A DNA stretch of 64,000 nucleotides, from positions 21,152-85,151 of IMG/VR virus record IMGVR_UViG_3300038417_000475. One strand, written 5' to 3'. Positions 1 to 64,000 of the stretch are shown piece by piece. The translations under genes were made by a program, and so were the position numbers. Each line of letters begins with the position of its first letter. The first letter of the stretch is position 1. The notes under the pieces were generated by a model. That model was not told where the DNA came from and made no database searches. It saw only the letters and a program-made list of their open reading frames with translations. Source of the DNA: a virus.

Positions 1-284
1 ATCTATGTAGTGGCCGACAGGGAGCAAACCTGCACTCACTGTCAGGGAACGATTGAACCTGCGTGCTCAGAGGAAACTCTGCCAGAAGATGCACGCCTGT
101 GTAGGGCAGGGTACGTCTGGACAAGGCCAGAAGATCAGAAGGTGATGGATCAGTGTCCTGACTGCCAGTTCTTCCCTGAGAACTGTGCGGAGAGCAAACA
201 GACACCCTGCCAGTATTGGGCAACGTAAGCAACCTCATGTCGAGTGACAGAGGAATAGATAGAGAAGGAGCAGGAGTTGAGAGA

Positions 285-1190
285 ATGAAAGCATGGCGAA
301 ACACGGCAATCGTTATGGGAGTTATGACCATCCCTGTGAAGCTGTACTCTGCTACAAGCGATCACGATATGGAGCGGCATAATCTCCACGCCAAAGACGG
401 CGGAAGGGCAAAGCAGGGAAGCAAATTCTGTAGCAAGTGCAAGGCCGATTTAGATGATACGAACACGGTGAAGGGCTACGAGGTCGGCAAGGATAGAGAT
501 ATCATCCTGACTCCGCAGGAGCTTGCCACCATCAGCCTCAAGTCGGCCAAGGCAGTTGAGATCGTGGAGTTTACCGCCAGTGACAAGGTTGACCCACGGA
601 TGCCTGAGAATCACTACTTCGTTGCACCAGAGGACATGGGGAAGAAGGGCTTCTCCATCCTGCTGGAGACGATGCAGGACACGGGGCTGTTTGCCATCGG
701 CAGGGTAGTCTTCAGTGAGACCAAGGAGACCCTTGTCCTGATGCGACCCTTCGGCCACGTCCTGATGCTGCACACGCTGGCATGGGCTGATGAGCTGAGG
801 GATGCCTCAGAGCTTACCGATACCACCGTGGCAATCTCCGACAAAGAGCGTGAGCTTGGCAAGATGCTGGTGGAAGTTATGGTCGGCGATGGTGACATTA
901 GCAAGTTCCACGACCAGTATCAGGAACAGCTCAGGGCTTTGATCGAGACGAAGGGGTTGGGCGGTGTCATCGAAGTCCAGCCAGAACGTACTGAGGAACA
1001 GGTGGCGGCTGTGGATGCAGCGGAGCAGCTCCTGGCGAGCATTGTGGCGGTACAGAAGAGTCAGAAGAGCAAGGGCACAGTTCTCCGGGCTGGCGAAGGG
1101 GAAGTCCCCACGGAGTTGGAGCCTGAGTTGTCGCCCAAGCCGAAGAAAACGGCCAAGGCGAAACGCTCTGCCAAAACAGTAGCAGCTTAG
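285..1190 (+). CDS. ku: Ku protein (NHEJ DNA end-binding)
   Basis: N-terminal 'MKAWRNTAIVMGVMTIPVKLYSAT', 'VKGYE', 'LHTLAWADELR', 'FHDQYQEQLRALIETK' match prokaryotic Ku; basic C-tail; SD (AGGAG) favours ATG 285. Confidence 0.9.
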   Translation: MKAWRNTAIVMGVMTIPVKLYSATSDHDMERHNLHAKDGGRAKQGSKFCSKCKADLDDTNTVKGYEVGKDRDIILTPQELATISLKSAKAVEIVEFTASDKVDPRMPENHYFVAPEDMGKKGFSILLETMQDTGLFAIGRVVFSETKETLVLMRPFGHVLMLHTLAWADELRDASELTDTTVAISDKERELGKMLVEVMVGDGDISKFHDQYQEQLRALIETKGLGGVIEVQPERTEEQVAAVDAAEQLLASIVAVQKSQKSKGTVLRAGEGEVPTELEPELSPKPKKTAKAKRSAKTVAA

Positions 1191-1350
1191 TGAGACTAGA
1201 CTGCGTTCGGATTGAGCCTAGCCCTTTGCGCTAGGATTGAGCCTGACCCTCTAGCCTCTCACGTCAGGGCGAGTCCGTAGACACCGTGTCATTGACACAG
1301 ATGCCAGCGGAACGCCCTGCGGTGAGCGACTAGCTCGAAAGGGGGTCTAT

Positions 1351-1524
1351 ATGGAAATACCTGTCGTAGTGCAGGCTTCCAGTCTCGCCTATCCTCTGGA
1401 AGAGGAAGACTTCTTTGCGGAAGAGCGACTCCGCAAGGAGATGGGAAATCAGGAAGCCCGCCATCTGGATGATGGCGATGAGTGGCCTTGCCAGCATCTT
1501 TCTACCAATGGGGGTGGGCTATGA
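1351..1524 (+). CDS. small acidic hypothetical protein (57 aa, not in ORF track)
   Basis: GGGGG SD before ATG; stop overlaps ligase ATG (ATGA). Confidence 0.4.
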   Translation: MEIPVVVQASSLAYPLEEEDFFAEERLRKEMGNQEARHLDDGDEWPCQHLSTNGGGL

Positions 1525-2423
1525 ATCTACCGATGAAGTGCCAGAAGCAGAAGAAACCCTTCAGCTCCAGCCGACATCTCTTTGAGCCAAAGGTGGACGG
1601 TTGGCGGTTGAGGATGGTCACCAAGACAGAGTATGGTCAGGTCGAGCTGGATGGAGAGGTGGCTGTCCTGGATGCCCAGGGCGTGCCCCGCCTTCACCTT
1701 GTCCAGCAAAGAGGACAGGACGATCCCCTGTTTCTCAAGACAGCCATGCGGGATTACCCCGCCCTGTTCTTTGGGTTCGATATCCTTCAGTGTGGGGGCA
1801 GGGGTGATCTACACCTGACTCCCCTCAAGACTCGAAAACGGATACTGACGGATATTTGGCCTGCTCTGAGGAAGAACGGCGTTCATCTCTACAGCAAGAA
1901 CGGGCATGATATAACAGGCCGCTTCCCTGAGCTGGGCGATCCCCGGAATTGCAAGCTCCTGTCCTGGGTTGAGGGAGATGGGGAAGCACTTTTCGAGAAA
2001 CTCTGTCTTGCTGGTTGGGAAGGCGTGGTGGGCAAAGAGCTGGAGTCGCCATACCTCTACGACAGCAGGACGAAGCTCTGGATCGCCTCCAAGAGGCCGA
2101 AGATCGAGGGGGATTTCGTCATCTGCGGTGCTACCCTGGGCAAGGGAAACCGTGAGGGCTTGGTCGGCTCCCTGATACTCGGAGAGCCAACGTCTAGGGG
2201 ACTGATCTACATGGGAGAGGCCGGCACAGGACTCGGCTTCGCCGATCTGCGAAGGTTGACCGAGAAGCTGTCCCGCAAGGATGCCTGTCCCTTTACTGAC
2301 AGGCCGAAGATCGACGGATTCTGGTTCTGGTCTGCGCCCACAGTCAAGGTGGAGATCGCCTATGTCGAGCGCACCAAGGATAACAAGCTGCGGGAGCCGG
2401 TGATAAAGCGCCCGCCGATGTGA
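1521..2423 (+). CDS. ATP-dependent DNA ligase (LigD/LigC-type ligase+OB domains), motif order permuted
   Basis: EPKVDGWR (I), LDGE (III), FGFD (IIIa), EGVVGK (IV), WIASK (V), OB fold GSLILG/GEAGTG/LREP. Confidence 0.9.
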   Translation: MNLPMKCQKQKKPFSSSRHLFEPKVDGWRLRMVTKTEYGQVELDGEVAVLDAQGVPRLHLVQQRGQDDPLFLKTAMRDYPALFFGFDILQCGGRGDLHLTPLKTRKRILTDIWPALRKNGVHLYSKNGHDITGRFPELGDPRNCKLLSWVEGDGEALFEKLCLAGWEGVVGKELESPYLYDSRTKLWIASKRPKIEGDFVICGATLGKGNREGLVGSLILGEPTSRGLIYMGEAGTGLGFADLRRLTEKLSRKDACPFTDRPKIDGFWFWSAPTVKVEIAYVERTKDNKLREPVIKRPPM

Positions 2424-2462
2424 AACGCTCTGAAAGTGGAGATGAAACGAAGGGGGTGAAGT

Positions 2463-2723
2463 ATGACACTGGTACAACTGCTGGACAAAGCCAACGAAGG
2501 GTATGATGACCATTTCCTGTCCGAGTTCTACAACAGGAAGACCGGCAAATTCAAGCCGAGGGCCAAGGGGGATGGGCTGGCCCGCTTCATCGTTCTGGAG
2601 ATCATGCAGACCTTTGACGAGAAGGCTAAGGATGCGGACCAGCTACAGGAAGCACTCAAGCTGATGGAGAACGCCAGGGATGATGTCCAGAGGGTAATTC
2701 AGGCCCTGGAACAATATACGTGA
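2463..2723 (+). CDS. hypothetical protein
   Basis: SD GGGGTG, phage-like 'GDGLARFIVLEI'. Confidence 0.65.
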   Translation: MTLVQLLDKANEGYDDHFLSEFYNRKTGKFKPRAKGDGLARFIVLEIMQTFDEKAKDADQLQEALKLMENARDDVQRVIQALEQYT

Positions 2724-3003
2724 AGGGGTGACGTGATGATTTATCATTATGAGCACCGCTATCCAAAAGAGATGAAGATGGTGCCTGGTTCAAAGAACAG
2801 AGTACAAGTGAATATCAAAGGGGAGAAGCGTGAGCAGTGCCTGCATTGCGGTAGCTTAAGATCATGTGAACATGATCTATGAGGGGTGAGTACATGATGG
2901 AATTATTTTGTGACGGATGTGGAGAGAAAATTGAGCAGGGGCAGGCGGTTGCCCGACATCTGGCCATATTCCGGCGCGCTTCAGTGTAGTCCCCCCCTCG
3001 TCA

Positions 3004-3054
3004 AATTATGTCAACTTTGTCTCAGCGATCAGTAATATAGGGAGATTTTCCTCT
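3004..3054 (+). repeat. ~50-bp imperfect direct repeat copy 1 (putative early promoter/operator)
   Basis: AATTATGTCAAC-N6-CTCAGCGATyAGTAATATAG..TTTTCCTCT, also at 5264-5313. Confidence 0.75.
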
Positions 3055-3123
3055 CCAGTATATGACTAGCAGTAATATCGCAGAGGTGAGCAGGGCTGGT
3101 ATAAAGCCTTCACCCCTTCGGAA

Positions 3124-3227
3124 AGCCCCATCCAGAGAAAATCCTCGTCTCAGCTGGCCTCCACTCGACCATCTGAAATAACCGAGGTCTCGTGGATGGG
3201 GCTAACTGGGTTGTAAGGGTCTTCAGA
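3124..3227 (+). ncRNA. putative structured RNA in leader of beta-clamp gene
   Basis: AGCCCCATCCA (3124) pairs with TGGATGGGGCT (3193); loop ATCTGAA complementary to downstream TTCAGAT. Confidence 0.4.
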
Positions 3228-3266
3228 TAACAGAATCAAAATTTTGGAAAGGAGCGTGAAAGACAG

Positions 3267-4514
3267 ATGAAGGCAACCCTGAAAACTGCTGACCTGTTGG
3301 GCGTGCTCAACAGAGTCAAGCCCTGCTTAGGGAAACGGGAACCCTATGCAGCGTACCACCTGGCCACCGCTGACGGTGTAGTGCTGGTCATCGGCAACGG
3401 CGGCGATTCTGCCCTGATGGGTAAGATCAAGGCAACCATAACCAGCAAGGGTGAGACCACCCTGCCTCCGGGAGCAGTGGAGTTCCTGAAGGCACAAGCC
3501 TCTGCCACTGTGACCGTCTCCACCGTACACAAGACGGAAGAGAAGAAGGTCATGGGCCAGGGGCATTGGGAGAATGGTCACTACGTGCAGGGAGAAGAGG
3601 CGCTTCAGACAGTCCACACCTGGAAAGTGAATCTGGAAGCCGGCAACTCCCGCATCTCCTACCCTGCGGCAGATCCCAAGGATATCCCGGAGCTGCCCAT
3701 GCCCCTCAAGACGCTGCCCAAGCTGGAGCAGCCTCTAGTGCTGAAGGACTTCGGCGCTGCGCTCTCTGAGGTGTCCTATGCCGTAGCAGCCAAGAATGAC
3801 TCACGGCCTATCCTGACCTGCGTTGCTATGGCGCCTGATGCCAAGGGTGTGGCTCTGATAGCCAGCGATGGATTCCGTCTGGCCAAGACATCCATCAAGG
3901 GCAGTGTTCCCTCTACCTTTGCCGTCGACGGCGACCTGTTAGCTATCTTGCAGAAGTTCGGGAAGACCAAGTTCTCCTGCAAGAAGGTCCAGATAGCTAA
4001 AGAGAGGGTACAGTGGGTGCTCGTCTTCGAGAGCGACGGCCTGACGGTAATGACCTGCAATGCCGGCGACTTCCCTAAGTGGGAGAAGTTCATCCCCGAG
4101 CATACCCGCAGGGCGCTCCGGGTGGACAACCTTGAGTTCAAGGATGCCATCAGGACAGCGATATCGGCTGTCGGCTCGCAGGGCACTATCCGCCTGATCG
4201 GAAAGGGCAAGACACTGAGAGTGATCGGCCTCTCCGACCAGACACAGGCAGAGGTCAAGATCCCGTCCAAGGGACGGATACAGCAGGCTTATCAGGCCAA
4301 CCATCTGCTGGCTGTTCTCAGCAGAGTGGGAGAGAGGGTGGATATCCTCCATGACACGGAAGCCAAGGATGGGAAGCCGACTCCTGCCATTGTGCGGAGC
4401 AACGGCAGCACCCACCTGATGTGTGCCCGTGAGGTTGCGGAATGGACCAAGGCTGACGTCAAGGCAGAGGTTCAGGCTCCAGAGGTCGAGGATCTGGAAG
4501 AAGTTCCAGCCTAA
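3267..4514 (+). CDS. DNA polymerase III beta sliding clamp-like protein
   Basis: 'SYAVAAKNDSRPILTCV', 'LIASDGFRLA', 'FPKWEKFIP' are DnaN-family signatures. Confidence 0.8.
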   Translation: MKATLKTADLLGVLNRVKPCLGKREPYAAYHLATADGVVLVIGNGGDSALMGKIKATITSKGETTLPPGAVEFLKAQASATVTVSTVHKTEEKKVMGQGHWENGHYVQGEEALQTVHTWKVNLEAGNSRISYPAADPKDIPELPMPLKTLPKLEQPLVLKDFGAALSEVSYAVAAKNDSRPILTCVAMAPDAKGVALIASDGFRLAKTSIKGSVPSTFAVDGDLLAILQKFGKTKFSCKKVQIAKERVQWVLVFESDGLTVMTCNAGDFPKWEKFIPEHTRRALRVDNLEFKDAIRTAISAVGSQGTIRLIGKGKTLRVIGLSDQTQAEVKIPSKGRIQQAYQANHLLAVLSRVGERVDILHDTEAKDGKPTPAIVRSNGSTHLMCAREVAEWTKADVKAEVQAPEVEDLEEVPA

Positions 4515-4552
4515 AGGTAGTTTAGTCAATAGGCTAAGGAAGGAGCATCATC

Positions 4553-4936
4553 ATGATAAAGTGGGACCCTGTTCTAGTGATAGACAGATGCAATGAGGCT
4601 GAGGCGATACTGGCCGAAGCCCTCCCCATCATCCAGAGAGCAGCCGCGAAACTTGAGGAAGTGGGGCAGATCCAGGGCATGCCTCAGTACATCACGCAGC
4701 CGGTGGCCAATGCCAGGGCTTCGGTCGAGAACTGCGGGCGCAGGACCAAGCAGGACATCGAGATGGTTCGGAGTCATGTGCCCAAGAAGGAACTGGAGCG
4801 ATGGCGCTTCAAGGGCAAGGCGACGAGTCTCGGCCTTAAGGTCGTGCCCGGCACCAAACCGTACCAATACCACCCTCCCCGGGATACCACACCAGGATTC
4901 GACGGAACACGGCAAACGTCCCTGGTCGGGCGATGA
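4553..4936 (+). CDS. hypothetical protein
   Basis: SD AAGGAG; ATGA-coupled to next ORF. Confidence 0.65.
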   Translation: MIKWDPVLVIDRCNEAEAILAEALPIIQRAAAKLEEVGQIQGMPQYITQPVANARASVENCGRRTKQDIEMVRSHVPKKELERWRFKGKATSLGLKVVPGTKPYQYHPPRDTTPGFDGTRQTSLVGR

Positions 4937-5253
4937 CCGCCCCGGTAGCGGAGATCAAGAACCTCAAAGCGTTTCCGAAGTTGCTCCATATGACCCATGG
5001 AGAGGACGGCGAGCGTGAGTGGTGGGACTGGCATAAGGACAGCAAAAAGGTAGTCATACAGCGCCGCATCAAGACCCCGAAGACCACTTGGACAGTGTAC
5101 TTTCTCAATGGGGGAGAGATCGGCTGTCTATATGAAGACGATACGATGAAGAGGTCTGTCGGCGGTGAAGTTGAGACGTGTGTCTCTGCGTTGGCAGAGC
5201 TTGGCTTCAAGGTCGTTTTCCCTCAATCCCTGTTTGACAACGACAGGGACTGA
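4933..5253 (+). CDS. hypothetical protein
   Basis: coupled ORF in + operon. Confidence 0.6.
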   Translation: MTAPVAEIKNLKAFPKLLHMTHGEDGEREWWDWHKDSKKVVIQRRIKTPKTTWTVYFLNGGEIGCLYEDDTMKRSVGGEVETCVSALAELGFKVVFPQSLFDNDRD

Positions 5254-5263
5254 AACACGGTTG

Positions 5264-5313
5264 AATTATGTCAACCTAGGCTCAGCGATTAGTAATATAG
5301 AGGGTTTTCCTCT
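5264..5313 (+). repeat. ~50-bp imperfect direct repeat copy 2
   Basis: matches 3004-3054; directly upstream of ATPase SD. Confidence 0.75.
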
Positions 5314-5328
5314 GTGGAAAGGAGCTTA

Positions 5329-6168
5329 GTGAGTCCAGAGTTTGTAAAGAAACTCGCTCAGTGGCGCAACCGGCACAAAGAGAGATGGGCCAAGGCTCTG
5401 CTTTCTTCTCCGATTCAGACCACCATGAGAAGGATAGTCCGCCCCGAAGGCGTACTCCTCATCATGGGCAGCCGGAGATCGGGGAAGACCGGCCTGGCCA
5501 TGGAGATCATGGACGATTTCCACGACCGCAAGAATATCCCTGGTGCGGTGTGCTATCCGCAGGAGCATAAGAAGCTGAAGAAGCTCCTGCCCCGGTGGGT
5601 CAAGGTGGTAACAAGGCTCAAAGACCTGCCTCCCAACTCGATCTGCGTTGTGGACGAGGCCTCACAGGTAGCCCATGCCAGACGGACTTCCAGCGGAGCT
5701 GCGGTTGATCTGGATGCGCTGGTGGCGATCTCCGAGCAGAAGCACCAGTTGATCATCTTCATCACCCACCATTCCAGGAAGTTCGACATCAACGATGTCC
5801 ACGGTTCCGACATGATCATCTGGAAGATGCCAACGCTGGCCGATACCATGTGGGAGAGGGAAGAGCTACAGATGTATGTGCTGCGGGCCTGGGAATTTTT
5901 CGAGGCTCTGCCGCATGCCAGAGAGTCAGGGAAGTTCAGCCTGCAACAGCTTAAGGCCTGCTACGTCATGAACCTCAAGCGGATGGAGTTCTACACCTTC
6001 AAGAACGGACTCCCGAAGTGGTGGACGAATGAGCTGAGCACGGTCTTCAAGCTGTTCGAGGATCTGGACCCGAACGGAAAGGGGGCGGTCAAGGCCAAGG
6101 AAGTTGAAGCGAAGGTAGTCAAGCGGAAGAAGAAATCAAGGAAGAAGGAGGCCAAGAAGAAGCGATGA
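5329..6168 (+). CDS. P-loop ATPase (FtsK/HerA/Zot-like, possible packaging ATPase)
   Basis: Walker A GSRRSGKT, Walker B CVVDEA, 'IIFITH'; SD AAGGAG before GTG 5329. Confidence 0.75.
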   Translation: MSPEFVKKLAQWRNRHKERWAKALLSSPIQTTMRRIVRPEGVLLIMGSRRSGKTGLAMEIMDDFHDRKNIPGAVCYPQEHKKLKKLLPRWVKVVTRLKDLPPNSICVVDEASQVAHARRTSSGAAVDLDALVAISEQKHQLIIFITHHSRKFDINDVHGSDMIIWKMPTLADTMWEREELQMYVLRAWEFFEALPHARESGKFSLQQLKACYVMNLKRMEFYTFKNGLPKWWTNELSTVFKLFEDLDPNGKGAVKAKEVEAKVVKRKKKSRKKEAKKKR

Positions 6169-7145
6169 CCAAAGAAGAAGTAATGCAAAGCATCGGGAGA
6201 GTCGCCGACCTGAAGCCCCGGGTAGTGGACTCGGCCACTCCGAGGGTTGTCATGATCGGAACGGAGCAGCTTGCCATCAAGCCGTCCTCCGGCTCGAAGT
6301 CAATCCCGCTCTCAAATGCGGGCTCTGATAGCCTGATGCACCTCGTGGGGATGTCCAACAAGATGCGCAAGGATCTCAGTGGTGGGACATTCCTCAAGGC
6401 AGCCAGTGAGCTGCTCGCCGCCCAGGGCCAGTTTGTTGTCCTGACAAAGGATGACATAGGCCATGATTTTGTGGGCGGGAAACACTACCACGCAGTTGAC
6501 CCGGAGAGGGCGCTGCGCACTATGGAAAGCCTGGAGATCACGAATTACCACCGTTGCTATCCGCTGGCAGAGAAACGGGCAGTGGTGATCGAAGCTGTCG
6601 GGCCGAGGATAGAGAGCGTGGTGGTCGGAGACAGGGTTCAGGCTGGCGTTCAAGTCTCTTTCAGCCCCTTTGGGGTTATTGCGCCGGCTGTCTCGTCCTT
6701 CAGCCTGCGGCTGGTCTGCACCAACGGTGCCGCAATCCAGGAAATTGAAGACACGTTCAAGGATACCGGCGGCAGCCGCGATGCGAACGGGTTTTGGGAC
6801 TGGTTCAGGAAGAACGTCAAGACGGCCTATAATGAGATCGGCCCTATGACGGAAAGATTCAAGGGGATGCGAGATCACCGGATTACTCCGAAGGACAGGG
6901 CCGGTGCCATCGAGGGGATCATCCGGCAGGGACACCTTGAGGAACTGTCTGAGGCTATCCACGCCCGGGCTCTGCAGGAGCCGCCCCACAATGCCTGGGA
7001 TCTGTTGAATCTGGTCACCTGGGCTGGCACCCATGCTTCAGGGGGTGACTATCAGCTGGTCCGCAGGGCGAACAAGGCAGCGACAACGTTCTCCACAAAC
7101 GTCAGTGTTCACAGGGTCTGCCCTCTGTGCAACTCACAGAACTAG
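6165..7145 (+). CDS. DUF932-like protein
   Basis: 'LRLVCTNGA' and 'NAWDLLNLVT' motifs. Confidence 0.65.
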   Translation: MTKEEVMQSIGRVADLKPRVVDSATPRVVMIGTEQLAIKPSSGSKSIPLSNAGSDSLMHLVGMSNKMRKDLSGGTFLKAASELLAAQGQFVVLTKDDIGHDFVGGKHYHAVDPERALRTMESLEITNYHRCYPLAEKRAVVIEAVGPRIESVVVGDRVQAGVQVSFSPFGVIAPAVSSFSLRLVCTNGAAIQEIEDTFKDTGGSRDANGFWDWFRKNVKTAYNEIGPMTERFKGMRDHRITPKDRAGAIEGIIRQGHLEELSEAIHARALQEPPHNAWDLLNLVTWAGTHASGGDYQLVRRANKAATTFSTNVSVHRVCPLCNSQN

Positions 7146-7147
7146 CT

Positions 7148-7368
7148 CATACAGTCTGGGCCATTCAGAGAATGACTCAGACGTATGGCCTGGTCGCCAG
7201 GGCCGAGTGCGGTAGACCGATATTCGCGCGTGGGCATGACCGTCCGGCCCTGACGCCTGGTCGCTGGCTGTGTGTGCGAGGTGTAAGAAGATGAGTCTCC
7301 TTACGGAACAGCTTGACTCCTTCAGGGCTTAAAGCTCTGACAAAGCATAGGCCTTGGTCACAGCCAGC
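7148..7368 (+). ncRNA. putative multi-stem structured RNA
   Basis: three long stems separated by two identical GCCTGGTCGC linkers (7188, 7255). Confidence 0.45.
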
Positions 7369-7383
7369 CGAAAGAGAGGACGA

Positions 7384-7605
7384 ATGATCATCAGAATAGG
7401 TAAGTTCTTCCTGACTTGTCATCTCTGGTGGAGTGCCTGGTGTCTAGGAGGGGCAATCTATTCACTCGTGGTGAGAGACCACGTATGGGTAGGCATCTTT
7501 GGGGGGATGGGGCTCTACTTTGCCATTGTGAATTTGTTAAAGGTAGGCTCAAAACGAGGAGGAAAGAAGGATGAGGAGAAAGAAAGAGATCAAAGAGGCC
7601 CTTAA
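7384..7605 (+). CDS. small membrane protein
   Basis: two hydrophobic segments, GAGG SD. Confidence 0.5.
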   Translation: MIIRIGKFFLTCHLWWSAWCLGGAIYSLVVRDHVWVGIFGGMGLYFAIVNLLKVGSKRGGKKDEEKERDQRGP

Positions 7606-8029
7606 GCAGATAGCTGCGCTGGATGATGAGTGCCCGGAGAAAGCAAGGCATCAAGAGGGCCGGCTGTGCTTTGAACCCGGTCATGCTCAGAATAACAAAT
7701 GGAGAGCTGTACTGCTATGGGTGCTTGGTAATCATCCGGCACCGTGGGGCGGTGGCGATGATCCAAACCCGCTGGCCACTCCGGGTGAGACTTACACCAG
7801 GTGGGATATCTCCCGCTTGGGAGCCGGCCTGGCACACGTCAGGTATGAGACCAACGACGATAACGATGACGGTGTCCCGGATCCAGGCCTGACCGTTTGG
7901 GAGCAGAATCTTACTCTGAAGACAGCCCTGGAGCTCTGTGGCCACAAGTCCCACACTGGCGCCTATGGGCAGCCGGTGGATGTCTATATCGATGGAGAGA
8001 AGCTCCTTACCTTCTCGTCAGGTGAGTAG
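7571..8029 (+). CDS. hypothetical protein
   Basis: SD and operon context. Confidence 0.6.
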   Translation: MRRKKEIKEALKQIAALDDECPEKARHQEGRLCFEPGHAQNNKWRAVLLWVLGNHPAPWGGGDDPNPLATPGETYTRWDISRLGAGLAHVRYETNDDNDDGVPDPGLTVWEQNLTLKTALELCGHKSHTGAYGQPVDVYIDGEKLLTFSSGE

Positions 8030-8030
8030 G

Positions 8031-8291
8031 ATGCGCCGCAAGCTCTACTTCACCCAGGTATTGGATGTGCAGACCGCTTGGGGACCAGCCCGCCATCTTG
8101 TGGTCGGGCGTTATGACGGCAAGCCCGGTATCTCCTGGGATGTTCTACAGGCTTTGAAGAATGAAATGCTTGGGCCTGATGCCTGCGCCGTGGAGTTTTT
8201 TCCTCCAGCGCATAAGGTCGTCGATGAAGTGAATAGACGGCACTTGTGGGAAGTGCCCAAGGATTTGGAGCTTCCCATGAGTCCGAGATAA
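8031..8291 (+). CDS. conserved phage hypothetical protein
   Basis: 'SWDVLQALKNE..AVEFFPP..VVD..N.RHLW' recurrent phage motif. Confidence 0.7.
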   Translation: MRRKLYFTQVLDVQTAWGPARHLVVGRYDGKPGISWDVLQALKNEMLGPDACAVEFFPPAHKVVDEVNRRHLWEVPKDLELPMSPR

Positions 8292-8301
8292 GGAGGAGCA
8301 T

Positions 8302-8958
8302 TTGCCGAAGGATTTGACGGAGAGAGCAACAGAAGCTACAGAGGCGGCCAAGGAGCAATTCTGGGCGTTGATCGCTCGAGGTTTCCGGAAGCCAAGACGG
8401 GAGACGTTGATCCTCTCTCAGCTATCAGGTTCGATGACGGTCTCGGATGCCGTCCGCGAATGGGTGCTGAACAACGTACCCGGGGCCAGCATCCAGCCGG
8501 CGCATCCGGAGTCCGAACCCATCCGCTGCCCGCAGTGCAGGGCTGACAAACAAGGTATGAAGAAAGAACCGCAGGTCATGACGTTCATCTACAAGGATTA
8601 CCCGCAGAACAGCTTTGTGGCTCTGCTGGTCAGCCAGGGGCCCAAGAATTTTACTCTCAGGCTCAAGAGCATGTCTGAAGGTGGAGGCTGGCGGGAGGGT
8701 ACCTGGCAAACCGAGAAAGTGAAATACATCCTCATCACCGGCGATCGCCAGGATCTCGTCGACATGGTGAAAAAGGCCAGGGCCGACCATGAGGCAGCCC
8801 ATGAGAAACGCAGCAGGGACAGGCAAGAGGCGATACACGATTTTGAGTGCCAGTGGGACAAGGACCATCCCTACCCGCCATCCCTGGATATCCCGGGCCT
8901 TATCGCTCCCTATCTCCTAGTCCCTGGAAAGGCGGTGAATCATGATGGAAAAGCCTAA
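8302..8958 (+). CDS. hypothetical protein (probable compensating indels near 8378-8445)
   Basis: SD AAGGAGG, TTG start; alternate frame gives 'FPEAKTGDVDP'. Confidence 0.55.
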   Translation: MPKDLTERATEATEAAKEQFWALIARGFRKPRRETLILSQLSGSMTVSDAVREWVLNNVPGASIQPAHPESEPIRCPQCRADKQGMKKEPQVMTFIYKDYPQNSFVALLVSQGPKNFTLRLKSMSEGGGWREGTWQTEKVKYILITGDRQDLVDMVKKARADHEAAHEKRSRDRQEAIHDFECQWDKDHPYPPSLDIPGLIAPYLLVPGKAVNHDGKA

Positions 8959-9307
8959 GGAAGAGAGATTCATCATCCACATGGTTATCATGAAAGAGCC
9001 CACGGTGCAGGTGCACAGCCACGGCATGGAGAAGGTCGGCCAGCCCAATTTCGTTATCATCGTCCCCTCTGTCATGGGCCGGTCGGCGGCTGAGATGCTG
9101 GGCGAACTCTGCCTTCAGGTGCTCGATAAGGGTGAGAGGTTTGAAATTAATCAGGTCTGCGACCATCCCTACTGGGGCTATTGGACCTTCGATGAAGCCG
9201 ACCCGGAGCTGGTGAAGGCGGAAGGCGGGCACAAGCTCTGGAAGATTGTTCCTCTCCCCATCCCTGAGTGTGCTTGCCCCGAATGTCTACGGAAGAGGAG
9301 GAACTGA
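8942..9307 (+). CDS. hypothetical protein
   Basis: 'VHSHGMEKVGQPNF', C-terminal CxCxxC. Confidence 0.6.
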   Translation: MMEKPKEERFIIHMVIMKEPTVQVHSHGMEKVGQPNFVIIVPSVMGRSAAEMLGELCLQVLDKGERFEINQVCDHPYWGYWTFDEADPELVKAEGGHKLWKIVPLPIPECACPECLRKRRN

Positions 9308-9615
9308 TGGCCACAGAGATTCGCAGTAATGGCAGTCATTGGGCTGGAGAGGCCCCAGATACCATTGAGCAACTATTAGAGTGCCTCAGCAACCATGCCC
9401 TTGATAGGGTATTTGAGCAATGCGGCAATTTCTACGAGGTAGAGGGCGGCGGAAGTGTCCGATTCTTTGGCAACTTCCGGGATGTCTCCCATGTCTTCAA
9501 CATAACATCGGATGATCCAGAGGTTACGAGGAAACTCATCAAGGCTATTGACCTCAACAGACAACGACCGGACTATAAGAGCCAACCAAAACCGAAGGCT
9601 GGCAAGGTACCATGA
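9307..9615 (+). CDS. hypothetical protein
   Basis: SD GAGGAGG, TGATG coupling. Confidence 0.65.
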   Translation: MATEIRSNGSHWAGEAPDTIEQLLECLSNHALDRVFEQCGNFYEVEGGGSVRFFGNFRDVSHVFNITSDDPEVTRKLIKAIDLNRQRPDYKSQPKPKAGKVP

Positions 9616-9914
9616 AGACTGCTCTCGACATTCCGGTTATTCTCGTGATGCTCCTGCTGCATTTGATAACCAATGGGATGGAGATTCTAGAGACAAGGCT
9701 GAATAACCTCAGCTCGCGCCTGGCGCTCTGGCGGCTGAAAGCCAATGACGCACTCGCAGACCTTGCCCTGGACCAGCACAAAGAGGATGTGGAGTACTGC
9801 AAATTTCTCCTGGAACACCGGAGAGAGAAGAAATTTCAGTGGGTGAATCTCTTAATACTTCTGGCAGGCCAACAGGCTGCCGGAGAGAAGGAGGCTACAG
9901 ATGGCTTTGAGTGA
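9612..9914 (+). CDS. hypothetical protein
   Basis: ATGA-coupled. Confidence 0.5.
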   Translation: MKTALDIPVILVMLLLHLITNGMEILETRLNNLSSRLALWRLKANDALADLALDQHKEDVEYCKFLLEHRREKKFQWVNLLILLAGQQAAGEKEATDGFE

Positions 9915-10095
9915 AGAAACCAAAGCAGGACTGACGAAGCTATTCACTGGCTTCGGTGAGAACATGGGAAAGGGGCTCTGGACCTCTCTCACGTATCTCC
10001 CCAAGACCAAGACAGTGTACCTTCAGACTGCCCCGGGCGGGAAGACGGACTCCGTCGAGGTTATCGAGAGTGAGCCTCAATCGGGTGGCCACTGA
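9901..10095 (+). CDS. hypothetical protein
   Basis: SD AAGGAGG. Confidence 0.55.
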   Translation: MALSEETKAGLTKLFTGFGENMGKGLWTSLTYLPKTKTVYLQTAPGGKTDSVEVIESEPQSGGH

Positions 10096-10275
10096 TGCCA
10101 AACAAGGGAAGTTGGCATAAAGGCAAATGTCAGAAATGTAGGGTGTCTTATAACTGGACAGGCGGGCCCAGGTTGAAAGACGCCAGGTGCCCCAAGTGCG
10201 GTGGCAGCCTGTCATGGGTGTCATGGGATGAAGGTGGCCGTTGGGAAGTGCTCCATGCTTAGAAAGTGAGGAACA

Positions 10276-11349
10276 ATGCACAGATGGACGGATGAAGAGC
10301 GGGATATCGTCCGCCAGCGTTATGACGGAACAAGGGCATCGGCAGAGGCAATCGCCCGGGAACTGGGCGGCCTGACATTCCTCCAGGTCAGAGGGCAGGT
10401 CCAAAAACTGAAACTCGGCCATCCTTCTGAGAAGTGGAGCCCTGAGGATCTGGCGTTCCTACGTAAGAACTATGGGCTAGTTCCCGACGAGGTGATAGAG
10501 AAGAAGCTCAAGAGGACGCATAATTCCATCATCCTGACAGTCAAGCGGCGTTTGCAGATCAACCGCAAGTCGAACTTCTACACCGCCAGGGAGCTCGCCA
10601 AAATCCTCGGCATATCCTGCTCGAAGACCATTACGGAAACCTGGATGCCGCGCAAGTGGATCCGGGGAATAAAATCCCCTGTCCGCTGCGGCCCCAATAT
10701 CATGTGGAGTTTCAAGGAAGAGGAGATCACCCGCTGCCTCAGAGCGCGGCCCTACCTGGTAGAGATCTCAGATATCCAGGAAGAGCATCTCTTCCGCTCG
10801 GTTGTCCAGGAGGAATGGGATAGAGACCCCTGGTATGGTCTTGAAGAGGCGGGGTATCTCCTGGATGTCGGCGACAATGCTGTAGTCAAGTATATCAGGC
10901 GGGGAGATCTGCCGGCAACGAAGAAGACCGGCGGCCCGTGGCAGGGCGTGTGGATTGTCCGGAGAAGCGCAATAGAGGAGTTTCTGAAGAACGACCGGAG
11001 ATTCAAGGTCCATATGCAGAAGCTGGAAATGAGCCGGAAGGTCTTGAGGTTCGAAAGGGGAGAGGCCTGGATGCTCGGCAAACTCTGGCTCATCCTCTGT
11101 CCCGGCTGCCGGCGCCATGTCGAGGTCCTGGCCCCGAAGCAACTGGATTACAAAGAGATCGTGCCGAAATTTGTCGAGGCTTTCGTCAAAGGTGGCTGCC
11201 ACCATGACGAGAGGGCATCATTGATAGACTGGAAATCTGGAGAGCCCAATGGAAAGGCCAAACTTCTCACAAAGCTGATAGATGAGCACCCTACATGGTC
11301 CGCTTCTCAGATAGTCAAAGAGGCAGAGAGAATTGGAGGTCAAATATGA
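10276..11349 (+). CDS. multi-HTH DNA-binding protein
   Basis: Myb-like repeats 'RWTDEERDIVRQRY'/'KWSPEDLAFLRKNY', 'YTARELAKILG', excisionase-like HTH, CxxC. Confidence 0.65.
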   Translation: MHRWTDEERDIVRQRYDGTRASAEAIARELGGLTFLQVRGQVQKLKLGHPSEKWSPEDLAFLRKNYGLVPDEVIEKKLKRTHNSIILTVKRRLQINRKSNFYTARELAKILGISCSKTITETWMPRKWIRGIKSPVRCGPNIMWSFKEEEITRCLRARPYLVEISDIQEEHLFRSVVQEEWDRDPWYGLEEAGYLLDVGDNAVVKYIRRGDLPATKKTGGPWQGVWIVRRSAIEEFLKNDRRFKVHMQKLEMSRKVLRFERGEAWMLGKLWLILCPGCRRHVEVLAPKQLDYKEIVPKFVEAFVKGGCHHDERASLIDWKSGEPNGKAKLLTKLIDEHPTWSASQIVKEAERIGGQI

Positions 11350-12023
11350 GCTATCGTGTATTTTTCTCTATGTCGTCAGGCCTTAAAGAGCCTATTACCG
11401 TACCAAAGGGAACACTGAAAGAAATCCTTGATCGGGTTACACTGACTGAGGAGACATTGGGGTTTGAGGCTGAGCAATACCGAGACAACCCTAAGCACTG
11501 GAAAGGTACTACACCAAAAGAGGGTATATCCGACAAAGTGTTCTGTGAGGTTGCCGAGGAACATAATCGTTTCGTCAGATGGCTCCATCAGAGGCTCGCG
11601 GAATGTTCCAAAACTCCGCCTGCTGATGGCGAGGTTATTACTCCTGAGGATGCGGCTTCATTCTGGCATGGCCTTACCATCATTGAGGTCCCAGCCTATA
11701 GGTGGACGGGTGATTATTACCGCGCCAGGATGGATGCCATTTATCAAGCAATGAGAGGGCATGAAAGCGAGGGCATTATCTTCGAGAGTAAGCGGCTGAC
11801 TCCAAGGCAAGCAGCCGACGTGATCAATCTTTTCAGCCCATTTCTCGACCTGACTGATTTACGTCTGGATGTACCGAAGGGTTGCGATCAACTAGCCTCA
11901 TCATCCGATGGTGGCTATGTGTGGTGTGAGAAATGTGGAGCTGTCACTCCTGAATATGCTGAGGCTTGCCGGAAGAAAGGTTGCCCTGCGAAGGAGGAAG
12001 AGGATGCCAACGGCAATTTGTAA
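11346..12023 (+). CDS. hypothetical protein with C-terminal Zn finger
   Basis: ATGA-coupled; 'WCEKCG..C...C'. Confidence 0.65.
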   Translation: MSYRVFFSMSSGLKEPITVPKGTLKEILDRVTLTEETLGFEAEQYRDNPKHWKGTTPKEGISDKVFCEVAEEHNRFVRWLHQRLAECSKTPPADGEVITPEDAASFWHGLTIIEVPAYRWTGDYYRARMDAIYQAMRGHESEGIIFESKRLTPRQAADVINLFSPFLDLTDLRLDVPKGCDQLASSSDGGYVWCEKCGAVTPEYAEACRKKGCPAKEEEDANGNL

Positions 12024-12212
12024 GAAGTGTCAGAAGACAACGAACTGGAGAAACCGGCGCGGGGTGAGACTCTCCGATATCCGGTGTGAGTGCGGTGGGG
12101 AGCTAACCAGGCGCGGCACGTCTGGTGTAAGAGCCCGAATTGCATACATCCTGAACAGAAGAGGGACTGCCGGCAGTGCCCTGAACATCAAGACCGCTAT
12201 GAGGCATACTGA
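12004..12212 (+). pseudogene. Cys-rich small ORF with frameshift near 12105
   Basis: 'CKKC..CECGG' continues in another frame as 'WCKSPNC..CRQC..YEAY*' ending at TGATG. Confidence 0.4.
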
Positions 12213-12774
12213 TGTCAAGAACGTCAAGAACGTATACAAATGCCGACAAGAACGTACACCGGCAAAGCCTGGGCTTCGAGATACCGGAAACTCCCAAGAA
12301 GGCAGATCTCAAACCGGCTGAAGACCTGGCGGGTGTTTTCTGCGATCCGATAATAGTCATGCCCAACGGATGGGGCAACGATCTGCCCCCCGAGATCAAG
12401 AAGCAGGTGACCATGCAGCGGTTGCTCCGCCTGGCGCGAAGTGCAGAGCATCCTGAGGAGCTGGAACTGGCCACCGATGCCGAAATAGCCTGCTACATGT
12501 TTACAGTGACTATGGACCATCCGGTGCATAACGAATGGGTACAGATCTATATGTTCGTCATGACCCGCTTCATGGGGAGAAGTTCCCGGAAGACATGAAG
12601 GTGACCGAGCTCTCGCAGTATGAGGAAAGCATGCTGCGCGACCTCCAGCGGTGGATAGTCCAGCAGCAGTTAAAGCATCGCGCTGAGGCGCGGCGGGCTG
12701 AGAAGGTGAAGAAAGTGAGAGAGGTGCCGAAGGTGAAAGAGGCGCAAACAGCTATAGCATTTGATTTCAAGTAG
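12212..12774 (+). pseudogene. conserved hypothetical gene split by -1 frameshift at ATGGGGAG (~12575)
   Basis: ORFs 12212-12598 and 12535-12774 join as '...TRFMG-EKFPEDM...'. Confidence 0.55.
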
Positions 12775-12786
12775 GAGGAGGAACTG

Positions 12787-13098
12787 ATGCCGAAGAGTGA
12801 TCTATATGAGGGTAGCCAGCAGACTATTGTCTTGAAGAATGGGCGACCATTGCCCATAGAGCCAAGCCGCAAGCTCGCAAGCAAATCAACAGAGTTCAGT
12901 TGGTCTTATGGTGGAAGTGGCCCGGCGCAGCTCGCCCTGGCCCTGCTCTACGATGTCACCGGCGATGAAAAACTGTCCCTGGATCTCTTCCAGGACTTCA
13001 AGTGGACCGTCGTGGCCGGGTGGGGTGAGACCTGGGTCATCACCGCTGACGGAATCCGGAAGTGGATCGCAGCTAAGAAGGCCGGACAGAGTGAATAA
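12787..13098 (+). CDS. DUF6166-like protein
   Basis: 'FSWSYGGSGPAQLALALL..FQDFK' signature. Confidence 0.75.
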   Translation: MPKSDLYEGSQQTIVLKNGRPLPIEPSRKLASKSTEFSWSYGGSGPAQLALALLYDVTGDEKLSLDLFQDFKWTVVAGWGETWVITADGIRKWIAAKKAGQSE

Positions 13099-13216
13099 CC
13101 AATGTAAAGCTATGGTTAAAAGGGGCTATGGGGGAGTCTGGGGGAAGTGCAAGCGTGCCGCTGTGCCAGGTCAAAGGTTCTGTCAGCAACACATGAAGAA
13201 GCACAAAGGGGGTTGA

Positions 13217-13420
13217 ATGGACGAGAACGAGAAAAAATTACAAGAGCTGCAGGAGTACCGGGATGCCATGATAAAAGAAGGCTATTTCAAAACTGCTGAG
13301 GCATTGATCATGTTTAAGCTGGAGTGCCGCAAGGTGGAAACTCTCATGGAGATCTCGAAGAGCCTGACCAGCATAGAGAACTGCCTATGGCGAGAGTATA
13401 GCGAGAAAAAGGTTCACTGA
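13217..13420 (+). CDS. hypothetical protein
   Basis: SD GGGGG. Confidence 0.55.
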   Translation: MDENEKKLQELQEYRDAMIKEGYFKTAEALIMFKLECRKVETLMEISKSLTSIENCLWREYSEKKVH

Positions 13421-13581
13421 AAGGAGCTTATGTCTGAAATCGAACAGGTTCCCGAAAATGTGAGTGCGGTTATCCATTACGCTACCCGATCTGGCGCATC
13501 GGATATCTGCGGCCAGGTCAGAGGTACGTCTGCACTCAGTGTGCAGCGAAGAAATACAGAGTCACTGAGGCGATTACTCTG

Positions 13582-13929
13582 ATGGCAGCCAACTTGGGCC
13601 TCCAGAAGTGCTTCACTCACTTTGGCAGCCCTCAGTGGATTCCGCCGCAGTCTCCCGGAGAAGCGATTATCTGTAACCGTTGTCCGATGGCGGATGCCTG
13701 CCAGTCGATGACCGGAGACGGTGAAAAGTTGGCCGCCACCTTTAAGGACTGCCTGACTCGCATCGGCCCGATGGATACTCACGAGATAGAGATGGCCTAT
13801 GCCGCCTGGTGCAGGTACAACAGGCTGGAGCCTGGCGACTGGCTACACCTGGCCAAGTGGTTGGAATCCGGCCACCCGAAAGCGGATTACGCCCTGCAGA
13901 AGCTGGGCTTGAAGAAAGGGGGTGATTAA
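13582..13929 (+). CDS. hypothetical Cys-containing protein
   Basis: CxxC, operon context. Confidence 0.55.
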   Translation: MAANLGLQKCFTHFGSPQWIPPQSPGEAIICNRCPMADACQSMTGDGEKLAATFKDCLTRIGPMDTHEIEMAYAAWCRYNRLEPGDWLHLAKWLESGHPKADYALQKLGLKKGGD

Positions 13930-13931
13930 GA

Positions 13932-14411
13932 GTGAACAAGATACCCAAAGCTATAGAGACAGTGTTCCTGTTAAATGAGACCCATGATCTCATTGTCCGC
14001 GCGAGAGATCTGGGCCTCGGCATACCGTCGGAACAAGCGGATATTCTGCGTGCCGTCTCCCTTATAGAGAGCACCGAGAAGCATGCGACTCCCAGCAAGC
14101 TGGCCAGGATGATGACGAGGGCGCCGCATACCATGTCCGGGATGCTCAACCGCATGGAGGACAATGGCCTCGTCAAGAGGAAGAGGCGTGCTGACCCGAG
14201 AAAGAACATCATCTGGATCGAGCTGACCCCGAAAGGTCAGGAGGCCCTTAAAACGGCAGAGAATCAGCTGATTGCCGAAACGATCTTCAGCAGCATCGGA
14301 AGCGGCGAGCGGATGGAGCTGGTGCGGATACTGGAGAAGCTCCGGAATAAGGCGCTTCACAAGATCAAGGACCTCCAGCCTCTGCCATATGCCCTGAAAG
14401 GGAAGACATAG
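13932..14411 (+). CDS. MarR-family transcriptional regulator
   Basis: wHTH 'TPSKLARMMTRAPHTMSGMLNRMEDNGLV..IELTPKG'. Confidence 0.85.
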   Translation: MNKIPKAIETVFLLNETHDLIVRARDLGLGIPSEQADILRAVSLIESTEKHATPSKLARMMTRAPHTMSGMLNRMEDNGLVKRKRRADPRKNIIWIELTPKGQEALKTAENQLIAETIFSSIGSGERMELVRILEKLRNKALHKIKDLQPLPYALKGKT

Positions 14412-14598
14412 AGGTTGGAGCCCCGCCCAGCAGGTTACCGGGGGGAAGGCCTGTGGGCTTGTGGCCCAGGGCGGGGCTCCTCCCCGATAATATCAGCGGG
14501 ATGTCAGTGAATGTCAATAGGCTAAGCTGAATTGCAAAGGTGAAATATGACACCAGGCGTTGGCCTGGTTTTTTTGTATAATTTGGGAGAGGTGATTT

Positions 14599-14805
14599 AT
14601 GAAAATTGAAGAGAGAGCCGAGAGGTTAAAGAGATCTGCCGACCGCATGGAGAAGATGGCCAGGGAGGGATTTGACCAGTCGGGGAACGGCAAGCAGCCC
14701 AACATCCCCCGCAAGATCATCCGGAAGGAAGCTGCCATCCTGCTAAAGAGGACCATGGAGCTTTTCCTGGCCCTTTATGGTGAAGAGGTTGACTACAAGG
14801 ATTGA
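14599..14805 (+). CDS. hypothetical protein
   Basis: SD GAGGTG. Confidence 0.55.
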   Translation: MKIEERAERLKRSADRMEKMAREGFDQSGNGKQPNIPRKIIRKEAAILLKRTMELFLALYGEEVDYKD

Positions 14806-14806
14806 G

Positions 14807-15010
14807 ATGCCGTACAGAAAAGGCGGCTGGACACCTGAAGAGAAGGCCGAGGCGATTGGTAATGTACTAAAGGAAGCTGGCATTACCCTCCACCAGCCGA
14901 AGCAATGCCGATACTGCAATTTCTACAAGCGCAACACAAGATGGTGTAAGTCTCTTCATCGTACAGTCAGGCTAAGCGATGGCTGTCTAAATTGGGAGTT
15001 GAGAAAATGA
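14807..15010 (+). CDS. small Cys-rich hypothetical protein
   Basis: CRYC..C..C. Confidence 0.5.
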   Translation: MPYRKGGWTPEEKAEAIGNVLKEAGITLHQPKQCRYCNFYKRNTRWCKSLHRTVRLSDGCLNWELRK

Positions 15011-15402
15011 CTACGCGGGATGATTGGGAGTCTGCTGCCGGCAGAAAATGCGCCAAGTGCGGTCGGGAGGCTTACCGCCTGGTGAAAGGTATCTGTCTGC
15101 CCTGCTCCGGAGAGGAAGCCGATGAGGTCCAGCTCCTACGGGCAGTCGTTGAACTAGGTAAAGAGCTATCCGATGAGGATATGAAAATTGTATGGGAGTG
15201 GAACAAGGAACATCAGGTCTTCCTGGAAAGTCTTCAGGAGATCGCTCGAGCGCAGCACCTTACGTTTAATCCCAAGCTACATCTCAAAGAGTGGATAATC
15301 AGGCGGGTGGCTGCCGGCAATTTCTGTTTCACCCCGGGGCGGGCGTGCCCATGTCCACAACCGTCCGCTGTTCGCTGCCCTCTTCTTGTCCCGGGCAAGT
15401 GA
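15007..15402 (+). CDS. Zn-finger hypothetical protein
   Basis: CAKC/CLPC, C-terminal CPCP. Confidence 0.55.
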   Translation: MTTRDDWESAAGRKCAKCGREAYRLVKGICLPCSGEEADEVQLLRAVVELGKELSDEDMKIVWEWNKEHQVFLESLQEIARAQHLTFNPKLHLKEWIIRRVAAGNFCFTPGRACPCPQPSAVRCPLLVPGK

Positions 15403-15817
15403 TAATCAGGACTTGCTCTTCCCTGTCTATTTCCAGCTTGCAGACTTGCCCATCATATTTGGCCGTGGGTACCTGCTCCAGCTTCTCGCTCTCGACAAAA
15501 GGGAATCCTTCCTCTGTCGTCACGTCAATCAGATCAAGCCCAACATCGCCAGGGATATTGGACTCAAAGCGTCCCTGTACCACCATCTCTTTGATCGGGC
15601 CGCAGGGTTTGCAACCCTCACCGACAAAAAGCCGTATCGCCTTCTTCGCCATCGCTTCCTCCTGATAGACTGCCGGGACGCAGTTCGTCATTCTATCAAC
15701 TAATTCCCCCCGTGTCATACCCTTATGGACCCCGCAGCGGACTGATGCTGCCGCGATTGCTCTCTGTTGCCATGTTTGAGGATAACTCGAAGGGGTGGCC
15801 CTCACAATCATCGTCAT
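15329..15817 (-). CDS. Cys-module fused to thioredoxin-like domain (internal start at 15652 possible)
   Basis: 'EGCKPC' CxxC and 'QVPT' cis-Pro; AGGAGG before internal ATG. Confidence 0.65.
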   Translation of the reverse strand: MTMIVRATPSSYPQTWQQRAIAAASVRCGVHKGMTRGELVDRMTNCVPAVYQEEAMAKKAIRLFVGEGCKPCGPIKEMVVQGRFESNIPGDVGLDLIDVTTEEGFPFVESEKLEQVPTAKYDGQVCKLEIDREEQVLIITCPGQEEGSEQRTVVDMGTPAPG

Positions 15818-16011
15818 TTCGTTATCTCCAAAGCTATCGTCTTATGAGGTAGGCAGAAGGTCGCTGAGGTTATCTGTGCACCCCGAGGAATCTTCTGACA
15901 GCCAAGAGTGTCTACCGTGGCAGTAGTCCCATCCGAGTGTTCTATAACAATTTGCTTTACCGGGCTTAAACGAATCGGGCGGGGATTTCTCCTCGCCCGA
16001 TGTTCGCCCAT
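15814..16011 (-). CDS. hypothetical protein
   Basis: ATGA-coupled. Confidence 0.5.
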   Translation of the reverse strand: MGEHRARRNPRPIRLSPVKQIVIEHSDGTTATVDTLGCQKIPRGAQITSATFCLPHKTIALEITK

Positions 16012-16027
16012 TTTATTCCAGCCTCAG

Positions 16028-16270
16028 CTAGAACTTGCCGGGTACGCAGTCGGTCATCGCGGTGACCAGAGCGCCTCTGGACATACCCTTATGGATGCCG
16101 CACGCCTTAGCCGCGTCCTTCACTTTCTTTTGCTGTGAAGTCATAGGATAAGGCGCCGGATAGGAAGCCAGCACAAACCCCTCATGGTGCACCGTGGTGA
16201 TGCTCTCCAGTCTATGGGACTTGGGCCGTCTTTTCAGGTATCCGAAGGACTTCAGGTTCTTTAGGATCAT
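16028..16270 (-). CDS. small basic Cys protein, paralog of N-terminus of 15329-15817
   Basis: 'CGIHKGMSRGALVTAMTDCVP' vs 'CGVHKGMTRGELVDRMTNCVP'. Confidence 0.7.
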   Translation of the reverse strand: MILKNLKSFGYLKRRPKSHRLESITTVHHEGFVLASYPAPYPMTSQQKKVKDAAKACGIHKGMSRGALVTAMTDCVPGKF

Positions 16271-16285
16271 TTCGGTACCTCCCTT

Positions 16286-16624
16286 CTATTCCCCTTTGCC
16301 CGGGGGTTCGGGGTTGGCCTCTTGTCCTCTAACGACTGCCGTTCGACCGCTTTCATTATCAGACAACGTTTGTCCGTTTGTCAATAGGGCCTGATTGATA
16401 TAGAACGCCGCATGTTCGCGGCATGATTTGTGGCGGCATAAGAGGAACATGGCATCATCAGTGGTCTTCTTGATAACCAGGTACCCCATGTAATGGCCTT
16501 TGGGACACGTGAGCCTGACGGGAGTGCCCAGGGGCGAAAGAGCTTCGAGAATCTCTTCATCAAGCTCTTGTAACGGTGGGTTGCTATTCGGGTTACTGCC
16601 GGCAATGGTTTTATGCTGCTGCAT
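16286..16624 (-). CDS. Zn-ribbon hypothetical protein
   Basis: CPKGH..CRHKSC. Confidence 0.5.
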   Translation of the reverse strand: MQQHKTIAGSNPNSNPPLQELDEEILEALSPLGTPVRLTCPKGHYMGYLVIKKTTDDAMFLLCRHKSCREHAAFYINQALLTNGQTLSDNESGRTAVVRGQEANPEPPGKGE

Positions 16625-16910
16625 TTGCTTTCTGTTTCTCCTTCCAAGCCTGGGCGCACTCCTTCATTTTTGGAGCCGCAGCGCCAAACGGCTGCCCTTT
16701 CAGACCCTTCGTCTTCATGCACTCGCCGATGAAAATATTGTATCCGCTGCGGGTCCTCTTCTTCCTAATTCCACAGACGGTGATCCCCTCGGGGTCTTCG
16801 CACTCCGGGATCTCGTCAACCACTGCGATAGTCCCGACATCGCTGAGGACGCTACGTAGAGCTTCCTTCAACGTAGCCCCGAGGCAGGGAACGCATTTCT
16901 TCTTGGCTAT
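16611..16910 (-). CDS. small basic HMG-box-like protein (probable ATA start)
   Basis: 'KRTRSGYNIFIGECMK..MKECAQAWK'; frame extends upstream to ATA overlapping previous TAG. Confidence 0.55.
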   Translation of the reverse strand: MAKKKCVPCLGATLKEALRSVLSDVGTIAVVDEIPECEDPEGITVCGIRKKRTRSGYNIFIGECMKTKGLKGQPFGAAAPKMKECAQAWKEKQKANAAA

Positions 16911-17242
16911 GTCGCACCGCCTTCAGCCACAGCCACCGGCTGCGCGATATCGCAGGTACCGCACTCCTCTTTTTTCTGGATCTCACAATCGATCGATACC
17001 AGTTTCTCCCGGAGCTCCGGAGGCGCTTTCTCCTTCACCTCATCCATGGCACCTGCCAGATTCCCAATCGTATCGTCATCAGTCATCAGGGCAGTACTCA
17101 TTACCTGCACCAGCTCAGGTTTCCCGCCCTCCGTGAGCGCCCTCCTGTACTTGCCAACCCCTATGGCCACCCTGCAGGGACGGCAATCTTTCCCCTCACC
17201 CTTTACCCACTTCTTCATCGGCTCGAGCTCGCGACAACCCAT
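16907..17242 (-). CDS. Cys-rich hypothetical protein
   Basis: CRPC, CGTC. Confidence 0.6.
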   Translation of the reverse strand: MGCRELEPMKKWVKGEGKDCRPCRVAIGVGKYRRALTEGGKPELVQVMSTALMTDDDTIGNLAGAMDEVKEKAPPELREKLVSIDCEIQKKEECGTCDIAQPVAVAEGGAT

Positions 17243-17532
17243 TACACAACTCCCTTCCGGACTTTACTCAATTCGGCAGACAACTCCCTCCAATGCTGGT
17301 CCTCTTCCCCTGCTATGTGCTCCCACAATTCGGCCGTTCTGACATATCCCTTTACCCGGGCGCTTTTAGCTCTCTCGCGATATACTCTAGCGGCCAGGGT
17401 TTCCTCTTTCATACTCGTGAGAATACATTCCTCCAGTTGCAGGTCGACTTTATGGCCCTGCCGGTCAACCATGAGCTTACCAGACGGGTGACTAGGAGTG
17501 ATCTCACCTTTCCTTATCCTATAGATCTGCAT
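17242..17532 (-). CDS. ferritin/rubrerythrin-like protein
   Basis: 'EETLAARVY..IAGEEDQH' ExxH. Confidence 0.6.
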   Translation of the reverse strand: MQIYRIRKGEITPSHPSGKLMVDRQGHKVDLQLEECILTSMKEETLAARVYRERAKSARVKGYVRTAELWEHIAGEEDQHWRELSAELSKVRKGVV

Positions 17533-17533
17533 A

Positions 17534-18196
17534 CTAACCTCCTTCATAGGGAGTGAACTTGAACCACGGAATTATGATCTCGACGGGCTTACCGTTTATA
17601 GGAGGCTTCCCGCTAACTAACCACAGCTGAAAGTAGGCTAGCAATGGCTTCTGGGGAACGTAGATCAAAGGCTGCTTCGGAGCGTAAGTCCAGCTAGCAC
17701 ACTGCTTTCCCTTGCTGTCGTAGATGGCGAACATGACCTTCGTCTTTGTCCGGAACAGCTTGTGCACCGTCGGACCGGCTGGAATGCCTTTGAACAAATG
17801 GTCAACAAGGTTATAACCGTCCATCTCAGGAAACACAGTGAACTTCCCTGGTGGGCAGTTCGGATCCCTCCACCTTGTTATCTCTATGTCACACTCCTCA
17901 GTCTGCTTCTTCGTGGCAGGGGTATCATGCGGAAAAATGAATAGGCCAAAACACACTCCTGGGTCGAGAGCATTGATATCACTCTGAACATGCCACTCCG
18001 ATGTTCCACTTCCATAGAGTATTTGGGTTCTGGCCTCTGCACAAGGCCATTGATCACCTACATGGGTAATATTCAGGTGCAATGCCCCCTTGTCATCTAC
18101 AGTGACATTGCCAGGGCTCCACTTGTTTGGGCCAGGTGCGCCATCATAATCCCTTACATCCAGAGTAAGACCCATATAATTCACAGTGTTTCCCAT
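17534..18196 (-). CDS. glycoside hydrolase family 16-like protein
   Basis: catalytic ExDxE 'EECDIE', 'NVTVDDKGALHL'. Confidence 0.7.
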   Translation of the reverse strand: MGNTVNYMGLTLDVRDYDGAPGPNKWSPGNVTVDDKGALHLNITHVGDQWPCAEARTQILYGSGTSEWHVQSDINALDPGVCFGLFIFPHDTPATKKQTEECDIEITRWRDPNCPPGKFTVFPEMDGYNLVDHLFKGIPAGPTVHKLFRTKTKVMFAIYDSKGKQCASWTYAPKQPLIYVPQKPLLAYFQLWLVSGKPPINGKPVEIIIPWFKFTPYEGG

Positions 18197-18219
18197 CTCT
18201 TCCTCCGTCCGAATTATTA

Positions 18220-18297
18220 TGGTGGCGGGGGTTGGATTTGAACCAACGACCTCCGGGTTATGGGCCCGACGAGCTGACCTGGCTGCTCTACCCCGCT
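18220..18297 (-). tRNA. tRNA-fMet (CAT), initiator type, CCA encoded
   Basis: cloverleaf AGCGGGG..TTCAAAT..CCCCGCCACCA; 1:72 mismatch, three G-C pairs in anticodon stem; C33. Confidence 0.95.
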
Positions 18298-18303
18298 GTG
18301 CTC

Positions 18304-18333
18304 AGATTAGTGTAACGCTCCTCACGTTGTCAA
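18304..18333 (-). promoter_or_regulatory. sigma70-like promoter of tRNA
   Basis: TTGACA-acgt(18 bp)-TAATCT, 6 nt before tRNA. Confidence 0.75.
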
Positions 18334-18458
18334 TGTGCATCTCGCCAAACGCTCTAAAACGGCCTTTGCTCGGTTGCCGTGACTGTTTCCACCCACCCCA
18401 CGCTCAGACTGTTGCGTTTTTTGGCAGTCTGGCGCATATGGAAATCCTCTTATGGGAA

Positions 18459-18773
18459 TCATTCCTCTTGTGAGCCTTCCGCCAATTTTGGAAACTCCCA
18501 CCGGGACACCGGCTCGGGCTGAAACGCTACCGCCAGCTCCCTGGCTATCTCTTGTGTGGTAGGAGTGATCGAGTAGACAGCCTGAGGGGAGTAGAATTGC
18601 GTTGTCATCTCAGCCGGATTTCCGAATCCGACAGGGCATTTCTTGGGGATATCGAGCCGCAGAAAGGATACACCACCGATCTGTTGCTCGGTCATCAGTC
18701 CTGCCATGCGCCGGTGGCCGAAAAGCTCCAGAATACACCACTCCTTGAATGTCCCATCAGATGATTCAGCCAT
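18459..18773 (-). CDS. conserved phage hypothetical protein
   Basis: 'WCILELFGHRRMAG..FLRLDIP..TQFYS..AVYSITP'. Confidence 0.7.
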   Translation of the reverse strand: MAESSDGTFKEWCILELFGHRRMAGLMTEQQIGGVSFLRLDIPKKCPVGFGNPAEMTTQFYSPQAVYSITPTTQEIARELAVAFQPEPVSRWEFPKLAEGSQEE

Positions 18774-18951
18774 GTTCCTCCTTGAAGTACTCCTCCAGGA
18801 TGGCATAAAGTTCCCTGGCCACCTTCTCCGCCTCCTCGGGATTCTTGCCCACCCATTTCATAATGACGGAGCTGGGATCCAGAATCCGGAATTTGCCCAG
18901 ATGGGGTTTGAGCTTTTCCAGTGCCTTCGAATAAAGTTCAGCGATACTCAC
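18766..18951 (-). CDS. hypothetical protein
   Basis: GTGA-coupled. Confidence 0.5.
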   Translation of the reverse strand: MSIAELYSKALEKLKPHLGKFRILDPSSVIMKWVGKNPEEAEKVARELYAILEEYFKEEHG

Positions 18952-19892
18952 CGCATCCTCACCTCCTCCATGATATCACGGTGTTTCCTGTAATTCGGAT
19001 CCCTGGCCAGCCATGCCGGCAGATAAAAGCCCATCCGCTCAAAAGTAAGGCCCCAGCAGTTCCAGGCGCTCCATATCTCGGTGGCCTTTTTCAAGCCCGC
19101 TGCGGCTATCTTATACCTCTCTCCCTGATGCTTCAGGTAGTAACGCACCTTGTTCAAGAGATCCTGTTTTCCGGAGAAAACAACCATCTCCTTCTCCGGC
19201 TCGAAGAATTCCCTTGCCTCGGTTTCCTGAATGTCCATCATCATGGCCCCGCAGGAGGTTATCTCGAAAAGATGGCGCCCATTGAAATTAAGGCTGATTT
19301 TGCTCCTGTTGAGAACATCATTCATCCGCCAGGGCTCGAGCTGGCCCGGAATATGTACGTTGATTCCGCTGTCCGCCAAAAAACGTATGTACTCCTTCCA
19401 CAGCGATTGATCTTCTCCGATAAAAGTTACGTCGAAATCACGCTCGATTGATCTGTCGTAATACGTGGAGGGGTCCACAGCATTGTAGGTCAGCAGCACG
19501 TTGGCGATATCGCGGGAAGAGCGGTAGGCTGTCAGGTCCGTTATCCCACAGTAGGTGGCATAGTCCGCTCCCATGAACAGGGAGAGATTGGTGACAACCA
19601 TCAGCACAGGGATATTATGACGTGTGCGGGCCAGGATATCACTCGGCGGGGTCAGCCCGTTGGGTGGTATAAAGATAATGAGGTCCGGATGGAAAAGCCG
19701 GCACTCTTCCACCAGGATCTGCTCCGCCCTATGCTGCTTGAATATCTCATCAGTAATAACAGACTTGTCATCCCCCAGCATGTTGCTGGCTCTCACCACG
19801 CCGACAAGCTCCTCGTTTTTTCCCCTGAGGAACAGAACGCGCAGTTTCCTGAAGGAGTCCTCTGTGATCTCCGGTCTGCGTATCGTGGACAA
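18948..19892 (-). CDS. glycosyltransferase (CgeB/GT-B-like)
   Basis: 'DVTFIG', 'SKISLNF..LFEITSCG', 'KVRYYLKH..ER..IA..G'. Confidence 0.85.
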   Translation of the reverse strand: MSTIRRPEITEDSFRKLRVLFLRGKNEELVGVVRASNMLGDDKSVITDEIFKQHRAEQILVEECRLFHPDLIIFIPPNGLTPPSDILARTRHNIPVLMVVTNLSLFMGADYATYCGITDLTAYRSSRDIANVLLTYNAVDPSTYYDRSIERDFDVTFIGEDQSLWKEYIRFLADSGINVHIPGQLEPWRMNDVLNRSKISLNFNGRHLFEITSCGAMMMDIQETEAREFFEPEKEMVVFSGKQDLLNKVRYYLKHQGERYKIAAAGLKKATEIWSAWNCWGLTFERMGFYLPAWLARDPNYRKHRDIMEEVRMR

Positions 19893-19932
19893 GCACCCCC
19901 CTTGCCGATATTATACAGCAGGGGGGCAAGCT

Positions 19933-22575
19933 CTAGATGACGGCTGCAGCCAGGAGCTTGGCTGCATTACCCCCAAGAGCCGAGACCGGCTTCCGGCCAA
20001 GGATAAGACCGGCCGAGACATAATCCAGAGCAGGAGAGCCTGACGGAGTCAGTACAAAGTAAGCGTTTTTCTTGGCTCTCCAGCTTACAGGGTGAGTCGC
20101 TATTCCGAACGTGTCATTTCCTGATACAGTAACGGAGAGACCAGTAGGATTTCCGTCAGTGTACAAGGTAAGAGTCCAGGACTTTCCTACTCCCGGAGCC
20201 GTCTTGCACTTCAAGCAGATGGTGTTAGGATAGCAGTCATAAGGAGTTATGCAGACTTCATTCCCCGGTATGGAAGCATCTACCCAGCTTATGTTGCAGG
20301 CATTGACTTCTATCTCCGCTCTAGTGGGGATGGTATTAAATCCCGGCATCCCCCTGGTCAGGAGGTAGACCTCGTAGTCCATTCCGATGAAGCAGAAGCC
20401 AAAGTAAGGCCAACCTGGGGGGCTTCCTCCCGACGCAGTCGCTTCCCACCAGAACTGGTCACCAGGTACAAAGTCAATTACCGTGGTGTCGTCGTAGTAG
20501 ACGTCGTTATGGCCTTGGGCGACAGGGACACCGTGGAAGGTGACACTGGTACTGACTCCGTTCTTCATCAGGGTAAGGTCGGTAGTATCACTTCCTCCAC
20601 CAGTCCAACCTGTCATGGCAGCGAAGTACTTCATCTGGCCAGTATGGACCATCGTGGTCTTGGATTGTTCCAGTGTTCCACCGCTGCCTCCAAGCAGTCC
20701 ACTGTAGCTTGGAGGGAAAGCCTGAAGATATCCTTGGGACATGGGGAAGTAGCCATCTGTCAGAGGCGTGAAGTCAGCTGACCAAGAGAATTGCCCATTC
20801 TGTGCACAGGGGACGTACCAGGAGAGTATGTCTCCTTTTTGTATTTCGCAAAGGGTGGCCAGATCTTCATGGTATTTTTCGTTAGCGTAGAAGTCGAGGT
20901 GTAGAAGGTCTACAGTCTGGATAACATGGTTTACATCCAAATAGCTGCGTCGGAGGGTGTAGGTGACAGGCGTACTAATCATCACCGGGTCATCTGTTAG
21001 CTGAAGCCGGACATTCTGGAGCTGGCCAGAGATGGTGATGATGCCAGAAGGAGGAACTGAATCTTCAACCCAGATAGAGCCCTGGAACTGCCCTATGTTC
21101 TGGTTCCCGCCAATGCTTGCTCCAGTGAACCAGCCAAGCAGGGAGAATGTAGTGAGCCCAAGAGTATGGACGCTGACCTCCGCTCCATACCCGTAGTGGC
21201 CATTGCTGCCCAGAGCGTAAGCCCGGTAGTAATAGATGGTAGCTGGAGTCAGGCCACTCAGTCCCGTAGAAAAAGGTCCTGTCCCAAAGCTTCCTCCGCT
21301 AGAGCACCAGTTAGGATATCCGGAAAGACTTGGGGCTACATCTCCCGGGTCACCGTGAGGTGATGTATCCCAGACAAAGCACTCATTGGTGATGACAGTG
21401 TCATTGATAGCGGTTACATTCCCATTCAGGGTGGCTACTGTTTTGCCTACGGAAGTTGCTGGCTGAGTTGTCACCGTAGGCACTCCGCTGAGAATAGTGA
21501 ATCCGCCCAACAGCGTGCCGGTGCCATAGGAGTTGGTGACAGAGATATCCCGAGCGCCAACAGCAGCCCCATTCGCAATAGTGATATTCGCTGTGATCTG
21601 GTTGTCGTTATCTACGGTGAAGCTGTTGACGGTGATGCCAGCTCCGTAGCTCACTACCGTGGCTCCGGTGAAGTTGGAGCCGGCTATGACATCGCTGGCG
21701 ATGGTAGCTCCCTGGTGGCCTGAGTTGGGAGTAGCTGATGTGGGCAGCGGGGCAGCAGTGAGCACAGTGAAGCCATCAGTTAGAGTTCCTGTACCATCCG
21801 GCGAGGTGACAGAGACATCTCTCGCTCCCAGGACCGCTCCAGAAGCTATAGCGATATCTACCGTGATATGAGAATCATCCACCACATCGAGGCCGCTTAC
21901 TGTTATCCCGGCACCGAAGCTCACAGAAGTGGCTCCAGTGAAGTGAGCTCCACCAATAGCCACCCCAAGGATAGTAGCCCCCTGAATACCGGTGTTCGGA
22001 GTGACTGAGAGCACAGAAGGAGCCGGCGGAACGGGCAGGCTGTAATCTATCATGAGAGAAACCCCGCTCATCGCAGCATAGTTCATCCAGTTCGATCTCT
22101 CATTGTGGTCATCCACAAACATCTCAACATTGTCTATCGAAAAGGCGTTGACGAGCTCCTGGATGATGGCGGTTACATCGAAGGGGTTATCGCCGTTTAT
22201 CCAGGTATGGCTTACCACATTTACTAAGGCCAGGGTTACCAGTCCTGTATCAACCACTGTCCCCCCAGGGACAAGGCCTCTCCTGGCCATATAGTCAGCA
22301 AGGTCAGCTATTAGGCCAGGTGAAGCGACTAGCTGGGCCTTAATATAGTTGGTTGGGGTAGCGTTACTATATCCACAGGTGACAGTTAAGATTGCGCTGT
22401 TGATGGTCGACCCTAGTGGAATGGTAACACCGAGAGGGTGATGAGAGCCGAAACCAAATCTGTCTACTCCATAATATGCTATGCTTCCTACAGCAAGGCC
22501 ATAGCCGGAGTTTTGCCATGGACCACCATAGTCTACGTCGTAGAGTTGGTCAGCGGCTATAGTGATAACTGGCAT
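19933..22575 (-). CDS. large Ig/IPT-repeat surface or spike protein
   Basis: two 'V(T)PN.G.QG..G..FTGAT.VS.GAGITV..GARDVSVT' repeats plus FN3-like 'PTVTTQPATSV..ATLNG'. Confidence 0.7.
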   Translation of the reverse strand: MPVITIAADQLYDVDYGGPWQNSGYGLAVGSIAYYGVDRFGFGSHHPLGVTIPLGSTINSAILTVTCGYSNATPTNYIKAQLVASPGLIADLADYMARRGLVPGGTVVDTGLVTLALVNVVSHTWINGDNPFDVTAIIQELVNAFSIDNVEMFVDDHNERSNWMNYAAMSGVSLMIDYSLPVPPAPSVLSVTPNTGIQGATILGVAIGGAHFTGATSVSFGAGITVSGLDVVDDSHITVDIAIASGAVLGARDVSVTSPDGTGTLTDGFTVLTAAPLPTSATPNSGHQGATIASDVIAGSNFTGATVVSYGAGITVNSFTVDNDNQITANITIANGAAVGARDISVTNSYGTGTLLGGFTILSGVPTVTTQPATSVGKTVATLNGNVTAINDTVITNECFVWDTSPHGDPGDVAPSLSGYPNWCSSGGSFGTGPFSTGLSGLTPATIYYYRAYALGSNGHYGYGAEVSVHTLGLTTFSLLGWFTGASIGGNQNIGQFQGSIWVEDSVPPSGIITISGQLQNVRLQLTDDPVMISTPVTYTLRRSYLDVNHVIQTVDLLHLDFYANEKYHEDLATLCEIQKGDILSWYVPCAQNGQFSWSADFTPLTDGYFPMSQGYLQAFPPSYSGLLGGSGGTLEQSKTTMVHTGQMKYFAAMTGWTGGGSDTTDLTLMKNGVSTSVTFHGVPVAQGHNDVYYDDTTVIDFVPGDQFWWEATASGGSPPGWPYFGFCFIGMDYEVYLLTRGMPGFNTIPTRAEIEVNACNISWVDASIPGNEVCITPYDCYPNTICLKCKTAPGVGKSWTLTLYTDGNPTGLSVTVSGNDTFGIATHPVSWRAKKNAYFVLTPSGSPALDYVSAGLILGRKPVSALGGNAAKLLAAAVI

Positions 22576-22616
22576 GTTTCCTCTTTAAGACTGGATGACC
22601 CCGGGGTGGTCGACAT

Positions 22617-23543
22617 CTAGACCTTCAGATAGATCCGGATACCAACCTCTACGTCGTGGAGCTCCAGGCCGGCTACGCCAGTGATGATGGCATTAAGCCA
22701 CTGGAACTGGTAGGTATCTGCGGCAGTGATGTTGCCGGGATCGAAGCCAACTCTGACGTCGCCTGGTCCCGGGCTTGCTACGTCTGTCCAGAGCTGAGCA
22801 TCGGCCCAGTTGATGCAGGTAATGTAGCTCCCGCCGCCTTTGCGGACCTGAATGTACTGACCTCCGCTAAGCTCGTTGATATTGGCCCCATCGAGGTTGA
22901 GGCGCATCCCGAACTTGAACAGAGGAATACATTGGACCACTGTGAAGCCGGCTGGGAAGGCTCCAGCTGGTAAGACCACAGCGGGCAAGGCCAAAGACGC
23001 AGGAGTGGTGTCCGGCAGGGTGATCTTGGCAACGGGTGTAGCATTCCAGAACTCCAGGAAGCCCAGAGCATGATTGATTGTAGGTATGGCTCCAATCAGA
23101 GTCGCCAACTCTGCAAGACCGTACCCCGGGTCAGTGAGCAGCGATCCGATTGCTGAGATCAATGTGGCCAAGTCTGTGCTGGGATTCCCCAGCTTGGCCA
23201 CTATGCTTGTTAGATGATCGGAACTAGGGTCACCAATGGCCGCGAACATCTTCTTGAGGTAATTGCCTGGGCTGAAAGCAAGGTCAAAGGTGTCTCCGTT
23301 AGCCGGCGCAGATGTCCACCGATCTAAGGCCGCAAACGTCATAGCCTTAGTAGCTCCGGTGTAAGTATCTACTTGATGGGATTGCCCGGCTAGTGCTCCG
23401 CTGGTAAATATGAGCAAACTACCATCATAGAAGTCATTGACCGCTGAGGGTAAGTTGGTAACAAACCCTGATACAGATGGAGCAGCATCATTCACTGCTC
23501 CGGGAATTACAAGGAGAGGAGTTACGCTCGAACCGCCAGCCAT
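22617..23543 (-). CDS. putative virion structural protein
   Basis: 'NDFYDGSLLIFTSGALAGQ' beta-rich module common in virion proteins. Confidence 0.55.
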   Translation of the reverse strand: MAGGSSVTPLLVIPGAVNDAAPSVSGFVTNLPSAVNDFYDGSLLIFTSGALAGQSHQVDTYTGATKAMTFAALDRWTSAPANGDTFDLAFSPGNYLKKMFAAIGDPSSDHLTSIVAKLGNPSTDLATLISAIGSLLTDPGYGLAELATLIGAIPTINHALGFLEFWNATPVAKITLPDTTPASLALPAVVLPAGAFPAGFTVVQCIPLFKFGMRLNLDGANINELSGGQYIQVRKGGGSYITCINWADAQLWTDVASPGPGDVRVGFDPGNITAADTYQFQWLNAIITGVAGLELHDVEVGIRIYLKV

Positions 23544-24343
23544 TACGTTTGCTCCACGATGAAGGAGACTATTTGATTGGCCGCGTTACTCGAGAGCCAG
23601 ATACTGTTCGTATTAGCCACACCTAAGCTCAAATCCTCACGGGCTACCAGGGTCCGGCTCTTGGTGGGATCCAGGACCGATACCTTGTCGAAGGCCACAT
23701 AACACATGCCGGTGTTGTTGGGATGACCTTGCAACAGCACTTTATACCCGGTCGGTATGACAAATGCGGGCACGGGATAAGCAGTACTCGGGACGACGCA
23801 GGTGACTGTGAACGCCACTCCCGAGCTGGGGTTCGGTGGAGGAACCAGGCCACCGATCGCAGTCAGGATAAGGATTAAAGTCGCTTGTACAGCCTGAAGA
23901 GTTGCCTGGCTTGCCCTCGTGGACAGGGGAACATCCAACGCGAGGGCTATATTCGCATTGGCGATGACATAAGGAGTCCCCCGTTCTACCTGGACGCCAC
24001 CTGGCAAAGTCGGGAAAGTAATCGTGTCACTGGTATTGGAACTGATGAGGACAGGATACCTCTGGCCCCCAATGTCCATCTGGAGGTGAGCGCCGGGCCA
24101 GATATTAGCCCCCCAGTACTTGGAGCTATCCCTGAGAGTTGTGGGGCTTCCCCCTGTGGCTATGCCGAAATCCAGAGGCACGAGGCCGGTTATAGGCATG
24201 CCTAAGGAGGCAAAGATCTTAAGCAGGTCTGCACGCCCTCCAGTAGGGCCTCTCTCCGCAACTAGCTGCTTGATGGCCTCGACCAGCTCATGTAACTCAG
24301 TCCACGGAGCTTCCGGAAGTTTGTCTCTAAGCCCCAATACCAT
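23543..24343 (-). CDS. putative virion structural protein
   Basis: 'ATGGSPTTLRDSSKYW..ISSNTSDTITF' and jelly-roll-like C-terminus. Confidence 0.55.
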   Translation of the reverse strand: MVLGLRDKLPEAPWTELHELVEAIKQLVAERGPTGGRADLLKIFASLGMPITGLVPLDFGIATGGSPTTLRDSSKYWGANIWPGAHLQMDIGGQRYPVLISSNTSDTITFPTLPGGVQVERGTPYVIANANIALALDVPLSTRASQATLQAVQATLILILTAIGGLVPPPNPSSGVAFTVTCVVPSTAYPVPAFVIPTGYKVLLQGHPNNTGMCYVAFDKVSVLDPTKSRTLVAREDLSLGVANTNSIWLSSNAANQIVSFIVEQT

Positions 24344-24354
24344 ATCTCACCACC

Positions 24355-25296
24355 TTACGAGATGGGTAATGCAGTGATGCCGAAGTAGTTCAGGCCCATC
24401 AGTCCGGCCTTTCCGCTGCCGCAGACATCACAGGCATGAGCATTATCAGCAAAGCCCACCAGATGGTTGTCATCAATCACCAGCTGGCCAGGGCTAGGAG
24501 TATTCACCACTTGGATTCCCACCCCGTTGACCGGATCGGTGGTAGATACCTTATTGCTCAGGATCTTCCGGTATGGCCGGCTGGAGCTGTTCTGCACATC
24601 CTGGATTCCGATGGCGCCGGTCGGGACCTGAATAATATTCCTTCTGGTCACGCAGCCGCCCCCGTTGTTGCGGACAGCCACGGTCACGAAGTCATCAAAG
24701 CGGCAGTCCTCAACTATGGTCCAAGGAGCATCACTGCCCACTCCGCCGGCATAGACGCCATAGGTTGCTACCCCATTGCCGCCGAAGCAGCAATCGTGGA
24801 CATGAGACCTCCAGGTATTCAAGCCCCAAGCATCCTCAGCCACGCCGATACAGAGCTTCGCCGCCAGCTGATGGAAGCCTAAGCCCGCAATCTCCACTGA
24901 ATCGGCCTTGATGTTGATAAGCTCCATATTGTCGGATAAGCCACCCTTGATAGTCGGCTGCCCCCAAGTCAAGCCTGAGGACATGTTGCCCAGTATCTTC
25001 AGTCCCTTCTGGGTCACTACAAGAGTTCCAGCCTCAATGGTAGTCGCGTACTGAATTCCCACCAGGATGATGTCGTAGGGACTGGCCACGGCCAGGGCTT
25101 TGGTGATGGTGGCGAAGGCCTTGGACCAGGGGTAGCCTGCCCAGGAATCACTGCCGCCGGTCGCTCCATTCACACACCATATAGTGCCTGGCATGTTCAC
25201 TGCACCGAGTATCCCTCCAGGAGCTACAAGGGAGCCACTCGGCCCCAGGTTCATTGGGCCGTAAATTCTCTCTCCTGCAATACGTTCGCCTATCAT
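24355..25296 (-). CDS. right-handed beta-helix (pectin-lyase-like) protein
   Basis: 'AFATITKAL..DIILV' cap and stacked N/D-C-F coils; SD AAGGAGG. Confidence 0.7.
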   Translation of the reverse strand: MIGERIAGERIYGPMNLGPSGSLVAPGGILGAVNMPGTIWCVNGATGGSDSWAGYPWSKAFATITKALAVASPYDIILVGIQYATTIEAGTLVVTQKGLKILGNMSSGLTWGQPTIKGGLSDNMELINIKADSVEIAGLGFHQLAAKLCIGVAEDAWGLNTWRSHVHDCCFGGNGVATYGVYAGGVGSDAPWTIVEDCRFDDFVTVAVRNNGGGCVTRRNIIQVPTGAIGIQDVQNSSSRPYRKILSNKVSTTDPVNGVGIQVVNTPSPGQLVIDDNHLVGFADNAHACDVCGSGKAGLMGLNYFGITALPIS

Positions 25297-25307
25297 CAGT
25301 AGCCTCC

Positions 25308-25655
25308 TTAGAAGTACTCGTAGTCCACAACGGTCAGGCAGCCAGCGTCTGCTGAGTCTGCATAGCATTTCAGAGTTCCCAGAAACTCCTTCTCCCTCAG
25401 CTCATCTGCCTTGATCACCACCATTAAGCCTTTTGGCACAGAATACTGGGCCCTTATAAGGGTTTGGGATGAACCTGCCGGTGTGCCTATCGAGGGGTCA
25501 ATGGTGACATCATCCCGGAAGTAGATGATGTGGTCTGCACTTCCGCCTGAATTGTCAATAGTGATATCAGTCATCCTCAGCTTCCGCTCATAGGGAACTG
25601 TTGCCAGGGTGACAATGTTTCCGACTGCGAATGCTGCTGTTCTCGCTGTAGCCAT
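25308..25655 (-). CDS. small beta-rich putative structural protein
   Basis: SD GGAGG, alternating beta pattern. Confidence 0.55.
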   Translation of the reverse strand: MATARTAAFAVGNIVTLATVPYERKLRMTDITIDNSGGSADHIIYFRDDVTIDPSIGTPAGSSQTLIRAQYSVPKGLMVVIKADELREKEFLGTLKCYADSADAGCLTVVDYEYF

Positions 25656-25705
25656 CTCTCATACCTCCAATGTGAAATTGTAGATCACGTCGCGGTAATC
25701 CAAAA

Positions 25706-26485
25706 TCAGAACGATTGCATCTCGGTGTACCACTCGATGAGAGTGGCTTTGTCCTGCATCTGTTCCCACCTGGAGTCGTCGATCACCTTCGCCCCGACAG
25801 GGACGGACGGGATCACGGCTCCCATTGGCGTCTGGGTCGGTGCCAGCGCCGCCGCCTGGGCCTGCATCGACTTGGCCAGCACTTCTCTGAGCGGGCACTT
25901 GTTGATATAGAAGTCGATGGTCACCTTTTCGAAGTCTACGCCATCGACAAAGGGAGCCAGCACGAAGGCCGTCTGGCTGTATATCGCGTACAACTTCCAC
26001 AGCGGGCTTCTGTCCGGGCTGTCATCAGGCCTCTTGGCACCGAGGTACCTGTAGTACTGGTTGGTGATATCCGGGAAGATGGAGTTCGAGCCCACAGTGT
26101 ACACATACTGGCTCTTGGGCACATAGAGCTGGACGAAATAGTTGCCCTTATGGAGGCCAATGGCTATCTCGTACAGGATGCCAGTCTGGGCCGGATAAGC
26201 CTGCAGGGTGCCGGAGATGCCCGGCGGGGAAGCCATATTGGGGACATTCTGGTTTGACAGGTCGAGGAGCTGGTAGTCTGACCCCGGGAGCTTCAGAGCC
26301 ACCGGGAACTTCACCAGGACCGGATCTGCCGCAACCTCGAAGGTGCGACCAGAGGCCCAGGCGAAGCCGGCCTGGTTGGGGAACAACGATGAGAATTTGA
26401 ACCAGGAGCCTTTCTTGGCGAGGACATCCTCAGGGCGTACAGAAATGTCTGCTTTGCCGAATAACTTGGCAAGTTCTATGATCAT
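25706..26485 (-). CDS. putative virion protein
   Basis: beta-rich, strongly GC3-biased codons, SD GGAGG. Confidence 0.5.
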   Translation of the reverse strand: MIIELAKLFGKADISVRPEDVLAKKGSWFKFSSLFPNQAGFAWASGRTFEVAADPVLVKFPVALKLPGSDYQLLDLSNQNVPNMASPPGISGTLQAYPAQTGILYEIAIGLHKGNYFVQLYVPKSQYVYTVGSNSIFPDITNQYYRYLGAKRPDDSPDRSPLWKLYAIYSQTAFVLAPFVDGVDFEKVTIDFYINKCPLREVLAKSMQAQAAALAPTQTPMGAVIPSVPVGAKVIDDSRWEQMQDKATLIEWYTEMQSF

Positions 26486-26582
26486 TTGCGTTCCTCCGTT
26501 TTCTTCTCTCTTCTCCCGAGAGTACGCTATGATGGGCGCTGCCCCGGCTTACCAGGGCAGCGCATTATTCTGTTGTGAAGGT

Positions 26583-26849
26583 TTACTCTGCGTCGACCAG
26601 CATGGCAATGTAGACCACATCACCAGTAGTCGCTGGCTCCCAGTCACTCCAGCTGCCAGAATAGACATTCTTCTCTACAGTTACCGTCAACACATTCCCG
26701 GATATGGACCATGAGGTTGCTAGCAGAGTGGAGGTGGTAAATTTGTTACAGATAGCTACTAGTGCAGACTTGATGTGCACAAACTCGCCAAACTCCTGGA
26801 CGACCTGTCCCCCAGCAGTTAGAGCAGTAGCTACTTTCATCATAAGCAT
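26583..26849 (-). CDS. small beta protein, paralog of 26859-27158
   Basis: shared 'QEFGEFV.I.SALV.I.N.F..SW.I..N.L.VTV.K'. Confidence 0.7.
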   Translation of the reverse strand: MLMMKVATALTAGGQVVQEFGEFVHIKSALVAICNKFTTSTLLATSWSISGNVLTVTVEKNVYSGSWSDWEPATTGDVVYIAMLVDAE

Positions 26850-26858
26850 AGTAGCCTC

Positions 26859-27158
26859 CTACTCCCCATCCACAGTCATAGTGCAAATACAGCCTTGCAC
26901 GTCGGACGTAGTTGCATTTACCCATGCTCCGGGACTTCCGATATTCTCCTTGTCCACGGTCACAACCAGGGTATTGTTGTTGGTAATAGCCCAAGAGCAT
27001 GCCACTTCATAGGAACTCTTGAAGGGATTGGCGATAGTCACCAACGCCGAAACGATGTTCACAAACTCGCCAAACTCTTGAGTAAAAGCTCCGCTACCGA
27101 GTCCAGTTTGCCCAGACGAAGAACCTAGAGTCACTGTCTTTTGTAACAGCATACTCAA
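26859..27158 (-). CDS. small beta protein, paralog of 26583-26849
   Basis: see paralog. Confidence 0.7.
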   Translation of the reverse strand: MSMLLQKTVTLGSSSGQTGLGSGAFTQEFGEFVNIVSALVTIANPFKSSYEVACSWAITNNNTLVVTVDKENIGSPGAWVNATTSDVQGCICTMTVDGE

Positions 27159-27180
27159 TACCTCCTTGCCCTAACCCAGG

Positions 27181-28032
27181 CTAGAGCGACTTATTCTGCG
27201 ACTGCGCGACTATGAGAGAGATCATCTCGAAGTCCGTGTCGTTGGTGGCCGTTGCCGGGCCATCAGGCATCACATCCACCAGCTGGGTCTTCAGAGGCGG
27301 GATGATGATGGGCTTCTCGAAGCGGGTGAACGAGACCTCCCTGCCGACGCCCCAGGTCTTCTTGTAGTTCCGGGAACAAGGCTGAGGAGGAGAAGCCGTG
27401 CCGCCCAGGGTGAACTGAATACCCTCGATCTTGGGGACCTGGATCTTCTCGATGGCTCCGAGATGGATCATGCCGGCATACTGCCACATGGTTTGCGACG
27501 GGATATAGCCGTTGGTTGGCTTGGTGCCACCAGTAAGACCAGTGGTCAACCAGTCAAACACACCCGCCGAAGTGCCACCATAAAGACCTAGAGAAGCTGT
27601 CTTCAGTGGGTTCAACAGCACCCCGCCGACATCCTTCGGCCTCATCGGCCAGATATCGAGCTGGGTGCCCTGGGCCAGGATGCCGCCGAATGAAGACTGG
27701 GTCTGCCACTTCACCGCTTCGATGGTCGCCAGGATGTTCAGGATCTCCTCGGCGATCATGATGGCAATGTCCTCCTGCTCCTTATTGCGGAAGATCATGT
27801 CCAGCTTGGAACAGACGGCGTTGACTTCATCAGGCGATAACCCCATCAGGGTGAGGGCGACTGCCGTTTTTCCGGAGTCGATCAGGGCGGCTGTCCAGTT
27901 AAAGGACCCGCCGTTCAGGAATGCCAGGGAGCCCAGCGGACTGTTGACTGTAGACCAGTCGAAAGGCTTGGGGCCCGGTGGCGCCTGCTGGATGAGATTG
28001 TTATTCTTGCAAAACGTGTAGATAAGTGCCAT
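27181..28032 (-). CDS. candidate major capsid/virion protein
   Basis: most optimised codon usage, strong SD AAGGAGG, helical N-half and beta-sandwich-like C-half; fold not verified. Confidence 0.45.
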   Translation of the reverse strand: MALIYTFCKNNNLIQQAPPGPKPFDWSTVNSPLGSLAFLNGGSFNWTAALIDSGKTAVALTLMGLSPDEVNAVCSKLDMIFRNKEQEDIAIMIAEEILNILATIEAVKWQTQSSFGGILAQGTQLDIWPMRPKDVGGVLLNPLKTASLGLYGGTSAGVFDWLTTGLTGGTKPTNGYIPSQTMWQYAGMIHLGAIEKIQVPKIEGIQFTLGGTASPPQPCSRNYKKTWGVGREVSFTRFEKPIIIPPLKTQLVDVMPDGPATATNDTDFEMISLIVAQSQNKSL

Positions 28033-28085
28033 TGTTCTGAAGTTCCTCCTTCTTCCTAATTTTCTGCGGCTCTGCCGCTTGTTAC

Positions 28086-28532
28086 CTAGAGACTGCCTCT
28101 TGCCCCCTGCATGGCCACAGACTGAGTGAGATGAGCCTGGGTGAAGGCACTCAGGCCGGGCACCGCAGTACGGAGACCTTCAGGCGCGGCGGCTATTAAC
28201 TCAGCAGGACTCTCTTTCACCTTGAGCCCATCTCCTATAGCCTTAGCTTTCTGTCCCGTCAGCTGATTCAGCTTCAGGTTGGCCGTGGATTCCCCCTTCG
28301 CGAGCAGAGAAGAAACCTTCGGCACTCCGGGGATATTCTCCTCAACCTTGGAGACGATAGGGGCTACCCTGGGCAAACGCAGGCCTGAAATACTTGCCGT
28401 ACCTCCCAGGTTAGGTACCTTGCCGGCGATCTTGGACATGATGCCCGATATACTGGGCGCTCCATTGGGCAGGATCGATTCAATCTTCTGCGGGATTACG
28501 ACGGGCTTTAGTAAAGCTGCTTGAACACCCAT
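28086..28532 (-). CDS. Pro/Lys-rich protein, paralog of 31847-32239
   Basis: shared C-terminus 'PEGLRTAVPGLSAFT..HLTQSV.MQGARGSL'. Confidence 0.7.
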   Translation of the reverse strand: MGVQAALLKPVVIPQKIESILPNGAPSISGIMSKIAGKVPNLGGTASISGLRLPRVAPIVSKVEENIPGVPKVSSLLAKGESTANLKLNQLTGQKAKAIGDGLKVKESPAELIAAAPEGLRTAVPGLSAFTQAHLTQSVAMQGARGSL

Positions 28533-28559
28533 GTGGATATGTCCTCCTTCTCAAAATAC

Positions 28560-28910
28560 TTAGGGCATCCATTTTTGGATATCGCCCTGGACTTTGCCGA
28601 TCGTCTCCTCAGCTGCGGTACTTACAGCATGACGGACGCCATCAACGCCATTCTTGGCATTACCGATGGCACCCTGCACCGCGTCTCTGGCTGTTGACAA
28701 GTCGGCGCCGGCCTGGCTCACCGCATCTGAGGCGGCTGACTTCGCTGAGCCGAGGACGCTTTCGGCAGTGCCTACCACAACATCTTTGGCCCCGTCAGCA
28801 ACACTGTCGACAGCACCGAGAAAGCCTTCGGCAACATCCTTCGCGCCTTCAGCAAGTCCGTCAGCAACCTTGAGAAGATCCGGTAATGTAGGTCCCTTTG
28901 CCATATCCAC
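28560..28910 (-). CDS. Ala/Asp-rich amphipathic (apolipoprotein-like) protein
   Basis: 'VADGLAEGAKDV/VADGAKDV' helical repeats. Confidence 0.6.
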   Translation of the reverse strand: MDMAKGPTLPDLLKVADGLAEGAKDVAEGFLGAVDSVADGAKDVVVGTAESVLGSAKSAASDAVSQAGADLSTARDAVQGAIGNAKNGVDGVRHAVSTAAEETIGKVQGDIQKWMP

Positions 28911-28928
28911 ACCTCCTTCGGTGATATT

Positions 28929-28995
28929 TGGGGGAAGCAGCTAAAGCAAAAGGGTTGGGGACCCAACAGCTTTAGCTGTTCCCCAACCCTTTTTT
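28929..28995 (-). promoter_or_regulatory. terminator/antiterminator-like leader
   Basis: two mutually exclusive long stems followed by U-tract. Confidence 0.55.
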
Positions 28996-29019
28996 ATTCG
29001 GTTATTGAATTACGGTATT

Positions 29020-29049
29020 AGACTATTAGAACGCTTCCTACGTTGTCAA
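29020..29049 (-). promoter_or_regulatory. sigma70-like promoter of virion operon
   Basis: TTGACA-acgt(18 bp)-TAGTCT. Confidence 0.65.
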
Positions 29050-29069
29050 TAGGGTATGCTCAATTTACG

Positions 29070-31388
29070 TTACATTTGATTGTCGATATACGTTTTCAGA
29101 AGCGAATAATTTATAAGTCCCCAACCGTAATCATTGCTCTTGGCTGAGGCATAATCGCCATATATCGACATCGCAGCCTTGATATGCTCCGTGGTCAGGA
29201 CCTTCCCCTTTTTACGGGCATACTGGATCGCCAGGGCTGTCACGTATGCGGCATGGGGTGTGGCCATTGACGTGCCGGAAATCGCGGCAAGCTGCGGAGG
29301 TCCGTCTCCAAGCTGCATGGCTGCGATATATCCGTTGGAAGTCGAAAGGATATCCACACCCGGAGCCACCACGTCGGGCTTGATGAATCCGGCTTTCGTG
29401 GGGCCTCGAGAGGAGAAGCTGGCTATGTTTCCGTGGATATCCACAGCTCCGACAGTCAACGCATCCGGTGAACAGCCGGGGCCTCCTACAGTCATCTGGC
29501 CAGGGCCGCTGTTGCCGGCAGCGATACAACAGATGATCCCAAGTTGCGTCATGGCGGTGATGGCCTGGCATTCCGGGTCATTCAGGTAATCATCGGGTTC
29601 GTCCCCTCCCAAAGACATCGAGATGATATCGGCTTTCCAGTGCAGAGCGTTCATCAGGCCGGCCAGTATCCAGCTTGCCATCCCTACGCCGATCCCGCCG
29701 CCCAGGACTTTGAACGGACGAACCTCTGCTCCCGGAGCTCCGCCCTTGAGCAACGCTCCTCGCGCAGGCCCGGCGAGAACCTTAAAAGGCCTCCCGCCGA
29801 TGCAGGTGTTACACCAGGTATTGTGGATAAAAGCCATACCTTGTTTACCAGCAAGGTAATAAGGGCTTTCTGGGTCAAGGGTGAAATCATAGAGGAACCC
29901 CTTGAAGTCTATCTCCTCAACAGATTTGGGCAATAGGTAAGGGGCTGTTCTGTGAACTTCAGTGTAGAGAGGCCTTTTCAGCTTCAGGTAGGGAATCAAC
30001 GCCTCGGTCATCCGGGTAAATCCTGCATCTACAGCAGATACTTGGTAACAAACCTTCTTCCCTTTACCAGAAGGTTTCTGTTTTGTAAACCGTCCTCCAA
30101 AACCTAGAACACCGAACAGGCTAACGATTTGCTGTGCCAGTTGCCTTGAAGTAGTGCTAACCCTGCATCTAGCACGATCAGGGTCGAAATGACCATCACC
30201 ATCTATGATCCCGGCCAGCACTGCCAGGAGTACATTCGTGGGTTGTTTTAAGAGCCTCTCCGGTATGGTATTCTCTTTCCGTCTTAGACCTAGCGCAATG
30301 AACTCTCTTTTCAATCCTGATACCTCAATGCTTCTACTCTTCTTGCGTTTTTTGGGAGTCCAAGCACAATAATGATAGCCGAGCTGCTTCAGATATGTCT
30401 CAATAGCAGGCCCTTCGTCATGGTGTAGAGAAAGGTTCACGGCACTGTGATGGAAACAGCCCTCAGCTATGAACAGCCCTGCCAAGTAGGCCAGATCTGT
30501 ATTCACAGTCTGTACGAAAGGCAGATTGATGATCTGCTCATTCGTAGCCAGACCGTAATTTCTATGGGACTGAATCAGGTCAGAAGCTCTCACATCCCTG
30601 TATCTTTTGCACCGTGGCTCATAGATTTTGAATGGATGCCACGGAGTTGTCACAAATTCAGATGTCCCGGCTTTCACTTTTATCAATTTGCCGTCGAAAG
30701 GAATCTTGTGTACAGCCAAGACCCTTACAGGTTTTCTGAAGCCGATCGTCCATGTGGGATCTACGGGTATTTTGGTAAATCCCAGTTCACTCTGGACCTC
30801 TGGAACCTTCAAATTCTCATAGAGGTCTTGGAATCGCACAAGGCCACAGAACGTAGTATAGACAAAGGCTTCTCCCTCAATGCAACCATGGCCGACCTCA
30901 TCGAACATAAAAGGCTGGCCGGGTACCGATGATTTACCATGTCCGAAGTATCCCTGGACCGCGAAATCCAAGGCTGTACCGGTATCGAGCACTGCAACTT
31001 TTACACCTTTGCCGGTGATACCGTCCGCGGCAGCTACGTCCGCTCCCACCATCTGCCCGCTCACCGATGTCGGGATCCTCTCGTGCGAGGAGTCGGAGGC
31101 GGCATAAGCCATGGCTTTCGCCGGCCCCGTGATGGGGTTGGAGAGGAAGAGGTTGATGAACTTGGAAAACTTCTGATCTACCGGCATGGTGATGCGGATG
31201 GCCCGTATCTGCTCCGGTTTCACGTTGAGCACATAAGGCACAGCTTCTATCGCCGCTACCTGGTTAGGCTGGATATCCACCTTCACAAAATTGAAATCGA
31301 GAGGAGCAGGGAATATACCCATCTTGGTCAGAGAAATGTTGACCTCGGCAAGATGAATAGGGTCTACCTGGACAAGGTATTTAGCCAT
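29070..31388 (-). CDS. subtilisin-like S8 serine protease with intein
   Basis: VAVLDTG (Asp), GHG|T (His), AAGNSG, SGTSMATPH (Ser), N-terminal prodomain. Confidence 0.95.
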   Translation of the reverse strand: MAKYLVQVDPIHLAEVNISLTKMGIFPAPLDFNFVKVDIQPNQVAAIEAVPYVLNVKPEQIRAIRITMPVDQKFSKFINLFLSNPITGPAKAMAYAASDSSHERIPTSVSGQMVGADVAAADGITGKGVKVAVLDTGTALDFAVQGYFGHGKSSVPGQPFMFDEVGHGCIEGEAFVYTTFCGLVRFQDLYENLKVPEVQSELGFTKIPVDPTWTIGFRKPVRVLAVHKIPFDGKLIKVKAGTSEFVTTPWHPFKIYEPRCKRYRDVRASDLIQSHRNYGLATNEQIINLPFVQTVNTDLAYLAGLFIAEGCFHHSAVNLSLHHDEGPAIETYLKQLGYHYCAWTPKKRKKSRSIEVSGLKREFIALGLRRKENTIPERLLKQPTNVLLAVLAGIIDGDGHFDPDRARCRVSTTSRQLAQQIVSLFGVLGFGGRFTKQKPSGKGKKVCYQVSAVDAGFTRMTEALIPYLKLKRPLYTEVHRTAPYLLPKSVEEIDFKGFLYDFTLDPESPYYLAGKQGMAFIHNTWCNTCIGGRPFKVLAGPARGALLKGGAPGAEVRPFKVLGGGIGVGMASWILAGLMNALHWKADIISMSLGGDEPDDYLNDPECQAITAMTQLGIICCIAAGNSGPGQMTVGGPGCSPDALTVGAVDIHGNIASFSSRGPTKAGFIKPDVVAPGVDILSTSNGYIAAMQLGDGPPQLAAISGTSMATPHAAYVTALAIQYARKKGKVLTTEHIKAAMSIYGDYASAKSNDYGWGLINYSLLKTYIDNQM
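29820..30884 (-). mobile_element. intein with LAGLIDADG homing endonuclease (355 aa)
   Basis: starts C after HG, block B 'TTPWHPF', 'LAGLFIAEG'/'LAGIIDGDG', ends 'FIHN' followed by Thr. Confidence 0.92.
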
Positions 31389-31395
31389 CTCTACC

Positions 31396-31791
31396 TCACT
31401 CTGTAGGGATATTCAAAGCGCCCTCAATACGTCCCAACCTGGTCGAGATATCCTGCAGGGGCTCTGCCAGTTCCTTTTGAGTCACGCAATTCTCAAGGTG
31501 AGCGGTTATCCGTGTATCTGTCACCGCTAGCGCCCCCTTGATTTCGGCCAGGTCCTTTATCATCCGGCCGCCTATGTCCACTAAACTTTTGTCCACTTCC
31601 GCCTTGTGATTTTCATGCGCTCTCCACAGTTTATCGAGAGAATCACCCTGGTCCTTCTGTACCTTCCCCTGGGCTTTCTGCGTATCCGTAATCTCCTGAT
31701 ACCGTCTCCCGAATGTCCATGCCGTGGTCAGGGCACCGGCAGCAACTCCTCCTACGCTGGAGATCGTATACCACAATGCGTTTAAGTCCAT
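31396..31791 (-). CDS. N-terminal TM + coiled-coil protein
   Basis: hydrophobic N-terminus, 'RLGRIEG' end. Confidence 0.6.
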   Translation of the reverse strand: MDLNALWYTISSVGGVAAGALTTAWTFGRRYQEITDTQKAQGKVQKDQGDSLDKLWRAHENHKAEVDKSLVDIGGRMIKDLAEIKGALAVTDTRITAHLENCVTQKELAEPLQDISTRLGRIEGALNIPTE

Positions 31792-31846
31792 ATCTCATCA
31801 ACTTCACACCCACCCCCAGGCCTCACCCACAGGTTGACGGCCTCCT

Positions 31847-32239
31847 TTATAAGCTACCTCTTGCCCCTTGCATATCTACCGACTGAGTCAGATGCGTTGT
31901 GGTGAAGGCGCTCAAGCCCGGCACCGCAGTACGCAGACCTTCAGGCACCGACTCTATCAGCTCGGGCGCGGCCTCTGTTACCTCAGGGGTTTGTATCTCA
32001 GGGGCTGCCGCAGCAACATTTGCTCGTATTTCGGAAATATCATTGATCATGCCGGGAGTCGGCAACCGCTTTTTCGGCATCTTCCGGATATCGGTTATCA
32101 TGCTGGTCTTTCCAACGGTAGGCAGATCAGGAAGCTGACCGGCCACACGGAGCAGTAATGGGGACACCCGAGGAAGAGCAGTGCCCTGCTCAACTTTTGA
32201 AATCCGAGAGGCAAATGTCTTTAACGGATTCATCTTCAT
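31847..32239 (-). CDS. Pro-rich protein, paralog of 28086-28532
   Basis: shared C-terminal ~32 aa. Confidence 0.7.
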   Translation of the reverse strand: MKMNPLKTFASRISKVEQGTALPRVSPLLLRVAGQLPDLPTVGKTSMITDIRKMPKKRLPTPGMINDISEIRANVAAAAPEIQTPEVTEAAPELIESVPEGLRTAVPGLSAFTTTHLTQSVDMQGARGSL

Positions 32240-32244
32240 CCCCC

Positions 32245-33237
32245 CTAGAGTTTAGGTATCCTGTCCAATATGGGAGCCACCTTATTGATCTCAGTTTCAA
32301 GTTTTGACACTCTCGCCTTCAGGTCACTCACCGTACTCTCATCAGCTGTCAATTTGTCCTGGAGCGTAGCAATATTCTGGTTCGCGGCAGCCAGGGCCGC
32401 GTTCGCTTTATCCGTAGAAGCCTGGTTGGCATCATCGATTCTCTTGTTCAGTGCTGCCGTAGTCAGGGGGAATTCGTTCTCGAGGTCACCGATTCTGCCA
32501 TCTGAGTTATTTATCTTGTCTGCCATCTTGGCATCAAGATCACTGATGTTCTGGTTGGCTGCCGCCAGAGCTGCATTGGCCTTGTCGGTGGCATCTGACT
32601 TGGCTTGGGCTAGTGCACTATCTGTATAATCTGTCCACAAGGGTCTTTCAGCTACAGAGGTGCTCTCAATCTGTGCTTTTATATTGGCCCAGTCATCTCC
32701 AGTCCTGTTCTTGATGTTGTCTAGCCTTGTCATAACCCCGTTAAGGTCATCTCGCGCACTATCTATCTGACCCTGCAGGGCATCTCTGGCTGTACCCATA
32801 TTCTGGTTGGCGGCAGCTAGCGCCTGATTGGACTTCAATGTGGCCCAATCCGAGGCAATGGACACTACGCCCTGGTAGTCATCTCCGACTCTGTTTTTGA
32901 GGTCGTTCAGTCTTTGGACCGCAGCGGCTGCTTTAGCCTGTGCATCAGCTATTTGAGCCCGCGAATCAGATGCCCATTGCAGTAACTGGTTAATTTTCGT
33001 GTCTACTGCACCGTTTAGATTATCGAAAGTGGTGTTGAGGTCATTCAGCTTGTTCGCCGCAGTAAGGAGCGCATCAGCCACGTCATACAGGGCTGTATCG
33101 ATGTCGTTGGCCGGGCCACCCAGAGAGGATATAACATTGGGCCAATGCCCGAGCTGTGCATAAATACTGTCTGCGACAGCCTTTACTTTTAGTCCAGCCT
33201 CCCCTATTTGGTCTTTGACATTGAGAATGTCTTGCAT
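32245..33237 (-). CDS. long coiled-coil protein with internal repeats
   Basis: 'TDKANAALAAANQNI' x2 plus variant; 'RLN/DNLKNR.GDD' x2. Confidence 0.7.
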   Translation of the reverse strand: MQDILNVKDQIGEAGLKVKAVADSIYAQLGHWPNVISSLGGPANDIDTALYDVADALLTAANKLNDLNTTFDNLNGAVDTKINQLLQWASDSRAQIADAQAKAAAAVQRLNDLKNRVGDDYQGVVSIASDWATLKSNQALAAANQNMGTARDALQGQIDSARDDLNGVMTRLDNIKNRTGDDWANIKAQIESTSVAERPLWTDYTDSALAQAKSDATDKANAALAAANQNISDLDAKMADKINNSDGRIGDLENEFPLTTAALNKRIDDANQASTDKANAALAAANQNIATLQDKLTADESTVSDLKARVSKLETEINKVAPILDRIPKL

Positions 33238-33699
33238 CTACTTCCTTCTGATCGTCTGCAATACCGCTATGGAACTCAAAGGGCTTTTCTTGTCCCACCC
33301 CATAAAGGTCTTGAATTCCTCAGGGGTGAACGAATCGTTGATCTTCCCCAGGTAGGTATCGCCAACCCTCTGGCCAATAATGGGGCCGACCACAGGCACG
33401 AATTCAAGCAGGTCAGCCAGGTCCCGGCCTATGGAGGCTTTGAGCGCGGCGCTGTGCCCCGGGGTCATCGAAGGGGCTTTGAGCTGGGGCAGACGCAGTT
33501 CGGGCAGAGTTACACTCCCGAATGGCGTCCCCATCTCGGCCTCCGGAAGATACGGCGCTTTGTCCATAACAGCGTTGATCGCCTTGATAGGCGGAGAGCT
33601 GTCAAGTTTCCGGGAGACCTTCAGCGCCGCCCTCCCTAAGGTGCTCTCAAACGGGAGTTTGCTCGGTATCGGAGGGGGTGGTATCCGTATCGCACCCAT
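33238..33699 (-). CDS. hypothetical protein
   Basis: SD GGGGG, 'LLEFVPVVGPII'. Confidence 0.6.
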   Translation of the reverse strand: MGAIRIPPPPIPSKLPFESTLGRAALKVSRKLDSSPPIKAINAVMDKAPYLPEAEMGTPFGSVTLPELRLPQLKAPSMTPGHSAALKASIGRDLADLLEFVPVVGPIIGQRVGDTYLGKINDSFTPEEFKTFMGWDKKSPLSSIAVLQTIRRK

Positions 33700-33708
33700 T
33701 CTCCCCCC

Positions 33709-33855
33709 TTATTTGGGTATTACGTCCGAGATCCGGGGCAGGAATTTGGGAAGCACAGACTCAACAGACTGGAAAATCTTGGGAACGCCGGGGATAGCAG
33801 GGAGCTTCGTCATCATTCGGACCAGACCCGTGGGCATAGCAACTTGAGCAGACAT
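33709..33855 (-). CDS. small Pro-rich peptide related to 28086/31847 N-termini
   Basis: 'IPGVPKIFQSVES.LP..LPRIS'; SD GGAGGTG. Confidence 0.5.
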   Translation of the reverse strand: MSAQVAMPTGLVRMMTKLPAIPGVPKIFQSVESVLPKFLPRISDVIPK

Positions 33856-33915
33856 AACAACACCTCCCGCACATTTTCTCCAAAAAGAGATGCCGAAACC
33901 CAAAAAGGTAATTCA

Positions 33916-33945
33916 AAACTAACGGAATCGGAGAAACGTTGTCAA
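33916..33945 (-). promoter_or_regulatory. sigma70-like promoter
   Basis: TTGACA-acgt(18 bp)-TAGTTT. Confidence 0.6.
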
Positions 33946-33955
33946 GAGGTTGTGC

Positions 33956-34255
33956 TTATTTTTGGTCTTTGCTGACTTCCCGCAGGAGTTCGATAATCTC
34001 AGGAGGAAGGTTCTCCGACAATTTCTTGGCGTCCGCCAGCATTTGACTGACCGCCCTTATTTTCTCTATCGGCATCGAGCTGATCAGCCTCACCAGCTCC
34101 AGGCCGTTGTCTAAAGACTTGGGGTCTCCGGAGGTCAGGGCCTTGGCTTTGTCCAGAATCTCGCCGATCTGTTTGAGCTTCCTCTGGTCTATCGCTGCCA
34201 GGTCATGGACCAGCTGCTGCGCCTTGCCAACTCCATCAAAAATCTTCGGCATCAT
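33956..34255 (-). CDS. helical hypothetical protein
   Basis: SD GGAGG. Confidence 0.6.
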   Translation of the reverse strand: MMPKIFDGVGKAQQLVHDLAAIDQRKLKQIGEILDKAKALTSGDPKSLDNGLELVRLISSMPIEKIRAVSQMLADAKKLSENLPPEIIELLREVSKDQK

Positions 34256-34265
34256 GGCAAACCTC

Positions 34266-35210
34266 CTACTCTATGACGCTCTGCGCTACGGAGCCCGTAA
34301 TGAATTTATGGTCGATCTCCGGGCAGGCCATCAGGTCACTCGGGAAATCATTGCCTTCCAGGTAGGGCAGGAACGGCTCTGCCAGCCTGTGGAATACAGC
34401 TTCGATCGCCGACTTCTTAAAATCCTCAGGGTGGACCTGGATATCGACATACATGGCCTCTCCCATCCAGTTGCAGACCTCCTGGATGGTGGGAGGCTTG
34501 GGGTTTGTCAGCCAGTATTTGCCGGCGAGCTGCTGTTTGACGATGTAATCCGCCACCGCGTCGACAGGGACCAGGTTGATATGCCCGTCCGGATTGCCTT
34601 TGACCCTGAACTGCGGTGTCAGAACAGGCAAACGCAACGTACCTTCGATGGCCCGCCTCACAATCTCAGCCCTTTCATGGACTGCGCAGATTCCCCGGGC
34701 AAACTGGTAGAGGGCGCCCATCGAAGGCTTGATGATATTCATGCAGGGGATGATCACCCCCGGCTTGAAGACAGCCTTGAAGAGCCAGGTCTGGGCATCG
34801 ACCGCCTTCTCCGCCGCTTTCTTGGAGATCTCGTAGGAATTGCGCCCTATGGTGTACGCCGTCCCAACGTAGAAAAGTTGCGATACGTTATAGCGTTTGC
34901 AGAAGTCGATTACATGAATAGTGCCATCGTAATTCGTCTTCCAGACCCGGTCTTCGTGCTTCGTTCCCAGGTTGATATCCGCCGCCAGGTGGTAAAGAGC
35001 GTCAAATCTGCGGACGTTAGCCTCGTCCTCTCTGACTCCCAGCAGATTCTCCACAATATCGCCATGGATGATATCCATATCCGGAAAGAGCTTCTTCGTT
35101 TTATCCACGTCGCGGGCTATGAGAGTCACGAGATCACCGCGCTCGATGAGTCGCGGTACCACTTCCTGCCCGAGCTGCCCCGATGCGCCTGTCACCAGAA
35201 TCTTCATCAT
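34266..35210 (-). CDS. extended SDR oxidoreductase (fatty acyl-CoA reductase/male-sterility-like)
   Basis: TGASGQLG, YHLAA, TNYDGT, YEISK. Confidence 0.85.
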   Translation of the reverse strand: MMKILVTGASGQLGQEVVPRLIERGDLVTLIARDVDKTKKLFPDMDIIHGDIVENLLGVREDEANVRRFDALYHLAADINLGTKHEDRVWKTNYDGTIHVIDFCKRYNVSQLFYVGTAYTIGRNSYEISKKAAEKAVDAQTWLFKAVFKPGVIIPCMNIIKPSMGALYQFARGICAVHERAEIVRRAIEGTLRLPVLTPQFRVKGNPDGHINLVPVDAVADYIVKQQLAGKYWLTNPKPPTIQEVCNWMGEAMYVDIQVHPEDFKKSAIEAVFHRLAEPFLPYLEGNDFPSDLMACPEIDHKFITGSVAQSVIE

Positions 35211-35228
35211 TACCTCCACAGTTCCTTA

Positions 35229-35670
35229 TTAAACCGCCAAGGCAAATTGCCGCCGTTGCTTTTGGCAGGCACGGCAAAATCTATAACCATGCCAGGCATA
35301 CGTATTTTCTTCATCAAAAGGATGCCCATGCTTACAAGCTGTTTTCTTGGCATTCAAGGCAGTCGGGCTAAGACCACGAAGAAGATTTATCTTAAGCGGA
35401 ACAGGCTCCAAATGCCCTGGATTCACGCATAAGGTATTTATGCAGCCTCTAGCCTTCACATGATCTAGCGTATAACTTTCAGGTATGGGCCCCACCATGA
35501 GTTCATAGGAAAAACGGTGTGCCAACACATGCTTGCCATTAACTTTAAACATCCCATACCTAAGCCCACCCCTACCACTACTAGTACCTGCCTGCCAGAG
35601 CCAGCAGGCATCAGGATCAGTATGAGGCCCGACTTTCTCCCAAAACCGCTCTTCAACTGTTTTTTTTCAT
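35229..35670 (-). pseudogene. HNH endonuclease, frameshifted in A8 run after ATG
   Basis: in-frame 'EERFWEKVGPHTDPDACWLW..AHRFSY..LDH..CVNPGHLE' near-identical to 44630-45130; ATG 35670 is one A out of frame. Confidence 0.75.
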
Positions 35671-35933
35671 CGTCGGTTATCACAGCCCTTATGGCTATAG
35701 TGGGCATCCTTCCCCTTTTTGCCCACCCTCATCAGTGTGCCACCTCCTCGCCCACAGTGCACGCAGACAATCGGCCCTCCGGGAGCTGGAGGCGGTAAGC
35801 CCGGGACAGCATCCAGGATAGGGATGTCCGAGACCAACTTCCCGGGCACCTTTGGGTATTGATCCATCAATTCCCGCAAGTGAACCAGAGACTGGGTGGC
35901 ACTCCCCACCAGCACAACTCGTTTCTCGTCCAT
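35667..35933 (-). CDS. Zn-finger hypothetical protein
   Basis: CVHCG..HKGC; ATG 35933 follows PKS stop. Confidence 0.5.
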   Translation of the reverse strand: MDEKRVVLVGSATQSLVHLRELMDQYPKVPGKLVSDIPILDAVPGLPPPAPGGPIVCVHCGRGGGTLMRVGKKGKDAHYSHKGCDNRR

Positions 35934-35934
35934 A

Positions 35935-37083
35935 TCAAGCCCAGTAGAGCAAAATTCCATACGTTTTGAAGCCGGCGCCCATTGTGAGCACCAGGCCCCA
36001 GTCGCCCGGCTGGGCCTGCTCTTTCGCCAGGCGCCCGATTGAAGCAATGGTAGCAGAACTCTGGTTACCCTGCTGCCTCAGGATTTGCCTCGAGTAAGCC
36101 AGCTTCTCCTCCGGGATCTTCAGGCGATCGCGGATATTGTCCAGGACTTTGACCCCGCCCGGGTGAATAATAAGGTGTTTGATGTCGCGCAGCGTCATCC
36201 CCGGGACCTGTTCCAGGATTCTGTTTACCACCCTCTCGACCAGCACAGGTGCCACCTTCGGCACATCCTTGTCCAGCTTCACCTTCAGCCGGCCGTCCAC
36301 CCAGTCAAAGCCAAGATAGTCAATATAGCGGCGGTCGAACTCTTCGGCAAAAGCCCAGATCCAGGGGTGCTTCGGGTTGTCATCCTGCCCGATCAAACAG
36401 GCACAGGCCCCGTCGCTGAAAATGGCATTGGCCACCGTATTCTCCAGGTCTTTCTCCGGAGCCGGGTAGAACGTGGCGGTGCAGATCTCCGCCGTTATTA
36501 CCAGCGCGGGGTAGCCCGTCTGCATGAAATGGTCATGGGCCCTGCGGATAGCCGGAGCTCCGCCAACGCACCCGCCTCCGATCATATCGGTATGCTCAAT
36601 ATCAGAGGGCAGCTTCAGCAGCATCGAATAAAAGTAACTCAGAGAGGGGCAGAGCAGCCGGGGTTGCGTTGTGGTAGCAAAGGTGATTGAGCCGATGTCC
36701 TTACGGATCTCTAAACCTTCGATGCACTGTAAGGCGGCTTCCAGCCCCAGGTTTACAGCACCCGCCTCATATTCCTGGCACATCTGCTCAAAGGTCATAT
36801 TACGCAGCTTGCTGGGATGAATCCAGCACGGCCGCCGGTCGATCCCGGAATTCTTGAAGATATTCCAGACCCGTTGAGACGTGTAGCCCAGGGCATCATA
36901 TGCTTCCTTCTGGGTCACAAATGTCTTGGGGACTGCGGTACCCAGTGAGATGATCTTGGCCCTCTTCGGCTTCCGATAATAGGCCGCCGAGCGTTGGGGG
37001 GCTGCCTCTTCCTGCCGTTTAATAGTTTCAGGAGTCCGGGTATCCGGAAAGCCGTTCAGGTCTGGTCTGGTTGCAATCATCAT
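35935..37083 (-). CDS. type III polyketide synthase (chalcone synthase-like)
   Basis: catalytic triad GGGCVGG / IIHPGG / GNQSSAT, 'AEICT', 'AIFSDGA', 'MGAGF'. Confidence 0.92.
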   Translation of the reverse strand: MMIATRPDLNGFPDTRTPETIKRQEEAAPQRSAAYYRKPKRAKIISLGTAVPKTFVTQKEAYDALGYTSQRVWNIFKNSGIDRRPCWIHPSKLRNMTFEQMCQEYEAGAVNLGLEAALQCIEGLEIRKDIGSITFATTTQPRLLCPSLSYFYSMLLKLPSDIEHTDMIGGGCVGGAPAIRRAHDHFMQTGYPALVITAEICTATFYPAPEKDLENTVANAIFSDGACACLIGQDDNPKHPWIWAFAEEFDRRYIDYLGFDWVDGRLKVKLDKDVPKVAPVLVERVVNRILEQVPGMTLRDIKHLIIHPGGVKVLDNIRDRLKIPEEKLAYSRQILRQQGNQSSATIASIGRLAKEQAQPGDWGLVLTMGAGFKTYGILLYWA

Positions 37084-37298
37084 ACCCCCGGAGCTTTCGG
37101 CATCGGCTGGTCAAATGCGTGGGCATAATCTTCCAAAGCCACATAGTAATCCACTACACCCTTCCTGAATTCTGGGGTTTCTATAAGAAGCTCCATCAGT
37201 TTTCTGAAACCATCACGGCCTAATCCCCTGATTTCTTCCGGGCTCAGTATATAATCTGGATCCTTCTGGTACTTTTCAAAAATCTCTTCCGGCTTCAT
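37080..37298 (-). CDS. hypothetical protein
   Basis: SD AAGGAGG. Confidence 0.55.
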   Translation of the reverse strand: MKPEEIFEKYQKDPDYILSPEEIRGLGRDGFRKLMELLIETPEFRKGVVDYYVALEDYAHAFDQPMPKAPGV

Positions 37299-37309
37299 TT
37301 AGGCCTCCT

Positions 37310-38272
37310 TCATTTCGCCACCGCCTGGCTGATGACCAGTGCCAGCATCCACAGGAACATCACCCCCATTGCCGCCATAATCGCCTTGTTGTTGAATTTC
37401 AGCTCAGCCTGCTTGACGTCCGGCTTTGTTTCGCAGACCGCCAGGATGCAGTAGATAAACGGCGGCATGAGGGCCAGAGTAGAGAGCGTCAGCGGCGCTA
37501 GGTACCCGCCGATGACAAGGGCTATCTGGATGATGTACGCAAAGCCCAGCAGTGTACACGTAAAGAGCACCGGGTTGACTCCCGTCTTCCAGGCCAGGGC
37601 GCCCATGTTGCGGAGTCCGGAACTCCAGTTGACATCCGCATCGAACGCCTGGTCGATGAATTCCGCGCCAAACCCAAACGTCCAACCGAAAACTAGCCCT
37701 GCCATAAAAGCCGGGCCGAAATTGTGGAACACAAATGTGCTGGAGGCCGCAGCTCCAAGACAACATGCCAATGGCCCAAAGCCCAAACCCAACACAGTCT
37801 CGCAGGCATAATGTAATTTACCGAGGGAATAAAACGGAGAACAGAGAGCTGATAGCCCCCATGGCAGCCAAATCCAAGCTGAGGCATAGTGAGCAATGAT
37901 CGCAGCCACTACCGCAGACGCAGCCAACCAGCAGAGGGCATTGACAAGAACTTCAGTTGGCTTCATCAAGCCAGTCACAATGACCTGGTTGCCGCTGGTG
38001 TAGGACTTCGGCTTCGAGGTATCATCGCCGATATGGTCAATCCCTGTAGTATAGTCAAAGAATGTATTGAGTGAGTGTTCCCCAGCCATCAATAGACCAG
38101 AGCAGACGATTGCTAACGCAATCAGCCAGCCCGCAGCGCCGGTGAGAATGCAACCGAGGGCCACGGCACATCCGGCTGCTGGCAATGCAAAGGGTCTACT
38201 TAATATGACTATGTGGATTCTTGCTCTTTGTAGTAACGAAAGTCCTGATTTTGGCAGTAACTTTTGGCTCAT
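37310..38272 (-). CDS. UbiA/MenA-family prenyltransferase
   Basis: 'LSRPFAL', 'NTFFDYTTGID', 'DQAFDADVN', multiple TMs. Confidence 0.88.
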   Translation of the reverse strand: MSQKLLPKSGLSLLQRARIHIVILSRPFALPAAGCAVALGCILTGAAGWLIALAIVCSGLLMAGEHSLNTFFDYTTGIDHIGDDTSKPKSYTSGNQVIVTGLMKPTEVLVNALCWLAASAVVAAIIAHYASAWIWLPWGLSALCSPFYSLGKLHYACETVLGLGFGPLACCLGAAASSTFVFHNFGPAFMAGLVFGWTFGFGAEFIDQAFDADVNWSSGLRNMGALAWKTGVNPVLFTCTLLGFAYIIQIALVIGGYLAPLTLSTLALMPPFIYCILAVCETKPDVKQAELKFNNKAIMAAMGVMFLWMLALVISQAVAK

Positions 38273-38993
38273 CCTTCAGTTCCTCCTCCCAAATAACGAG
38301 GCATTTGATTCCAAGAGCATTATAAGCCATGATTCTACCGAGCTCTGTTCGTCTCCACTTTGGATTGTTCCCTTCGTGCCAATAGCGTCCGAAGGCTTCA
38401 ATCACCATTTTGCGGCCATTTTTATTGAAGAAATCAGGGATCATCCCATCAATAATAACCTTGCCATCACCAGTGTATTCCCATTCGCCTGGATAGTCCC
38501 TCTCCAGCAGTACCTCCAGGTTCTTCTCCAGCTTCGTTGGCTTAATCAATGCCCTATTTGATTCAGCCCTTAATTGTCGATATGCCCTAGAACTTGTCCA
38601 GCACTTCGAGGAACAATATTCACCTGTCCCCTTAGTAGTCATAGCTGACCTTGGAACTCTGAAATCCCTCCCACAATTCAGGCAAATGCGGGCTACCCTC
38701 CTATTTCTATGATCTGAGCATTTCCGGGAGCAGAATTTCCGGGTACGCCGCAACCCCGGTTCCTTCACTGGGAGGGTTTTGCCACATTTAGCACAAGAGA
38801 TGATTCTGGGTTCTTTCTTAACCCAATTCTTGCTGAAATTCTTCACAATGGTCTGATAATCTTGAGGAAGAGAGCCAAACCAAACTAGGCGGCAGGGATT
38901 CGAACAAAAGTTGTGCTCACGTACTAGCCAGGAAGCTTTCTGAAATTGCTTGCCACACGTAGTGCAGGTTACCTCACGCATTACAGTTGTCAT
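38196..38993 (-). CDS. Zn-finger + PD-(D/E)xK (Vsr/DUF559-like) endonuclease
   Basis: three CxxC..F/YCS..C repeats; 'IPDF..VIEAFGRYWH'. Confidence 0.8.
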   Translation of the reverse strand: MTTVMREVTCTTCGKQFQKASWLVREHNFCSNPCRLVWFGSLPQDYQTIVKNFSKNWVKKEPRIISCAKCGKTLPVKEPGLRRTRKFCSRKCSDHRNRRVARICLNCGRDFRVPRSAMTTKGTGEYCSSKCWTSSRAYRQLRAESNRALIKPTKLEKNLEVLLERDYPGEWEYTGDGKVIIDGMIPDFFNKNGRKMVIEAFGRYWHEGNNPKWRRTELGRIMAYNALGIKCLVIWEEELKDEPKVTAKIRTFVTTKSKNPHSHIK

Positions 38994-39640
38994 ATTAGCT
39001 TACATAGTGCCATTACCAAAGCACTCGCAAGGGGTATGGAGAAATTATCATCGATATATCTTGTAGTTTTCGTGAATCTTTCTGCAAGCACAGCAGTAAT
39101 GGCCCCGACAGCGCCAATCCAGTAGGGTTGGATGAAGTATGCGAGCAAGAGACAGGTTACCACCATACCCACGCTGCCCCACAATCCTTTGACTTCTCTC
39201 CCATAGACACGGCTACGGATGAGCCCCGTTATCGCATCCCCTCCCCCCATGAACGTCAGAGGAACTATTGCCAACCAGGGTTCGTGGTATATCCCCCAGA
39301 GAACGCCGATGAGAACAGCTCCGGTGGCTGGGAAATGTATTTCGGCTAGAGCATCTAATCTCCCGGAGCCACCCACACCACGGAAAAGACCAGGGCGGAA
39401 AACCCTGGCATAAAGTAACAGGATTGTGAATCCGGCTGTCAGAATAAATGGCCACCAGAAATTATGGAACAGGAAAGGCATCAGAAGAAATCCAAGACAA
39501 CCCCCCAGGTGACCTATTTTCCTGCTGATATACTGCGGCACTTTATAGTCATAGAAGAGATTGGCCAGATACAAGGACGTGAGAACTCCGAGGAGTATCA
39601 GGGCAACGTATGGCAATTCGTGTACGTAGCTCATTCTCAT
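38990..39640 (-). CDS. CTP-dependent polyprenol (phytol/dolichol) kinase-like membrane protein
   Basis: 'SRKIGH', 'GGGDAITGLI..KGLWGS', 'IDDNFSIP'. Confidence 0.85.
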   Translation of the reverse strand: MRMSYVHELPYVALILLGVLTSLYLANLFYDYKVPQYISRKIGHLGGCLGFLLMPFLFHNFWWPFILTAGFTILLLYARVFRPGLFRGVGGSGRLDALAEIHFPATGAVLIGVLWGIYHEPWLAIVPLTFMGGGDAITGLIRSRVYGREVKGLWGSVGMVVTCLLLAYFIQPYWIGAVGAITAVLAERFTKTTRYIDDNFSIPLASALVMALCKLI

Positions 39641-40035
39641 CTCCCTAAATGCAGCATCTTTTTGATTTCCTTGAGCCAGTCTTCTATAGCCTGCATCAGC
39701 TCTTCGGTATCGTAGAGTTCCTCCGTACCGCTGACCATGATAAGCCGGTGCGCCTTTGCCGCCCTCGGGGTTATCACACCGTCAACAAGGTCGAAGAACG
39801 TATCTTCGTGCATCAGGATCTTGTTCCGCACTTCACACGGTTCTTCGAGAAGGTGCAGCTTTCCCTCGTAGTATTTGAGGTAGAAAAGGCCTCCTTCTTC
39901 CCCCAGTACTTTGAGTTCAGCGGCCCGCCCCTCCGCGGACTTCAGCTTTTCTTTGATCTCTGCCGGCAGCCGCTGCATCAGGGAAGCCTGCCGTTTTTCC
40001 GCTCGCGCGAGTAGATCTGCAACAAGGCCAGCCAT
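39637..40035 (-). CDS. SCP2 lipid-carrier-like protein
   Basis: 'ILMHEDTFFDLVDG.ITP.AA...LIMVSG'. Confidence 0.7.
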   Translation of the reverse strand: MAGLVADLLARAEKRQASLMQRLPAEIKEKLKSAEGRAAELKVLGEEGGLFYLKYYEGKLHLLEEPCEVRNKILMHEDTFFDLVDGVITPRAAKAHRLIMVSGTEELYDTEELMQAIEDWLKEIKKMLHLGR

Positions 40036-40045
40036 ATACCCTCCT

Positions 40046-41041
40046 TTAAGTGAGTTTGGCTATAACTCTCCCGCCCATTTTAGTTATTCCCCTCTTGACC
40101 CTCTGCCCCCTTGATTCTCTCCGGAGTGTAACCGGCTTGGCTGTCAAAATATCCTGCGCCAGTTTTGTAAAATACGGTTTCAATGCGTTCATGTCCGGGG
40201 TCTGGGGAATGGACATCAGAAACGGGATCCCGCAATCCCTGGCCTCTTTTCCCATAGCTAGCTTGGGGGAAAGCAGCTGGTGGCTCACCCTCCCGCAGCT
40301 CGGGCACAAATAGCCGTCCATCATCGAGAGAAGACCGATTATGGGCACTTCCTCGAGCCTCAAAAAGTCGACGGTTCTCCTCATGCCGAGTGCCGAGATT
40401 TCTGACGGTTGGGAGACTATAATCACACCTAGCAGTCCACTTAGGTGCTCAAAAAACGAGAAAACTTCGGATGCAGTTGATGGCGGCATATCCGCCAGAA
40501 GAATCTCCGTGTCATCGGGCCACTGCACCTGTTCCGATAAGAGTTGACGGATGATTGAAGCCCTGTTGGAAACATACGTTTGTTTCAGGTACCAGGCCTG
40601 ATGGTTATACACATCGGCTTCCTGAACGATCTCGAAGGAAGAATGTACGTCGGGATTCTTCTCGAGAAACTCTTTGCATTTCTGTACGATGTCCTGATTG
40701 GCCTTCAGCCAGTTCTGCACCTTCTCCATCACTTCATCGGGGATCTCAACGGTGCCCGTCTCACCCTTCCACATGACGGAATTAGCTTCGCCAAAATGAG
40801 CACAAATCGAGAACAGATAATATCCGTTGATTTCCGGAGGAATGAGCTTGCGTTGTTCCGTTGATGTTTTGATGCGTGGGGGTTCCGAGAGCCCCAACGC
40901 CTTGTGAAGTGTACTGCCGCTCAGGTCGATATCCAGAAATCCGACCCTGTGCCCCATATCGCGTAATGCCAGCCCCAGAAGTGCCGTAACGGTGCTTTTC
41001 CCGACCCCGCCCTTCTGGCTCCAGACCGCGATTTTTTTCAC
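40046..41041 (-). CDS. Mrp/NBP35 (ApbC-like) ATPase
   Basis: SQKGGVGKS, LDIDLSG, DMPP, 'GYLCPSCG'; leaderless GTG 41041. Confidence 0.85.
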   Translation of the reverse strand: MKKIAVWSQKGGVGKSTVTALLGLALRDMGHRVGFLDIDLSGSTLHKALGLSEPPRIKTSTEQRKLIPPEINGYYLFSICAHFGEANSVMWKGETGTVEIPDEVMEKVQNWLKANQDIVQKCKEFLEKNPDVHSSFEIVQEADVYNHQAWYLKQTYVSNRASIIRQLLSEQVQWPDDTEILLADMPPSTASEVFSFFEHLSGLLGVIIVSQPSEISALGMRRTVDFLRLEEVPIIGLLSMMDGYLCPSCGRVSHQLLSPKLAMGKEARDCGIPFLMSIPQTPDMNALKPYFTKLAQDILTAKPVTLRRESRGQRVKRGITKMGGRVIAKLT

Positions 41042-41048
41042 GTTCTTG

Positions 41049-41137
41049 ATTATATGCGCACGTTTCTTACGTTGTAAATGCCCCAAACGCGCACTGCCTC
41101 GCGCTCTATTTACAACGCAATGCGCACGTTTTATAAT
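41049..41137. promoter_or_regulatory. divergent pair of leaderless promoters
   Basis: TTTACA-acg..-TATAAT on both strands (41049-41078 minus; 41109-41137 plus), each 7 nt from a start codon; TGCGCACGTTT in both. Confidence 0.8.
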
Positions 41138-41144
41138 CCGATTT

Positions 41145-41390
41145 ATGACAATAGAAAACACTACTGAAACCCAGCCTGAAACCCCGGCAGCAGATGTCCC
41201 ATCGGAAGTCTATCGTTTGACTGTGGAAATGCCCGAAAAGTACCGTAAAATTCTGAAGACTGCGGCGCAGCAGGCATTTCTCCTGAAGAAGATAGATGAG
41301 CCCTCGGTACACAACGTAATGAACCTCTTCATTAACCTGGGGCTTCAGTATCTGGTGGACGAAGGCCGCAGAGCACAAGGCTACAGATGA
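41145..41390 (+). CDS. small putative DNA-binding (RHH-like) protein
   Basis: 'YRLTVEMPEKYRKILK'. Confidence 0.55.
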   Translation: MTIENTTETQPETPAADVPSEVYRLTVEMPEKYRKILKTAAQQAFLLKKIDEPSVHNVMNLFINLGLQYLVDEGRRAQGYR

Positions 41391-41650
41391 CCCACGAGCG
41401 TCTGGAAACGCTGCGTTACATTGGGCAATGGCGGGTAGTCACCGCAGATGGCGTCGCCTCCGCCCTGGGCATATCATATAACACAGCAGTCAGACGGCTG
41501 GAACGTATGAGGGATATGGGGCTGGTCAGATCGGACACCAACTTCGTCATGCAAAAGGAATTCGGCCCGGTGCATTTGGACTGGAGCCTCACCAGAAACG
41601 GAAGAAAGAGGCTCGAATATTTTGAACAACATCTTCGGGAGGTGGCATAA
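41387..41650 (+). CDS. winged-HTH protein
   Basis: 'TADGVASALGISYNTAVRRLERMRDMGLV..LTRNG'. Confidence 0.8.
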   Translation: MTHERLETLRYIGQWRVVTADGVASALGISYNTAVRRLERMRDMGLVRSDTNFVMQKEFGPVHLDWSLTRNGRKRLEYFEQHLREVA

Positions 41651-43059
41651 TGGCCAACAAAAAAACAAGGAAAACAGCACATCGCAAATCCCAACGGAAA
41701 CCAGCTGCAACTGCCGGCGTCGACCTCGCAAATCCAACGGAAATAGAGACCGGCGGCAGTGAACATCCCCCGCTGCCGGGGAGACGCCCAAGTCTGGAGA
41801 TGGATTCAGGCTTGGACGGTGGGAGCGAGCCGCCACCTACCGAGACCGAGAAGCCCATGCCCAACGAGACCACTGCCTTTGAGAACCTGTTGCGCGACAT
41901 GGGGGTTTCTGACGAGTTTATCAAGCCCATAACGGTGTACTGCTCCCAGGAAAATCTCAAGGACCTGCCCAGGCTGTACGAGAATCTCTGGGATATGGGC
42001 ATCTCGAATGTTCACCTGCGCCGGCGCATCATCAACTTCTGGGCCAGGTCAATCGGAATCAAGGTCCCCAAAGAGCTGACTCAACAGTTTATAGTGCATG
42101 ATCAAAGTGCGCCGGAGGCTACTGTACGCAACAGCTCCGGAGGCCTGAGATGGATAGTTGAGGATGACGGTGCAGGCAATCCCAAGCTGCGCCCCAGCAG
42201 GCAAAACGAGGCAGGGATGACCCTCGCGGAGGCCAAGGCTGCCATCAGGGAAATGCGTGATCAGGGCGGCCAGGGCGCTGAGCCTATCGTGGAATTCAAT
42301 GCTGAGACACAACAGTACACACCCAATCCCAAGTCAGCCTGGGTTAAAGCTAATCCGGCAGCAGCCTGGGCAACTGCCCATGACTTCACTCGCCACATGC
42401 AGGAAGGGAATCCAGCGGACCCTGTTGATATTATGGCAGAACAGCTTAGTAGAGTGGAAACTATCAAACAGTCCCTCGGTCTCAAACCGGACGCAAAAAC
42501 TGGCACAGATGATGTCTTTGATGCCATCGCCAAGGTGGACGAAATCGCCAGGAATCGCAACCAGGGGGGAGGGCAGCCGGCATGGATGGCAGACCCTGTA
42601 ACCTTCGTGAATACAATCAGGAACATGAATCCGCAGCCAACGGGGCCGGATCCAGTGATAATGGCACAGATGGCTGAAATGAAGGAAGATGTCAAGGCGG
42701 CCAGGGCTGAGAACCAGGCCTTGAAAGACCAGATACAGAATGACAGAATGGAGGCCCTCAGGCAGCAGAACCAGGCTATCCTGACACAGCTTCAAGAAGT
42801 GCGAACGGAACTCGCCAGGCCCCGGGACGGAGTGACTGCCCTGGGCGTCATAGATAAAATGGGCGGGAAAGGCATAGAGGAGCTGTCCGGGTTGAGAAAG
42901 GATATCAAGAATCTCGCTGAGACGGCCATTACCAGCGGGGGCCCGACTCAGGATGCTCCTACCAGGGCGGCCCGGGTCGCCGGCATGAAAGAAGCCCTGG
43001 CTACTGCCGACCGTCTGGGACAACTGACAGATGATCTCGAACTTGCGCTGAAGGGGTGA
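41650..43059 (+). CDS. large coiled-coil hypothetical protein
   Basis: 469 aa, C-terminal heptads. Confidence 0.75.
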   Translation: MANKKTRKTAHRKSQRKPAATAGVDLANPTEIETGGSEHPPLPGRRPSLEMDSGLDGGSEPPPTETEKPMPNETTAFENLLRDMGVSDEFIKPITVYCSQENLKDLPRLYENLWDMGISNVHLRRRIINFWARSIGIKVPKELTQQFIVHDQSAPEATVRNSSGGLRWIVEDDGAGNPKLRPSRQNEAGMTLAEAKAAIREMRDQGGQGAEPIVEFNAETQQYTPNPKSAWVKANPAAAWATAHDFTRHMQEGNPADPVDIMAEQLSRVETIKQSLGLKPDAKTGTDDVFDAIAKVDEIARNRNQGGGQPAWMADPVTFVNTIRNMNPQPTGPDPVIMAQMAEMKEDVKAARAENQALKDQIQNDRMEALRQQNQAILTQLQEVRTELARPRDGVTALGVIDKMGGKGIEELSGLRKDIKNLAETAITSGGPTQDAPTRAARVAGMKEALATADRLGQLTDDLELALKG

Positions 43060-43063
43060 TTAA

Positions 43064-43621
43064 ATGGAATTTCCTAGTCCGCCAAGAATAACACCGCCTG
43101 CCGTACCGGAACTTGGTAAGATCCTCAACAAGCCTCTTGAGGTTCTCGGTGCTGCCGTCTCGAGGATGGAGACGGACCTGACTCAGATAGCCACAGATCT
43201 TGAATCGATCGGCCAGCCTCTTATTAACCGTCAAGTGCCGACACCTGCGGCTCCCGCGACTCCGGAGAAAGGCACCGCATGCCTCCAGTGCACAGAGGAC
43301 CATCTCTCCACCATCGTCGGGGCTTTGAATGAGGCCATGCGTTTCGCCCGCGAGAGCGGTACGAAGAACCCGGAGGTGCAGAAACGCCTGGCGATCGCCA
43401 CAGACGAGCTGAACATTTGTGAAAGGATAGACCTGGCGCCCGATAAGACCGCTGCCCTGGGCCCGGAGGAGAAAGAGCTGGCCACCTGGGTATTGCCTCT
43501 CCTGCGGGACCTCCGGCATCATATCAAGGGGATCAAAGAGGTCGATGATCTGGAACAGGTCGCAGCGGGGGCCATCCAGGTGAGGACGGAATACTCTCAG
43601 CGATACAGCGTATTCAAGTGA
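43064..43621 (+). CDS. hypothetical protein (CxxC..H)
   Basis: 'GTACLQCTEDHLST'. Confidence 0.7.
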   Translation: MEFPSPPRITPPAVPELGKILNKPLEVLGAAVSRMETDLTQIATDLESIGQPLINRQVPTPAAPATPEKGTACLQCTEDHLSTIVGALNEAMRFARESGTKNPEVQKRLAIATDELNICERIDLAPDKTAALGPEEKELATWVLPLLRDLRHHIKGIKEVDDLEQVAAGAIQVRTEYSQRYSVFK

Positions 43622-43649
43622 CACCAATGCCCATGTGTGGCTAAGGTTT

Positions 43650-43684
43650 GAGAAGGCCTGGCGGGGCGGCTGCCGGGCCTTCTC
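43650..43684. terminator. GC-rich hairpin between convergent genes
   Basis: GAGAAGGCCTGGCGG / CTGCCGGGCCTTCTC. Confidence 0.6.
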
Positions 43685-43687
43685 CAA

Positions 43688-44122
43688 TTATATTAACGTA
43701 TCGTAGAGCGCCCGACATGCTTTCCCCTCACGGCAGAGGTCGCAGTTGTTCTTTTCCTCGCATGCTTTGATCCAGCGTTCCGCCAGAATACGGGAAGAGT
43801 GCGCCTTTTTAGCCTTAGTCTGCCGAGCAGCTGTGCCTCGTGGACCCGGAGCAGGCTCCGCGATAGCCTTTTGACTTTCCTGACGGCTCTGCAACCACTT
43901 GAAGACGTCAGGTTTGACTGAAATGGTTGTAACCTCGTCAGTCTTTAGAAGTTTGGCCATCAGCTCTGCCCTGTTGTTTACGTTATATTTCTTCATGGTT
44001 CTGCAGAAGTAAGCCCTGACAGTATTGGGGGTTAGATTCATTGCTACAGCTATGCTGTTTGTGTCCGTTGTGCCGGACATGAAAAGCTCCAGCATTTGCT
44101 GCAACCGTCCGCTTACGCTCAT
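43688..44122 (-). CDS. LuxR-type HTH regulator
   Basis: 'IAVAMNLTPNTVRAYF..KYNVNNRAEL'. Confidence 0.75.
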   Translation of the reverse strand: MSVSGRLQQMLELFMSGTTDTNSIAVAMNLTPNTVRAYFCRTMKKYNVNNRAELMAKLLKTDEVTTISVKPDVFKWLQSRQESQKAIAEPAPGPRGTAARQTKAKKAHSSRILAERWIKACEEKNNCDLCREGKACRALYDTLI

Positions 44123-44643
44123 TGCAGTACAGGCACGCTCCCTGGCCGGCCAACCACGAGCTTCTCTTTCTCATCGAGTCCCTTCTTGGCCCGCTGCTTC
44201 TGGATGATCTTCAAGTGCTCACAGGTCAGAGTCCCGTTTCTGACAAGGGCTTTCGGGAGCTGCGGGCAGACCTGGCAGTTCTGAGAGTAGAAGTCGGTGT
44301 TCCTATATACCGCATCCTTGAAAAGGCACTTTATCCCCAGCACTCCTTCGACCTCCTTAGACCACTGATCAAGAGTCATGCAGATGATCCAGGTACCACG
44401 TTTGGCCTTATAAATCACATAATGCTTGGAATCCGGAGCTGCCTCCTGCAGGAGGCCCAGGTTGTCGGCGATAACCGTCCCACCTATCGTGCAGTTCTTG
44501 GTCTGGCAGACCGCCCCGGGCCAGGCGTCGTCGACAATACCTTTCGATGAACCAACCGTCTGCCAGGTCCTCTTGGCGCCGGGGATAAGGCGGACTATCT
44601 CTCGCTCGCCCCTCTTCCCCTTTTCTCTGCTATAGAGACCCAT
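44119..44643 (-). CDS. Holliday-junction resolvase-like nuclease
   Basis: 'SREKGKRGEREI', 'QTK', 'WIICMTLDQW'. Confidence 0.65.
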   Translation of the reverse strand: MGLYSREKGKRGEREIVRLIPGAKRTWQTVGSSKGIVDDAWPGAVCQTKNCTIGGTVIADNLGLLQEAAPDSKHYVIYKAKRGTWIICMTLDQWSKEVEGVLGIKCLFKDAVYRNTDFYSQNCQVCPQLPKALVRNGTLTCEHLKIIQKQRAKKGLDEKEKLVVGRPGSVPVLQ

Positions 44644-45130
44644 CAGACCTTGCCTTCTGACGTCGTGCTCTGTCTCTAATTCTACCGCAGGCACGGCATT
44701 GCCTTCGACTGCCGTACACACCAACCCCTATGTATGTATTCTCTGCATCGAAAGGATGACCTCTCAGGCAAGCCGCCTTTTGGGAGTTCAAAGCACTCAT
44801 ACCAACGCCACGAAGAATGTTGACTTTGTTTGTGACAGGTTCCAGATGCCCTGGATTCACGCATAAGGTGTTTGTGCAACCCCTTGCCTTTACATGGTCT
44901 AGGGTAAGACCTTCGGGGATAGGTCCAACTAGAAGCTCATAAGAAAAGCGATGGGCCAAGACTGTCTTGTGGTGATTAGCCGGGCCAATTCCAAATCGCC
45001 CATATCTCAAACCATGAACCGTAATTGTAGCTCCCTGCCACAGCCAGCAGGCATCCGGGTCAGTATGAGGCCCGACCTTCTCCCAAAACCGCTGCTCAGG
45101 AGTTTTCATCACCCATCGAGGCATTCTCAC
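44630..45130 (-). CDS. HNH endonuclease
   Basis: 'RFWEKV..CWLW..AHRFSY..LDH..CVNPGHLE..C.RGH'. Confidence 0.9.
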   Translation of the reverse strand: MRMPRWVMKTPEQRFWEKVGPHTDPDACWLWQGATITVHGLRYGRFGIGPANHHKTVLAHRFSYELLVGPIPEGLTLDHVKARGCTNTLCVNPGHLEPVTNKVNILRGVGMSALNSQKAACLRGHPFDAENTYIGVGVYGSRRQCRACGRIRDRARRQKARSDGSL

Positions 45131-45156
45131 CTACGCTCCTTGATTTTGGATCTGGC

Positions 45157-45447
45157 TCATTCTCTCTGATATCTCATCCAGGTCGGTAGATACGGCCTGG
45201 GCTCTACGCGGGAGAACTCCTTCCTGCCTCTCAATTTCAGCTCTTCTCCTTCAGGAACACCTGTCGGGCAAAACCAGTCGACCCTGCCCTCAACTGGTCG
45301 GGTGCCCTTGACCCACATCCGGTACCAGGCCTCCATCAGCTCCCAGAACTGGAAGTGCCCTTCCGCCATGAGCTGCTGATAGGTGAACAGCCCCTGATGG
45401 CTGAGTTTGCGGGCCAGGAAATTTTCCGCCTGGTCAAGCCTGCTCAA
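45157..45447 (-). CDS. hypothetical protein
   Basis: TTGA-coupled. Confidence 0.5.
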   Translation of the reverse strand: MSRLDQAENFLARKLSHQGLFTYQQLMAEGHFQFWELMEAWYRMWVKGTRPVEGRVDWFCPTGVPEGEELKLRGRKEFSRVEPRPYLPTWMRYQRE

Positions 45448-45818
45448 AATGGTGGCTCGTCCTCTCCGGCCTGGGCTTTAACGACCCCGACAACCACTCC
45501 GCCGTTCTTCTCCGCCAGCTCGATCAGCGCCCTGGTTCTCTCGTCGATCTTGGTCACCACCAGGAGGTCTTCGCCTTCCTGCGCAATCAAGACCGCCGAC
45601 TGGTCCAGGATCTGCCTGGCGGCAGTAAGCCGGCGGTGGCAGTTCTCCAGATAGTTGCAGACAATCTGCTGGTTCCGCTTCTTCTCCGGATCTTTCTCTG
45701 ACTCCGTGGAGAATTTGGCCTTCCCCACCCTGTTGCCGTAGCCGAACTCGGATGCCTTGACGGTGGCAGCCAGGGTCCTCATCTCCTCTTCGATCTGCTT
45801 CAGATATTGCTCGAACAT
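45444..45818 (-). CDS. hypothetical protein
   Basis: SD GGAGG, C-terminal 'DEPPF'. Confidence 0.6.
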   Translation of the reverse strand: MFEQYLKQIEEEMRTLAATVKASEFGYGNRVGKAKFSTESEKDPEKKRNQQIVCNYLENCHRRLTAARQILDQSAVLIAQEGEDLLVVTKIDERTRALIELAEKNGGVVVGVVKAQAGEDEPPF

Positions 45819-46151
45819 CGGGCCTCCTATTCTGGCACTGTTATCAGAAACCACCGGGTAGACTGCTTGTGGCAGCAGTCGCAGTAAGGGTAGAGTATGG
45901 GCGTCTTCTCATCACTCACCGGCTCAACCTTTCGATTCACAAAATGACCTAAGATACCAAACAACCCGGGGTCACACTCCGGACACACCCTGAAGAGAAT
46001 CCGGGGAAATGACTTCTTCTTAGCTACCATCGCTATATACCGCTACTTATCGCTTACTTTCCGCTACATGCAAGTGGGGCAATAAGACTACTACCTCGGC
46101 GCAGCACGTCGCTGAGATGCGGACCCTTAGTGCTGTTCCTGGTCAGATCCA

Positions 46152-46343
46152 TCATCCTATTGCCCCACTTTGGCATGCCCTGAGGTGCCTGTAGAAGTTA
46201 GCCGCCCCTGTTATCTTTCGGCTGTATGTCCTGCGTTCAGCAAATCCCCCTTTTCGAGTATAGAAACAGGGGAACTTTCTCCCGCAAGGGCAGATATAGT
46301 CTCCTGAAACGATATCCACCTTGAACTTGATGTCAGCTACCAT
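46152..46343 (-). CDS. small Zn-finger protein
   Basis: CPCG..H..C. Confidence 0.45.
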   Translation of the reverse strand: MVADIKFKVDIVSGDYICPCGRKFPCFYTRKGGFAERRTYSRKITGAANFYRHLRACQSGAIG

Positions 46344-46359
46344 CCAATCACGCTCAAGG

Positions 46360-46803
46360 CTAAAACAACTCCTTCTGTACTACCTGTTCTTGCCACCAGT
46401 TGTAGAAATCCAAAGGGTCGTTATGAAACCGGCGCCGCATCTCATTGATATAGGCCACCCGTCTCTCGGGTGAAAAACTGGCAGCCTTATGCAACACCTC
46501 GCTGCTGATTATCCTCAATCCCTCCCGGTACAGTATCGGCCAGCCGGTGTTATCGTGCAGAATCCTGTCACGGTAGCAAGCCAGGCAAACGCCCCCCTTC
46601 GCCGCTTTATCACAGGAAGAGTAAAGCTCCAGGACACATGCTCGAGGATTAGCCAGCAGTATTTCACCCTCTGCCTGGCCCAGCTCTGCCCAGAGCTTCG
46701 CATCTTTCGCCAGCAACTTCTCCCGGAGATCTCCCGCCATCGGCTTGGAAAGGAGTTCAGCGGCCTTGAAAATCTTCTGGTGCAGCTCTATTACTTTGCT
46801 CAA
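46360..46803 (-). CDS. hypothetical protein
   Basis: coupled to helicase. Confidence 0.55.
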   Translation of the reverse strand: MSKVIELHQKIFKAAELLSKPMAGDLREKLLAKDAKLWAELGQAEGEILLANPRACVLELYSSCDKAAKGGVCLACYRDRILHDNTGWPILYREGLRIISSEVLHKAASFSPERRVAYINEMRRRFHNDPLDFYNWWQEQVVQKELF

Positions 46804-48380
46804 TTATTCCTCCCGTTGGTCTTGGGAAACGGATAGAACTTCAGGTCCATCGGGGAGCAGATGTGCAGCACACTCCTGGCCCTGCTTGCTTCCACATAGG
46901 CCAGGAGGTGTTCCGGCTCCGGGTTATGGCCGAAGCCCGCCCACACCCTGATGGTCATGTCGGGCACAACAAACACCACTTCTTTCTCTCTGCCCTTGGA
47001 TCCATGGCCGGTAGTAACAATAACCTTCGGGCCCTGCTCGAAAGGCTCGGCGCCATAGTTCTTATAGACCTTGGCCAGATAGTTGATCTCACCGGGCTCA
47101 ATCTCCATCTTCAATACGTCATAGGGTTCAGCTCTGAATATATCCGGGTGGAAGCCCATCTCCATCATGGGAGCCTGCCCCCATTCGCCTTCCACGAGCT
47201 TGTTTACATGAGTCTTGGTTCCCCGCCTGATAAAGGGGTTTTTGGAGACCTTCATGAACTGAACTATGTGGCGCAACTCCGAGGTCGATACCTTTTCGCC
47301 TGCCCTCACCTTCAGCATGGCATAGTAGGCGCTGGCCTTGTTGGTACCCAGGGGGCCTCTCTCTCCTCTTTCTGCTGTGAAGGGTATCCCCCGCGTAAAC
47401 AGACTTAGGCCGATCTCCTTACAGAGATACCGGGTCCGGGCCAGGATAAAGGTCTCCTGCCGCCCGTCTACCCGGGCAAAAGAATCACTGCCCACTATCC
47501 CATCGGAATCAACCGCCTGCAGGAAGTCGGGTACCTGGAGATGGGCACGGCGCAGGATCTCAAGGGTATAGTCCTTTATCCGGAGCCCATGCCGATGGGT
47601 CAGCTTGAGATTTACCTGCTCGTCTGCCGGGAAATCATTGAAGAGCTCTGGCCGGCAGCCAGCAAAACTGTAGATTGCCTGGTTGGGGTCTCCCGCCACA
47701 TAGACCTGTTGTGCTCCTGACATCCAGAGTTTAGCCACCTCCCAGAGGAGCGGGCTACAGTCCTGTGCCTCGTCCAGGACCATAACCTTGATCGGCGGGA
47801 TAAGGTGCTTCTCCAGCACACCATACAAGAAATCGTCGAAGTCCCACAGGTGGTTCTCTGCTTTGTACCTGCTCCTTCGATCGATATAGGTCTCCAGTCC
47901 GCGCCTGGACCAGTCCGCCGGCAGCCCCTCAACATTGGTCTCCAGGAAATGATTATAAGCATCAGGGAAGGGCTGCATTGTGCTCTGCATGTAGCCGACG
48001 AAGAATTCATAGTACTCCGCCAGCGTCTTCAACATCTGTTCGTGATACCGGGACTCCATGGACTCCCGCGTATCCACGGAGAATTTGTAGCCATAAGGCT
48101 TCCCGAACTCCTGTAGCTTCCTGTCGGTGAAAACCTGGTTTCGATGAAGCCCCAGGAGACGAAAGGCTATCGAGTGCTCCGTGGAGAAGTAGGTGAAAGG
48201 CCCGGATATCTCCAGCTTCCCCCGGATCCTGCCGGCAGCTTCTCCCGCGGCCGCCTTAGTGAAAGTGGTAAACATAACGGCTTCCGGAGCCACCCCCTGA
48301 GCCACATGGTCTGCCACCCAGTTGATCAGCTGGGTCGTCTTGCCGGTACCCGGTGGGCCCCAAACCTTGATCTTTGCCAT
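46800..48380 (-). CDS. UvrD/Rep-like SF1 helicase
   Basis: GPPGTGKT, TFTKAAA, LDEAQD, GDPNQAIY, HGSKGRE, SRAR. Confidence 0.92.
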   Translation of the reverse strand: MAKIKVWGPPGTGKTTQLINWVADHVAQGVAPEAVMFTTFTKAAAGEAAGRIRGKLEISGPFTYFSTEHSIAFRLLGLHRNQVFTDRKLQEFGKPYGYKFSVDTRESMESRYHEQMLKTLAEYYEFFVGYMQSTMQPFPDAYNHFLETNVEGLPADWSRRGLETYIDRRSRYKAENHLWDFDDFLYGVLEKHLIPPIKVMVLDEAQDCSPLLWEVAKLWMSGAQQVYVAGDPNQAIYSFAGCRPELFNDFPADEQVNLKLTHRHGLRIKDYTLEILRRAHLQVPDFLQAVDSDGIVGSDSFARVDGRQETFILARTRYLCKEIGLSLFTRGIPFTAERGERGPLGTNKASAYYAMLKVRAGEKVSTSELRHIVQFMKVSKNPFIRRGTKTHVNKLVEGEWGQAPMMEMGFHPDIFRAEPYDVLKMEIEPGEINYLAKVYKNYGAEPFEQGPKVIVTTGHGSKGREKEVVFVVPDMTIRVWAGFGHNPEPEHLLAYVEASRARSVLHICSPMDLKFYPFPKTNGRNN

Positions 48381-48398
48381 CCCGCCCCCTTTTTTAAG

Positions 48399-48680
48399 TT
48401 GTGGCAATTTTACTATATACGCGCGAGAATATTTTTCGGTACAATATCCAAAATCTGGCGTACCACATTTACCACACCTGTGTTTGTTTACGCATGGTAG
48501 GTGCGAAAATATCTACCACACTTTGAGCGTGGATTTGTGGTAGCATGTGGTAGTGTGGTTGCTTACCTTTACACAAAGTACCACAGTTACTCATTGCATT
48601 TTTGGGCTGTGGTAAATGTGGTAGCAAAAATCCGCCTACGCGTATATAGGGAATTTTGGTGGATTGTGGTAGATGTGGTA
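48399..48680. repeat. iteron cluster, putative replication origin
   Basis: 10 exact TACCACA/TGTGGTA copies in both orientations, AT-rich, between replication genes. Confidence 0.75.
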
Positions 48681-48701
48681 AGAAATTTCCAGTCTGGTAC
48701 A

Positions 48702-49727
48702 TCAGTCCTCCAGCCATGAAATATCTTCATCTGTGGAGAATAGTGGGATTGGCAACCCCCACAACCTGAATGATTCCGTGCCTACCCTTATCGACTCGCT
48801 CCTCTCAGCCCCATGCTTCTTGAGCCCTTCCCAGAGCTCTCCCCTGGTCATAATCATCTTGTACTGGTCTGTGAGGTAGCGGTGGAGCTTGCTGGACTGG
48901 AACCAGCGATATCCCCGCTTTTCCACATAGCCCCGGACCAGGTCATCCGGAGACTCTGCCTCCTTAGCTGCGGCAAACCACTCCTTCACAGCAGTGAGTA
49001 TCTGATCTTCCTTCTTCGTATCGGGAGGTGTAGCGGTCTGCTTTGCATTTGCTATCAGGTTAGAGATGAAGAGGTCGAATCCTGGGGGCAGGTCCGGGAC
49101 AAAATGTAGGGACTCTCGTATCCTTCTCTTGAACTCCCTTTTGTTGTCCAGATGCTCGGTTTTGAATTGAATATCTGCCTCCCTCCCCATGCCGGACGCA
49201 TGGATAGTGTAGAGGGGTGGCTCGGTGAGACTGATGATAGGATTAGTGAAGGTCACCACCCGGGACGGGATCTCATGGCGGGCTTGGACACTGGAGACAA
49301 GCAGGCTGATCCTATCGAGCAGGGGAGCCAAGGTAGAGCCAGGGTCATAGATTTTGGGGAAGATGTCCGTCAGGGCGCTGATTACCTGCCGGCGCAGCGA
49401 GAGGTCAAGGATTGTCTCGGCATGTGTCCTGGCATGGACAGAACTCAAGGTATTGGCCATAATGTGGGAAAGGTAAGAGATCTGCACCCCGTCCGATACC
49501 TCTTTGGCCAGGGTGATCTGAGTTATCTCCTCTCCCCTGTACCTCAAGCGTAAACTCGCTTCGAAGAGTGAGCGGCACCTATCATCATGGAAGTCCTCCA
49601 TGCGAAGGATTTTGGAGACCTCATCAACGGTGTCAGGATCCATCATGAAAGCCCCGATGACCGACATCTCAGCCAGCTCGTCGTAGGGAACAGGATGGGG
49701 CCCGCTGCCATTGGACTTCCGAGCCAT
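48702..49727 (-). CDS. replication protein with DnaB N-terminal-like domain
   Basis: 'PYDELAEMSVIGAFM..EDFHD..SYLSHI..ILDLSLRRQ'; no helicase motifs. Confidence 0.75.
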   Translation of the reverse strand: MARKSNGSGPHPVPYDELAEMSVIGAFMMDPDTVDEVSKILRMEDFHDDRCRSLFEASLRLRYRGEEITQITLAKEVSDGVQISYLSHIMANTLSSVHARTHAETILDLSLRRQVISALTDIFPKIYDPGSTLAPLLDRISLLVSSVQARHEIPSRVVTFTNPIISLTEPPLYTIHASGMGREADIQFKTEHLDNKREFKRRIRESLHFVPDLPPGFDLFISNLIANAKQTATPPDTKKEDQILTAVKEWFAAAKEAESPDDLVRGYVEKRGYRWFQSSKLHRYLTDQYKMIMTRGELWEGLKKHGAERSESIRVGTESFRLWGLPIPLFSTDEDISWLED

Positions 49728-49731
49728 TACA

Positions 49732-51225
49732 TTACTCTTCTAGGAATTTCAACGCCTCGGCCTCAACCGAGCTTTTGGCAATGTGGTCTCGCATTTTGGC
49801 GATATCGCCCTTGTTCCATTGACCTGCCTTGCCGGTTACCTCCTGGAAGAGTTTCTTGATATCTGAGTCGTTTTTACCTATATTTCGCAACGCTACCACA
49901 ATCTCTCGCTTTTCCTCAGGACTAGCTGGGGTGGTGTTTATCTGGCCAGCAGTGCCGGGTTGAAGCGCCCCATCTACCTGGGACGCCGGCGCAGTCTCTG
50001 GGGGCTTCTTCTTTTCCTCAGCCCGCCTCTTCCCCTCATCTTCAATGGCATGCTTGAGGAGTATGGTCTGGGAGAGGTCCATCTGTTTGTAGTCAGTGTG
50101 ACCGAAGAGCTGCATCATCTTGGGGAGAACGAAGGCCTCCCAACTCCCCTCGCCGAGCAGATCCTTGGCCAGCATAAAGAGGTCGATCTCCTTCAGGGGT
50201 TCACCTACTGCCCCAGCCTGTTGCCTCTTGGCAGCCTCCTCGAGTGCTGTGGCAGCCGGCCCAGGGGGATGTTGGTCTGTCGACGCAGCTCCGCCCGGTA
50301 GCCGTTTCTTCTCATCCCTTCTTGTCCTCTTGGGAGCGGTTGTTGGTGTTTTCTTCCCTTCGCTGCTTGTTGCCCCTGTTTTCGTATCCTGGAACTCTTC
50401 AACAGGCGGCTCGTCTTCATCACCGAAGCTGCCCCGAAGATCGCCGGGTACCTCTTCCTTAACAGCTTCTTCCGCTGTCTGAGCTACAGGTTGCTCAAGC
50501 AGGAATTGCCTGCTGGGGTTAGCGATTATGCGCAGCAAATCACCCAGCTTGAGTTCATTCTTCAGATGCATGATCCAGACGGTCTTTCTCTTCTGCCCGG
50601 GCGGGTTCACTTCCTGGGGCCCTATTGCTAATGTAAAAGGAATCATGGCGATCTGGCGAACGCCGGTTACCCGCTCGGCCATAATCCTCACCATAGCGAT
50701 TTGAGACTGGATGTTTATGCGTGAATGGTAGGATGTCGTCGCGACTTCATAAACGCCCAGGCCGGGCACCTCGGGCAGCATAAATTGGAGCCGCATGATA
50801 GGCCGGCACCTCTTTTTCAAGAACTGTTCGCATCTCTCCGGATTGCAGGTAAGCCCGTCTTTCCATACCCAATGGCCTTCAACGGTATTCCGGTCTGCCA
50901 TAGCGCCTGTGTCCACATCTACCTTCTGCTTGGCAATTATCCCGTCTCCGAAGCAGGTCAGCCCATAGGTCAGCCCGTAGCACCTGTAATACTGGCTCAG
51001 CCACTCAAGATCATTGTTGCTGGGGAACATAATGGGGTAGATCGCGGTGGGCTTTTCCCCATAGACCTTCCGGACTGCTTCTGGGCAGACGAGGTAATCG
51101 ACGGCTTTGGGAATGGTCGCGGTGGGATCATCTGGGAGACGGGGATTCTGGACTCTGATACCGAGGCGGATTCTATCGATGCGCTCAAGACGGACAAGGT
51201 TAGAGAAACCATCAATAGGTGACAT
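49732..51225 (-). CDS. Gp3/RDF-like recombination (annealing) protein
   Basis: 'IRLG..YGEKP..CFGDG..C..C..RLQFMLP..GVYEVATTS..S'. Confidence 0.7.
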   Translation of the reverse strand: MSPIDGFSNLVRLERIDRIRLGIRVQNPRLPDDPTATIPKAVDYLVCPEAVRKVYGEKPTAIYPIMFPSNNDLEWLSQYYRCYGLTYGLTCFGDGIIAKQKVDVDTGAMADRNTVEGHWVWKDGLTCNPERCEQFLKKRCRPIMRLQFMLPEVPGLGVYEVATTSYHSRINIQSQIAMVRIMAERVTGVRQIAMIPFTLAIGPQEVNPPGQKRKTVWIMHLKNELKLGDLLRIIANPSRQFLLEQPVAQTAEEAVKEEVPGDLRGSFGDEDEPPVEEFQDTKTGATSSEGKKTPTTAPKRTRRDEKKRLPGGAASTDQHPPGPAATALEEAAKRQQAGAVGEPLKEIDLFMLAKDLLGEGSWEAFVLPKMMQLFGHTDYKQMDLSQTILLKHAIEDEGKRRAEEKKKPPETAPASQVDGALQPGTAGQINTTPASPEEKREIVVALRNIGKNDSDIKKLFQEVTGKAGQWNKGDIAKMRDHIAKSSVEAEALKFLEE

Positions 51226-51255
51226 AGGACCTTCCCCCCTTATTGAAGATTTGGA

Positions 51256-51504
51256 TTATGAAGTTGGAGCTTCAACAGGCTCCGCTTGCGCCGGCTCCCA
51301 GCCCTCACCCTCCGACAGTTTAAGGGCGGCGATGGTGAGCTCGAGGCTTTCGATGGCCTTCTCTTTGGTTGTGCCCGGTTTAATCATAATGGCGGCAAGC
51401 GGACCAACGACGAGATTTAGTTCACCATGGAAACCCTGGGCGATGAGCTGTCTGGGGAAATAGCCGGTTCCTGCGATTTTGTTGACGGTGATTTTGAACA
51501 GCAC
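51256..51504 (-). CDS. small putative regulator (AbrB-like)
   Basis: 'GTGYFPRQL'; leaderless after extended -10. Confidence 0.5.
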   Translation of the reverse strand: MLFKITVNKIAGTGYFPRQLIAQGFHGELNLVVGPLAAIMIKPGTTKEKAIESLELTIAALKLSEGEGWEPAQAEPVEAPTS

Positions 51505-51512
51505 AAGTCGCT

Positions 51513-51595
51513 ATTATACCACCCCATCATTTGGTGCTGTCAATAGATATCGTATCAAAAGGCTATTGACAAACTATGATAATTATGCCTACAAT
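51513..51595. promoter_or_regulatory. divergent sigma70 promoters
   Basis: minus: TTGACA 51543-51538, TGgTATAAT; plus: TTGACA 51566, TACAAT 51590. Confidence 0.8.
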
Positions 51596-51607
51596 AGCAA
51601 AGTTTTG

Positions 51608-51690
51608 GGTCGGGTGGGGTATGGCTAGGTGCGGTGTGGGCGGCTGGGCATGGTTTGGTTTGGCATGGTGAGGTAAGGTAAGGAATTTCA
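51608..51690 (+). ncRNA. GGY-NN repeat unit 0 (in 5' leader of RAMP gene)
   Basis: ~14 GGY-NN pentamers ending GGAATTTCA. Confidence 0.75.
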
Positions 51691-51709
51691 CAATAAAGGG
51701 GGGTTAAAC

Positions 51710-52285
51710 ATGGAATTGAAGTTGACACTCAAGGGTCTGGCGCCGGGGCTTTTAATGAATAGTCCAACGGCAATGGTTCCGACGCCCACTTCTGCAAAAG
51801 GGAAACCCAAGCTGTCAGGTCCGGAGGATCAAGCTAAGGAAAGACTGTACATCATGCCTGACAAAAAAACGCTCTATGTTCCTGCAGCGGCGGTCAGGGC
51901 AAGTATTCTGGCAGCGGGCAGGGGCTATACTGTGAAGGGGCCGTCAGGCCGGCGCGGATCTGCGGGGGTTACACTGGCCGCCTCGATTCTCCTTGGAGAG
52001 CCGAATTTCCCTCTCCTGAACGAGAAAGGCAAGCCTCTGACGATAAAGGATTACACGGTGGATGCCCGAAGAGTGGTGGTTCAACGGTCCGGAATTATTA
52101 GAGGAAGGCCGTTGATATTTCCCTGGATGCTAGAGTGCGTGTTTCCTTATTTCGCCAATCTTGAGCAGGAGACCATAGAGGCTATGGTCAAGGATGCTGG
52201 CTCTATCGCCGGGCTTTTGGATTTCCGCCCGCAAAAATCCGGTTGGTTCGGACGTTTTGAACTTGTCGAGATGAAGATTGAATGA
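51710..52285 (+). CDS. stand-alone RAMP/Cas7-like RNA-binding protein (VIPR-like effector)
   Basis: beta1 'LKLTLKGLAPGLLM', 'LYVPAAAVRASI', C-terminal Gly-rich loop 'AGLLDFRPQKSGWFGRF'; flanked by arrays. Confidence 0.75.
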   Translation: MELKLTLKGLAPGLLMNSPTAMVPTPTSAKGKPKLSGPEDQAKERLYIMPDKKTLYVPAAAVRASILAAGRGYTVKGPSGRRGSAGVTLAASILLGEPNFPLLNEKGKPLTIKDYTVDARRVVVQRSGIIRGRPLIFPWMLECVFPYFANLEQETIEAMVKDAGSIAGLLDFRPQKSGWFGRFELVEMKIE

Positions 52286-52291
52286 TATCCA

Positions 52292-52870
52292 GGCGAGGTT
52301 GGGTGCGGTAAGGTGAGGCGCGGTAAGGCAAGGTGAGGATTTCATTGATCTTCGGTGGGGTGAGGTCTGGTGAGGCTAGGTTAGGTGCGGCGAGCTGTGG
52401 CGTGGTAAGGTTTGGTGAGGAATTTCATTGACCCAGAGTTGCGGTGAGGCCTGGTAGGGTGTGGCCCGGTAGAGCTCGGTACGGTGTGGTGGGGTAAGGT
52501 GAGGAATTCATTCTGGTATAGGTGAAGGCTAGGTACGGTCGCGTTGGGTGTGGGGTTAGGTAAGGAATCTTGAGACTTCGGTGTGGTTCGGTGAGGCCAG
52601 GCATGGCGAAGTTTGGTTGGGTCAGGTAAGGTGAGGATTTCATTGACCTGTGGTCGGGTCTGGCCTGGTCAGGTGATGTCGGGCCTGGTGGGGTCAGGCA
52701 AGGTCTGGTGAGGATTTGCTGAATGATAGGCTCGGTCGGGTTTGGCAGGGCTAGATGAGGTGAGGTCGGGTCAGGTCCGGTACGGTGAGGTTTGGTAAGG
52801 GATTTCATCATGATTTCATTCTGGTGGCACGGTGGGGCCGGGCGAGGTTGGGTGCGGTAAGGTAAGGTCT
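52292..52870 (+). ncRNA. array of eight GGY-NN units with conserved GGA(A)TTTCATTGA-like tails (putative guide RNAs)
   Basis: strict 5-nt periodicity, variable dinucleotides, units start ~52292, 52354, 52438, 52515, 52580, 52652, 52729, 52823. Confidence 0.85.
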
Positions 52871-52887
52871 AATTTAAGGGGGTGTTT

Positions 52888-53577
52888 ATGCAGCAGATGG
52901 TATCGGTGGCCAGGCTAGTCGAAGATTTCGACATTTATCCGCGAACGCAGGTCGATGATTACAATGTGGCTGCCATCGCGGAGGCGCTCAGGGCGGGGAA
53001 CCAGGTGCCCCCTCTGAAAGTCGGGCAGGTCGCCGGGCACAAGACAAGAACGTTTCTCATTGTGGATGGTGTCCACCGGAGCCGGGCATACCGCAGAGTT
53101 TTCGGAGATAATGTCAAGGTTCCAGTGGTCACCCAGGTCTATAAGGACAAGAATCAGATGATACTCGAAGCGGCTGAGGCCAACTCTCACCATGGCAGGA
53201 TCCTCACCATGCAGGACAAGACCAAGTGTGTCATCATGCTGGAGAAAGCCAAATACCCGATCGCCCAGATTTCGAAGGCCCTGGGCTTAACGGCAGAGAA
53301 AATCGCTTTATTAAAGGCGGAGAGAACAGCCACCCGGGGCGGGCAATCCGTGGCGTTGAAACTGTCCACAAGCCACTTGGCCGGCATGGACCTGACGAAG
53401 GAACAGATGAGATATCAGGAGGCAGCCGGAGGCCTCCACCAGAGCTTCTATGTCAACCAGGTCATTTCAATGTTGGAGGCGGATGCGGTCGATTGGGATA
53501 ATGAAAAGCTGGTGGCTCTTCTGGGCAAGCTCGCACAGCTGCTCAGCGAGAAAGAGAAGCTGTTATCACCAGCATGA
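52888..53577 (+). CDS. ParB/Srx-domain protein with HTH
   Basis: 'IYPR', 'PPLKV', 'IVDGVHRSRAY', 'N..HG..L'. Confidence 0.85.
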   Translation: MQQMVSVARLVEDFDIYPRTQVDDYNVAAIAEALRAGNQVPPLKVGQVAGHKTRTFLIVDGVHRSRAYRRVFGDNVKVPVVTQVYKDKNQMILEAAEANSHHGRILTMQDKTKCVIMLEKAKYPIAQISKALGLTAEKIALLKAERTATRGGQSVALKLSTSHLAGMDLTKEQMRYQEAAGGLHQSFYVNQVISMLEADAVDWDNEKLVALLGKLAQLLSEKEKLLSPA

Positions 53578-53587
53578 GGAGAAGAAT

Positions 53588-53788
53588 ATGACGAACTGGA
53601 TTCTCGGGCTGCTGGGTCTGCATACTTGTAGGCAGTGTGCCCGATATCACCTGCTCAATACTGTCTCCTGGCCGGCCCAGCAAGGTATTGTCTACGGCAC
53701 ACGGCCAGTGGATGTCACAGCCCTTACCTGCGACGGGAAGATCGTCGACCCCTCGACAGTGAAACGCTGCCGGAGCTTCAAGAAATGA
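53588..53788 (+). CDS. small Cys protein
   Basis: SD GAGGAG, CRQC. Confidence 0.45.
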   Translation: MTNWILGLLGLHTCRQCARYHLLNTVSWPAQQGIVYGTRPVDVTALTCDGKIVDPSTVKRCRSFKK

Positions 53789-54050
53789 CGGGGAACGACA
53801 AGATGAAACGCTTTCTGCTGGCCGCCATCGTGGTAGTAACGACATTGGCAGCCACCTTCGGGATTCTGGTTCTCTTCTGGCGGCTTGTGCCATGATGAAG
53901 AAGCAGTTGAAGCTCTCCGACAACGCCAAGCACTGGGCCAAGGCCACCCTGCTGGCTCTTCTCGCCATGGCCCTCATCTTCGTTATCTTTAGCATCATCT
54001 ACTTCTTTGCTCCAGGCCAATCTTCCCCCGGATGAAAGGATAACATTATC

Positions 54051-54944
54051 ATGAATGACTATCTCCAGAAGCTCTACGACCACTATGAGAGCCGGCTGGC
54101 CTCCAAGGGCTACAATCGAACCCAATACCTGAAATGGGTGCAAGCCTTCCTGGAGTACTGCGAGGGCAGTGACTTCAAAACCGAAGCTAATTTCCAGGAT
54201 GAGGATGCGGTCCGCGCGAAGATTCAGGCCTATTTCATCAAGCTCAAGAGGGGCTACGGTGATGGCTCCCTGGGAACGATCTGGTCCATCCTGCGGGCCT
54301 TCTTCAACCGCAATCACCTCGAATGGCCTTTCGGCAAAGGGGAAGCCCCCTCACAGGCTGAAGACAAGAAACAGCACCCTGCCCTCGACCCTGGCCTGGT
54401 GAATGAGATCATCCTGGCAGTCAGACAAAAGGGCAGCCCGGAAGAGCAGGCTTTTCTGGCCTTGAGCTCTACCTATGGACTCCGCCGCGGAGAGCTTCTG
54501 GCCCTCACTCCTGAGGAATTCAAAATCAAGGACCGTACTATATATGTAGCGACCCTGAAACATGGGCGCGCCCGCAGCCATCTCATTCCTGAAGAGATAG
54601 TGCCCTATCTGGAGGGATATGACTTCAGCCGGAAGATCTCCCGGAGCAGCCTGGCTATCCTGTGGTACAAGATCGAAGACAAGGCGGGGCTGGTCCATTA
54701 TCCGAGGGTGGGCTTCCACAGCATCCGGCGCACGCTGAATACTTGTCTGGAGCAGCATTTCGGTGAGGTTCAAATAAAGACCTTCCTGCGGCATAAGGGC
54801 GGCAGTGACATGACCATGGCGTACACAGCCACCAAGTTCATTACCCGGGAAGGCTCTACCAACAAGCTGGCTGCCGTCTTGAGCGACCTGGACAAGCGGG
54901 TATTTGAAGTCCATCCGTTCCTGCCGGCATGGAGGGAGACATGA
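54051..54944 (+). CDS. tyrosine recombinase/integrase
   Basis: R (YGLRRGE), K, HSIRR, LRH, Y catalytic set. Confidence 0.92.
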   Translation: MNDYLQKLYDHYESRLASKGYNRTQYLKWVQAFLEYCEGSDFKTEANFQDEDAVRAKIQAYFIKLKRGYGDGSLGTIWSILRAFFNRNHLEWPFGKGEAPSQAEDKKQHPALDPGLVNEIILAVRQKGSPEEQAFLALSSTYGLRRGELLALTPEEFKIKDRTIYVATLKHGRARSHLIPEEIVPYLEGYDFSRKISRSSLAILWYKIEDKAGLVHYPRVGFHSIRRTLNTCLEQHFGEVQIKTFLRHKGGSDMTMAYTATKFITREGSTNKLAAVLSDLDKRVFEVHPFLPAWRET

Positions 54945-55315
54945 ATAGACAACCTCGAGTACAAGCCATCGAGCTCACAGTTAGGAGCACTGACGCTGAT
55001 GGTGTAAGGATCTGGATATACCTCCCGGTTAGCTTCCAGCGGCACGAGAATATCCTCGCCCCTCAGCAGACTGGTCCCACTAGGAAGCTAGGTGGTTCGG
55101 GGAATGATATTGAAAGCACCTTCCTGTATAACTTTCCCGACCTGATTGCCCTCAAGGATTTCCTTGACCTTCTAAAGACACTCTTCGACCTTGTAGTAGT
55201 GGGATATGACGAGCGGCAACTTGAGGTCTACTTCAGGCGTTCTGTTCTTCACAAAGCCATAGAAGCCGGGTTGGGTGATGACCTCAGACTGGCAAAGCCG
55301 GAGAACGCCCAATGA
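54941..55315 (+). CDS. hypothetical protein
   Basis: ATGA-coupled. Confidence 0.5.
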   Translation: MNRQPRVQAIELTVRSTDADGVRIWIYLPVSFQRHENILAPQQTGPTRKLGGSGNDIESTFLYNFPDLIALKDFLDLLKTLFDLVVVGYDERQLEVYFRRSVLHKAIEAGLGDDLRLAKPENAQ

Positions 55316-55503
55316 GCATCAACAAGCAAGTGTTATGCCAGCCCATGGGTCTGCGCGGCTGCCACGCCACCACGACCAGGCATGGCAAAAAGAGGTTCTG
55401 CGCCCAGAAAGCGGTAATTGAAGTAGACGGATACGGCTACTGCTGGTATCACAACCCGAAGGGCCCGCACCGTTTTGGTCAGGGTTATCGACCTGTCAGA
55501 TAG
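55312..55503 (+). CDS. small Cys/His protein
   Basis: C..C..C..H. Confidence 0.5.
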   Translation: MSINKQVLCQPMGLRGCHATTTRHGKKRFCAQKAVIEVDGYGYCWYHNPKGPHRFGQGYRPVR

Positions 55504-55510
55504 GAGGCTC

Positions 55511-55774
55511 ATGATCTTAATATCAGGGCACAATTTAACGTTTCTCAAGACGAAGAAATCCGACCTGGCTTCTGAAGATGACCTAACTGGATTCCTGCCT
55601 ATTGAGGCTCTGAACAAAGGCTGGTCTCTAGAATGGCGGCTGCCGCCAGACAAGCCAGATCCTGTTTATCTTCTTGACCATGATAGGCAATGCCTGTATG
55701 AGTGGCGTTATATCCCATCCCTGGGGGAAGTCAATGAGAAGTGCCGAGAGCTGATGGAGGTGACCCATGGATGA
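55511..55774 (+). CDS. hypothetical protein
   Basis: SD AGGAGG. Confidence 0.55.
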   Translation: MILISGHNLTFLKTKKSDLASEDDLTGFLPIEALNKGWSLEWRLPPDKPDPVYLLDHDRQCLYEWRYIPSLGEVNEKCRELMEVTHG

Positions 55775-56293
55775 GAGCCTGCGGCAAAAGCTGCCGGAGC
55801 TGCAAAAGAAGCTGGATGATGCGGAGACTGAGCTTCATGATGCACTGGTCAAGTTATATCCTGAGGGCGCTGTGTTGCAGGTCAGACTCTCTTCGCGAAA
55901 GGCATCAAGCCGCCTTTTACAGGCGGGGAGCCCATGATATTCGGGGGCAAGGATGGATCTATATGAAGCTATTTGGGAGAAAGAAAACGCCCGTAGACTT
56001 ACTGGTCAATCAACTTAGCGAGGAAGAGAAAGCCTTTTTACTCTCGCACAAAGAGTTAGATAGAGGAGTGGACGACTCTCTATTCACTGATGAAGAAAAG
56101 AAGATGCTAGACCTGAACCTTTCCGAACAGGCTGGCAATATATTTGTCGACCTCAGCCCGGCACTCCTGGCAGCCCAGGCCTTGAGTCACCTCCTGCTCC
56201 GTAAACAGGAGCTTGCCGCATTTGGGACATCTCATACCACCTTGGGCCTCCGAATCTCTACGATTCCGAGGGCACGGAGATGGTGAAGAAGGA

Positions 56294-56803
56294 ATGATTA
56301 ACCTGACTCGATGGCTCTGCCAGCTACACCATACCGTGATAGCTTTCGTGTGGGACACGGAGACCACAACGGAGAAGGAGGTGATAGCCAAGGGCGAGAA
56401 TGAATTCAAGAGCAATGCCATTCAACGGCGCTGTGGCATCTGCGAGGGTGTGATTCATGTCGAGACCATAACAACGAAGTACAGCACCGTCAACGAAGCC
56501 ATGCCCGAAATAATCAAGCTCCGGATATCGAACGTCAAGGCAATGATATCGCTTTGCACTGAAAAGAGTGCCGAACCTATCCGGGTGAGGATAACCAAGA
56601 CCGTGAGGCCGGACCTGCCTGATGTTTTCGCGGATAAGCATGTAGCCAACCCGGGTGAAGAGTATGAGGCGGAGTCCAATCGGAACGGTGCGGTGAGTAT
56701 CATCTTTCCGGATGGCTCCAGGCTGGGGGTCAAGCCCGGGGAGTTTGAATTCATCGAGGCACCCGACTGGCTGCGGAAACTCCACTCAGCAAGGTGGAAT
56801 TAA
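56294..56803 (+). CDS. hypothetical protein
   Basis: 'NGAVSI..RLGVKPGEFEFI' phage motif. Confidence 0.6.
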   Translation: MINLTRWLCQLHHTVIAFVWDTETTTEKEVIAKGENEFKSNAIQRRCGICEGVIHVETITTKYSTVNEAMPEIIKLRISNVKAMISLCTEKSAEPIRVRITKTVRPDLPDVFADKHVANPGEEYEAESNRNGAVSIIFPDGSRLGVKPGEFEFIEAPDWLRKLHSARWN

Positions 56804-56818
56804 GTAAAGGAGGGTATT

Positions 56819-57079
56819 ATGCACTGCTGGTTCTGTGACTACAAGCCACCCAGAAAGGCCCCGAGGGGTGTTATCTTTAAGCATATGTGGGGCGAACACC
56901 ACGACGAGATGATCAAGAAAACAAGGAGTATGAGGCGACCGGAAGAGCCAGCCACCTTGCCCAAGGAACAACCTCGCCACAAGGGCTTTGAGTGGTTTTT
57001 GTTCAGGCGAACCGGGGAGCAGACTCCTGGCGGGCACATTTCTGACTTTACCCTTTTTGGCTTTTCTGTCCACTGGTAG
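56819..57079 (+). CDS. C2H2 Zn-finger protein
   Basis: CWFC..H...H. Confidence 0.55.
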   Translation: MHCWFCDYKPPRKAPRGVIFKHMWGEHHDEMIKKTRSMRRPEEPATLPKEQPRHKGFEWFLFRRTGEQTPGGHISDFTLFGFSVHW

Positions 57080-57194
57080 GAGCATCAATGAATACACCGA
57101 AGGCCCCCAACAGAGGACATCCTGGATAACCAGAGCGGCCTATTTCTGGAAGTATTTCGTCGATCAGAAAGCCCCGCAAACATGAGGAGGTGGC

Positions 57195-57359
57195 ATGAAA
57201 AAGCAGAGAGAGATGATGCCTGTACTGGAGGACTTGCTTAACCTTCACCCTACATGGTCTGCGTCGCAGATAGCGGCGGAGGCCTCCCGGGTTATTGCGG
57301 AGCCAGCGTCGCGGAAGAAACCAGCACGACTGAGCCGCCTGAAGAGAAAGTATGGCTGA
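57195..57359 (+). CDS. small basic protein (54 aa, not in ORF track)
   Basis: SD GAGGAGG; shares 'HPTWSASQI' with 10276-11349. Confidence 0.55.
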   Translation: MKKQREMMPVLEDLLNLHPTWSASQIAAEASRVIAEPASRKKPARLSRLKRKYG

Positions 57360-57705
57360 CTGCAAACTCCTGGGCTGTATGTTGGACGGAGGGACCTGCT
57401 CTGGTGATTCGAAAACTTGCCGGCAGCAGAATAAGTTAGCGTTGAAACAAACCCCCGCCAGCTCTTACCGGAAGAGAACGACGAGGCGCAAAGTAGCGAC
57501 TAGAGAGGAACTGACTGATATCGCCCGTGATATCCACGGCCAGGTCTTCCAGAGGGGTTCAGATGTCATGGTAGCCTTTGGGTACTCACCGAGATCGGCC
57601 ATGATGGATACGAACCTCGAGCTCTGGGGACTTGTGGAGTACACCGAGGGGGAGGGCTATCGCATAAATGGGTTTCCGTCTGGAAAGGATTGGGGAGAAA
57701 AATGA
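57352..57705 (+). CDS. hypothetical protein
   Basis: operon context. Confidence 0.5.
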   Translation: MADCKLLGCMLDGGTCSGDSKTCRQQNKLALKQTPASSYRKRTTRRKVATREELTDIARDIHGQVFQRGSDVMVAFGYSPRSAMMDTNLELWGLVEYTEGEGYRINGFPSGKDWGEK

Positions 57706-58091
57706 GGGCTTTATCCTTCTCGAGACCCTGGGACATGGTGATTCTGCACCCTCCGTTCAAGAATGTCGAGAATCGGAAATGGCCGACGAAGTACAGGGGC
57801 CGTATCCATGTCCACCGGGCGAAGTCTTGGGACCAGCGCGGATTTGAATGGCTGTGGAAATACCGCCAGGCTCTCCATATTGACGAGTCTGTGTTCCCGG
57901 AGATGCTTTTACTGAAAGTCCCTGTTTGCCAGGGTGAGCTTGTTGGTGAAGTTGACATAGTGGACTGCATATCCGAGAGCAGCAGCCCCTGGTTCTTCGG
58001 TCCTTATGGCCTGGTTCTCTCCGATCCGTTTGCCTATGAAAAGGTGATCCCCTACAGGGGGGCCTTGGGGTTGTTTGAGGTCCATCTATGA
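57702..58091 (+). CDS. ASCH domain protein
   Basis: 'ALSFSRPW..KNVENR.W..YRG.I.VH..G.LGLF'. Confidence 0.9.
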   Translation: MRALSFSRPWDMVILHPPFKNVENRKWPTKYRGRIHVHRAKSWDQRGFEWLWKYRQALHIDESVFPEMLLLKVPVCQGELVGEVDIVDCISESSSPWFFGPYGLVLSDPFAYEKVIPYRGALGLFEVHL

Positions 58092-58417
58092 AGTGCGACT
58101 GGTGTGAAACAGAGCACCCTCCTGAATTTCGTGGTCAGAGCAGGGATGAAGCCCAGTTCCTCGAGAGGATAAAGGAATTTGGGCTAGTGCACGTTTATAT
58201 ATCAAAGACCACGGGGCGCTGTCATTGCGGGGAAGAACTTGAGATCTACATTCTGCCTATCGCAGGCCCGGCTCACCCCCGGACGCCAGTGGTTGGCCAT
58301 AAGGGCCAGGGGTGTATTGGTCCCTGGACTCATAATGTTGGTCTTATGAAGGGGCATGGTCTGGAAGCTAAACCCTTGCCTTGTGAAGATGCTTATTGTA
58401 ATCAGGTGTGGAGCTGA
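58088..58417 (+). CDS. Cys-rich hypothetical protein
   Basis: ATGA-coupled. Confidence 0.5.
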   Translation: MKCDWCETEHPPEFRGQSRDEAQFLERIKEFGLVHVYISKTTGRCHCGEELEIYILPIAGPAHPRTPVVGHKGQGCIGPWTHNVGLMKGHGLEAKPLPCEDAYCNQVWS

Positions 58418-58426
58418 GGAGGTAAT

Positions 58427-58873
58427 GTGATCACGCTGAAACCTGTCGATCGAGATAACTGGAGTGAGTGCATACGCTTAAAGGTGAATGACTACCAACG
58501 CCCGTTTCTGTCATCGAACCTCTATTCGCTGGCCCAAGCCAAGGTAGAGCCCTGGTGGAGGCCTATGTGTATCTATATTGAGGAGGGGAAAGCAGGGCCA
58601 CTGATGGTGGGATTTCTCATGTGGGGATTTGATGAGGCTGATTACAAATTGTGGTGGAACAGGTGGATGATAGACGTGAGGTTTCAGGGGAAAGGGTATG
58701 GCAGGTTGGCTGGAGAGGCATTGATAAACCTGCTGGGAAGAACTGCCGATATCTACGGCGCATGCCACCTTGGTAACCCGATCGCCAAGAAGATGCTGAC
58801 TGGTCTTGGTTTCGTCCCCACTGGCCGGATGATTGACGAGAATGAAGAAGAGCTTGTGTTGAAAAGACTTTAG
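58427..58873 (+). CDS. GNAT acetyltransferase (spermidine N-acetyltransferase-like)
   Basis: 'MIDVRFQGKGYG', 'N..A....GLGF'. Confidence 0.88.
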   Translation: MITLKPVDRDNWSECIRLKVNDYQRPFLSSNLYSLAQAKVEPWWRPMCIYIEEGKAGPLMVGFLMWGFDEADYKLWWNRWMIDVRFQGKGYGRLAGEALINLLGRTADIYGACHLGNPIAKKMLTGLGFVPTGRMIDENEEELVLKRL

Positions 58874-58876
58874 ACT

Positions 58877-59116
58877 ATGGCTTATACCACAGTTTTCCCC
58901 ATCGACCCAGATATCCAGGAAGCAGCCGAGATCTTCGATCGCTGCTGTCTTGAAAATGGGCCCAAGAATTACCTTAAAGAGTGCCCTCTGGCCAAGCAGT
59001 GTCAGAAGTGGTGGGATAAATTGCAAGAAGAGAGGGTCACTAATTTCAAGAAGGAGGATCTGGACGATATCGCCCGGCGCTTCCAGGAAGCAAGAGAAGA
59101 ATGGCTATCAACATAA
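58877..59116 (+). CDS. hypothetical protein
   Basis: operon context. Confidence 0.5.
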   Translation: MAYTTVFPIDPDIQEAAEIFDRCCLENGPKNYLKECPLAKQCQKWWDKLQEERVTNFKKEDLDDIARRFQEAREEWLST

Positions 59117-59386
59117 CGCAGTGGCTCTGCCCGCAGCGAACAAGCAAATCTGACTGCCATGAGAATGTTACAGAATAGGAATTGAGGTGACTATGTGGCG
59201 TGTTCGTCTTTGGTTTTTCCATTTCTGCTTCAAGGATATCGTCAGGTGCAGGGAGTGCTCCCGATGCCGTGATACCCCTGAGAACAAGGTCTTTCCTATT
59301 GCTCAACATACGATATGCGAACATTATGGGTGCATCGTCGACAGTGATGCGTTGAAATGGTGTATCGGTTTCAAAGGGAAGGCTTG

Positions 59387-60205
59387 ATGAATTGGCCCCC
59401 GACTGCCCTGGATATCAAGGGAGCTTTGGCAAGGCATCATACCAAGGATGTGTTCGTCGATGAGTGCAAGAATGGCCCCACTTGGTCAAGCACTGGCCTG
59501 GCGCTGCTCGATGCTTGGGCCTTGCTCCGCACATGGTCACCTTTGACCGCCATCGGGTATGAAGTTAAGGTAAGCCGGGCGGATTTTGAGAAAGACCAAA
59601 AATGGCCTCAGTATTTGCCTTTATGCCATGCGTTCTATTTCGTCAGCCCACCAAGCATTATCAAATCAGTAGACCTGCCGAAGGGAATCGGATTGAAATA
59701 TATCACCAAATCGGGCACGATCCACACCAAGTTGAGAGCGGAAAGGCATGAGCCAGATGCAGAAAAATTCACGCTCTTACTTTGCTATGTAGTCATGTGC
59801 CGCACTCAGATAGTCAAAGATACCATGAAGGCTCCTACACCAGATAGGCTGACCCTAATCAGAACGTGGGTTGAAGACGCTGACCGTCGCAAGGAACTAG
59901 CTCCAGTTGTCTCTAAGCACCTACAAGAGCGGTTTGCGGAGATGCAGAAAGAAGTTTTGGAAGCCAGGAATATGAAGAGCCAGGCACAGCGATTTGCTGA
60001 AGAACTGGCGATGCTGGGTATCACCTGGAATCCGAATGACAATACGTGGTCACATAATAGCGAGGTATCGCAGCAGATCAGACAGTTGAGAGCGGACACT
60101 ATGGACATTTGGGACTTGCAGGGTATAGCAAGCCTTGGGAGGCACATGGCTGAATTTGCAACCAGGATGATCGAACTGAGGGAGAAACTCAAATCTGAGG
60201 TATAG
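59387..60205 (+). CDS. MmcB-like PD-(D/E)xK protein
   Basis: 'DAWA..GYEVKVSRADF..KW..Y..CHAFYFVSP'. Confidence 0.8.
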   Translation: MNWPPTALDIKGALARHHTKDVFVDECKNGPTWSSTGLALLDAWALLRTWSPLTAIGYEVKVSRADFEKDQKWPQYLPLCHAFYFVSPPSIIKSVDLPKGIGLKYITKSGTIHTKLRAERHEPDAEKFTLLLCYVVMCRTQIVKDTMKAPTPDRLTLIRTWVEDADRRKELAPVVSKHLQERFAEMQKEVLEARNMKSQAQRFAEELAMLGITWNPNDNTWSHNSEVSQQIRQLRADTMDIWDLQGIASLGRHMAEFATRMIELREKLKSEV

Positions 60206-60215
60206 AGGGAGAATT

Positions 60216-60422
60216 ATGCCAATTATTCAATGCGCATGCGGGAAAAAGGATTGTGATACAGCTATCAAAATCGGCGATACTTCAGACAAATCGCATCCCT
60301 CGATCTGGCTGAGAGACAAAACTGGGCAAGAAACCCTGATGTATCTGGATGCAAATGCTGTAACCCAGTGCATCAGAGAATTCACTCGTATGCTGAAGGA
60401 GATGACGATTCCGGATGAGTAA
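60216..60422 (+). CDS. hypothetical protein
   Basis: SD, CAC...C. Confidence 0.55.
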   Translation: MPIIQCACGKKDCDTAIKIGDTSDKSHPSIWLRDKTGQETLMYLDANAVTQCIREFTRMLKEMTIPDE

Positions 60423-60675
60423 AGTCAGCTGTAGCAAATGCGGCCGGGAGCTGGGGCAGGATAGCTGGAATCCGCAGCTCTTTCTCCTCTTCTGTGAGGA
60501 TCCGTCCTGTATCCTCTTCAAAAGACCGCAGGCAAAGAGGTATAAGGACCGCAGCGGAAACCCTAGCGACCCGCCAAAGGCAAGCCAGTGGCTTCTCAGT
60601 TCAGGCGTGAGTCTGGTGGAACGGAACAATAAGTATGTCTGGATCCCTACCCGTTTTCTAAGGCGTACAGAATGA
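60415..60675 (+). CDS. Zn-ribbon protein
   Basis: CSKC..C....C. Confidence 0.5.
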   Translation: MSKVSCSKCGRELGQDSWNPQLFLLFCEDPSCILFKRPQAKRYKDRSGNPSDPPKASQWLLSSGVSLVERNNKYVWIPTRFLRRTE

Positions 60676-61328
60676 CTGTGGCCATCATTGAAGGCGTTCT
60701 CTGCCCGGTCTGTCAGAAGGAAACCTTCCAGCTTTTCGATCGGGAAGCACGCCTGTCTCCAGAGACGACTGTGAGGCTGAAGTGTTGCCGGCGCTGCGCC
60801 AACCGGATCGATTTCGAGAACGAAGAGGAGATCAGGCAAAAGGTGCTCGAAGGTATGACCAAAGCCGAGAGGCGGCTGGCCCGGAAGGAAGATTCCTACA
60901 GGTGGGCGGAGTCTCTTTATGGGAAAAGTGTTGTGGTTTATTATGATGCCAGCGACGGACGGGGTGGCTGGGAGAAGACCGGATGCCAGGTGAAAGGTCG
61001 CGCTTTCCGTGTGTCCAACGTCTGCGGTGGCTGGGGATGCGTGTCGGTGCTTCTGGATGAGAATGAATGGTCGCGGCTCAGCGTTTACCGCCAGGACATA
61101 TGGGGGATACACGGAAAGAAAGTAGTGGATGTGGCGATCATCGACGGGGTGCGATGGGCGCTGGATCTTCACCCATATATGGATGTGAAGCGGGATACCC
61201 GGTGGGAAATCCCTCAGAATGTCCATTTCTACGTGTCCTGGGGAGAGCGTGGCCGCTTCCAGGTTGAAGCGCAGGAAGGGCCGGCGATGCTGCCACCAAA
61301 GGGGTGGCTGGTCCCTGAATTGAGGTAA
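60672..61328 (+). CDS. hypothetical Zn-finger protein
   Basis: CPVC..CRRC. Confidence 0.6.
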   Translation: MTVAIIEGVLCPVCQKETFQLFDREARLSPETTVRLKCCRRCANRIDFENEEEIRQKVLEGMTKAERRLARKEDSYRWAESLYGKSVVVYYDASDGRGGWEKTGCQVKGRAFRVSNVCGGWGCVSVLLDENEWSRLSVYRQDIWGIHGKKVVDVAIIDGVRWALDLHPYMDVKRDTRWEIPQNVHFYVSWGERGRFQVEAQEGPAMLPPKGWLVPELR

Positions 61329-61330
61329 AG

Positions 61331-62077
61331 ATGAATGACACCAATATCGAATATGCAGAGAAGACGCTCAATCCCCTAACGGGTTGTCTCCGGCGCTGTC
61401 CATACTGCTACGGCTGGAAGCTGGCGAATGGCCGGCTGAAAAAGCTGTACCTGGCGAACAAAAGGGTCATCGCCGGGGATCCGGGCGACCCGTATGCCAT
61501 CCGCTGGTGGCCCGAAAGACTGGAGGAGATCAAGCATCTCAAGAAACCCACCAGGATCTTTCTCTGCAATATGTCGGACCTGTTCGGGCACGGTGTGCCT
61601 CCGGCGCACATTTTGACTATCCTGGATGTTGTAAGGGCTGCAAAACAACATACTTTCATCCTCTTGACTAAATGTGGCTATAACCTGGTGGAGTATTCCC
61701 CATTTCCGCCGAACTCCTGGGTCGGTATGACAGCCACCAACCGGAAGGAGTATTCCAATGCCATTCACTACTTGAATTTTGTCCAAGCCGGGGTTAAATT
61801 CATCAGCTTCGAGCCCCTCTTGGAGGAAGTCGGAGTTCTTTCAGGTGACTTCCTGTCTCACAACATCCGGTGGGCAGTCATAGGCGCCCAGACCAACCCC
61901 ACAGTCCGTCCGAGCAACAAAGCCATGCAGGAGATCCTGGTGGCAGCCAAGAGAGCGGGGGCCGCTGTCTTCTGTAAGGACAACCTAGCCCGGAAAGCCA
62001 GCGAAAGGGCAGCATTACCCATGTTATGCAGAGAGAGGCGGTGCAGTTTGATTCTAAGGCAGGAGTATCCGCTGTGA
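61331..62077 (+). CDS. DUF5131 (phage Gp37/Gp68) radical-SAM-like protein
   Basis: 'TNIEY..NPLTGCLRRCPYCY', 'MSDLF', 'LTK', 'FISFEPLL'. Confidence 0.88.
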   Translation: MNDTNIEYAEKTLNPLTGCLRRCPYCYGWKLANGRLKKLYLANKRVIAGDPGDPYAIRWWPERLEEIKHLKKPTRIFLCNMSDLFGHGVPPAHILTILDVVRAAKQHTFILLTKCGYNLVEYSPFPPNSWVGMTATNRKEYSNAIHYLNFVQAGVKFISFEPLLEEVGVLSGDFLSHNIRWAVIGAQTNPTVRPSNKAMQEILVAAKRAGAAVFCKDNLARKASERAALPMLCRERRCSLILRQEYPL

Positions 62078-62117
62078 TTGACCTTCGTGCTAAAATGAGG
62101 CAGCTTCTCAGAGAAGT

Positions 62118-62738
62118 ATGCCAGACCAGACGAAGTGCCCCAATTCACCCACTGGTGCGCATCACTTCATCTGTGACCCTAACCCGGGAGCCACCTCAAA
62201 AGGGGTCTGCAAATACTGTGATGCCCGAGACGAATTCCTTAATTCCTGGACTGTGCAGGCTGTGGCACTCCATGGAGAGGAGGAAGACATGGCATTGACT
62301 GCCGACCAGAAAGCGGAGAGACACCAGTTTTATGAAGAAAACAGAGAGCTGATTCTTGAGTGTTATCAGGAGGCCGGGGGCAGCATATCGCAGGCGGCGA
62401 AGCTCTGCACTCTGAGACTTGGCCAGCCCATGCCGCCTACCAGCCTGAATGACTTGATAAAGAAGAGATGGAAAATCCCCAAGCCCAGAAAGAAGAAAAG
62501 AGGCCGCAGAGTGGAGGTTGAGTCTACTACTGTTGAGGAACATGAGGAACACAGGGAGCAAGGGCTGGACCTGATATTCCCGTATCCAGAGAGAGAGGTG
62601 GCTCCGGTTCTCAGGGGCAAGGTTACAAGCATGCAGGCGATAGGTAAGAAGATCACAGCGACGCTCGAAGTGCCGGCGGGGGATATGGAGCAGCTCCACA
62701 TGGGCGGCATCATCTTCTTCTACGAGAAACAACCATAG
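62118..62738 (+). CDS. hypothetical protein with Zn finger and HTH
   Basis: 'AHHF..GVCKYC..F.NS'. Confidence 0.6.
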   Translation: MPDQTKCPNSPTGAHHFICDPNPGATSKGVCKYCDARDEFLNSWTVQAVALHGEEEDMALTADQKAERHQFYEENRELILECYQEAGGSISQAAKLCTLRLGQPMPPTSLNDLIKKRWKIPKPRKKKRGRRVEVESTTVEEHEEHREQGLDLIFPYPEREVAPVLRGKVTSMQAIGKKITATLEVPAGDMEQLHMGGIIFFYEKQP

Positions 62739-63430
62739 ATACTAAACAGTGTAGCAAATGTGGGAAGAGAAAAACGACCTCTGATTTCCACAGGAAATCT
62801 AAGGCAAGTGATGGATTTCAAAGTCGGTGTAAAGCCTGTATACATTTAGATTCTGCTGCTTATTATGCTAGGAATAAAAATCGACAAAAGGTAGCATCAC
62901 ACGAATGGTATGTTGAGCACACTGAATATTGGAAAGCTCAGGTGGCCGCTTGGCAAAAGGCTCATCGGGGTCTGGTTAACTCATCTTCTAATCGACGGAG
63001 GAAACTCTGGCGCAAAGAGCATCCCGATGAGGTAAAAAGACAAGACCATGACCGTTATCAAAGAAATTCTGAAAAGCAAAGGCGTTGGAGCCGGATATGG
63101 TATAGAACTCACCCGGAAATGGTCAAGAGACAGCGCGAGAAATGGTATGCCAATCACCAAGATGAGTGCAGAGACAGGAATGCCCGAAGACGTGCCGAGA
63201 AGAAGGCTGTTACTGTTGAGGTGTTTACCAGAGCAGAGATTTTTGAACGTGACAAAGGGAGATGTCACCTTTGCGGGAGGAAGGTAAAGCCTAACAACTG
63301 GCATCTCGACCACCTTCTCCCACTATCAAAGGATGGTAAACACAGCAAAGACAATGTAGCGGTTAGTTGTTCCCAATGCAATCTAAAGAAGCATAATATG
63401 GGTCAATCTCAATTAAGGTTAATCGGATGA
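62735..63430 (+). CDS. HNH endonuclease (probable ATA start, longer than track ORF)
   Basis: frame open from 'TKQCSKCG..DG..SRCKAC' to 'CHLC..HLDH..H...N...CSQCN..K'. Confidence 0.8.
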   Translation: MDTKQCSKCGKRKTTSDFHRKSKASDGFQSRCKACIHLDSAAYYARNKNRQKVASHEWYVEHTEYWKAQVAAWQKAHRGLVNSSSNRRRKLWRKEHPDEVKRQDHDRYQRNSEKQRRWSRIWYRTHPEMVKRQREKWYANHQDECRDRNARRRAEKKAVTVEVFTRAEIFERDKGRCHLCGRKVKPNNWHLDHLLPLSKDGKHSKDNVAVSCSQCNLKKHNMGQSQLRLIG

Positions 63431-64000
63431 ATGAGGGTCACATTCGGGTATTCCCAAGAAGGACCCGCCTCACACCTATAGATGAATGGGCATTTATTGG
63501 TGAGCCTCCCTTGTTTCGTCCTCCATTTGATCAAGCTGTTGACATCTCCGTGAGTGCAGTATTTACTTGGGATATTGAAGTGGCGAAATGGTTGAAGGAT
63601 GCGTGGGGCCAGTACTACCCCAAGGTCCGTATCGGGGGCCCCGCGATATCGGGGCCTGATGGTGACTTCACCCCTGGCCTTTATGTCAAGCGGGGTATCA
63701 ACTTCACCAGCCGGGGCTGCAATAACCGCTGCCCCTGGTGCCTTGTCCCGAAGATGGAGGGGAAGATCAGGCTCCTCAAAATTCAGCCGGGCAATGTCAT
63801 CCAGGATAACAATTTCCTTCAGACCGGGAGGGACCACATGGCCCGGGTGTTTGAGATGCTCAGGCATGAGCGGTACCCTGCCAGGTTTGCCGGCGGGCTG
63901 GATCCCGAGTTGGTCGATGATTGGGTCGCCGAGGAGCTGCGGTCGCTGCGGATAGACGAGGTATTTCTCTCCGCGGATTCCTACGCCGGGCTTCAAGGGC
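63427..64000 (+). CDS. radical SAM protein, truncated by window end (not in ORF track)
   Basis: translated by hand: 'IRVFPRRT..VFTWD..IGGPA..FTSRGCNNRCPWC..DNNFL'. Confidence 0.85.
   Translation, partial: MNEGHIRVFPRRTRLTPIDEWAFIGEPPLFRPPFDQAVDISVSAVFTWDIEVAKWLKDAWGQYYPKVRIGGPAISGPDGDFTPGLYVKRGINFTSRGCNNRCPWCLVPKMEGKIRLLKIQPGNVIQDNNFLQTGRDHMARVFEMLRHERYPARFAGGLDPELVDDWVAEELRSLRIDEVFLSADSYAGLQG

Follow-up and report, generated by a model that had tools for sequence, protein, structure and literature searches.

The window analysed here, a stretch of 64,000 nt, covers positions 21,152-85,151 of IMG/VR record IMGVR_UViG_3300038417_000475, and all coordinates below refer to it. The record, an uncultured bacterial virus from peat with many relatives from sediments, is 85,151 bp long, carries an exact terminal repeat of 127 bp and has a CheckV completeness of 100%; it is a complete virus genome and not a chimera. 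On its minus strand, from 41041 to 34266, lies a co-oriented run of genes, the cassette, whose GC content (0.49-0.55) is in line with the rest of the genome. A sequence-only reading of this DNA had named six genes in the run, for a Mrp-like ATPase, an SCP2 protein, a polyprenol-kinase-like protein, a UbiA prenyltransferase, a type III polyketide synthase (PKS) and an SDR, and their coordinates, identities and common strand are confirmed. It had omitted three others, a Zn-finger/endonuclease-like gene, an HNH gene and a 72-aa ORF. The run had also been called mostly coupled. This fits five junctions, with gaps of 10 nt between the Mrp and SCP2 genes and 9 nt between the HNH and SDR genes, and 4-nt overlaps between the SCP2 and kinase-like genes, the kinase-like and Zn-finger genes, and the 72-aa ORF and the PKS gene; it does not fit the 382-nt gap between the PKS and HNH genes.

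A motif search predicts a sigma-70-like promoter, TTTACA-N18-TATAAT, at 41049..41078 on the minus strand, and the AACGTGCGCAT repeat was recorded alongside the evidence for it. Its -10 element ends 7 nt upstream of a GTG at 41041, the start assigned to the Mrp-like gene, whose longest ORF extends to 41161; this fits the leaderless-type arrangement proposed earlier. A mirror-image promoter is predicted on the plus strand (41109-41137), ending 7 nt before an ATG at 41145. These are the only two matches to TTTACA-N17/18-TATAAT in the window, placed back to back at 41049-41137, with none expected from 100 shuffles. Hence, the claim that the operon shares its promoter motif with the virion block was not confirmed. 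At the other end, a 99-aa ORF on the same strand (33956..34255) follows the SDR gene by 10 nt and is preceded by an AGGAGG ribosome-binding site. It is the first gene of a downstream block that is common to the relatives, and in one of them (L010) a weak homologue likewise stands directly after the SDR gene.

The head of the operon (40046-41041) encodes a Mrp/NBP35-family P-loop ATPase of 331 aa (PF10609, E 2.8e-40) whose Walker A motif, KGGVGKS, is of the deviant kind. The protein also contains a CPSC motif and some 65 inserted residues, and it matches 2ph1, Cfd1 (6g2g) and 3vx3 in the PDB. Among its relatives Walker A is invariant, and the Fe-S motif CxxC is present in only 4 of 14, such that its membership in the pathway, to which only adjacency assigns it, is doubtful. 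The next protein (132 aa, 39637-40035) has no Pfam match and was recognized from its AlphaFold model (AF2, pLDDT 79), for which Foldseek returned 33 PDB chains at E<=1e-3 with SCP2 folds. The best of these was UbiJ-SCP2 (6h6p, E 4e-6, TM 0.60/0.67), with sterol carrier proteins next in rank, which identifies it as an SCP2-fold lipid-binding protein.

The 216-aa membrane protein encoded at 38990-39640, with nine predicted helices, had been described as CTP-dependent polyprenol kinase-like. It matched nothing in Pfam or among PDB sequences, and Foldseek gave nothing significant for its AF2 model (pLDDT 91). By VIA, the model aligned with CdsA (4q2e) over 163 residues at Z 7.5, a value that noise alone can produce among helical bundles, and with CarS (5guf) at Z 6.6. 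The names of its ESM Atlas neighbours, which score 0.95-0.96, include CdsA, dolichol kinase and phytol kinase; one of these neighbours, like one UniRef relative, is called phosphatidate cytidylyltransferase. Three of 46 distant relatives match PF01148, and hhalign against CdsA returned 81% (E 1.2e-5; control 0.1%), with only 4% for the narrow profile A3. The earlier description thus holds at the level of the CdsA/dolichol-kinase/phytol-kinase (CTP_transf_1) superfamily, of which the protein is a remote member.

The MenA-like membrane prenyltransferase (37310-38272) was assigned to the UbiA superfamily through its family. The window's own protein reached only NF009523 (E 7.7e-4), with no match to Pfam or to a MenA model and MenA scores far under the equivalog cut-offs, and 13 of 18 family members match PF01040 (best 1e-13). 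Among NCBIfam models, those of MenA came out best (5 of 18 members, 7.9e-15, against 7.7e-4 for other UbiA subfamilies), and 3 of the 18 match the generic prenyltransferase model PRK12884; JGI annotates relatives as 1,4-dihydroxy-2-naphthoate octaprenyltransferase. Both Asp-rich motifs (N69/D73/D79 and D207/D211/N215) are invariant.

The type III PKS (35935-37083) matches PF00195 and PF02797 above cut-off, its conserved core begins near residue 45, and its best PDB match is M. tuberculosis Pks11 (2.5e-42). The intact Cys-His-Asn triad noted earlier was found again as C172, H307 and N340, invariant in 19 sequences. In a tree, the PKSs of the cassette group together in one clade (28 rows, SH-aLRT 99, stem 0.77) whose sister group consists of six Acidobacteriota rows, a topology pointing to one origin in one old acquisition. 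The last gene (34266-35219) encodes an extended SDR of the thioester-reductase/fatty-acyl-reductase type (PF07993, E 4.2e-17) with the motifs TGxxGxxG, S119/T120 and Y129-x3-K133; its profile best matches the MxaA reductase domain in the PDB (4u7w, 1.2e-20).

Three genes of the run stand apart from these. The 265-aa Zn-finger protein (38196-38993, minus strand) has a Vsr/PD-(D/E)xK-like C-terminus, a weak PDB match to the mobile intron protein 3r3p (E 0.038) and matches in 17 mycobacteriophage records. Homologues of its gene occupy differing positions in four related loci (L009, L015, L025, L027), and it is probably a free-standing homing endonuclease outside the pathway. For the HNH endonuclease-like gene (35229-35552, minus strand; PF13392, E 5.4e-5, 23.2 bits, under the cut-off of 24.8), tblastn found no homologue among the related loci; this gene is a variable insert that lies outside the pathway. 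The 72-aa ORF (37080-37298, minus strand) was seen only here and in a locus that is 93% identical (L003).

Through the PKS we collected 131 loci. In 15 of them the Mrp, kinase-like, UbiA, PKS and SDR genes are collinear, 14 of these also having the SCP2 gene. Another 18, mostly short contigs, hold some of the partners, and 98 have none, 33 of the latter with at least 5 kb on either side. A synteny search in IMG/VR through the kinase-like gene gave contigs with all six genes in three of three cases. By their source names, the contigs with the cassette were sampled from peat, sediment and the subsurface. Five loci (L024, L025, L169-L171) have the PKS and UbiA genes in reversed order and still keep the gene set. 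The claim that such a cluster is very unusual in a virus agrees with a tblastn search of 50,697 phage records, which gave no match for the PKS or UbiA.

We consider it an even call that the cassette belongs to the core genome of an uncultivated bacterial-virus lineage, where it is inherited vertically as an operon, and that it encodes a membrane-associated pathway turning host precursors into a phenolic or quinone-like lipid, a prenylated polyketide. In such a pathway, of which we infer the substrates, product, step order and biological role alike, the type III PKS would load a host acyl-CoA, extend it with malonyl-CoA and cyclise it to a hydroxylated ring, and the thioester-reductase-like SDR would reduce either the substrate or the product of the PKS at a carbonyl or thioester. 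The MenA-like UbiA protein would then, within the membrane, add a polyprenyl chain taken from the host, a step that the polyprenol-kinase-like protein might supply by re-phosphorylating free prenol, and the UbiJ-like SCP2 protein would carry greasy intermediates between soluble and membrane enzymes. The product of a polyprenol kinase is a monophosphate, and aromatic UbiA enzymes use diphosphates; no second kinase of the VTE6/DUF92 type was seen in the virus. Searches of its genome with PF00348 (polyprenyl synthase), PF00501 (acyl-CoA ligase), PF01494 (FAD monooxygenase) and PF08241 (methyltransferase) were also negative, and maturation of a quinone would therefore depend on enzymes of the host.

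The agq cluster of Actinoplanes missouriensis reportedly makes alkyl-O-dihydrogeranyl-methoxyhydroquinones (work ascribed to Awakawa et al. 2011). It is also said to include a monooxygenase and a methyltransferase, whereas PF01494 and PF08241 are both without a match in the virus, and agq reportedly lacks a kinase-like, SCP2, reductase-type SDR or Mrp-like gene. Furthermore, agq is bacterial and chromosomal, while the cassette is viral. As described in PMC4044012, this cluster resembles the cassette in that a phenolic product of a type III PKS is prenylated by a membrane-bound UbiA-type enzyme, so that a bacterial precedent exists for the combination. With menaquinone and ubiquinone assembly the cassette shares a UbiA family closest to MenA models, a 132-aa protein closest to UbiJ-SCP2, and the principle of a soluble lipid carrier serving a membrane prenylation step. 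It differs from these routes in its sub-cut-off MenA scores, in an aromatic head group that would be derived from the PKS rather than from chorismate, and in that no ring-modifying Ubi/Men enzymes were found in the virus.

The phytol salvage route to tocopherol and phylloquinone uses the phytol kinase VTE5, the phytyl-phosphate kinase VTE6 and a VTE2 or MenA-type prenyltransferase. The cassette resembles it where the gene for a CTP-dependent prenol-kinase-family membrane protein adjoins that for a UbiA-family aromatic prenyltransferase, but the viral kinase-family membership is remote, the second kinase was not seen and the genes lie in a virus instead of a plastid or a cyanobacterium. Coccolithoviruses (EhV) encode a multi-gene sphingolipid pathway, and its product is used both in infection and in the particles. 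The present virus would resemble them in carrying a multi-gene lipid pathway; however, EhV is a giant virus that infects a eukaryotic alga, and its enzymes are unrelated to those of the cassette. Type III PKS and tailoring genes also share operons for amphiphilic phenolic lipids, the alkylresorcinols, examples in PMC10896814 being the cyanobacterial hid cluster and a methyltransferase-oxidoreductase-PKS operon of Planctomycetota. In one Acidobacteriota sister row of our tree (L086), the PKS gene is likewise followed by an O-methyltransferase gene. In the cassette, by contrast, the PKS is accompanied by a prenyltransferase, a kinase-like protein, SCP2 and a reductase-type SDR, with neither methyltransferase nor FAD oxidoreductase.

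The single pathway has a serious, if less probable, competitor in two independent modules travelling together, with the kinase-like/UbiA pair making or recycling a polyprenyl-phosphate-linked lipid and the PKS and SDR a non-prenylated alkylpyrone, alkylresorcinol or reduced polyketide lipid. A true chromosome of the class Dehalococcoidia (G153:C28), marked as such by FtsZ, FtsA, MraW, MraZ, TrmD and PriA, carries the kinase-like/UbiA pair only, between trmD and a response regulator; of its 45.6 kb, 40 kb were examined and contain none of the other four genes. The pair can thus work without PKS or SDR, and the cassette may therefore be two modules. Both chromosomal genes nest within starred clades containing viral sequences, the kinase-like and UbiA gene trees are incongruent, PKS/UbiA order varies, and several loci have inserts between PKS and SDR. 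Against this, the set stays whole wherever a contig of the lineage is long enough (15 found through the PKS, 3 of 3 in IMG/VR), and it has survived 30-70% sequence divergence and the reshuffling caused by mobile endonucleases. MenA, to which the UbiA family is nearest, is an aromatic prenyltransferase, and the SCP2 protein is nearest to UbiJ. The MenA-like enzyme and UbiJ-like carrier would equally suit a substitute for respiratory quinone that keeps or redirects host electron transport, i.e., an auxiliary metabolic function and not a particle or assembly lipid. Polyketide quinones act as electron carriers, and PMC9927152 reports actinobacterial type III PKS clusters yielding alternate ones; the peat, sediment and subsurface origins would fit. 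We regard this reading as rather improbable, given that the virus lacks matches for the hydroxylase or methyltransferase of quinone maturation (PF01494, PF08241). Auxiliary metabolic genes, moreover, are usually sporadic, whereas the cassette is universal in the lineage, is one old acquisition, and heads a block common to the relatives.

It is very improbable that the cassette encodes an archaeal-type ether-lipid/CDP-activation route, in which UbiA would work as DGGGP synthase does, with glycerol phosphate as its acceptor, and the 216-aa protein would be a CarS/CdsA-like cytidylyltransferase instead of a kinase. The CdsA and CarS alignments, the two phosphatidate cytidylyltransferase names and the PRK12884 matches lean that way, but MenA models score far better than other UbiA subfamilies, no GGGP-synthase-like or head-group enzyme was found in the virus, and the PKS and SDR would be left without a role. 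Equally slight is the chance that the region is non-viral. The sequence-only reading had named a chimera, or host chromosome adjoining a provirus, as what would count against it, and one could add a plasmid: no capsid, portal or terminase family appears among the ten largest proteins (PHROGs and Pfam), the genome encodes a tyrosine integrase, and relatives are binned in MAGs of Dehalococcoidales and Patescibacteria. The terminal repeat and CheckV completeness argue otherwise, as do the three IMG/VR contigs and the homing-endonuclease genes and one intein scattered through the region. Because the cluster is collinear with the same neighbours on both flanks in many independent contigs, it is not host DNA or a chimera. 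In a survey of the class Dehalococcoidia, the kinase-like protein had a match in only 4 of 401 genomes, one being a viral-type contig and one the isolated pair.

The sequence-only interpretation is thus partly supported. Its proposal of a meroterpenoid or quinone-like lipid of the virus's own is favoured by the MenA-like UbiA protein, the UbiJ-like SCP2 protein and the O-methyltransferase beside the sister PKS, and is weakened by the possibility of two modules. A gene set for a prenylated quinone-like polyketide lipid would be one that no catalogued phage genome searched encodes. As the operon is co-oriented into the gene block common to the relatives, its product may be a lipid for particle assembly or for remodelling of the host membrane.

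The six cassette genes belong to a co-oriented run of minus-strand ORFs that spans 41161 to 33956 of the window. All six had been listed in the sequence-only reading, which overlooked three further ORFs of the run: a 265-aa Zn-finger gene (38196-38993), an HNH-like gene (35229-35552) and a 72-aa ORF (37080-37298), all on the minus strand. The C-terminus of the Zn-finger protein weakly resembles the mobile-intron endonuclease 3r3p (E 0.038), and homologues of its gene occupy other positions at four related loci on other contigs (L009, L015, L025 and L027). The Zn-finger and HNH-like genes are probably mobile inserts that stand outside the pathway. A segment of about 90 residues from a 493-aa protein encoded before the window (genome 9764-11245) recurs between the cassette genes of many relatives (L016, L019, L020, L024, L025, L035, L169 and L171), and is probably another mobile endonuclease or an intein-type element.

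One concern was that the contig could be a chimera, or the cluster ordinary host chromosome beside a provirus. The record, of which the window forms bases 21152-85151, measures 85,151 bp, has direct terminal repeats according to IMG/VR and a CheckV completeness of 100%, and carries an exact 127-bp repeat at both ends. Furthermore, genes downstream of the cassette (33238-33699, 29070-31388, 27181-28032 and 25706-26485) have homologues in several relatives; the second of these, on the minus strand, encodes a 772-aa subtilase (PF00082) split by an intein-like LAGLIDADG/Hom_end segment and is kept downstream of the cassette in relatives. Given the terminal repeat and the conserved flanks in independent contigs, we rejected both a chimera and a host-chromosomal origin. 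The GC content across the cassette run, 0.49-0.55 in 2-kb steps, matches the rest of the genome. The window also encodes a tyrosine recombinase (54051-54944, plus strand; PF00589, E 2.1e-8), and the virus may therefore be capable of integration.

Transcription of the cassette would probably start from one of two TTTACA-N17/18-TATAAT promoters that lie back to back, in mirror image, at 41049-41145, and these are the only two occurrences of the pattern in the window. The minus-strand copy (TTTACA-N18-TATAAT) ends at 41049, 7 nt upstream of a GTG at 41041, and the Pfam homology of the Mrp-like protein begins directly after this codon. Hence, the protein probably has 331 aa and the transcript is probably of the leaderless type, as had been proposed. 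The plus-strand copy (to 41137) likewise ends 7 nt ahead of an ATG, at 41145, which opens an 81-aa gene without a Pfam match (41145-41390, plus strand); the gene after it (41387-41650) has weak HTH matches. Both promoters contain the 11-mer AACGTGCGCAT. The further proposal that the cassette shares its promoter motif with the virion block was not confirmed: within the window the pattern is restricted to the divergent pair at 41049-41137, and the gap ahead of the downstream genes holds a weak TTGACA site and no cassette promoter pattern. Of the 168 loci fetched, 167 lack the pattern as well, and the one that has it is the unrelated L002. The 99-aa gene and the 153-aa gene are separated by 256 nt, and in this gap lies a 47-codon ORF (33712-33855, minus strand) with a GGGAGG ribosome-binding site and, ahead of it, a weak TTGACA-N17-TTAGTT site. 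An ESM Atlas search with the 153-aa downstream protein was uninformative.

The cassette recurs as a unit. Relatives of the PKS include 15 at 58-66% identity, and the contigs that carry some of these measure 31-93 kb. In scans with the PKS alignment 131 loci were found, at which partners were sought with profiles of the six families. The sequence-only reading had proposed synteny as a check on the cluster, and here it was borne out: the Mrp, kinase-like, UbiA, PKS and SDR genes stand in line at 15 of the 131 loci, 14 of which also have SCP2. These full sets represent 12 distinct ones, L006, L007, L008 and L084 being one virus (L007 and L008 score identically to L006, and so does L084 save for a slightly offset Mrp ORF). 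Some cassette partners are present at 18 further loci, mostly on short contigs, and none at the other 98, of which 33 have at least 5 kb on both sides. When IMG/VR was scanned with the kinase-like alignment, three contigs (41-65 kb) were found, and all three carry the six genes. Proteins of the relatives are 30-70% identical to those of the window.

The cluster had also been called very unusual for a virus, and this agrees with a tblastn search of 50,697 catalogued phage records, which returned no match for the PKS, none for UbiA and a single weak one for the kinase-like protein. An IMG/VR scan with the single PKS protein gave no match, and a scan with the PKS alignment gave one distant locus only (L002, 24% identity); the latter scan used two peptide patterns and missed the three relatives that were later found through the kinase-like protein, so that it is no measure of rarity. 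L002 is a 439-kb IMG/VR viral contig with its distant type III PKS at 9842-11029 and no cassette partner. The literature searched, which covers few subscription journals, contained no description of a type III PKS/UbiA cassette encoded by a virus. What appears to be new here is this gene combination in the core genome of a virus, clusters with PKS and UbiA-type enzymes being already known in bacteria.

With respect to the individual enzymes, the PKS (35935-37083, minus strand) matches PF00195 with 62.9 bits and PF02797 with 56.2 bits (cut-off 27 each) and is assigned to the type III PKSs (chalcone/stilbene synthase superfamily), for which condensation of acyl-CoA with malonyl-CoA is predicted. 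Its Cys-His-Asn triad is intact, as first noted: C172, H307 and N340 are invariant among 19 sequences (alignment A1), and the GGGC, IHPGG and GNQSSA contexts align with Pks11. This M. tuberculosis enzyme is the best PDB match, with plant enzymes nearly equal in score, and the best NCBIfam model, DpgA (NF042429), is matched with 153.3 bits against a cut-off of 425, which denies the protein DpgA equivalog membership. The product class thus is not readable from sequence. The SDR (34266-35219, minus strand) is of the extended type and is assigned to the thioester/fatty-acyl reductase SDRs (NAD_binding_4), with PF07993 as its best Pfam match (62.6 bits, cut-off 20.1). It has a TGxxGxxG Rossmann motif and an intact catalytic S/T-Y-K set, and an alignment of 19 sequences shows conservation of T10, G11, G14, S119/T120, Y129 and K133; its best PDB match is the MxaA thioester reductase 4u7w (1.2e-20), followed by GalE-type epimerases at 1e-17.

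The UbiA enzyme (37310-38272, minus strand) is divergent. The window protein matches NF009523 only (E 7.7e-4), without a PF01040 match at E<=1 or any match to the MenA equivalog models. PF01040 is matched by 13 of the 18 members of the family (best 1e-13), and the top PDB match of the family profile is AfUbiA 4tq3 (E 0.083). Both Asp-rich motifs, defined in a passage quoted from PMC4044012 as NxxxDxxxD-like and DxxxD-like, are invariant in the 18 sequences (N69/D73/D79 and D207/D211/N215). Among NCBIfam models, those of MenA fit the family best, with NF004749 matched by five of 18 relatives (best 7.9e-15), and by these profile comparisons MenA is the nearest subfamily of the cassette enzyme, without equivalog membership.

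The 216-aa kinase-like membrane protein (38990-39640, minus strand) has nine predicted helices and an AlphaFold model with a pLDDT of 91. It has no Pfam match either alone or through 17 close homologues (0/17 to PF01148), a PF01148 search of the virus genome gave nothing at E<=10, and there was no match among PDB sequences. Foldseek found no significant match for the model, CdsA 4q2e ranking 33rd (E 1.4). In a wide VIA-align search of 48,161 chains the same CdsA structure ranked fifth (Z 7.5 over 163 residues) and CarS 5guf 13th (Z 6.6), values that are indecisive for helical bundles. The family is large, with 642 proteins at E<=0.01 among 8000 candidates scored and 853 representatives at E<=1e-3 in an exhaustive HMMER search; PF01148 is matched by three of 46 distant full-length representatives (best 2.5e-6). 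When the widened family alignment (A6) was compared by hhalign with 20 CdsA sequences of the Dehalococcoidia class, the probability was 81% (E 1.2e-5, 130 columns) and the conserved GD..TG..R / K..GS block fell on the corresponding CdsA block, as against 0.1% in a control with the UbiA alignment and only 4% when the narrow alignment (A3) was compared with CdsA. The protein thus likely belongs to the CTP_transf_1 superfamily (CdsA, dolichol kinase, phytol kinase). It may act as a kinase or as a cytidylyltransferase, and the only pointers are names: its three nearest ESM Atlas clusters (scores 0.95-0.96) bear the labels phosphatidate cytidylyltransferase, dolichol kinase and phytol kinase, and JGI source names of relatives read dolichol kinase or CdsA. 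Four cellular homologues (L139-L142) matched no Pfam family, and their short flanks contain no UbiA gene.

For the 132-aa SCP2 protein (39637-40035, minus strand), no Pfam or NCBIfam family was matched at E<=0.01. With an AlphaFold model built from 10 homologues, 33 chains of the PDB were matched at E<=1e-3; the top match is 6h6p, the SCP2 domain of UbiJ, which serves in ubiquinone synthesis (E 4e-6, TM 0.60/0.67). As modelled, with a pLDDT of only 79, the protein has the alpha/beta SCP2 fold. The Mrp-like ATPase (minus strand; longest ORF 40046-41161, GTG start at 41041) matches the Mrp/NBP35/ApbC ATPase family through PF10609 (E 2.8e-40, 138.7 bits, cut-off 27.1), and its PDB matches are 2ph1, Cfd1 and 3vx3. 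All 14 sequences aligned share the deviant Walker A motif KGGxGK[ST]. Residue 133 is followed by an insert that differs in length between members and has about 65 residues in the window protein. The CPSC of the window protein aligns with the CPNC of 2ph1. This CxxC is kept in only four of 14 family members (the window protein, L004, L016 and L017), so that the conserved role probably is not Fe-S delivery. We rejected the ATPase as Fe-S supplier of the pathway, given that the CxxC is lost in 10 of 14 relatives and that few candidate clients were found, namely a DUF5131 protein at 61331-62077 and a weak radical-SAM N-terminus at 63706-63801. The former (PF07505, plus strand) has a weak radical-SAM-like N-terminus itself, and its homologue in L004 (12428-13135) follows directly after the SDR; the latter lies in an ORF cut by the window end.

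A phylogeny against host homologs had been proposed as well, and the PKS tree places the cassette enzymes in one clade next to Acidobacteriota. The tree has 108 rows, made up of the window and 107 of the 131 loci; matches of fewer than 300 profile positions were excluded, as were L007 and L008, both being identical to L006. Cassette-linked PKSs form a clade of 28 rows, 27 with partners plus L029, with an SH-aLRT of 99 and a stem of 0.77; its sister group consists of six Acidobacteriota rows (joint support 97). The simplest reading is one old acquisition with long vertical descent thereafter. An O-methyltransferase comes after the PKS in L086, one of the sister rows, and a passage in PMC10896814 describes this as the usual phenolic-lipid synthase context.

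In the trees from alignments A3 and A4 the UbiA family falls into two deep clades of 8 and 11 rows (support 100/100), and the kinase-like and UbiA trees are incongruent. There are also two gene orders, UbiA-PKS and PKS-UbiA, the PKS standing ahead of UbiA in L024, L025 and L169-L171 with the full set still present. Incongruent trees and two gene orders thus argue that modules were shuffled between related viruses. A kinase-like match was found in four of 401 genomes of the Dehalococcoidia class, the class that holds L084. A 45.6-kb contig from one of these four (G153:C28) is plainly chromosomal, encoding FtsZ, FtsA, MraW, MraZ, TrmD, a two-component pair and PriA, and has the gene order trmD, kinase-like, UbiA, response regulator (L137, 14612-16215). 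Within the 40 kb examined, the four remaining cassette genes are absent, as are all other genes of the virus. Identity between the kinase-like and UbiA proteins of this contig and some of their viral counterparts is 58-60%, above the viral medians of 53% and 39%, and each of the two falls within a starred clade that includes viral sequences. Genes have therefore moved between the viruses and that bacterial class, one way or the other. This favours Dehalococcoidia as a candidate host, next to Patescibacteria, into which other relatives have been binned.

These data bear on what the cassette does. As the bacterial contig shows, the kinase-like and UbiA genes can function as a pair by themselves, and this is the main argument for an alternative in which the pair and the PKS/SDR genes serve separate functions; we consider this alternative rather improbable. 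With middling confidence, and going by family membership for every step, we read the cassette instead as one pathway to a prenylated polyketide lipid. In this pathway, the PKS would build the ring and the SDR would reduce a carbonyl or thioester, the MenA-like UbiA enzyme would prenylate the product, the kinase-like protein would recycle the prenol, and the UbiJ-like SCP2 protein would carry intermediates. The virus genome has no match to models for polyprenyl synthase, acyl-CoA ligase, FAD monooxygenase or Methyltransf_11, so that precursors and any ring tailoring would have to come from the host.

The agq-type cluster for prenylated alkylhydroquinones is one point of comparison, consisting of a type III PKS, a UbiA-type prenyltransferase, a monooxygenase and a methyltransferase. 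The virus shares the PKS and UbiA with it, whereas a search of the whole genome at E<=1 gave no match to the monooxygenase and methyltransferase models PF01494 and PF08241, and the cassette thus falls short of an agq-type set. Bacterial clusters that pair a type III PKS with a membrane UbiA-type prenyltransferase, the agq cluster among them, are cited in a passage of PMC4044012, and PKS-derived quinones are reported to act as electron carriers in actinobacteria (PMC9927152).

The lipid cassette with its six genes is thus conserved in the core genome of a virus lineage often met in metagenomes from peat, sediment and the subsurface. The general view is that phages obtain their lipids from the host. 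Our most far-reaching proposal, tentative and doubtful as it is, would be that a widespread, apparently tailless lineage of bacterial viruses makes its own dedicated prenylated polyketide lipid, which is built into the particle membrane or needed for assembly. No other prokaryotic virus is known to synthesize a structural lipid instead of using host lipids, so that this would be the first, with the pathway in the core genome of the lineage since its origin. That a chromosome of the Dehalococcoidia class has exchanged the kinase-like/UbiA pair with these viruses provides a lead to the host, and the enzymes themselves represent a compact, portable pathway of the meroterpenoid type. Should the product prove to be an electron carrier or a lipid of the particle, the range of what bacterial viruses are known to make would be wider; it would also provide a chemical marker for these viruses.

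What the first reader, a model, noticed from the sequence alone, without database searches (positions are those of the whole stretch)
51608..52870. Stand-alone RAMP/Cas7-like gene embedded in a GGY-NN pentamer array: candidate non-CRISPR RNA-guided system
Seen: nine units (one upstream, eight downstream of 51710-52285), each about 8-14 pentamers of a near-invariant GGY plus a variable dinucleotide; all but the last are closed by a conserved GGA(A)TTTCATTGA-like tail. Example unit 5: GGT gt GGT tc GGT ga GGC ca GGC at GGC ga AGT tt GGT tg GGT ca GGT aa GGT ga GGATTTCATTGA. The 191-aa protein has a RAMP-like first strand, an LYVP helix motif and a C-terminal Gly-rich loop (GLLDFRP..GWFGRF). No cas1/2/3/5/6 genes or repeat-spacer array occur in the window. 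Established: Cas7 RAMPs polymerise on RNA with a fixed nucleotide period. Inference: each subunit grips a GGY and presents the NN, so each unit is a guide spelling a gapped target. This matches my recollection of recently reported viral 'VIPR' systems, which I cannot verify here.
Basis: partly seen in the sequence, partly recalled or inferred. Interest (0 to 1): 0.96.

Follow-up and report, generated by a model that had tools for sequence, protein, structure and literature searches.

The report
Phage VIPR guide-RNA locus, ParB-like partner
This is a real example of the VIPR system first described in 2026, in which a small Cas7-like protein uses guide RNAs built from five-letter repeats to find DNA; it sits in an 85-kb peat virus, so it is a new member of a known kind.

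Summary
Nine units of in-register GGY-NN pentamers flank the 191-aa gene: 102 pentamers, 96 of them GGY, position 3 always a pyrimidine, NN near maximal entropy. No dinucleotide shuffle (0 of 500) comes near this. Eight units end in a GGA(A)TTTCATTGA-like tail.

A profile of the protein's family matches the solved 'SUSP1 Vipr protein' (PDB 36pp, E=3e-19), and the residues that grip GGY are kept. Its model (pLDDT 95.5) resembles Csm3/Cas7. This scan has noted VIPR 488 times in at least 366 other genomes.

The host record is a complete 85,151-bp virus from peat, without cas genes or a CRISPR array. All 12 related loci fetched carry same-strand pentamer arrays.

Points specific to this clade:
- The tails are short, about 12 nt, and begin with an in-register GGR pseudo-repeat.
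- A ParB/Noc/KorB-fold gene (52882-53577) follows vipr in 10 of 12 related loci. The word ParB is absent from the main text of the three VIPR papers.

No natural target was found: one metagenome match fits chance. Expression could not be tested.

The parts
51566..51595 (+). Sigma-70-type promoter TTGACA-18 nt-TACAAT. It places the transcription start a few bases before the first GGY of vrRNA unit 1.
   Evidence: 11 of 12 consensus positions and the only promoter-like site in 51200-54100. Shuffles give a mean of 1.6 sites, so the site alone is weak; its position is the argument.
51608..51691 (+). vrRNA unit U1 (upstream unit): GGYNN x6, an irregular 4-nt unit (51638-51641), GGYNN x8, then tail GGAATTTCAC.
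51710..52285 (+). vipr gene: a 191-aa Vipr protein (minimal RAMP, Cas7-like). The G-loop is AGSIAGLLDFRPQKSGWFGRF.
   Evidence: family profile against PDB 36pp_D 'SUSP1 Vipr protein', E=3e-19 over the full length; pairwise alignment puts R133/D171/F172/R173 opposite SUSP1 R138/D177/W178/R179. AF2 pLDDT 95.5; top folds are Csm3/Cas7; phrog_4652, E=4.6e-9; 938 representatives at E<=1e-3.
52292..52348 (+). vrRNA unit U2: 9 GGYNN plus tail GGATTTCATTGA.
52354..52431 (+). vrRNA unit U3: 13 pentamers (one is GCT) plus tail GGAATTTCATTGA.
52443..52513 (+). vrRNA unit U4: 12 pentamers (one is AGC) plus tail GGAATTCATTC.
52515..52575 (+). vrRNA unit U5, degenerate: 9 pentamers interrupted by 1-2-nt insertions, with a divergent tail GGAATCTTGAGA. 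Probably a decaying unit.
52580..52646 (+). vrRNA unit U6: 11 pentamers (one is AGT) plus tail GGATTTCATTGA.
   Evidence: In one of four runs laid, a single contig of depth 3.27 carries a G>A change at 52615.
52652..52723 (+). vrRNA unit U7: 12 pentamers (one is TGT) plus tail GGATTTGCTGAA.
52729..52821 (+). vrRNA unit U8: 14 pentamers (one is GAT) plus a tail with an internal duplication, GGGATTTCATCATGATTTCATTC.
52823..52868 (+). vrRNA unit U9: 1+7 pentamers and no tail. Positions 52838-52867 are 93% identical to 52289-52318 (the start of U2). It runs into the ribosome-binding site of the next gene.
52882..53577 (+). Candidate vap (Vipr-accessory) gene: a 229-231-aa protein with a ParB/Srx N-domain and helical DNA-binding domains of ParB/Noc/KorB type. 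Invariant motifs are YPR, DGxHR and N..HG.
   Evidence: phrog_1033 'ParB-like partition protein', E=7.7e-8; a homologue lies just downstream of vipr in 10 of 12 related loci; alignment A4; profile against PDB ParB family protein 7o0n, E=4.2e-5, and Noc, E=3e-4. Pfam ParB_N in 6 of 9 members, all below the curated cut-off. AF2 pLDDT 89.4; the top folds are Noc, CDP-bound ParB and the RK2 repressor.

Best explanation
The locus is a VIPR (Viral Interference Programmable Repeat) system carried by a complete 85-kb peat virus.

How it most likely works:
1. One promoter (51566-51595) drives a transcript through vrRNA unit 1, vipr, vrRNA units 2-9 and a ParB-fold accessory gene. This step is inferred.
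2. By homology with the solved SUSP1 system, one Vipr protomer binds each GGYNN repeat. The thumb and G-loop hold G1, G2 and Y3, and the two N bases face outward.
3. An in-register GGR pseudo-repeat followed by TTTCATTGA closes each unit. It probably ends the protein filament, because the Y pocket excludes purines. The 1-11-nt linkers between units would be trimmed by host RNases, giving RNAs of about 57-93 nt. This step is inferred.
4. Each ribonucleoprotein reads double-stranded DNA by the published one-base-skip rule (xNN xNN ...). It forms a gapped R-loop and blocks transcription of the matching gene, most likely in a rival virus, satellite or prophage of the same unknown host.
5. The ParB/KorB-like partner assists at the DNA, in a way not yet known.

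Shown here: the homology, the fold, the array anatomy and the conserved synteny. Taken from the papers: the binding mode and the skip rule. Inferred: transcription, processing, the GGR stop and the identity of the targets.
For: Protein:
- The family profile (86 sequences) matches PDB 36pp 'SUSP1 Vipr protein' at E=3e-19 over the full length.
- R133, D171, F172 and R173 lie opposite SUSP1 R138, D177, W178 and R179. These are the residues the cryo-EM paper says hold G1/G2/Y3, with R138A and D177A abolishing silencing. R133 is invariant; D171 and R173 are kept in 90% or more of the 86 sequences.
- AF2 pLDDT is 95.5. The Foldseek top hits are Csm3/Cas7 of type III-A and type VII complexes, E about 1e-4, TM about 0.5.

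Arrays:
- 96 of 102 pentamers are GGY and NN entropy is about 1.9 bits; 0 of 500 shuffles come near.
- Unit sizes of 9-14 repeats fall within the published 9-16.
- One unit lies upstream and the rest downstream, as in SUSP1.

Context:
- The record is a virus with 127-bp terminal repeats, rated 100% complete.
- No cas genes and no CRISPR-like repeats.

Relatives:
- 12 of 12 related loci have same-strand pentamer arrays beside vipr: 11 of GGY type and 1 of AGC-NN type.
- About 10 of these are distinct, because L008/L009 and L006/L108 look like the same elements.

Other points:
- A GGR pentamer follows the last GGY repeat in 35 of 61 runs over 10 loci, and in 8 of 9 in the window. About 3% would be expected by chance; that figure is my own arithmetic.
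- The paper lists GGY>GGA among its GGY substitutions (fig. S12 legend) and says that perturbing GGY abolished silencing.
- No self-target exceeds a shuffled-NN null in the virus's own genome. The paper reports the same for its systems.
Against: - No RNA run holds the locus, so transcription and processing are unseen here.
- No convincing natural target was found.
- The pairwise match to SUSP1 Vipr on its own is weak (E=0.096). The homology rests on the profile.
- The tail is about 12 nt and has no consistent predicted fold, unlike the 40-60-nt pseudoknot tail of the SUSP1 clade, so how filament capping and processing work here is unknown.
- U5 is degenerate, U9 lacks a tail, and U1 has a 4-nt unit, so not all nine units need be functional.
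- SUSP1 H17 lies opposite an Asn here. That is read from the profile alignment, not from a direct pairwise alignment.
Confidence: 0.9

Rival explanations
1. It is a VIPR system, but it is aimed at host genes or at the virus's own gene programme (a regulator) rather than at rival mobile elements.
For: The only high match found, for U3 (20 of 20 seed bases; 22-23 of 26 overall), lies in a cellular-looking racemase-type gene, beside genes that also look cellular, on five JGI contigs (reading these ORFs as cellular and racemase-like is mine from the translations, no search was run). No viral target was found in IMG/VR for U4, U6, U7 or U8.
Against: That match is one distinct sequence, where about one chance hit is expected at 20 specified bases in a collection of that size (my estimate). 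Its skipped base falls on codon position 1, not the wobble position. No other guide exceeds its null on those contigs, apart from a borderline U7 match of 19 of 24. No self-target exists in the virus's own genome. In the paper most natural targets are satellites or prophages.
Confidence: 0.12
2. The pentamer tracts are DNA-level sites (centromere-like or iteron repeats) bound by the neighbouring ParB-like protein for partition or replication of the element. On this view they are not RNA guides.
For: A ParB-fold gene lies directly after the array. The element has replication genes nearby.
Against: Arrays accompany vipr even where the ParB-like gene is absent (L001 LESphi2 and L004). They are always on the vipr strand. 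Only 3 of 5 positions are fixed and NN is near-random, which does not suit a sequence-specific protein site. The same repeat type is shown experimentally to be RNA bound by Vipr. The 'ParA-like' gene at 40046-41161 is a NUBPL/Mrp-type P-loop protein 11 kb away, not a partition partner.
Confidence: 0.03
3. It is a decaying, non-functional VIPR remnant.
For: U5 is broken by indels, U9 has no tail and duplicates U2, U1 has a 4-nt unit, and five units each hold one non-GGY pentamer.
Against: The ORF is intact with all family-invariant residues. A near-consensus promoter stands in front. Three units (U2, U3 and U6) keep the consensus tail, U4 differs from it by one missing T, and U7 and U8 have variant tails. 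Wherever the contigs of the four peat/wetland runs laid cover the array it is the same, apart from one base in one contig. The paper notes frequent internal degeneracy in working vrRNAs.
Confidence: 0.05

Closest known systems
VIPR systems, with type II as the experimental reference (Escherichia phage SUSP1 and a Pseudomonas fulva prophage): bioRxiv 10.64898/2026.04.26.720920, .720927 and 10.64898/2026.10.15.759431
   Same: A homologous Vipr protein with the same GGY-contact residues. vrRNA genes of 9-16 GGYNN repeats with variable NN and a fixed 3' end. One unit upstream of vipr and the rest downstream. A two-gene locus in a virus. No cas genes and no CRISPR array.
   Different: The tail is about 12 nt (GGA(A)TTTCATTGA) with no predicted pseudoknot, against a structured tail of about 40-60 nt. 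There are nine units packed 1-11 nt apart, against four. The accessory gene has a ParB/Noc/KorB fold, not vap1; the LESphi2 relative of the P. fulva kind has an unrelated 163-aa gene there. Vipr shares only a profile-level match with SUSP1 Vipr. Which of the paper's types I-VII this clade is cannot be told from the text I could read, because figures and supplements were not available.
Cas7/Csm3 backbone subunits of class 1 CRISPR-Cas effector complexes (for example 6IFN and 7UZW)
   Same: An RRM-based RAMP fold with a thumb and a glycine-rich loop. One protomer binds per fixed RNA period, and a base is flipped out at each period.
   Different: The period is 5 nt, not 6. The guide information is non-contiguous. 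There is no repeat-spacer array, no Cas1/Cas2/Cas5/Cas6 and no second RAMP.
ParB/Noc/KorB family (ParB-CTPase fold plus a helix-turn-helix DNA-binding domain)
   Same: The accessory protein's model aligns best with Noc, CDP-bound ParB and the RK2 repressor. It keeps YPR, DGxHR and N..HG motifs, at the places where I recall ParB boxes I-III.
   Different: It scores below Pfam's ParB_N cut-off (14.7 bits against 26.3). No ParA partner lies adjacent. It is syntenic with vipr rather than with partition genes. Nucleotide binding is untested.

Membership tests
VIPR (Vipr + vrRNA) | A Vipr protein: a minimal RAMP (RRM core, thumb, G-loop) homologous to characterised Vipr | tested here: met
   PDB 36pp SUSP1 Vipr, E=3e-19, profile positions 2-182 of 184; pLDDT 95.5; Csm3/Cas7 top hits.
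VIPR (Vipr + vrRNA) | Residues that hold the GGY bases (SUSP1 R138, D177, W178, R179; paper .720927 section 5) | tested here: met
   One search aligns R133, D171, F172 (an aromatic in place of Trp) and R173. R133 is invariant, and D171 and R173 are kept in 90% or more of 86 family members. H17 is an Asn here, read from the profile alignment.
VIPR (Vipr + vrRNA) | vrRNA genes: 9-16 tandem YNNGG/GGYNN repeats, GGY conserved and NN hypervariable, flanking vipr on its strand | tested here: met
   Seven units have 9-14 regular repeats; U5 is degenerate and U9 is short.
VIPR (Vipr + vrRNA) | A conserved 3' tail after each repeat tract | tested here: met
   8 of 9 units end in a GGA(A)TTTCATTGA-like tail.
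VIPR type II (SUSP1 clade) | A structured tail of about 40-60 nt with a pseudoknot, and a vap1 accessory gene | tested here: not met
   The tail is about 12 nt and units follow 1-11 nt later. Folds of the 3' regions are inconsistent, from 0 to -7 kcal/mol. The accessory gene has a ParB fold.
VIPR (Vipr + vrRNA) | A minimal locus without cas genes or a CRISPR array, usually in a virus or provirus | tested here: met
VIPR (Vipr + vrRNA) | An accessory (vap) gene with a predicted DNA-interacting function next to vipr | tested here: met
   (10 of 12 related loci).
VIPR (Vipr + vrRNA) | vrRNAs are expressed, processed to under 100 nt and bound by Vipr | not testable with these tools
   No RNA run is listed for the locus; only DNA contigs could be laid.
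VIPR (Vipr + vrRNA) | Natural DNA targets that match the guides by the one-base-skip rule (80% NN or more) | tested here: inconclusive
   One distinct match (U3, 22-23 of 26) fits chance and is out of wobble register. Nothing was found for U4, U6, U7 or U8 in the collections searched.
VIPR types I-VII | Place in the Vipr tree plus vrRNA architecture and vap class, as in the paper's Fig. 5A, fig. S16 and data S4 | not testable with these tools
   Figures are not held and supplements are closed. The text says only that types II, VI and VII have DNA-binding vaps.
Class 1 CRISPR-Cas | A repeat-spacer array plus cas1/cas2 and further Cas subunits | tested here: not met
   no match in the whole 85-kb record.
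ParABS partition system (for the accessory gene) | ParB scoring above the family threshold, with an adjacent ParA ATPase and parS sites | tested here: not met
   ParB_N scores 14.7 bits against a cut-off of 26.3. The only 'ParA' hit is a NUBPL-type protein 11 kb away.

The most novel reading that the evidence does not exclude
In this VIPR clade the conserved ParB/Noc/KorB-fold partner is a nucleotide-gated DNA clamp or spreader. The Vipr-vrRNA filament recruits or loads it at the guide-specified site, so that a 30-40-bp roadblock becomes long-range silencing of a rival element. The in-register GGR pseudo-repeat that opens the short tail acts as a 'stop repeat' that sets the filament length without a pseudoknot cap. 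Neither idea is in the main text of the VIPR papers I could read: the word ParB occurs 0 times in all three.
Probability: 0.2. Interest if true: 0.7.

Novelty: new member of a known kind. Interest (0 to 1): 0.35.

Why it matters
VIPR is a months-old class of RNA-guided DNA recognition, and so far only type II systems (SUSP1 and P. fulva) have been studied at the bench.

This locus adds a well-preserved example from an uncultured, unusual 85-kb peat virus. It has nine tightly packed guides, a minimal 12-nt tail and a ParB-fold partner that is conserved across the clade.

If the short tail and the GGR stop suffice for assembly, guide RNAs could be designed smaller than at present. If the ParB-like partner spreads from the VIPR site, that would link two silencing principles.

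As a discovery of the system itself it adds nothing new. The class is in print, and this scan has met it hundreds of times.

Tried and rejected
Tools that saw nothing
- Tandem Repeats Finder does not see the period-5 array; it reports only two weak period-15 rows. With 3 of 5 positions fixed, the array falls below its threshold.
- Rfam at E<=1 gives no match in 51400-53000, so there is no hammerhead between units.
- The terminator scan gives 4 sites against a shuffle mean of 2.6, none of them between units.

Tail folding
- The 30-nt 3' regions fold inconsistently, from 0 to -7 kcal/mol. A small GGUGA/UCAUU hairpin forms in only some units. I did not pursue it.

Target search by the one-base-skip rule
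- Own genome: no guide beats a shuffled-NN null.
- IMG/VR, U8: 24 specified bases give 0 hits; 18 bases give 0.
- IMG/VR, U7: a 16-base seed gives 96 hits. 80 loci were returned and examined, and 16 were not seen. The best extension is 5 of 8, which is chance.
- IMG/VR, U4: a 16-base seed gives 1 hit, extension 1 of 8.
- IMG/VR, U6: a 16-base seed gives 8 hits, extension 2 of 6 or fewer.
- JGI metagenomes, U3: a 20-base seed hits 5 contigs carrying one distinct sequence, inside a 246-aa ORF that I read as racemase-like from its translation (no search was run). The three tail-side NN match 2-3 of 6, and the skip base falls on codon position 1. I treat this as chance.
- On three of those contigs U7 matches 19 of 24 bases, 300 nt away on the same strand. 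On two it only equals the best of 50 shuffles; on the third (L114) it beats them by one base (19 against 18).
- U8 with up to 3 mismatches of 24: 0 of 3 MAGs and 0 of 401 genomes sampled from the phylum of the Acidobacteriota MAG. That means not found in those searched.
- U1, U2 and U9 were not searched outside the virus's own genome. The host is unknown.

Other analyses
- Do the NN look like codon positions 1-2? The log-likelihoods are -281.3 (p12), -278.5 (p23 reverse complement) and -285.3 (genome). This is inconclusive.
- Complex prediction of Vipr with the ParB-like protein: no answer, score 0.00. This is no evidence either way.
- Sequencing runs: no RNA holder is listed. Contigs of four DNA runs show the array unchanged wherever they cover it, apart from one base.
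A single-protein scan of IMG/VR found none.
- VIPR type I-VII could not be assigned. The figures and supplements of 10.64898/2026.04.26.720920 (Fig. 5A, figs S16-S21, data S3-S4) may already show this clade, its vap and its tail.

What I read of each paper
- .720920: outline; sections 4, 10, 18, 20, 26, 27 and 35; passages.
- .720927: outline with abstract; sections 5 and 6; passages.
- .759431: outline with abstract; passages.
- 10.64898/2026.10.21.760802: passages only.
- Recalled and not from any call: the ParB box I-III names, and that ParB, Noc and KorB are CTP-dependent clamps.
Full report
WHAT IS THERE

The stretch 51566-53577 holds, all on the + strand:
- a near-consensus sigma-70-type promoter, TTGACA-18-TACAAT at 51566-51595, matching 11 of 12 positions;
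- one pentamer-repeat unit;
- a 191-aa ORF at 51710-52285;
- eight more pentamer-repeat units;
- a 231-aa ORF at 52882-53577.

A register-aware parse gives 102 pentamers, of which 96 are GGY. Position 3 is always a pyrimidine (T 77, C 25). The two following bases have 1.94 and 1.86 bits of entropy.

Units hold 9-14 repeats, with these exceptions:
- U1 has 6+8 repeats around one 4-nt unit.
- U5 is broken by small insertions.
- U9 has 8 repeats and no tail.

Eight of the nine units end in a GGA(A)TTTCATTGA-like tail. The next unit starts 1-11 nt later.

The signal is far from chance. The longest exact GGY runs are 8 and 9, against at most 4 in 500 dinucleotide shuffles. Pentamers lying in runs number 14 and 75, against at most 4. 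In the whole 85-kb genome, dense period-5 GG tracts occur only here and only on this strand.

Period 5 excludes coding. The 128-aa minus-strand ORF across the array is therefore an artefact.

THE PROTEIN

- Pfam finds nothing; PHROGs gives phrog_4652, of unknown function, at E=4.6e-9.
- A full HMMER search finds 938 representatives at E<=1e-3, nearly all 170-250 aa long.
- A profile of 86 of these matches one PDB sequence only: 36pp 'SUSP1 Vipr protein', E=3e-19, end to end. The single sequence reaches only E=0.096.
- In that pairwise alignment R133, D171, F172 and R173 stand opposite SUSP1 R138, D177, W178 and R179. The cryo-EM preprint names these as the residues holding G1, G2 and Y3, and reports that the R138A and D177A mutants lose silencing.
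- R133 is invariant; D171 and R173 are kept in 90% or more of the 86 sequences.
- The AlphaFold model is confident: pLDDT 95.5, pTM 0.90.
- Its best structural matches are Csm3/Cas7 subunits of type III-A and type VII CRISPR complexes, at E about 1e-4 and TM about 0.5. The structure library used ends in April 2026 and does not hold the Vipr entry.

THE LITERATURE

VIPR systems are described in:
- bioRxiv 10.64898/2026.04.26.720920 (discovery, skip rule, seven types);
- bioRxiv 10.64898/2026.04.26.720927 (cryo-EM);
- bioRxiv 10.64898/2026.10.15.759431 (satellite conflict);
- bioRxiv 10.64898/2026.10.21.760802, which recovers them again (99 period-5 clusters).

The defining features given there are:
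- a minimal RAMP, Vipr;
- vrRNAs of 9-16 YNNGG repeats with fixed GGY and variable NN, followed by an invariable tail;
- a vap accessory gene;
- a viral context;
- recognition of double-stranded DNA in which each NN pairs and one target base is skipped.

All the features that sequence alone can show are met here; see the membership table.

CONTEXT

- The window is bases 21152-85151 of an IMG/VR virus record of 85,151 bp with 127-bp direct terminal repeats, rated 100% complete.
- It occurs in at least 24 peat or wetland metagenome runs. None of them is RNA.
- Wherever the contigs of the four runs laid cover the array, it is the same apart from one base in one low-depth contig.
- Cas1, Cas2, Cas5d, Cas6 and Pfam RAMPs are not found. 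No 16-mer recurs three times.

RELATIVES

I fetched 12 related loci:
- Pseudomonas phage LESphi2;
- eight IMG/VR contigs;
- three MAG contigs, from Verrucomicrobia, Burkholderiales and Acidobacteriota.

L008/L009 and L006/L108 look like the same elements. I judge this from identical tract spacing and identical ORF starts. About 10 loci are therefore independent.

All 12 carry pentamer arrays on the vipr strand beside the gene. Eleven are of GGY type. The Acidobacteriota MAG has AGC-NN instead.

Array anatomy in the relatives with the ParB-like gene resembles the window: short tails, close packing and semi-fixed last repeats.

THE PARTNER GENE

- A homologue of 52882-53577 lies directly after vipr in 7 of the 9 phage or IMG/VR loci and in 3 of 3 MAG loci. 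Some vrRNA units often lie in between. It is absent in LESphi2 and L004.
- Nine of these proteins align with invariant YPR, DGxHR and N..HG motifs.
- Their profile reaches ParB family protein 7o0n at E=4.2e-5 and Noc at E=3e-4.
- Pfam ParB_N is hit by 6 of 9 members, always below the cut-off.
- The model (pLDDT 89.4) aligns best with Noc, CDP-bound ParB and the RK2 repressor complex, at E from 6e-8 to 7e-7.
- The only 'ParA' in the window is a NUBPL/Mrp-type P-loop protein 11 kb away, so a partition role is unlikely.
- The word ParB does not occur in the main text of the three VIPR papers. Their figures and supplements, which I could not see, may still show such a vap.

THE GGR START OF THE TAIL

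- In the window, 8 of 9 repeat runs are followed in register by GGA or GGG. Over 10 loci the count is 35 of 61.
- L009, L108 and L109 were left out of that count, as duplicates or as the AGC type.
- Chance expectation is about 3% by my arithmetic.
- The cryo-EM paper says the Y pocket sterically excludes purines. The discovery paper lists GGY>GGA among its GGY substitutions (fig. S12 legend) and says that perturbing GGY abolished silencing.
- I therefore infer that the GGR pseudo-repeat ends the filament.
- In some relatives (L003, L006, L107) arrays end in GGTtt plus a T-run instead, so this is not universal.

TARGETS

I found none that I trust. The full list of searches is under Tried and rejected.
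- Own genome: nothing above a shuffled-NN null. The authors report the same for their systems.
- IMG/VR seeds for U4, U6, U7 and U8 gave either nothing or hits whose remaining NN match at chance level.
- A 20-base seed of U3 hit five JGI contigs that carry one and the same sequence, inside what looks from its translation like a cellular racemase-type gene. Overall 22-23 of 26 bases match, which passes the paper's 80% line.
- I still read the U3 match as chance, for three reasons. About one chance hit is expected at that seed length. The skipped base falls on codon position 1. No second guide clearly converges there.
- U8 was not found in 3 MAGs or in 401 genomes sampled from one phylum.

VERDICT

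This is a genuine and well-preserved VIPR locus.

It is a new member of a known kind, not a new kind. This scan has already noted VIPR 488 times in at least 366 genomes.

The points worth a specialist's glance are:
- the conserved ParB/Noc/KorB-fold partner;
- the 12-nt tail opened by a GGR pseudo-repeat;
- the AGC-NN variant in a relative;
- the odd host virus.

Noticed in passing
L109:3930-3985 and L109:4568-4635 (Acidobacteriota MAG contig CAWATU010000001.1): A Vipr homologue (29% identity) with the same ParB-like partner is flanked by pentamers of AGC-NN (some GGC-NN) instead of GGY-NN. This is a non-canonical repeat unit. The preprints mention such variants in general (YNNNG; WGT/NN, GAC/NN). 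In the passages I read, AGC/NN is not named.
   Followed up: partly
window 51504-51605 (run X16, contig record 7): One peat contig shares the promoter region, with 9 differences, and then departs at 51605, exactly where vrRNA unit 1 begins. It continues into an unrelated sequence with a ribosome-binding site and an ATG. This looks like a sister virus in which another gene takes the place of the VIPR cassette at the same promoter. Only 30 letters of the loose end were shown.
   Followed up: no
window 52289-52318 and 52838-52867: The start of U2 and most of U9 are 93% identical over 30 nt, so the downstream array is bracketed by a direct repeat. This may be a trace of unit duplication, or a substrate for array loss or gain by recombination.
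   Followed up: partly
L001:1730-2040 (Pseudomonas phage vB_Pae_LESphi2, OQ594955.1, beside cI/cro): This phage, from the cystic-fibrosis lung strain LESB58, carries a Vipr homologue annotated 'hypothetical protein'. Three GGC-NN vrRNA units with long structured tails lie upstream, next to the lysogeny switch. It is a VIPR of the P. fulva kind.
   Followed up: partly
L112:4452-4489 (JGI contig Ga0315286_10000733) and four sister contigs: U3's first ten NN match perfectly inside a 246-aa ORF that I read as Asp/Glu-racemase-like from its translation (no search was run). A 19-of-24 match to U7 lies 300 nt away on the same strand in three of the five contigs. I judged this chance, but it is the only lead to a target.
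   Followed up: partly
L006 (IMG/VR UViG_3300033417_000040) and L108 (Burkholderiales MAG DASWLD010000016.1): Tract spacing and ORF starts are identical, so the IMG/VR 'virus' and the MAG contig look like the same element. That would make Burkholderiales the host of that relative.
   Followed up: no
window 40046-41161: The gene that PHROGs calls 'ParA-like partition protein' is, by Pfam, a NUBPL/Mrp-type iron-sulfur P-loop NTPase (E=2.8e-40). It sits at the end of the lipid operon noted by others, and it is not a partition gene.
   Followed up: partly
window 19933-43059: Of ten large ORFs scanned against PHROGs, none matched a head, tail, portal or terminase family. This agrees with earlier notes that the virus has no recognisable tailed-phage particle genes.
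   Followed up: no
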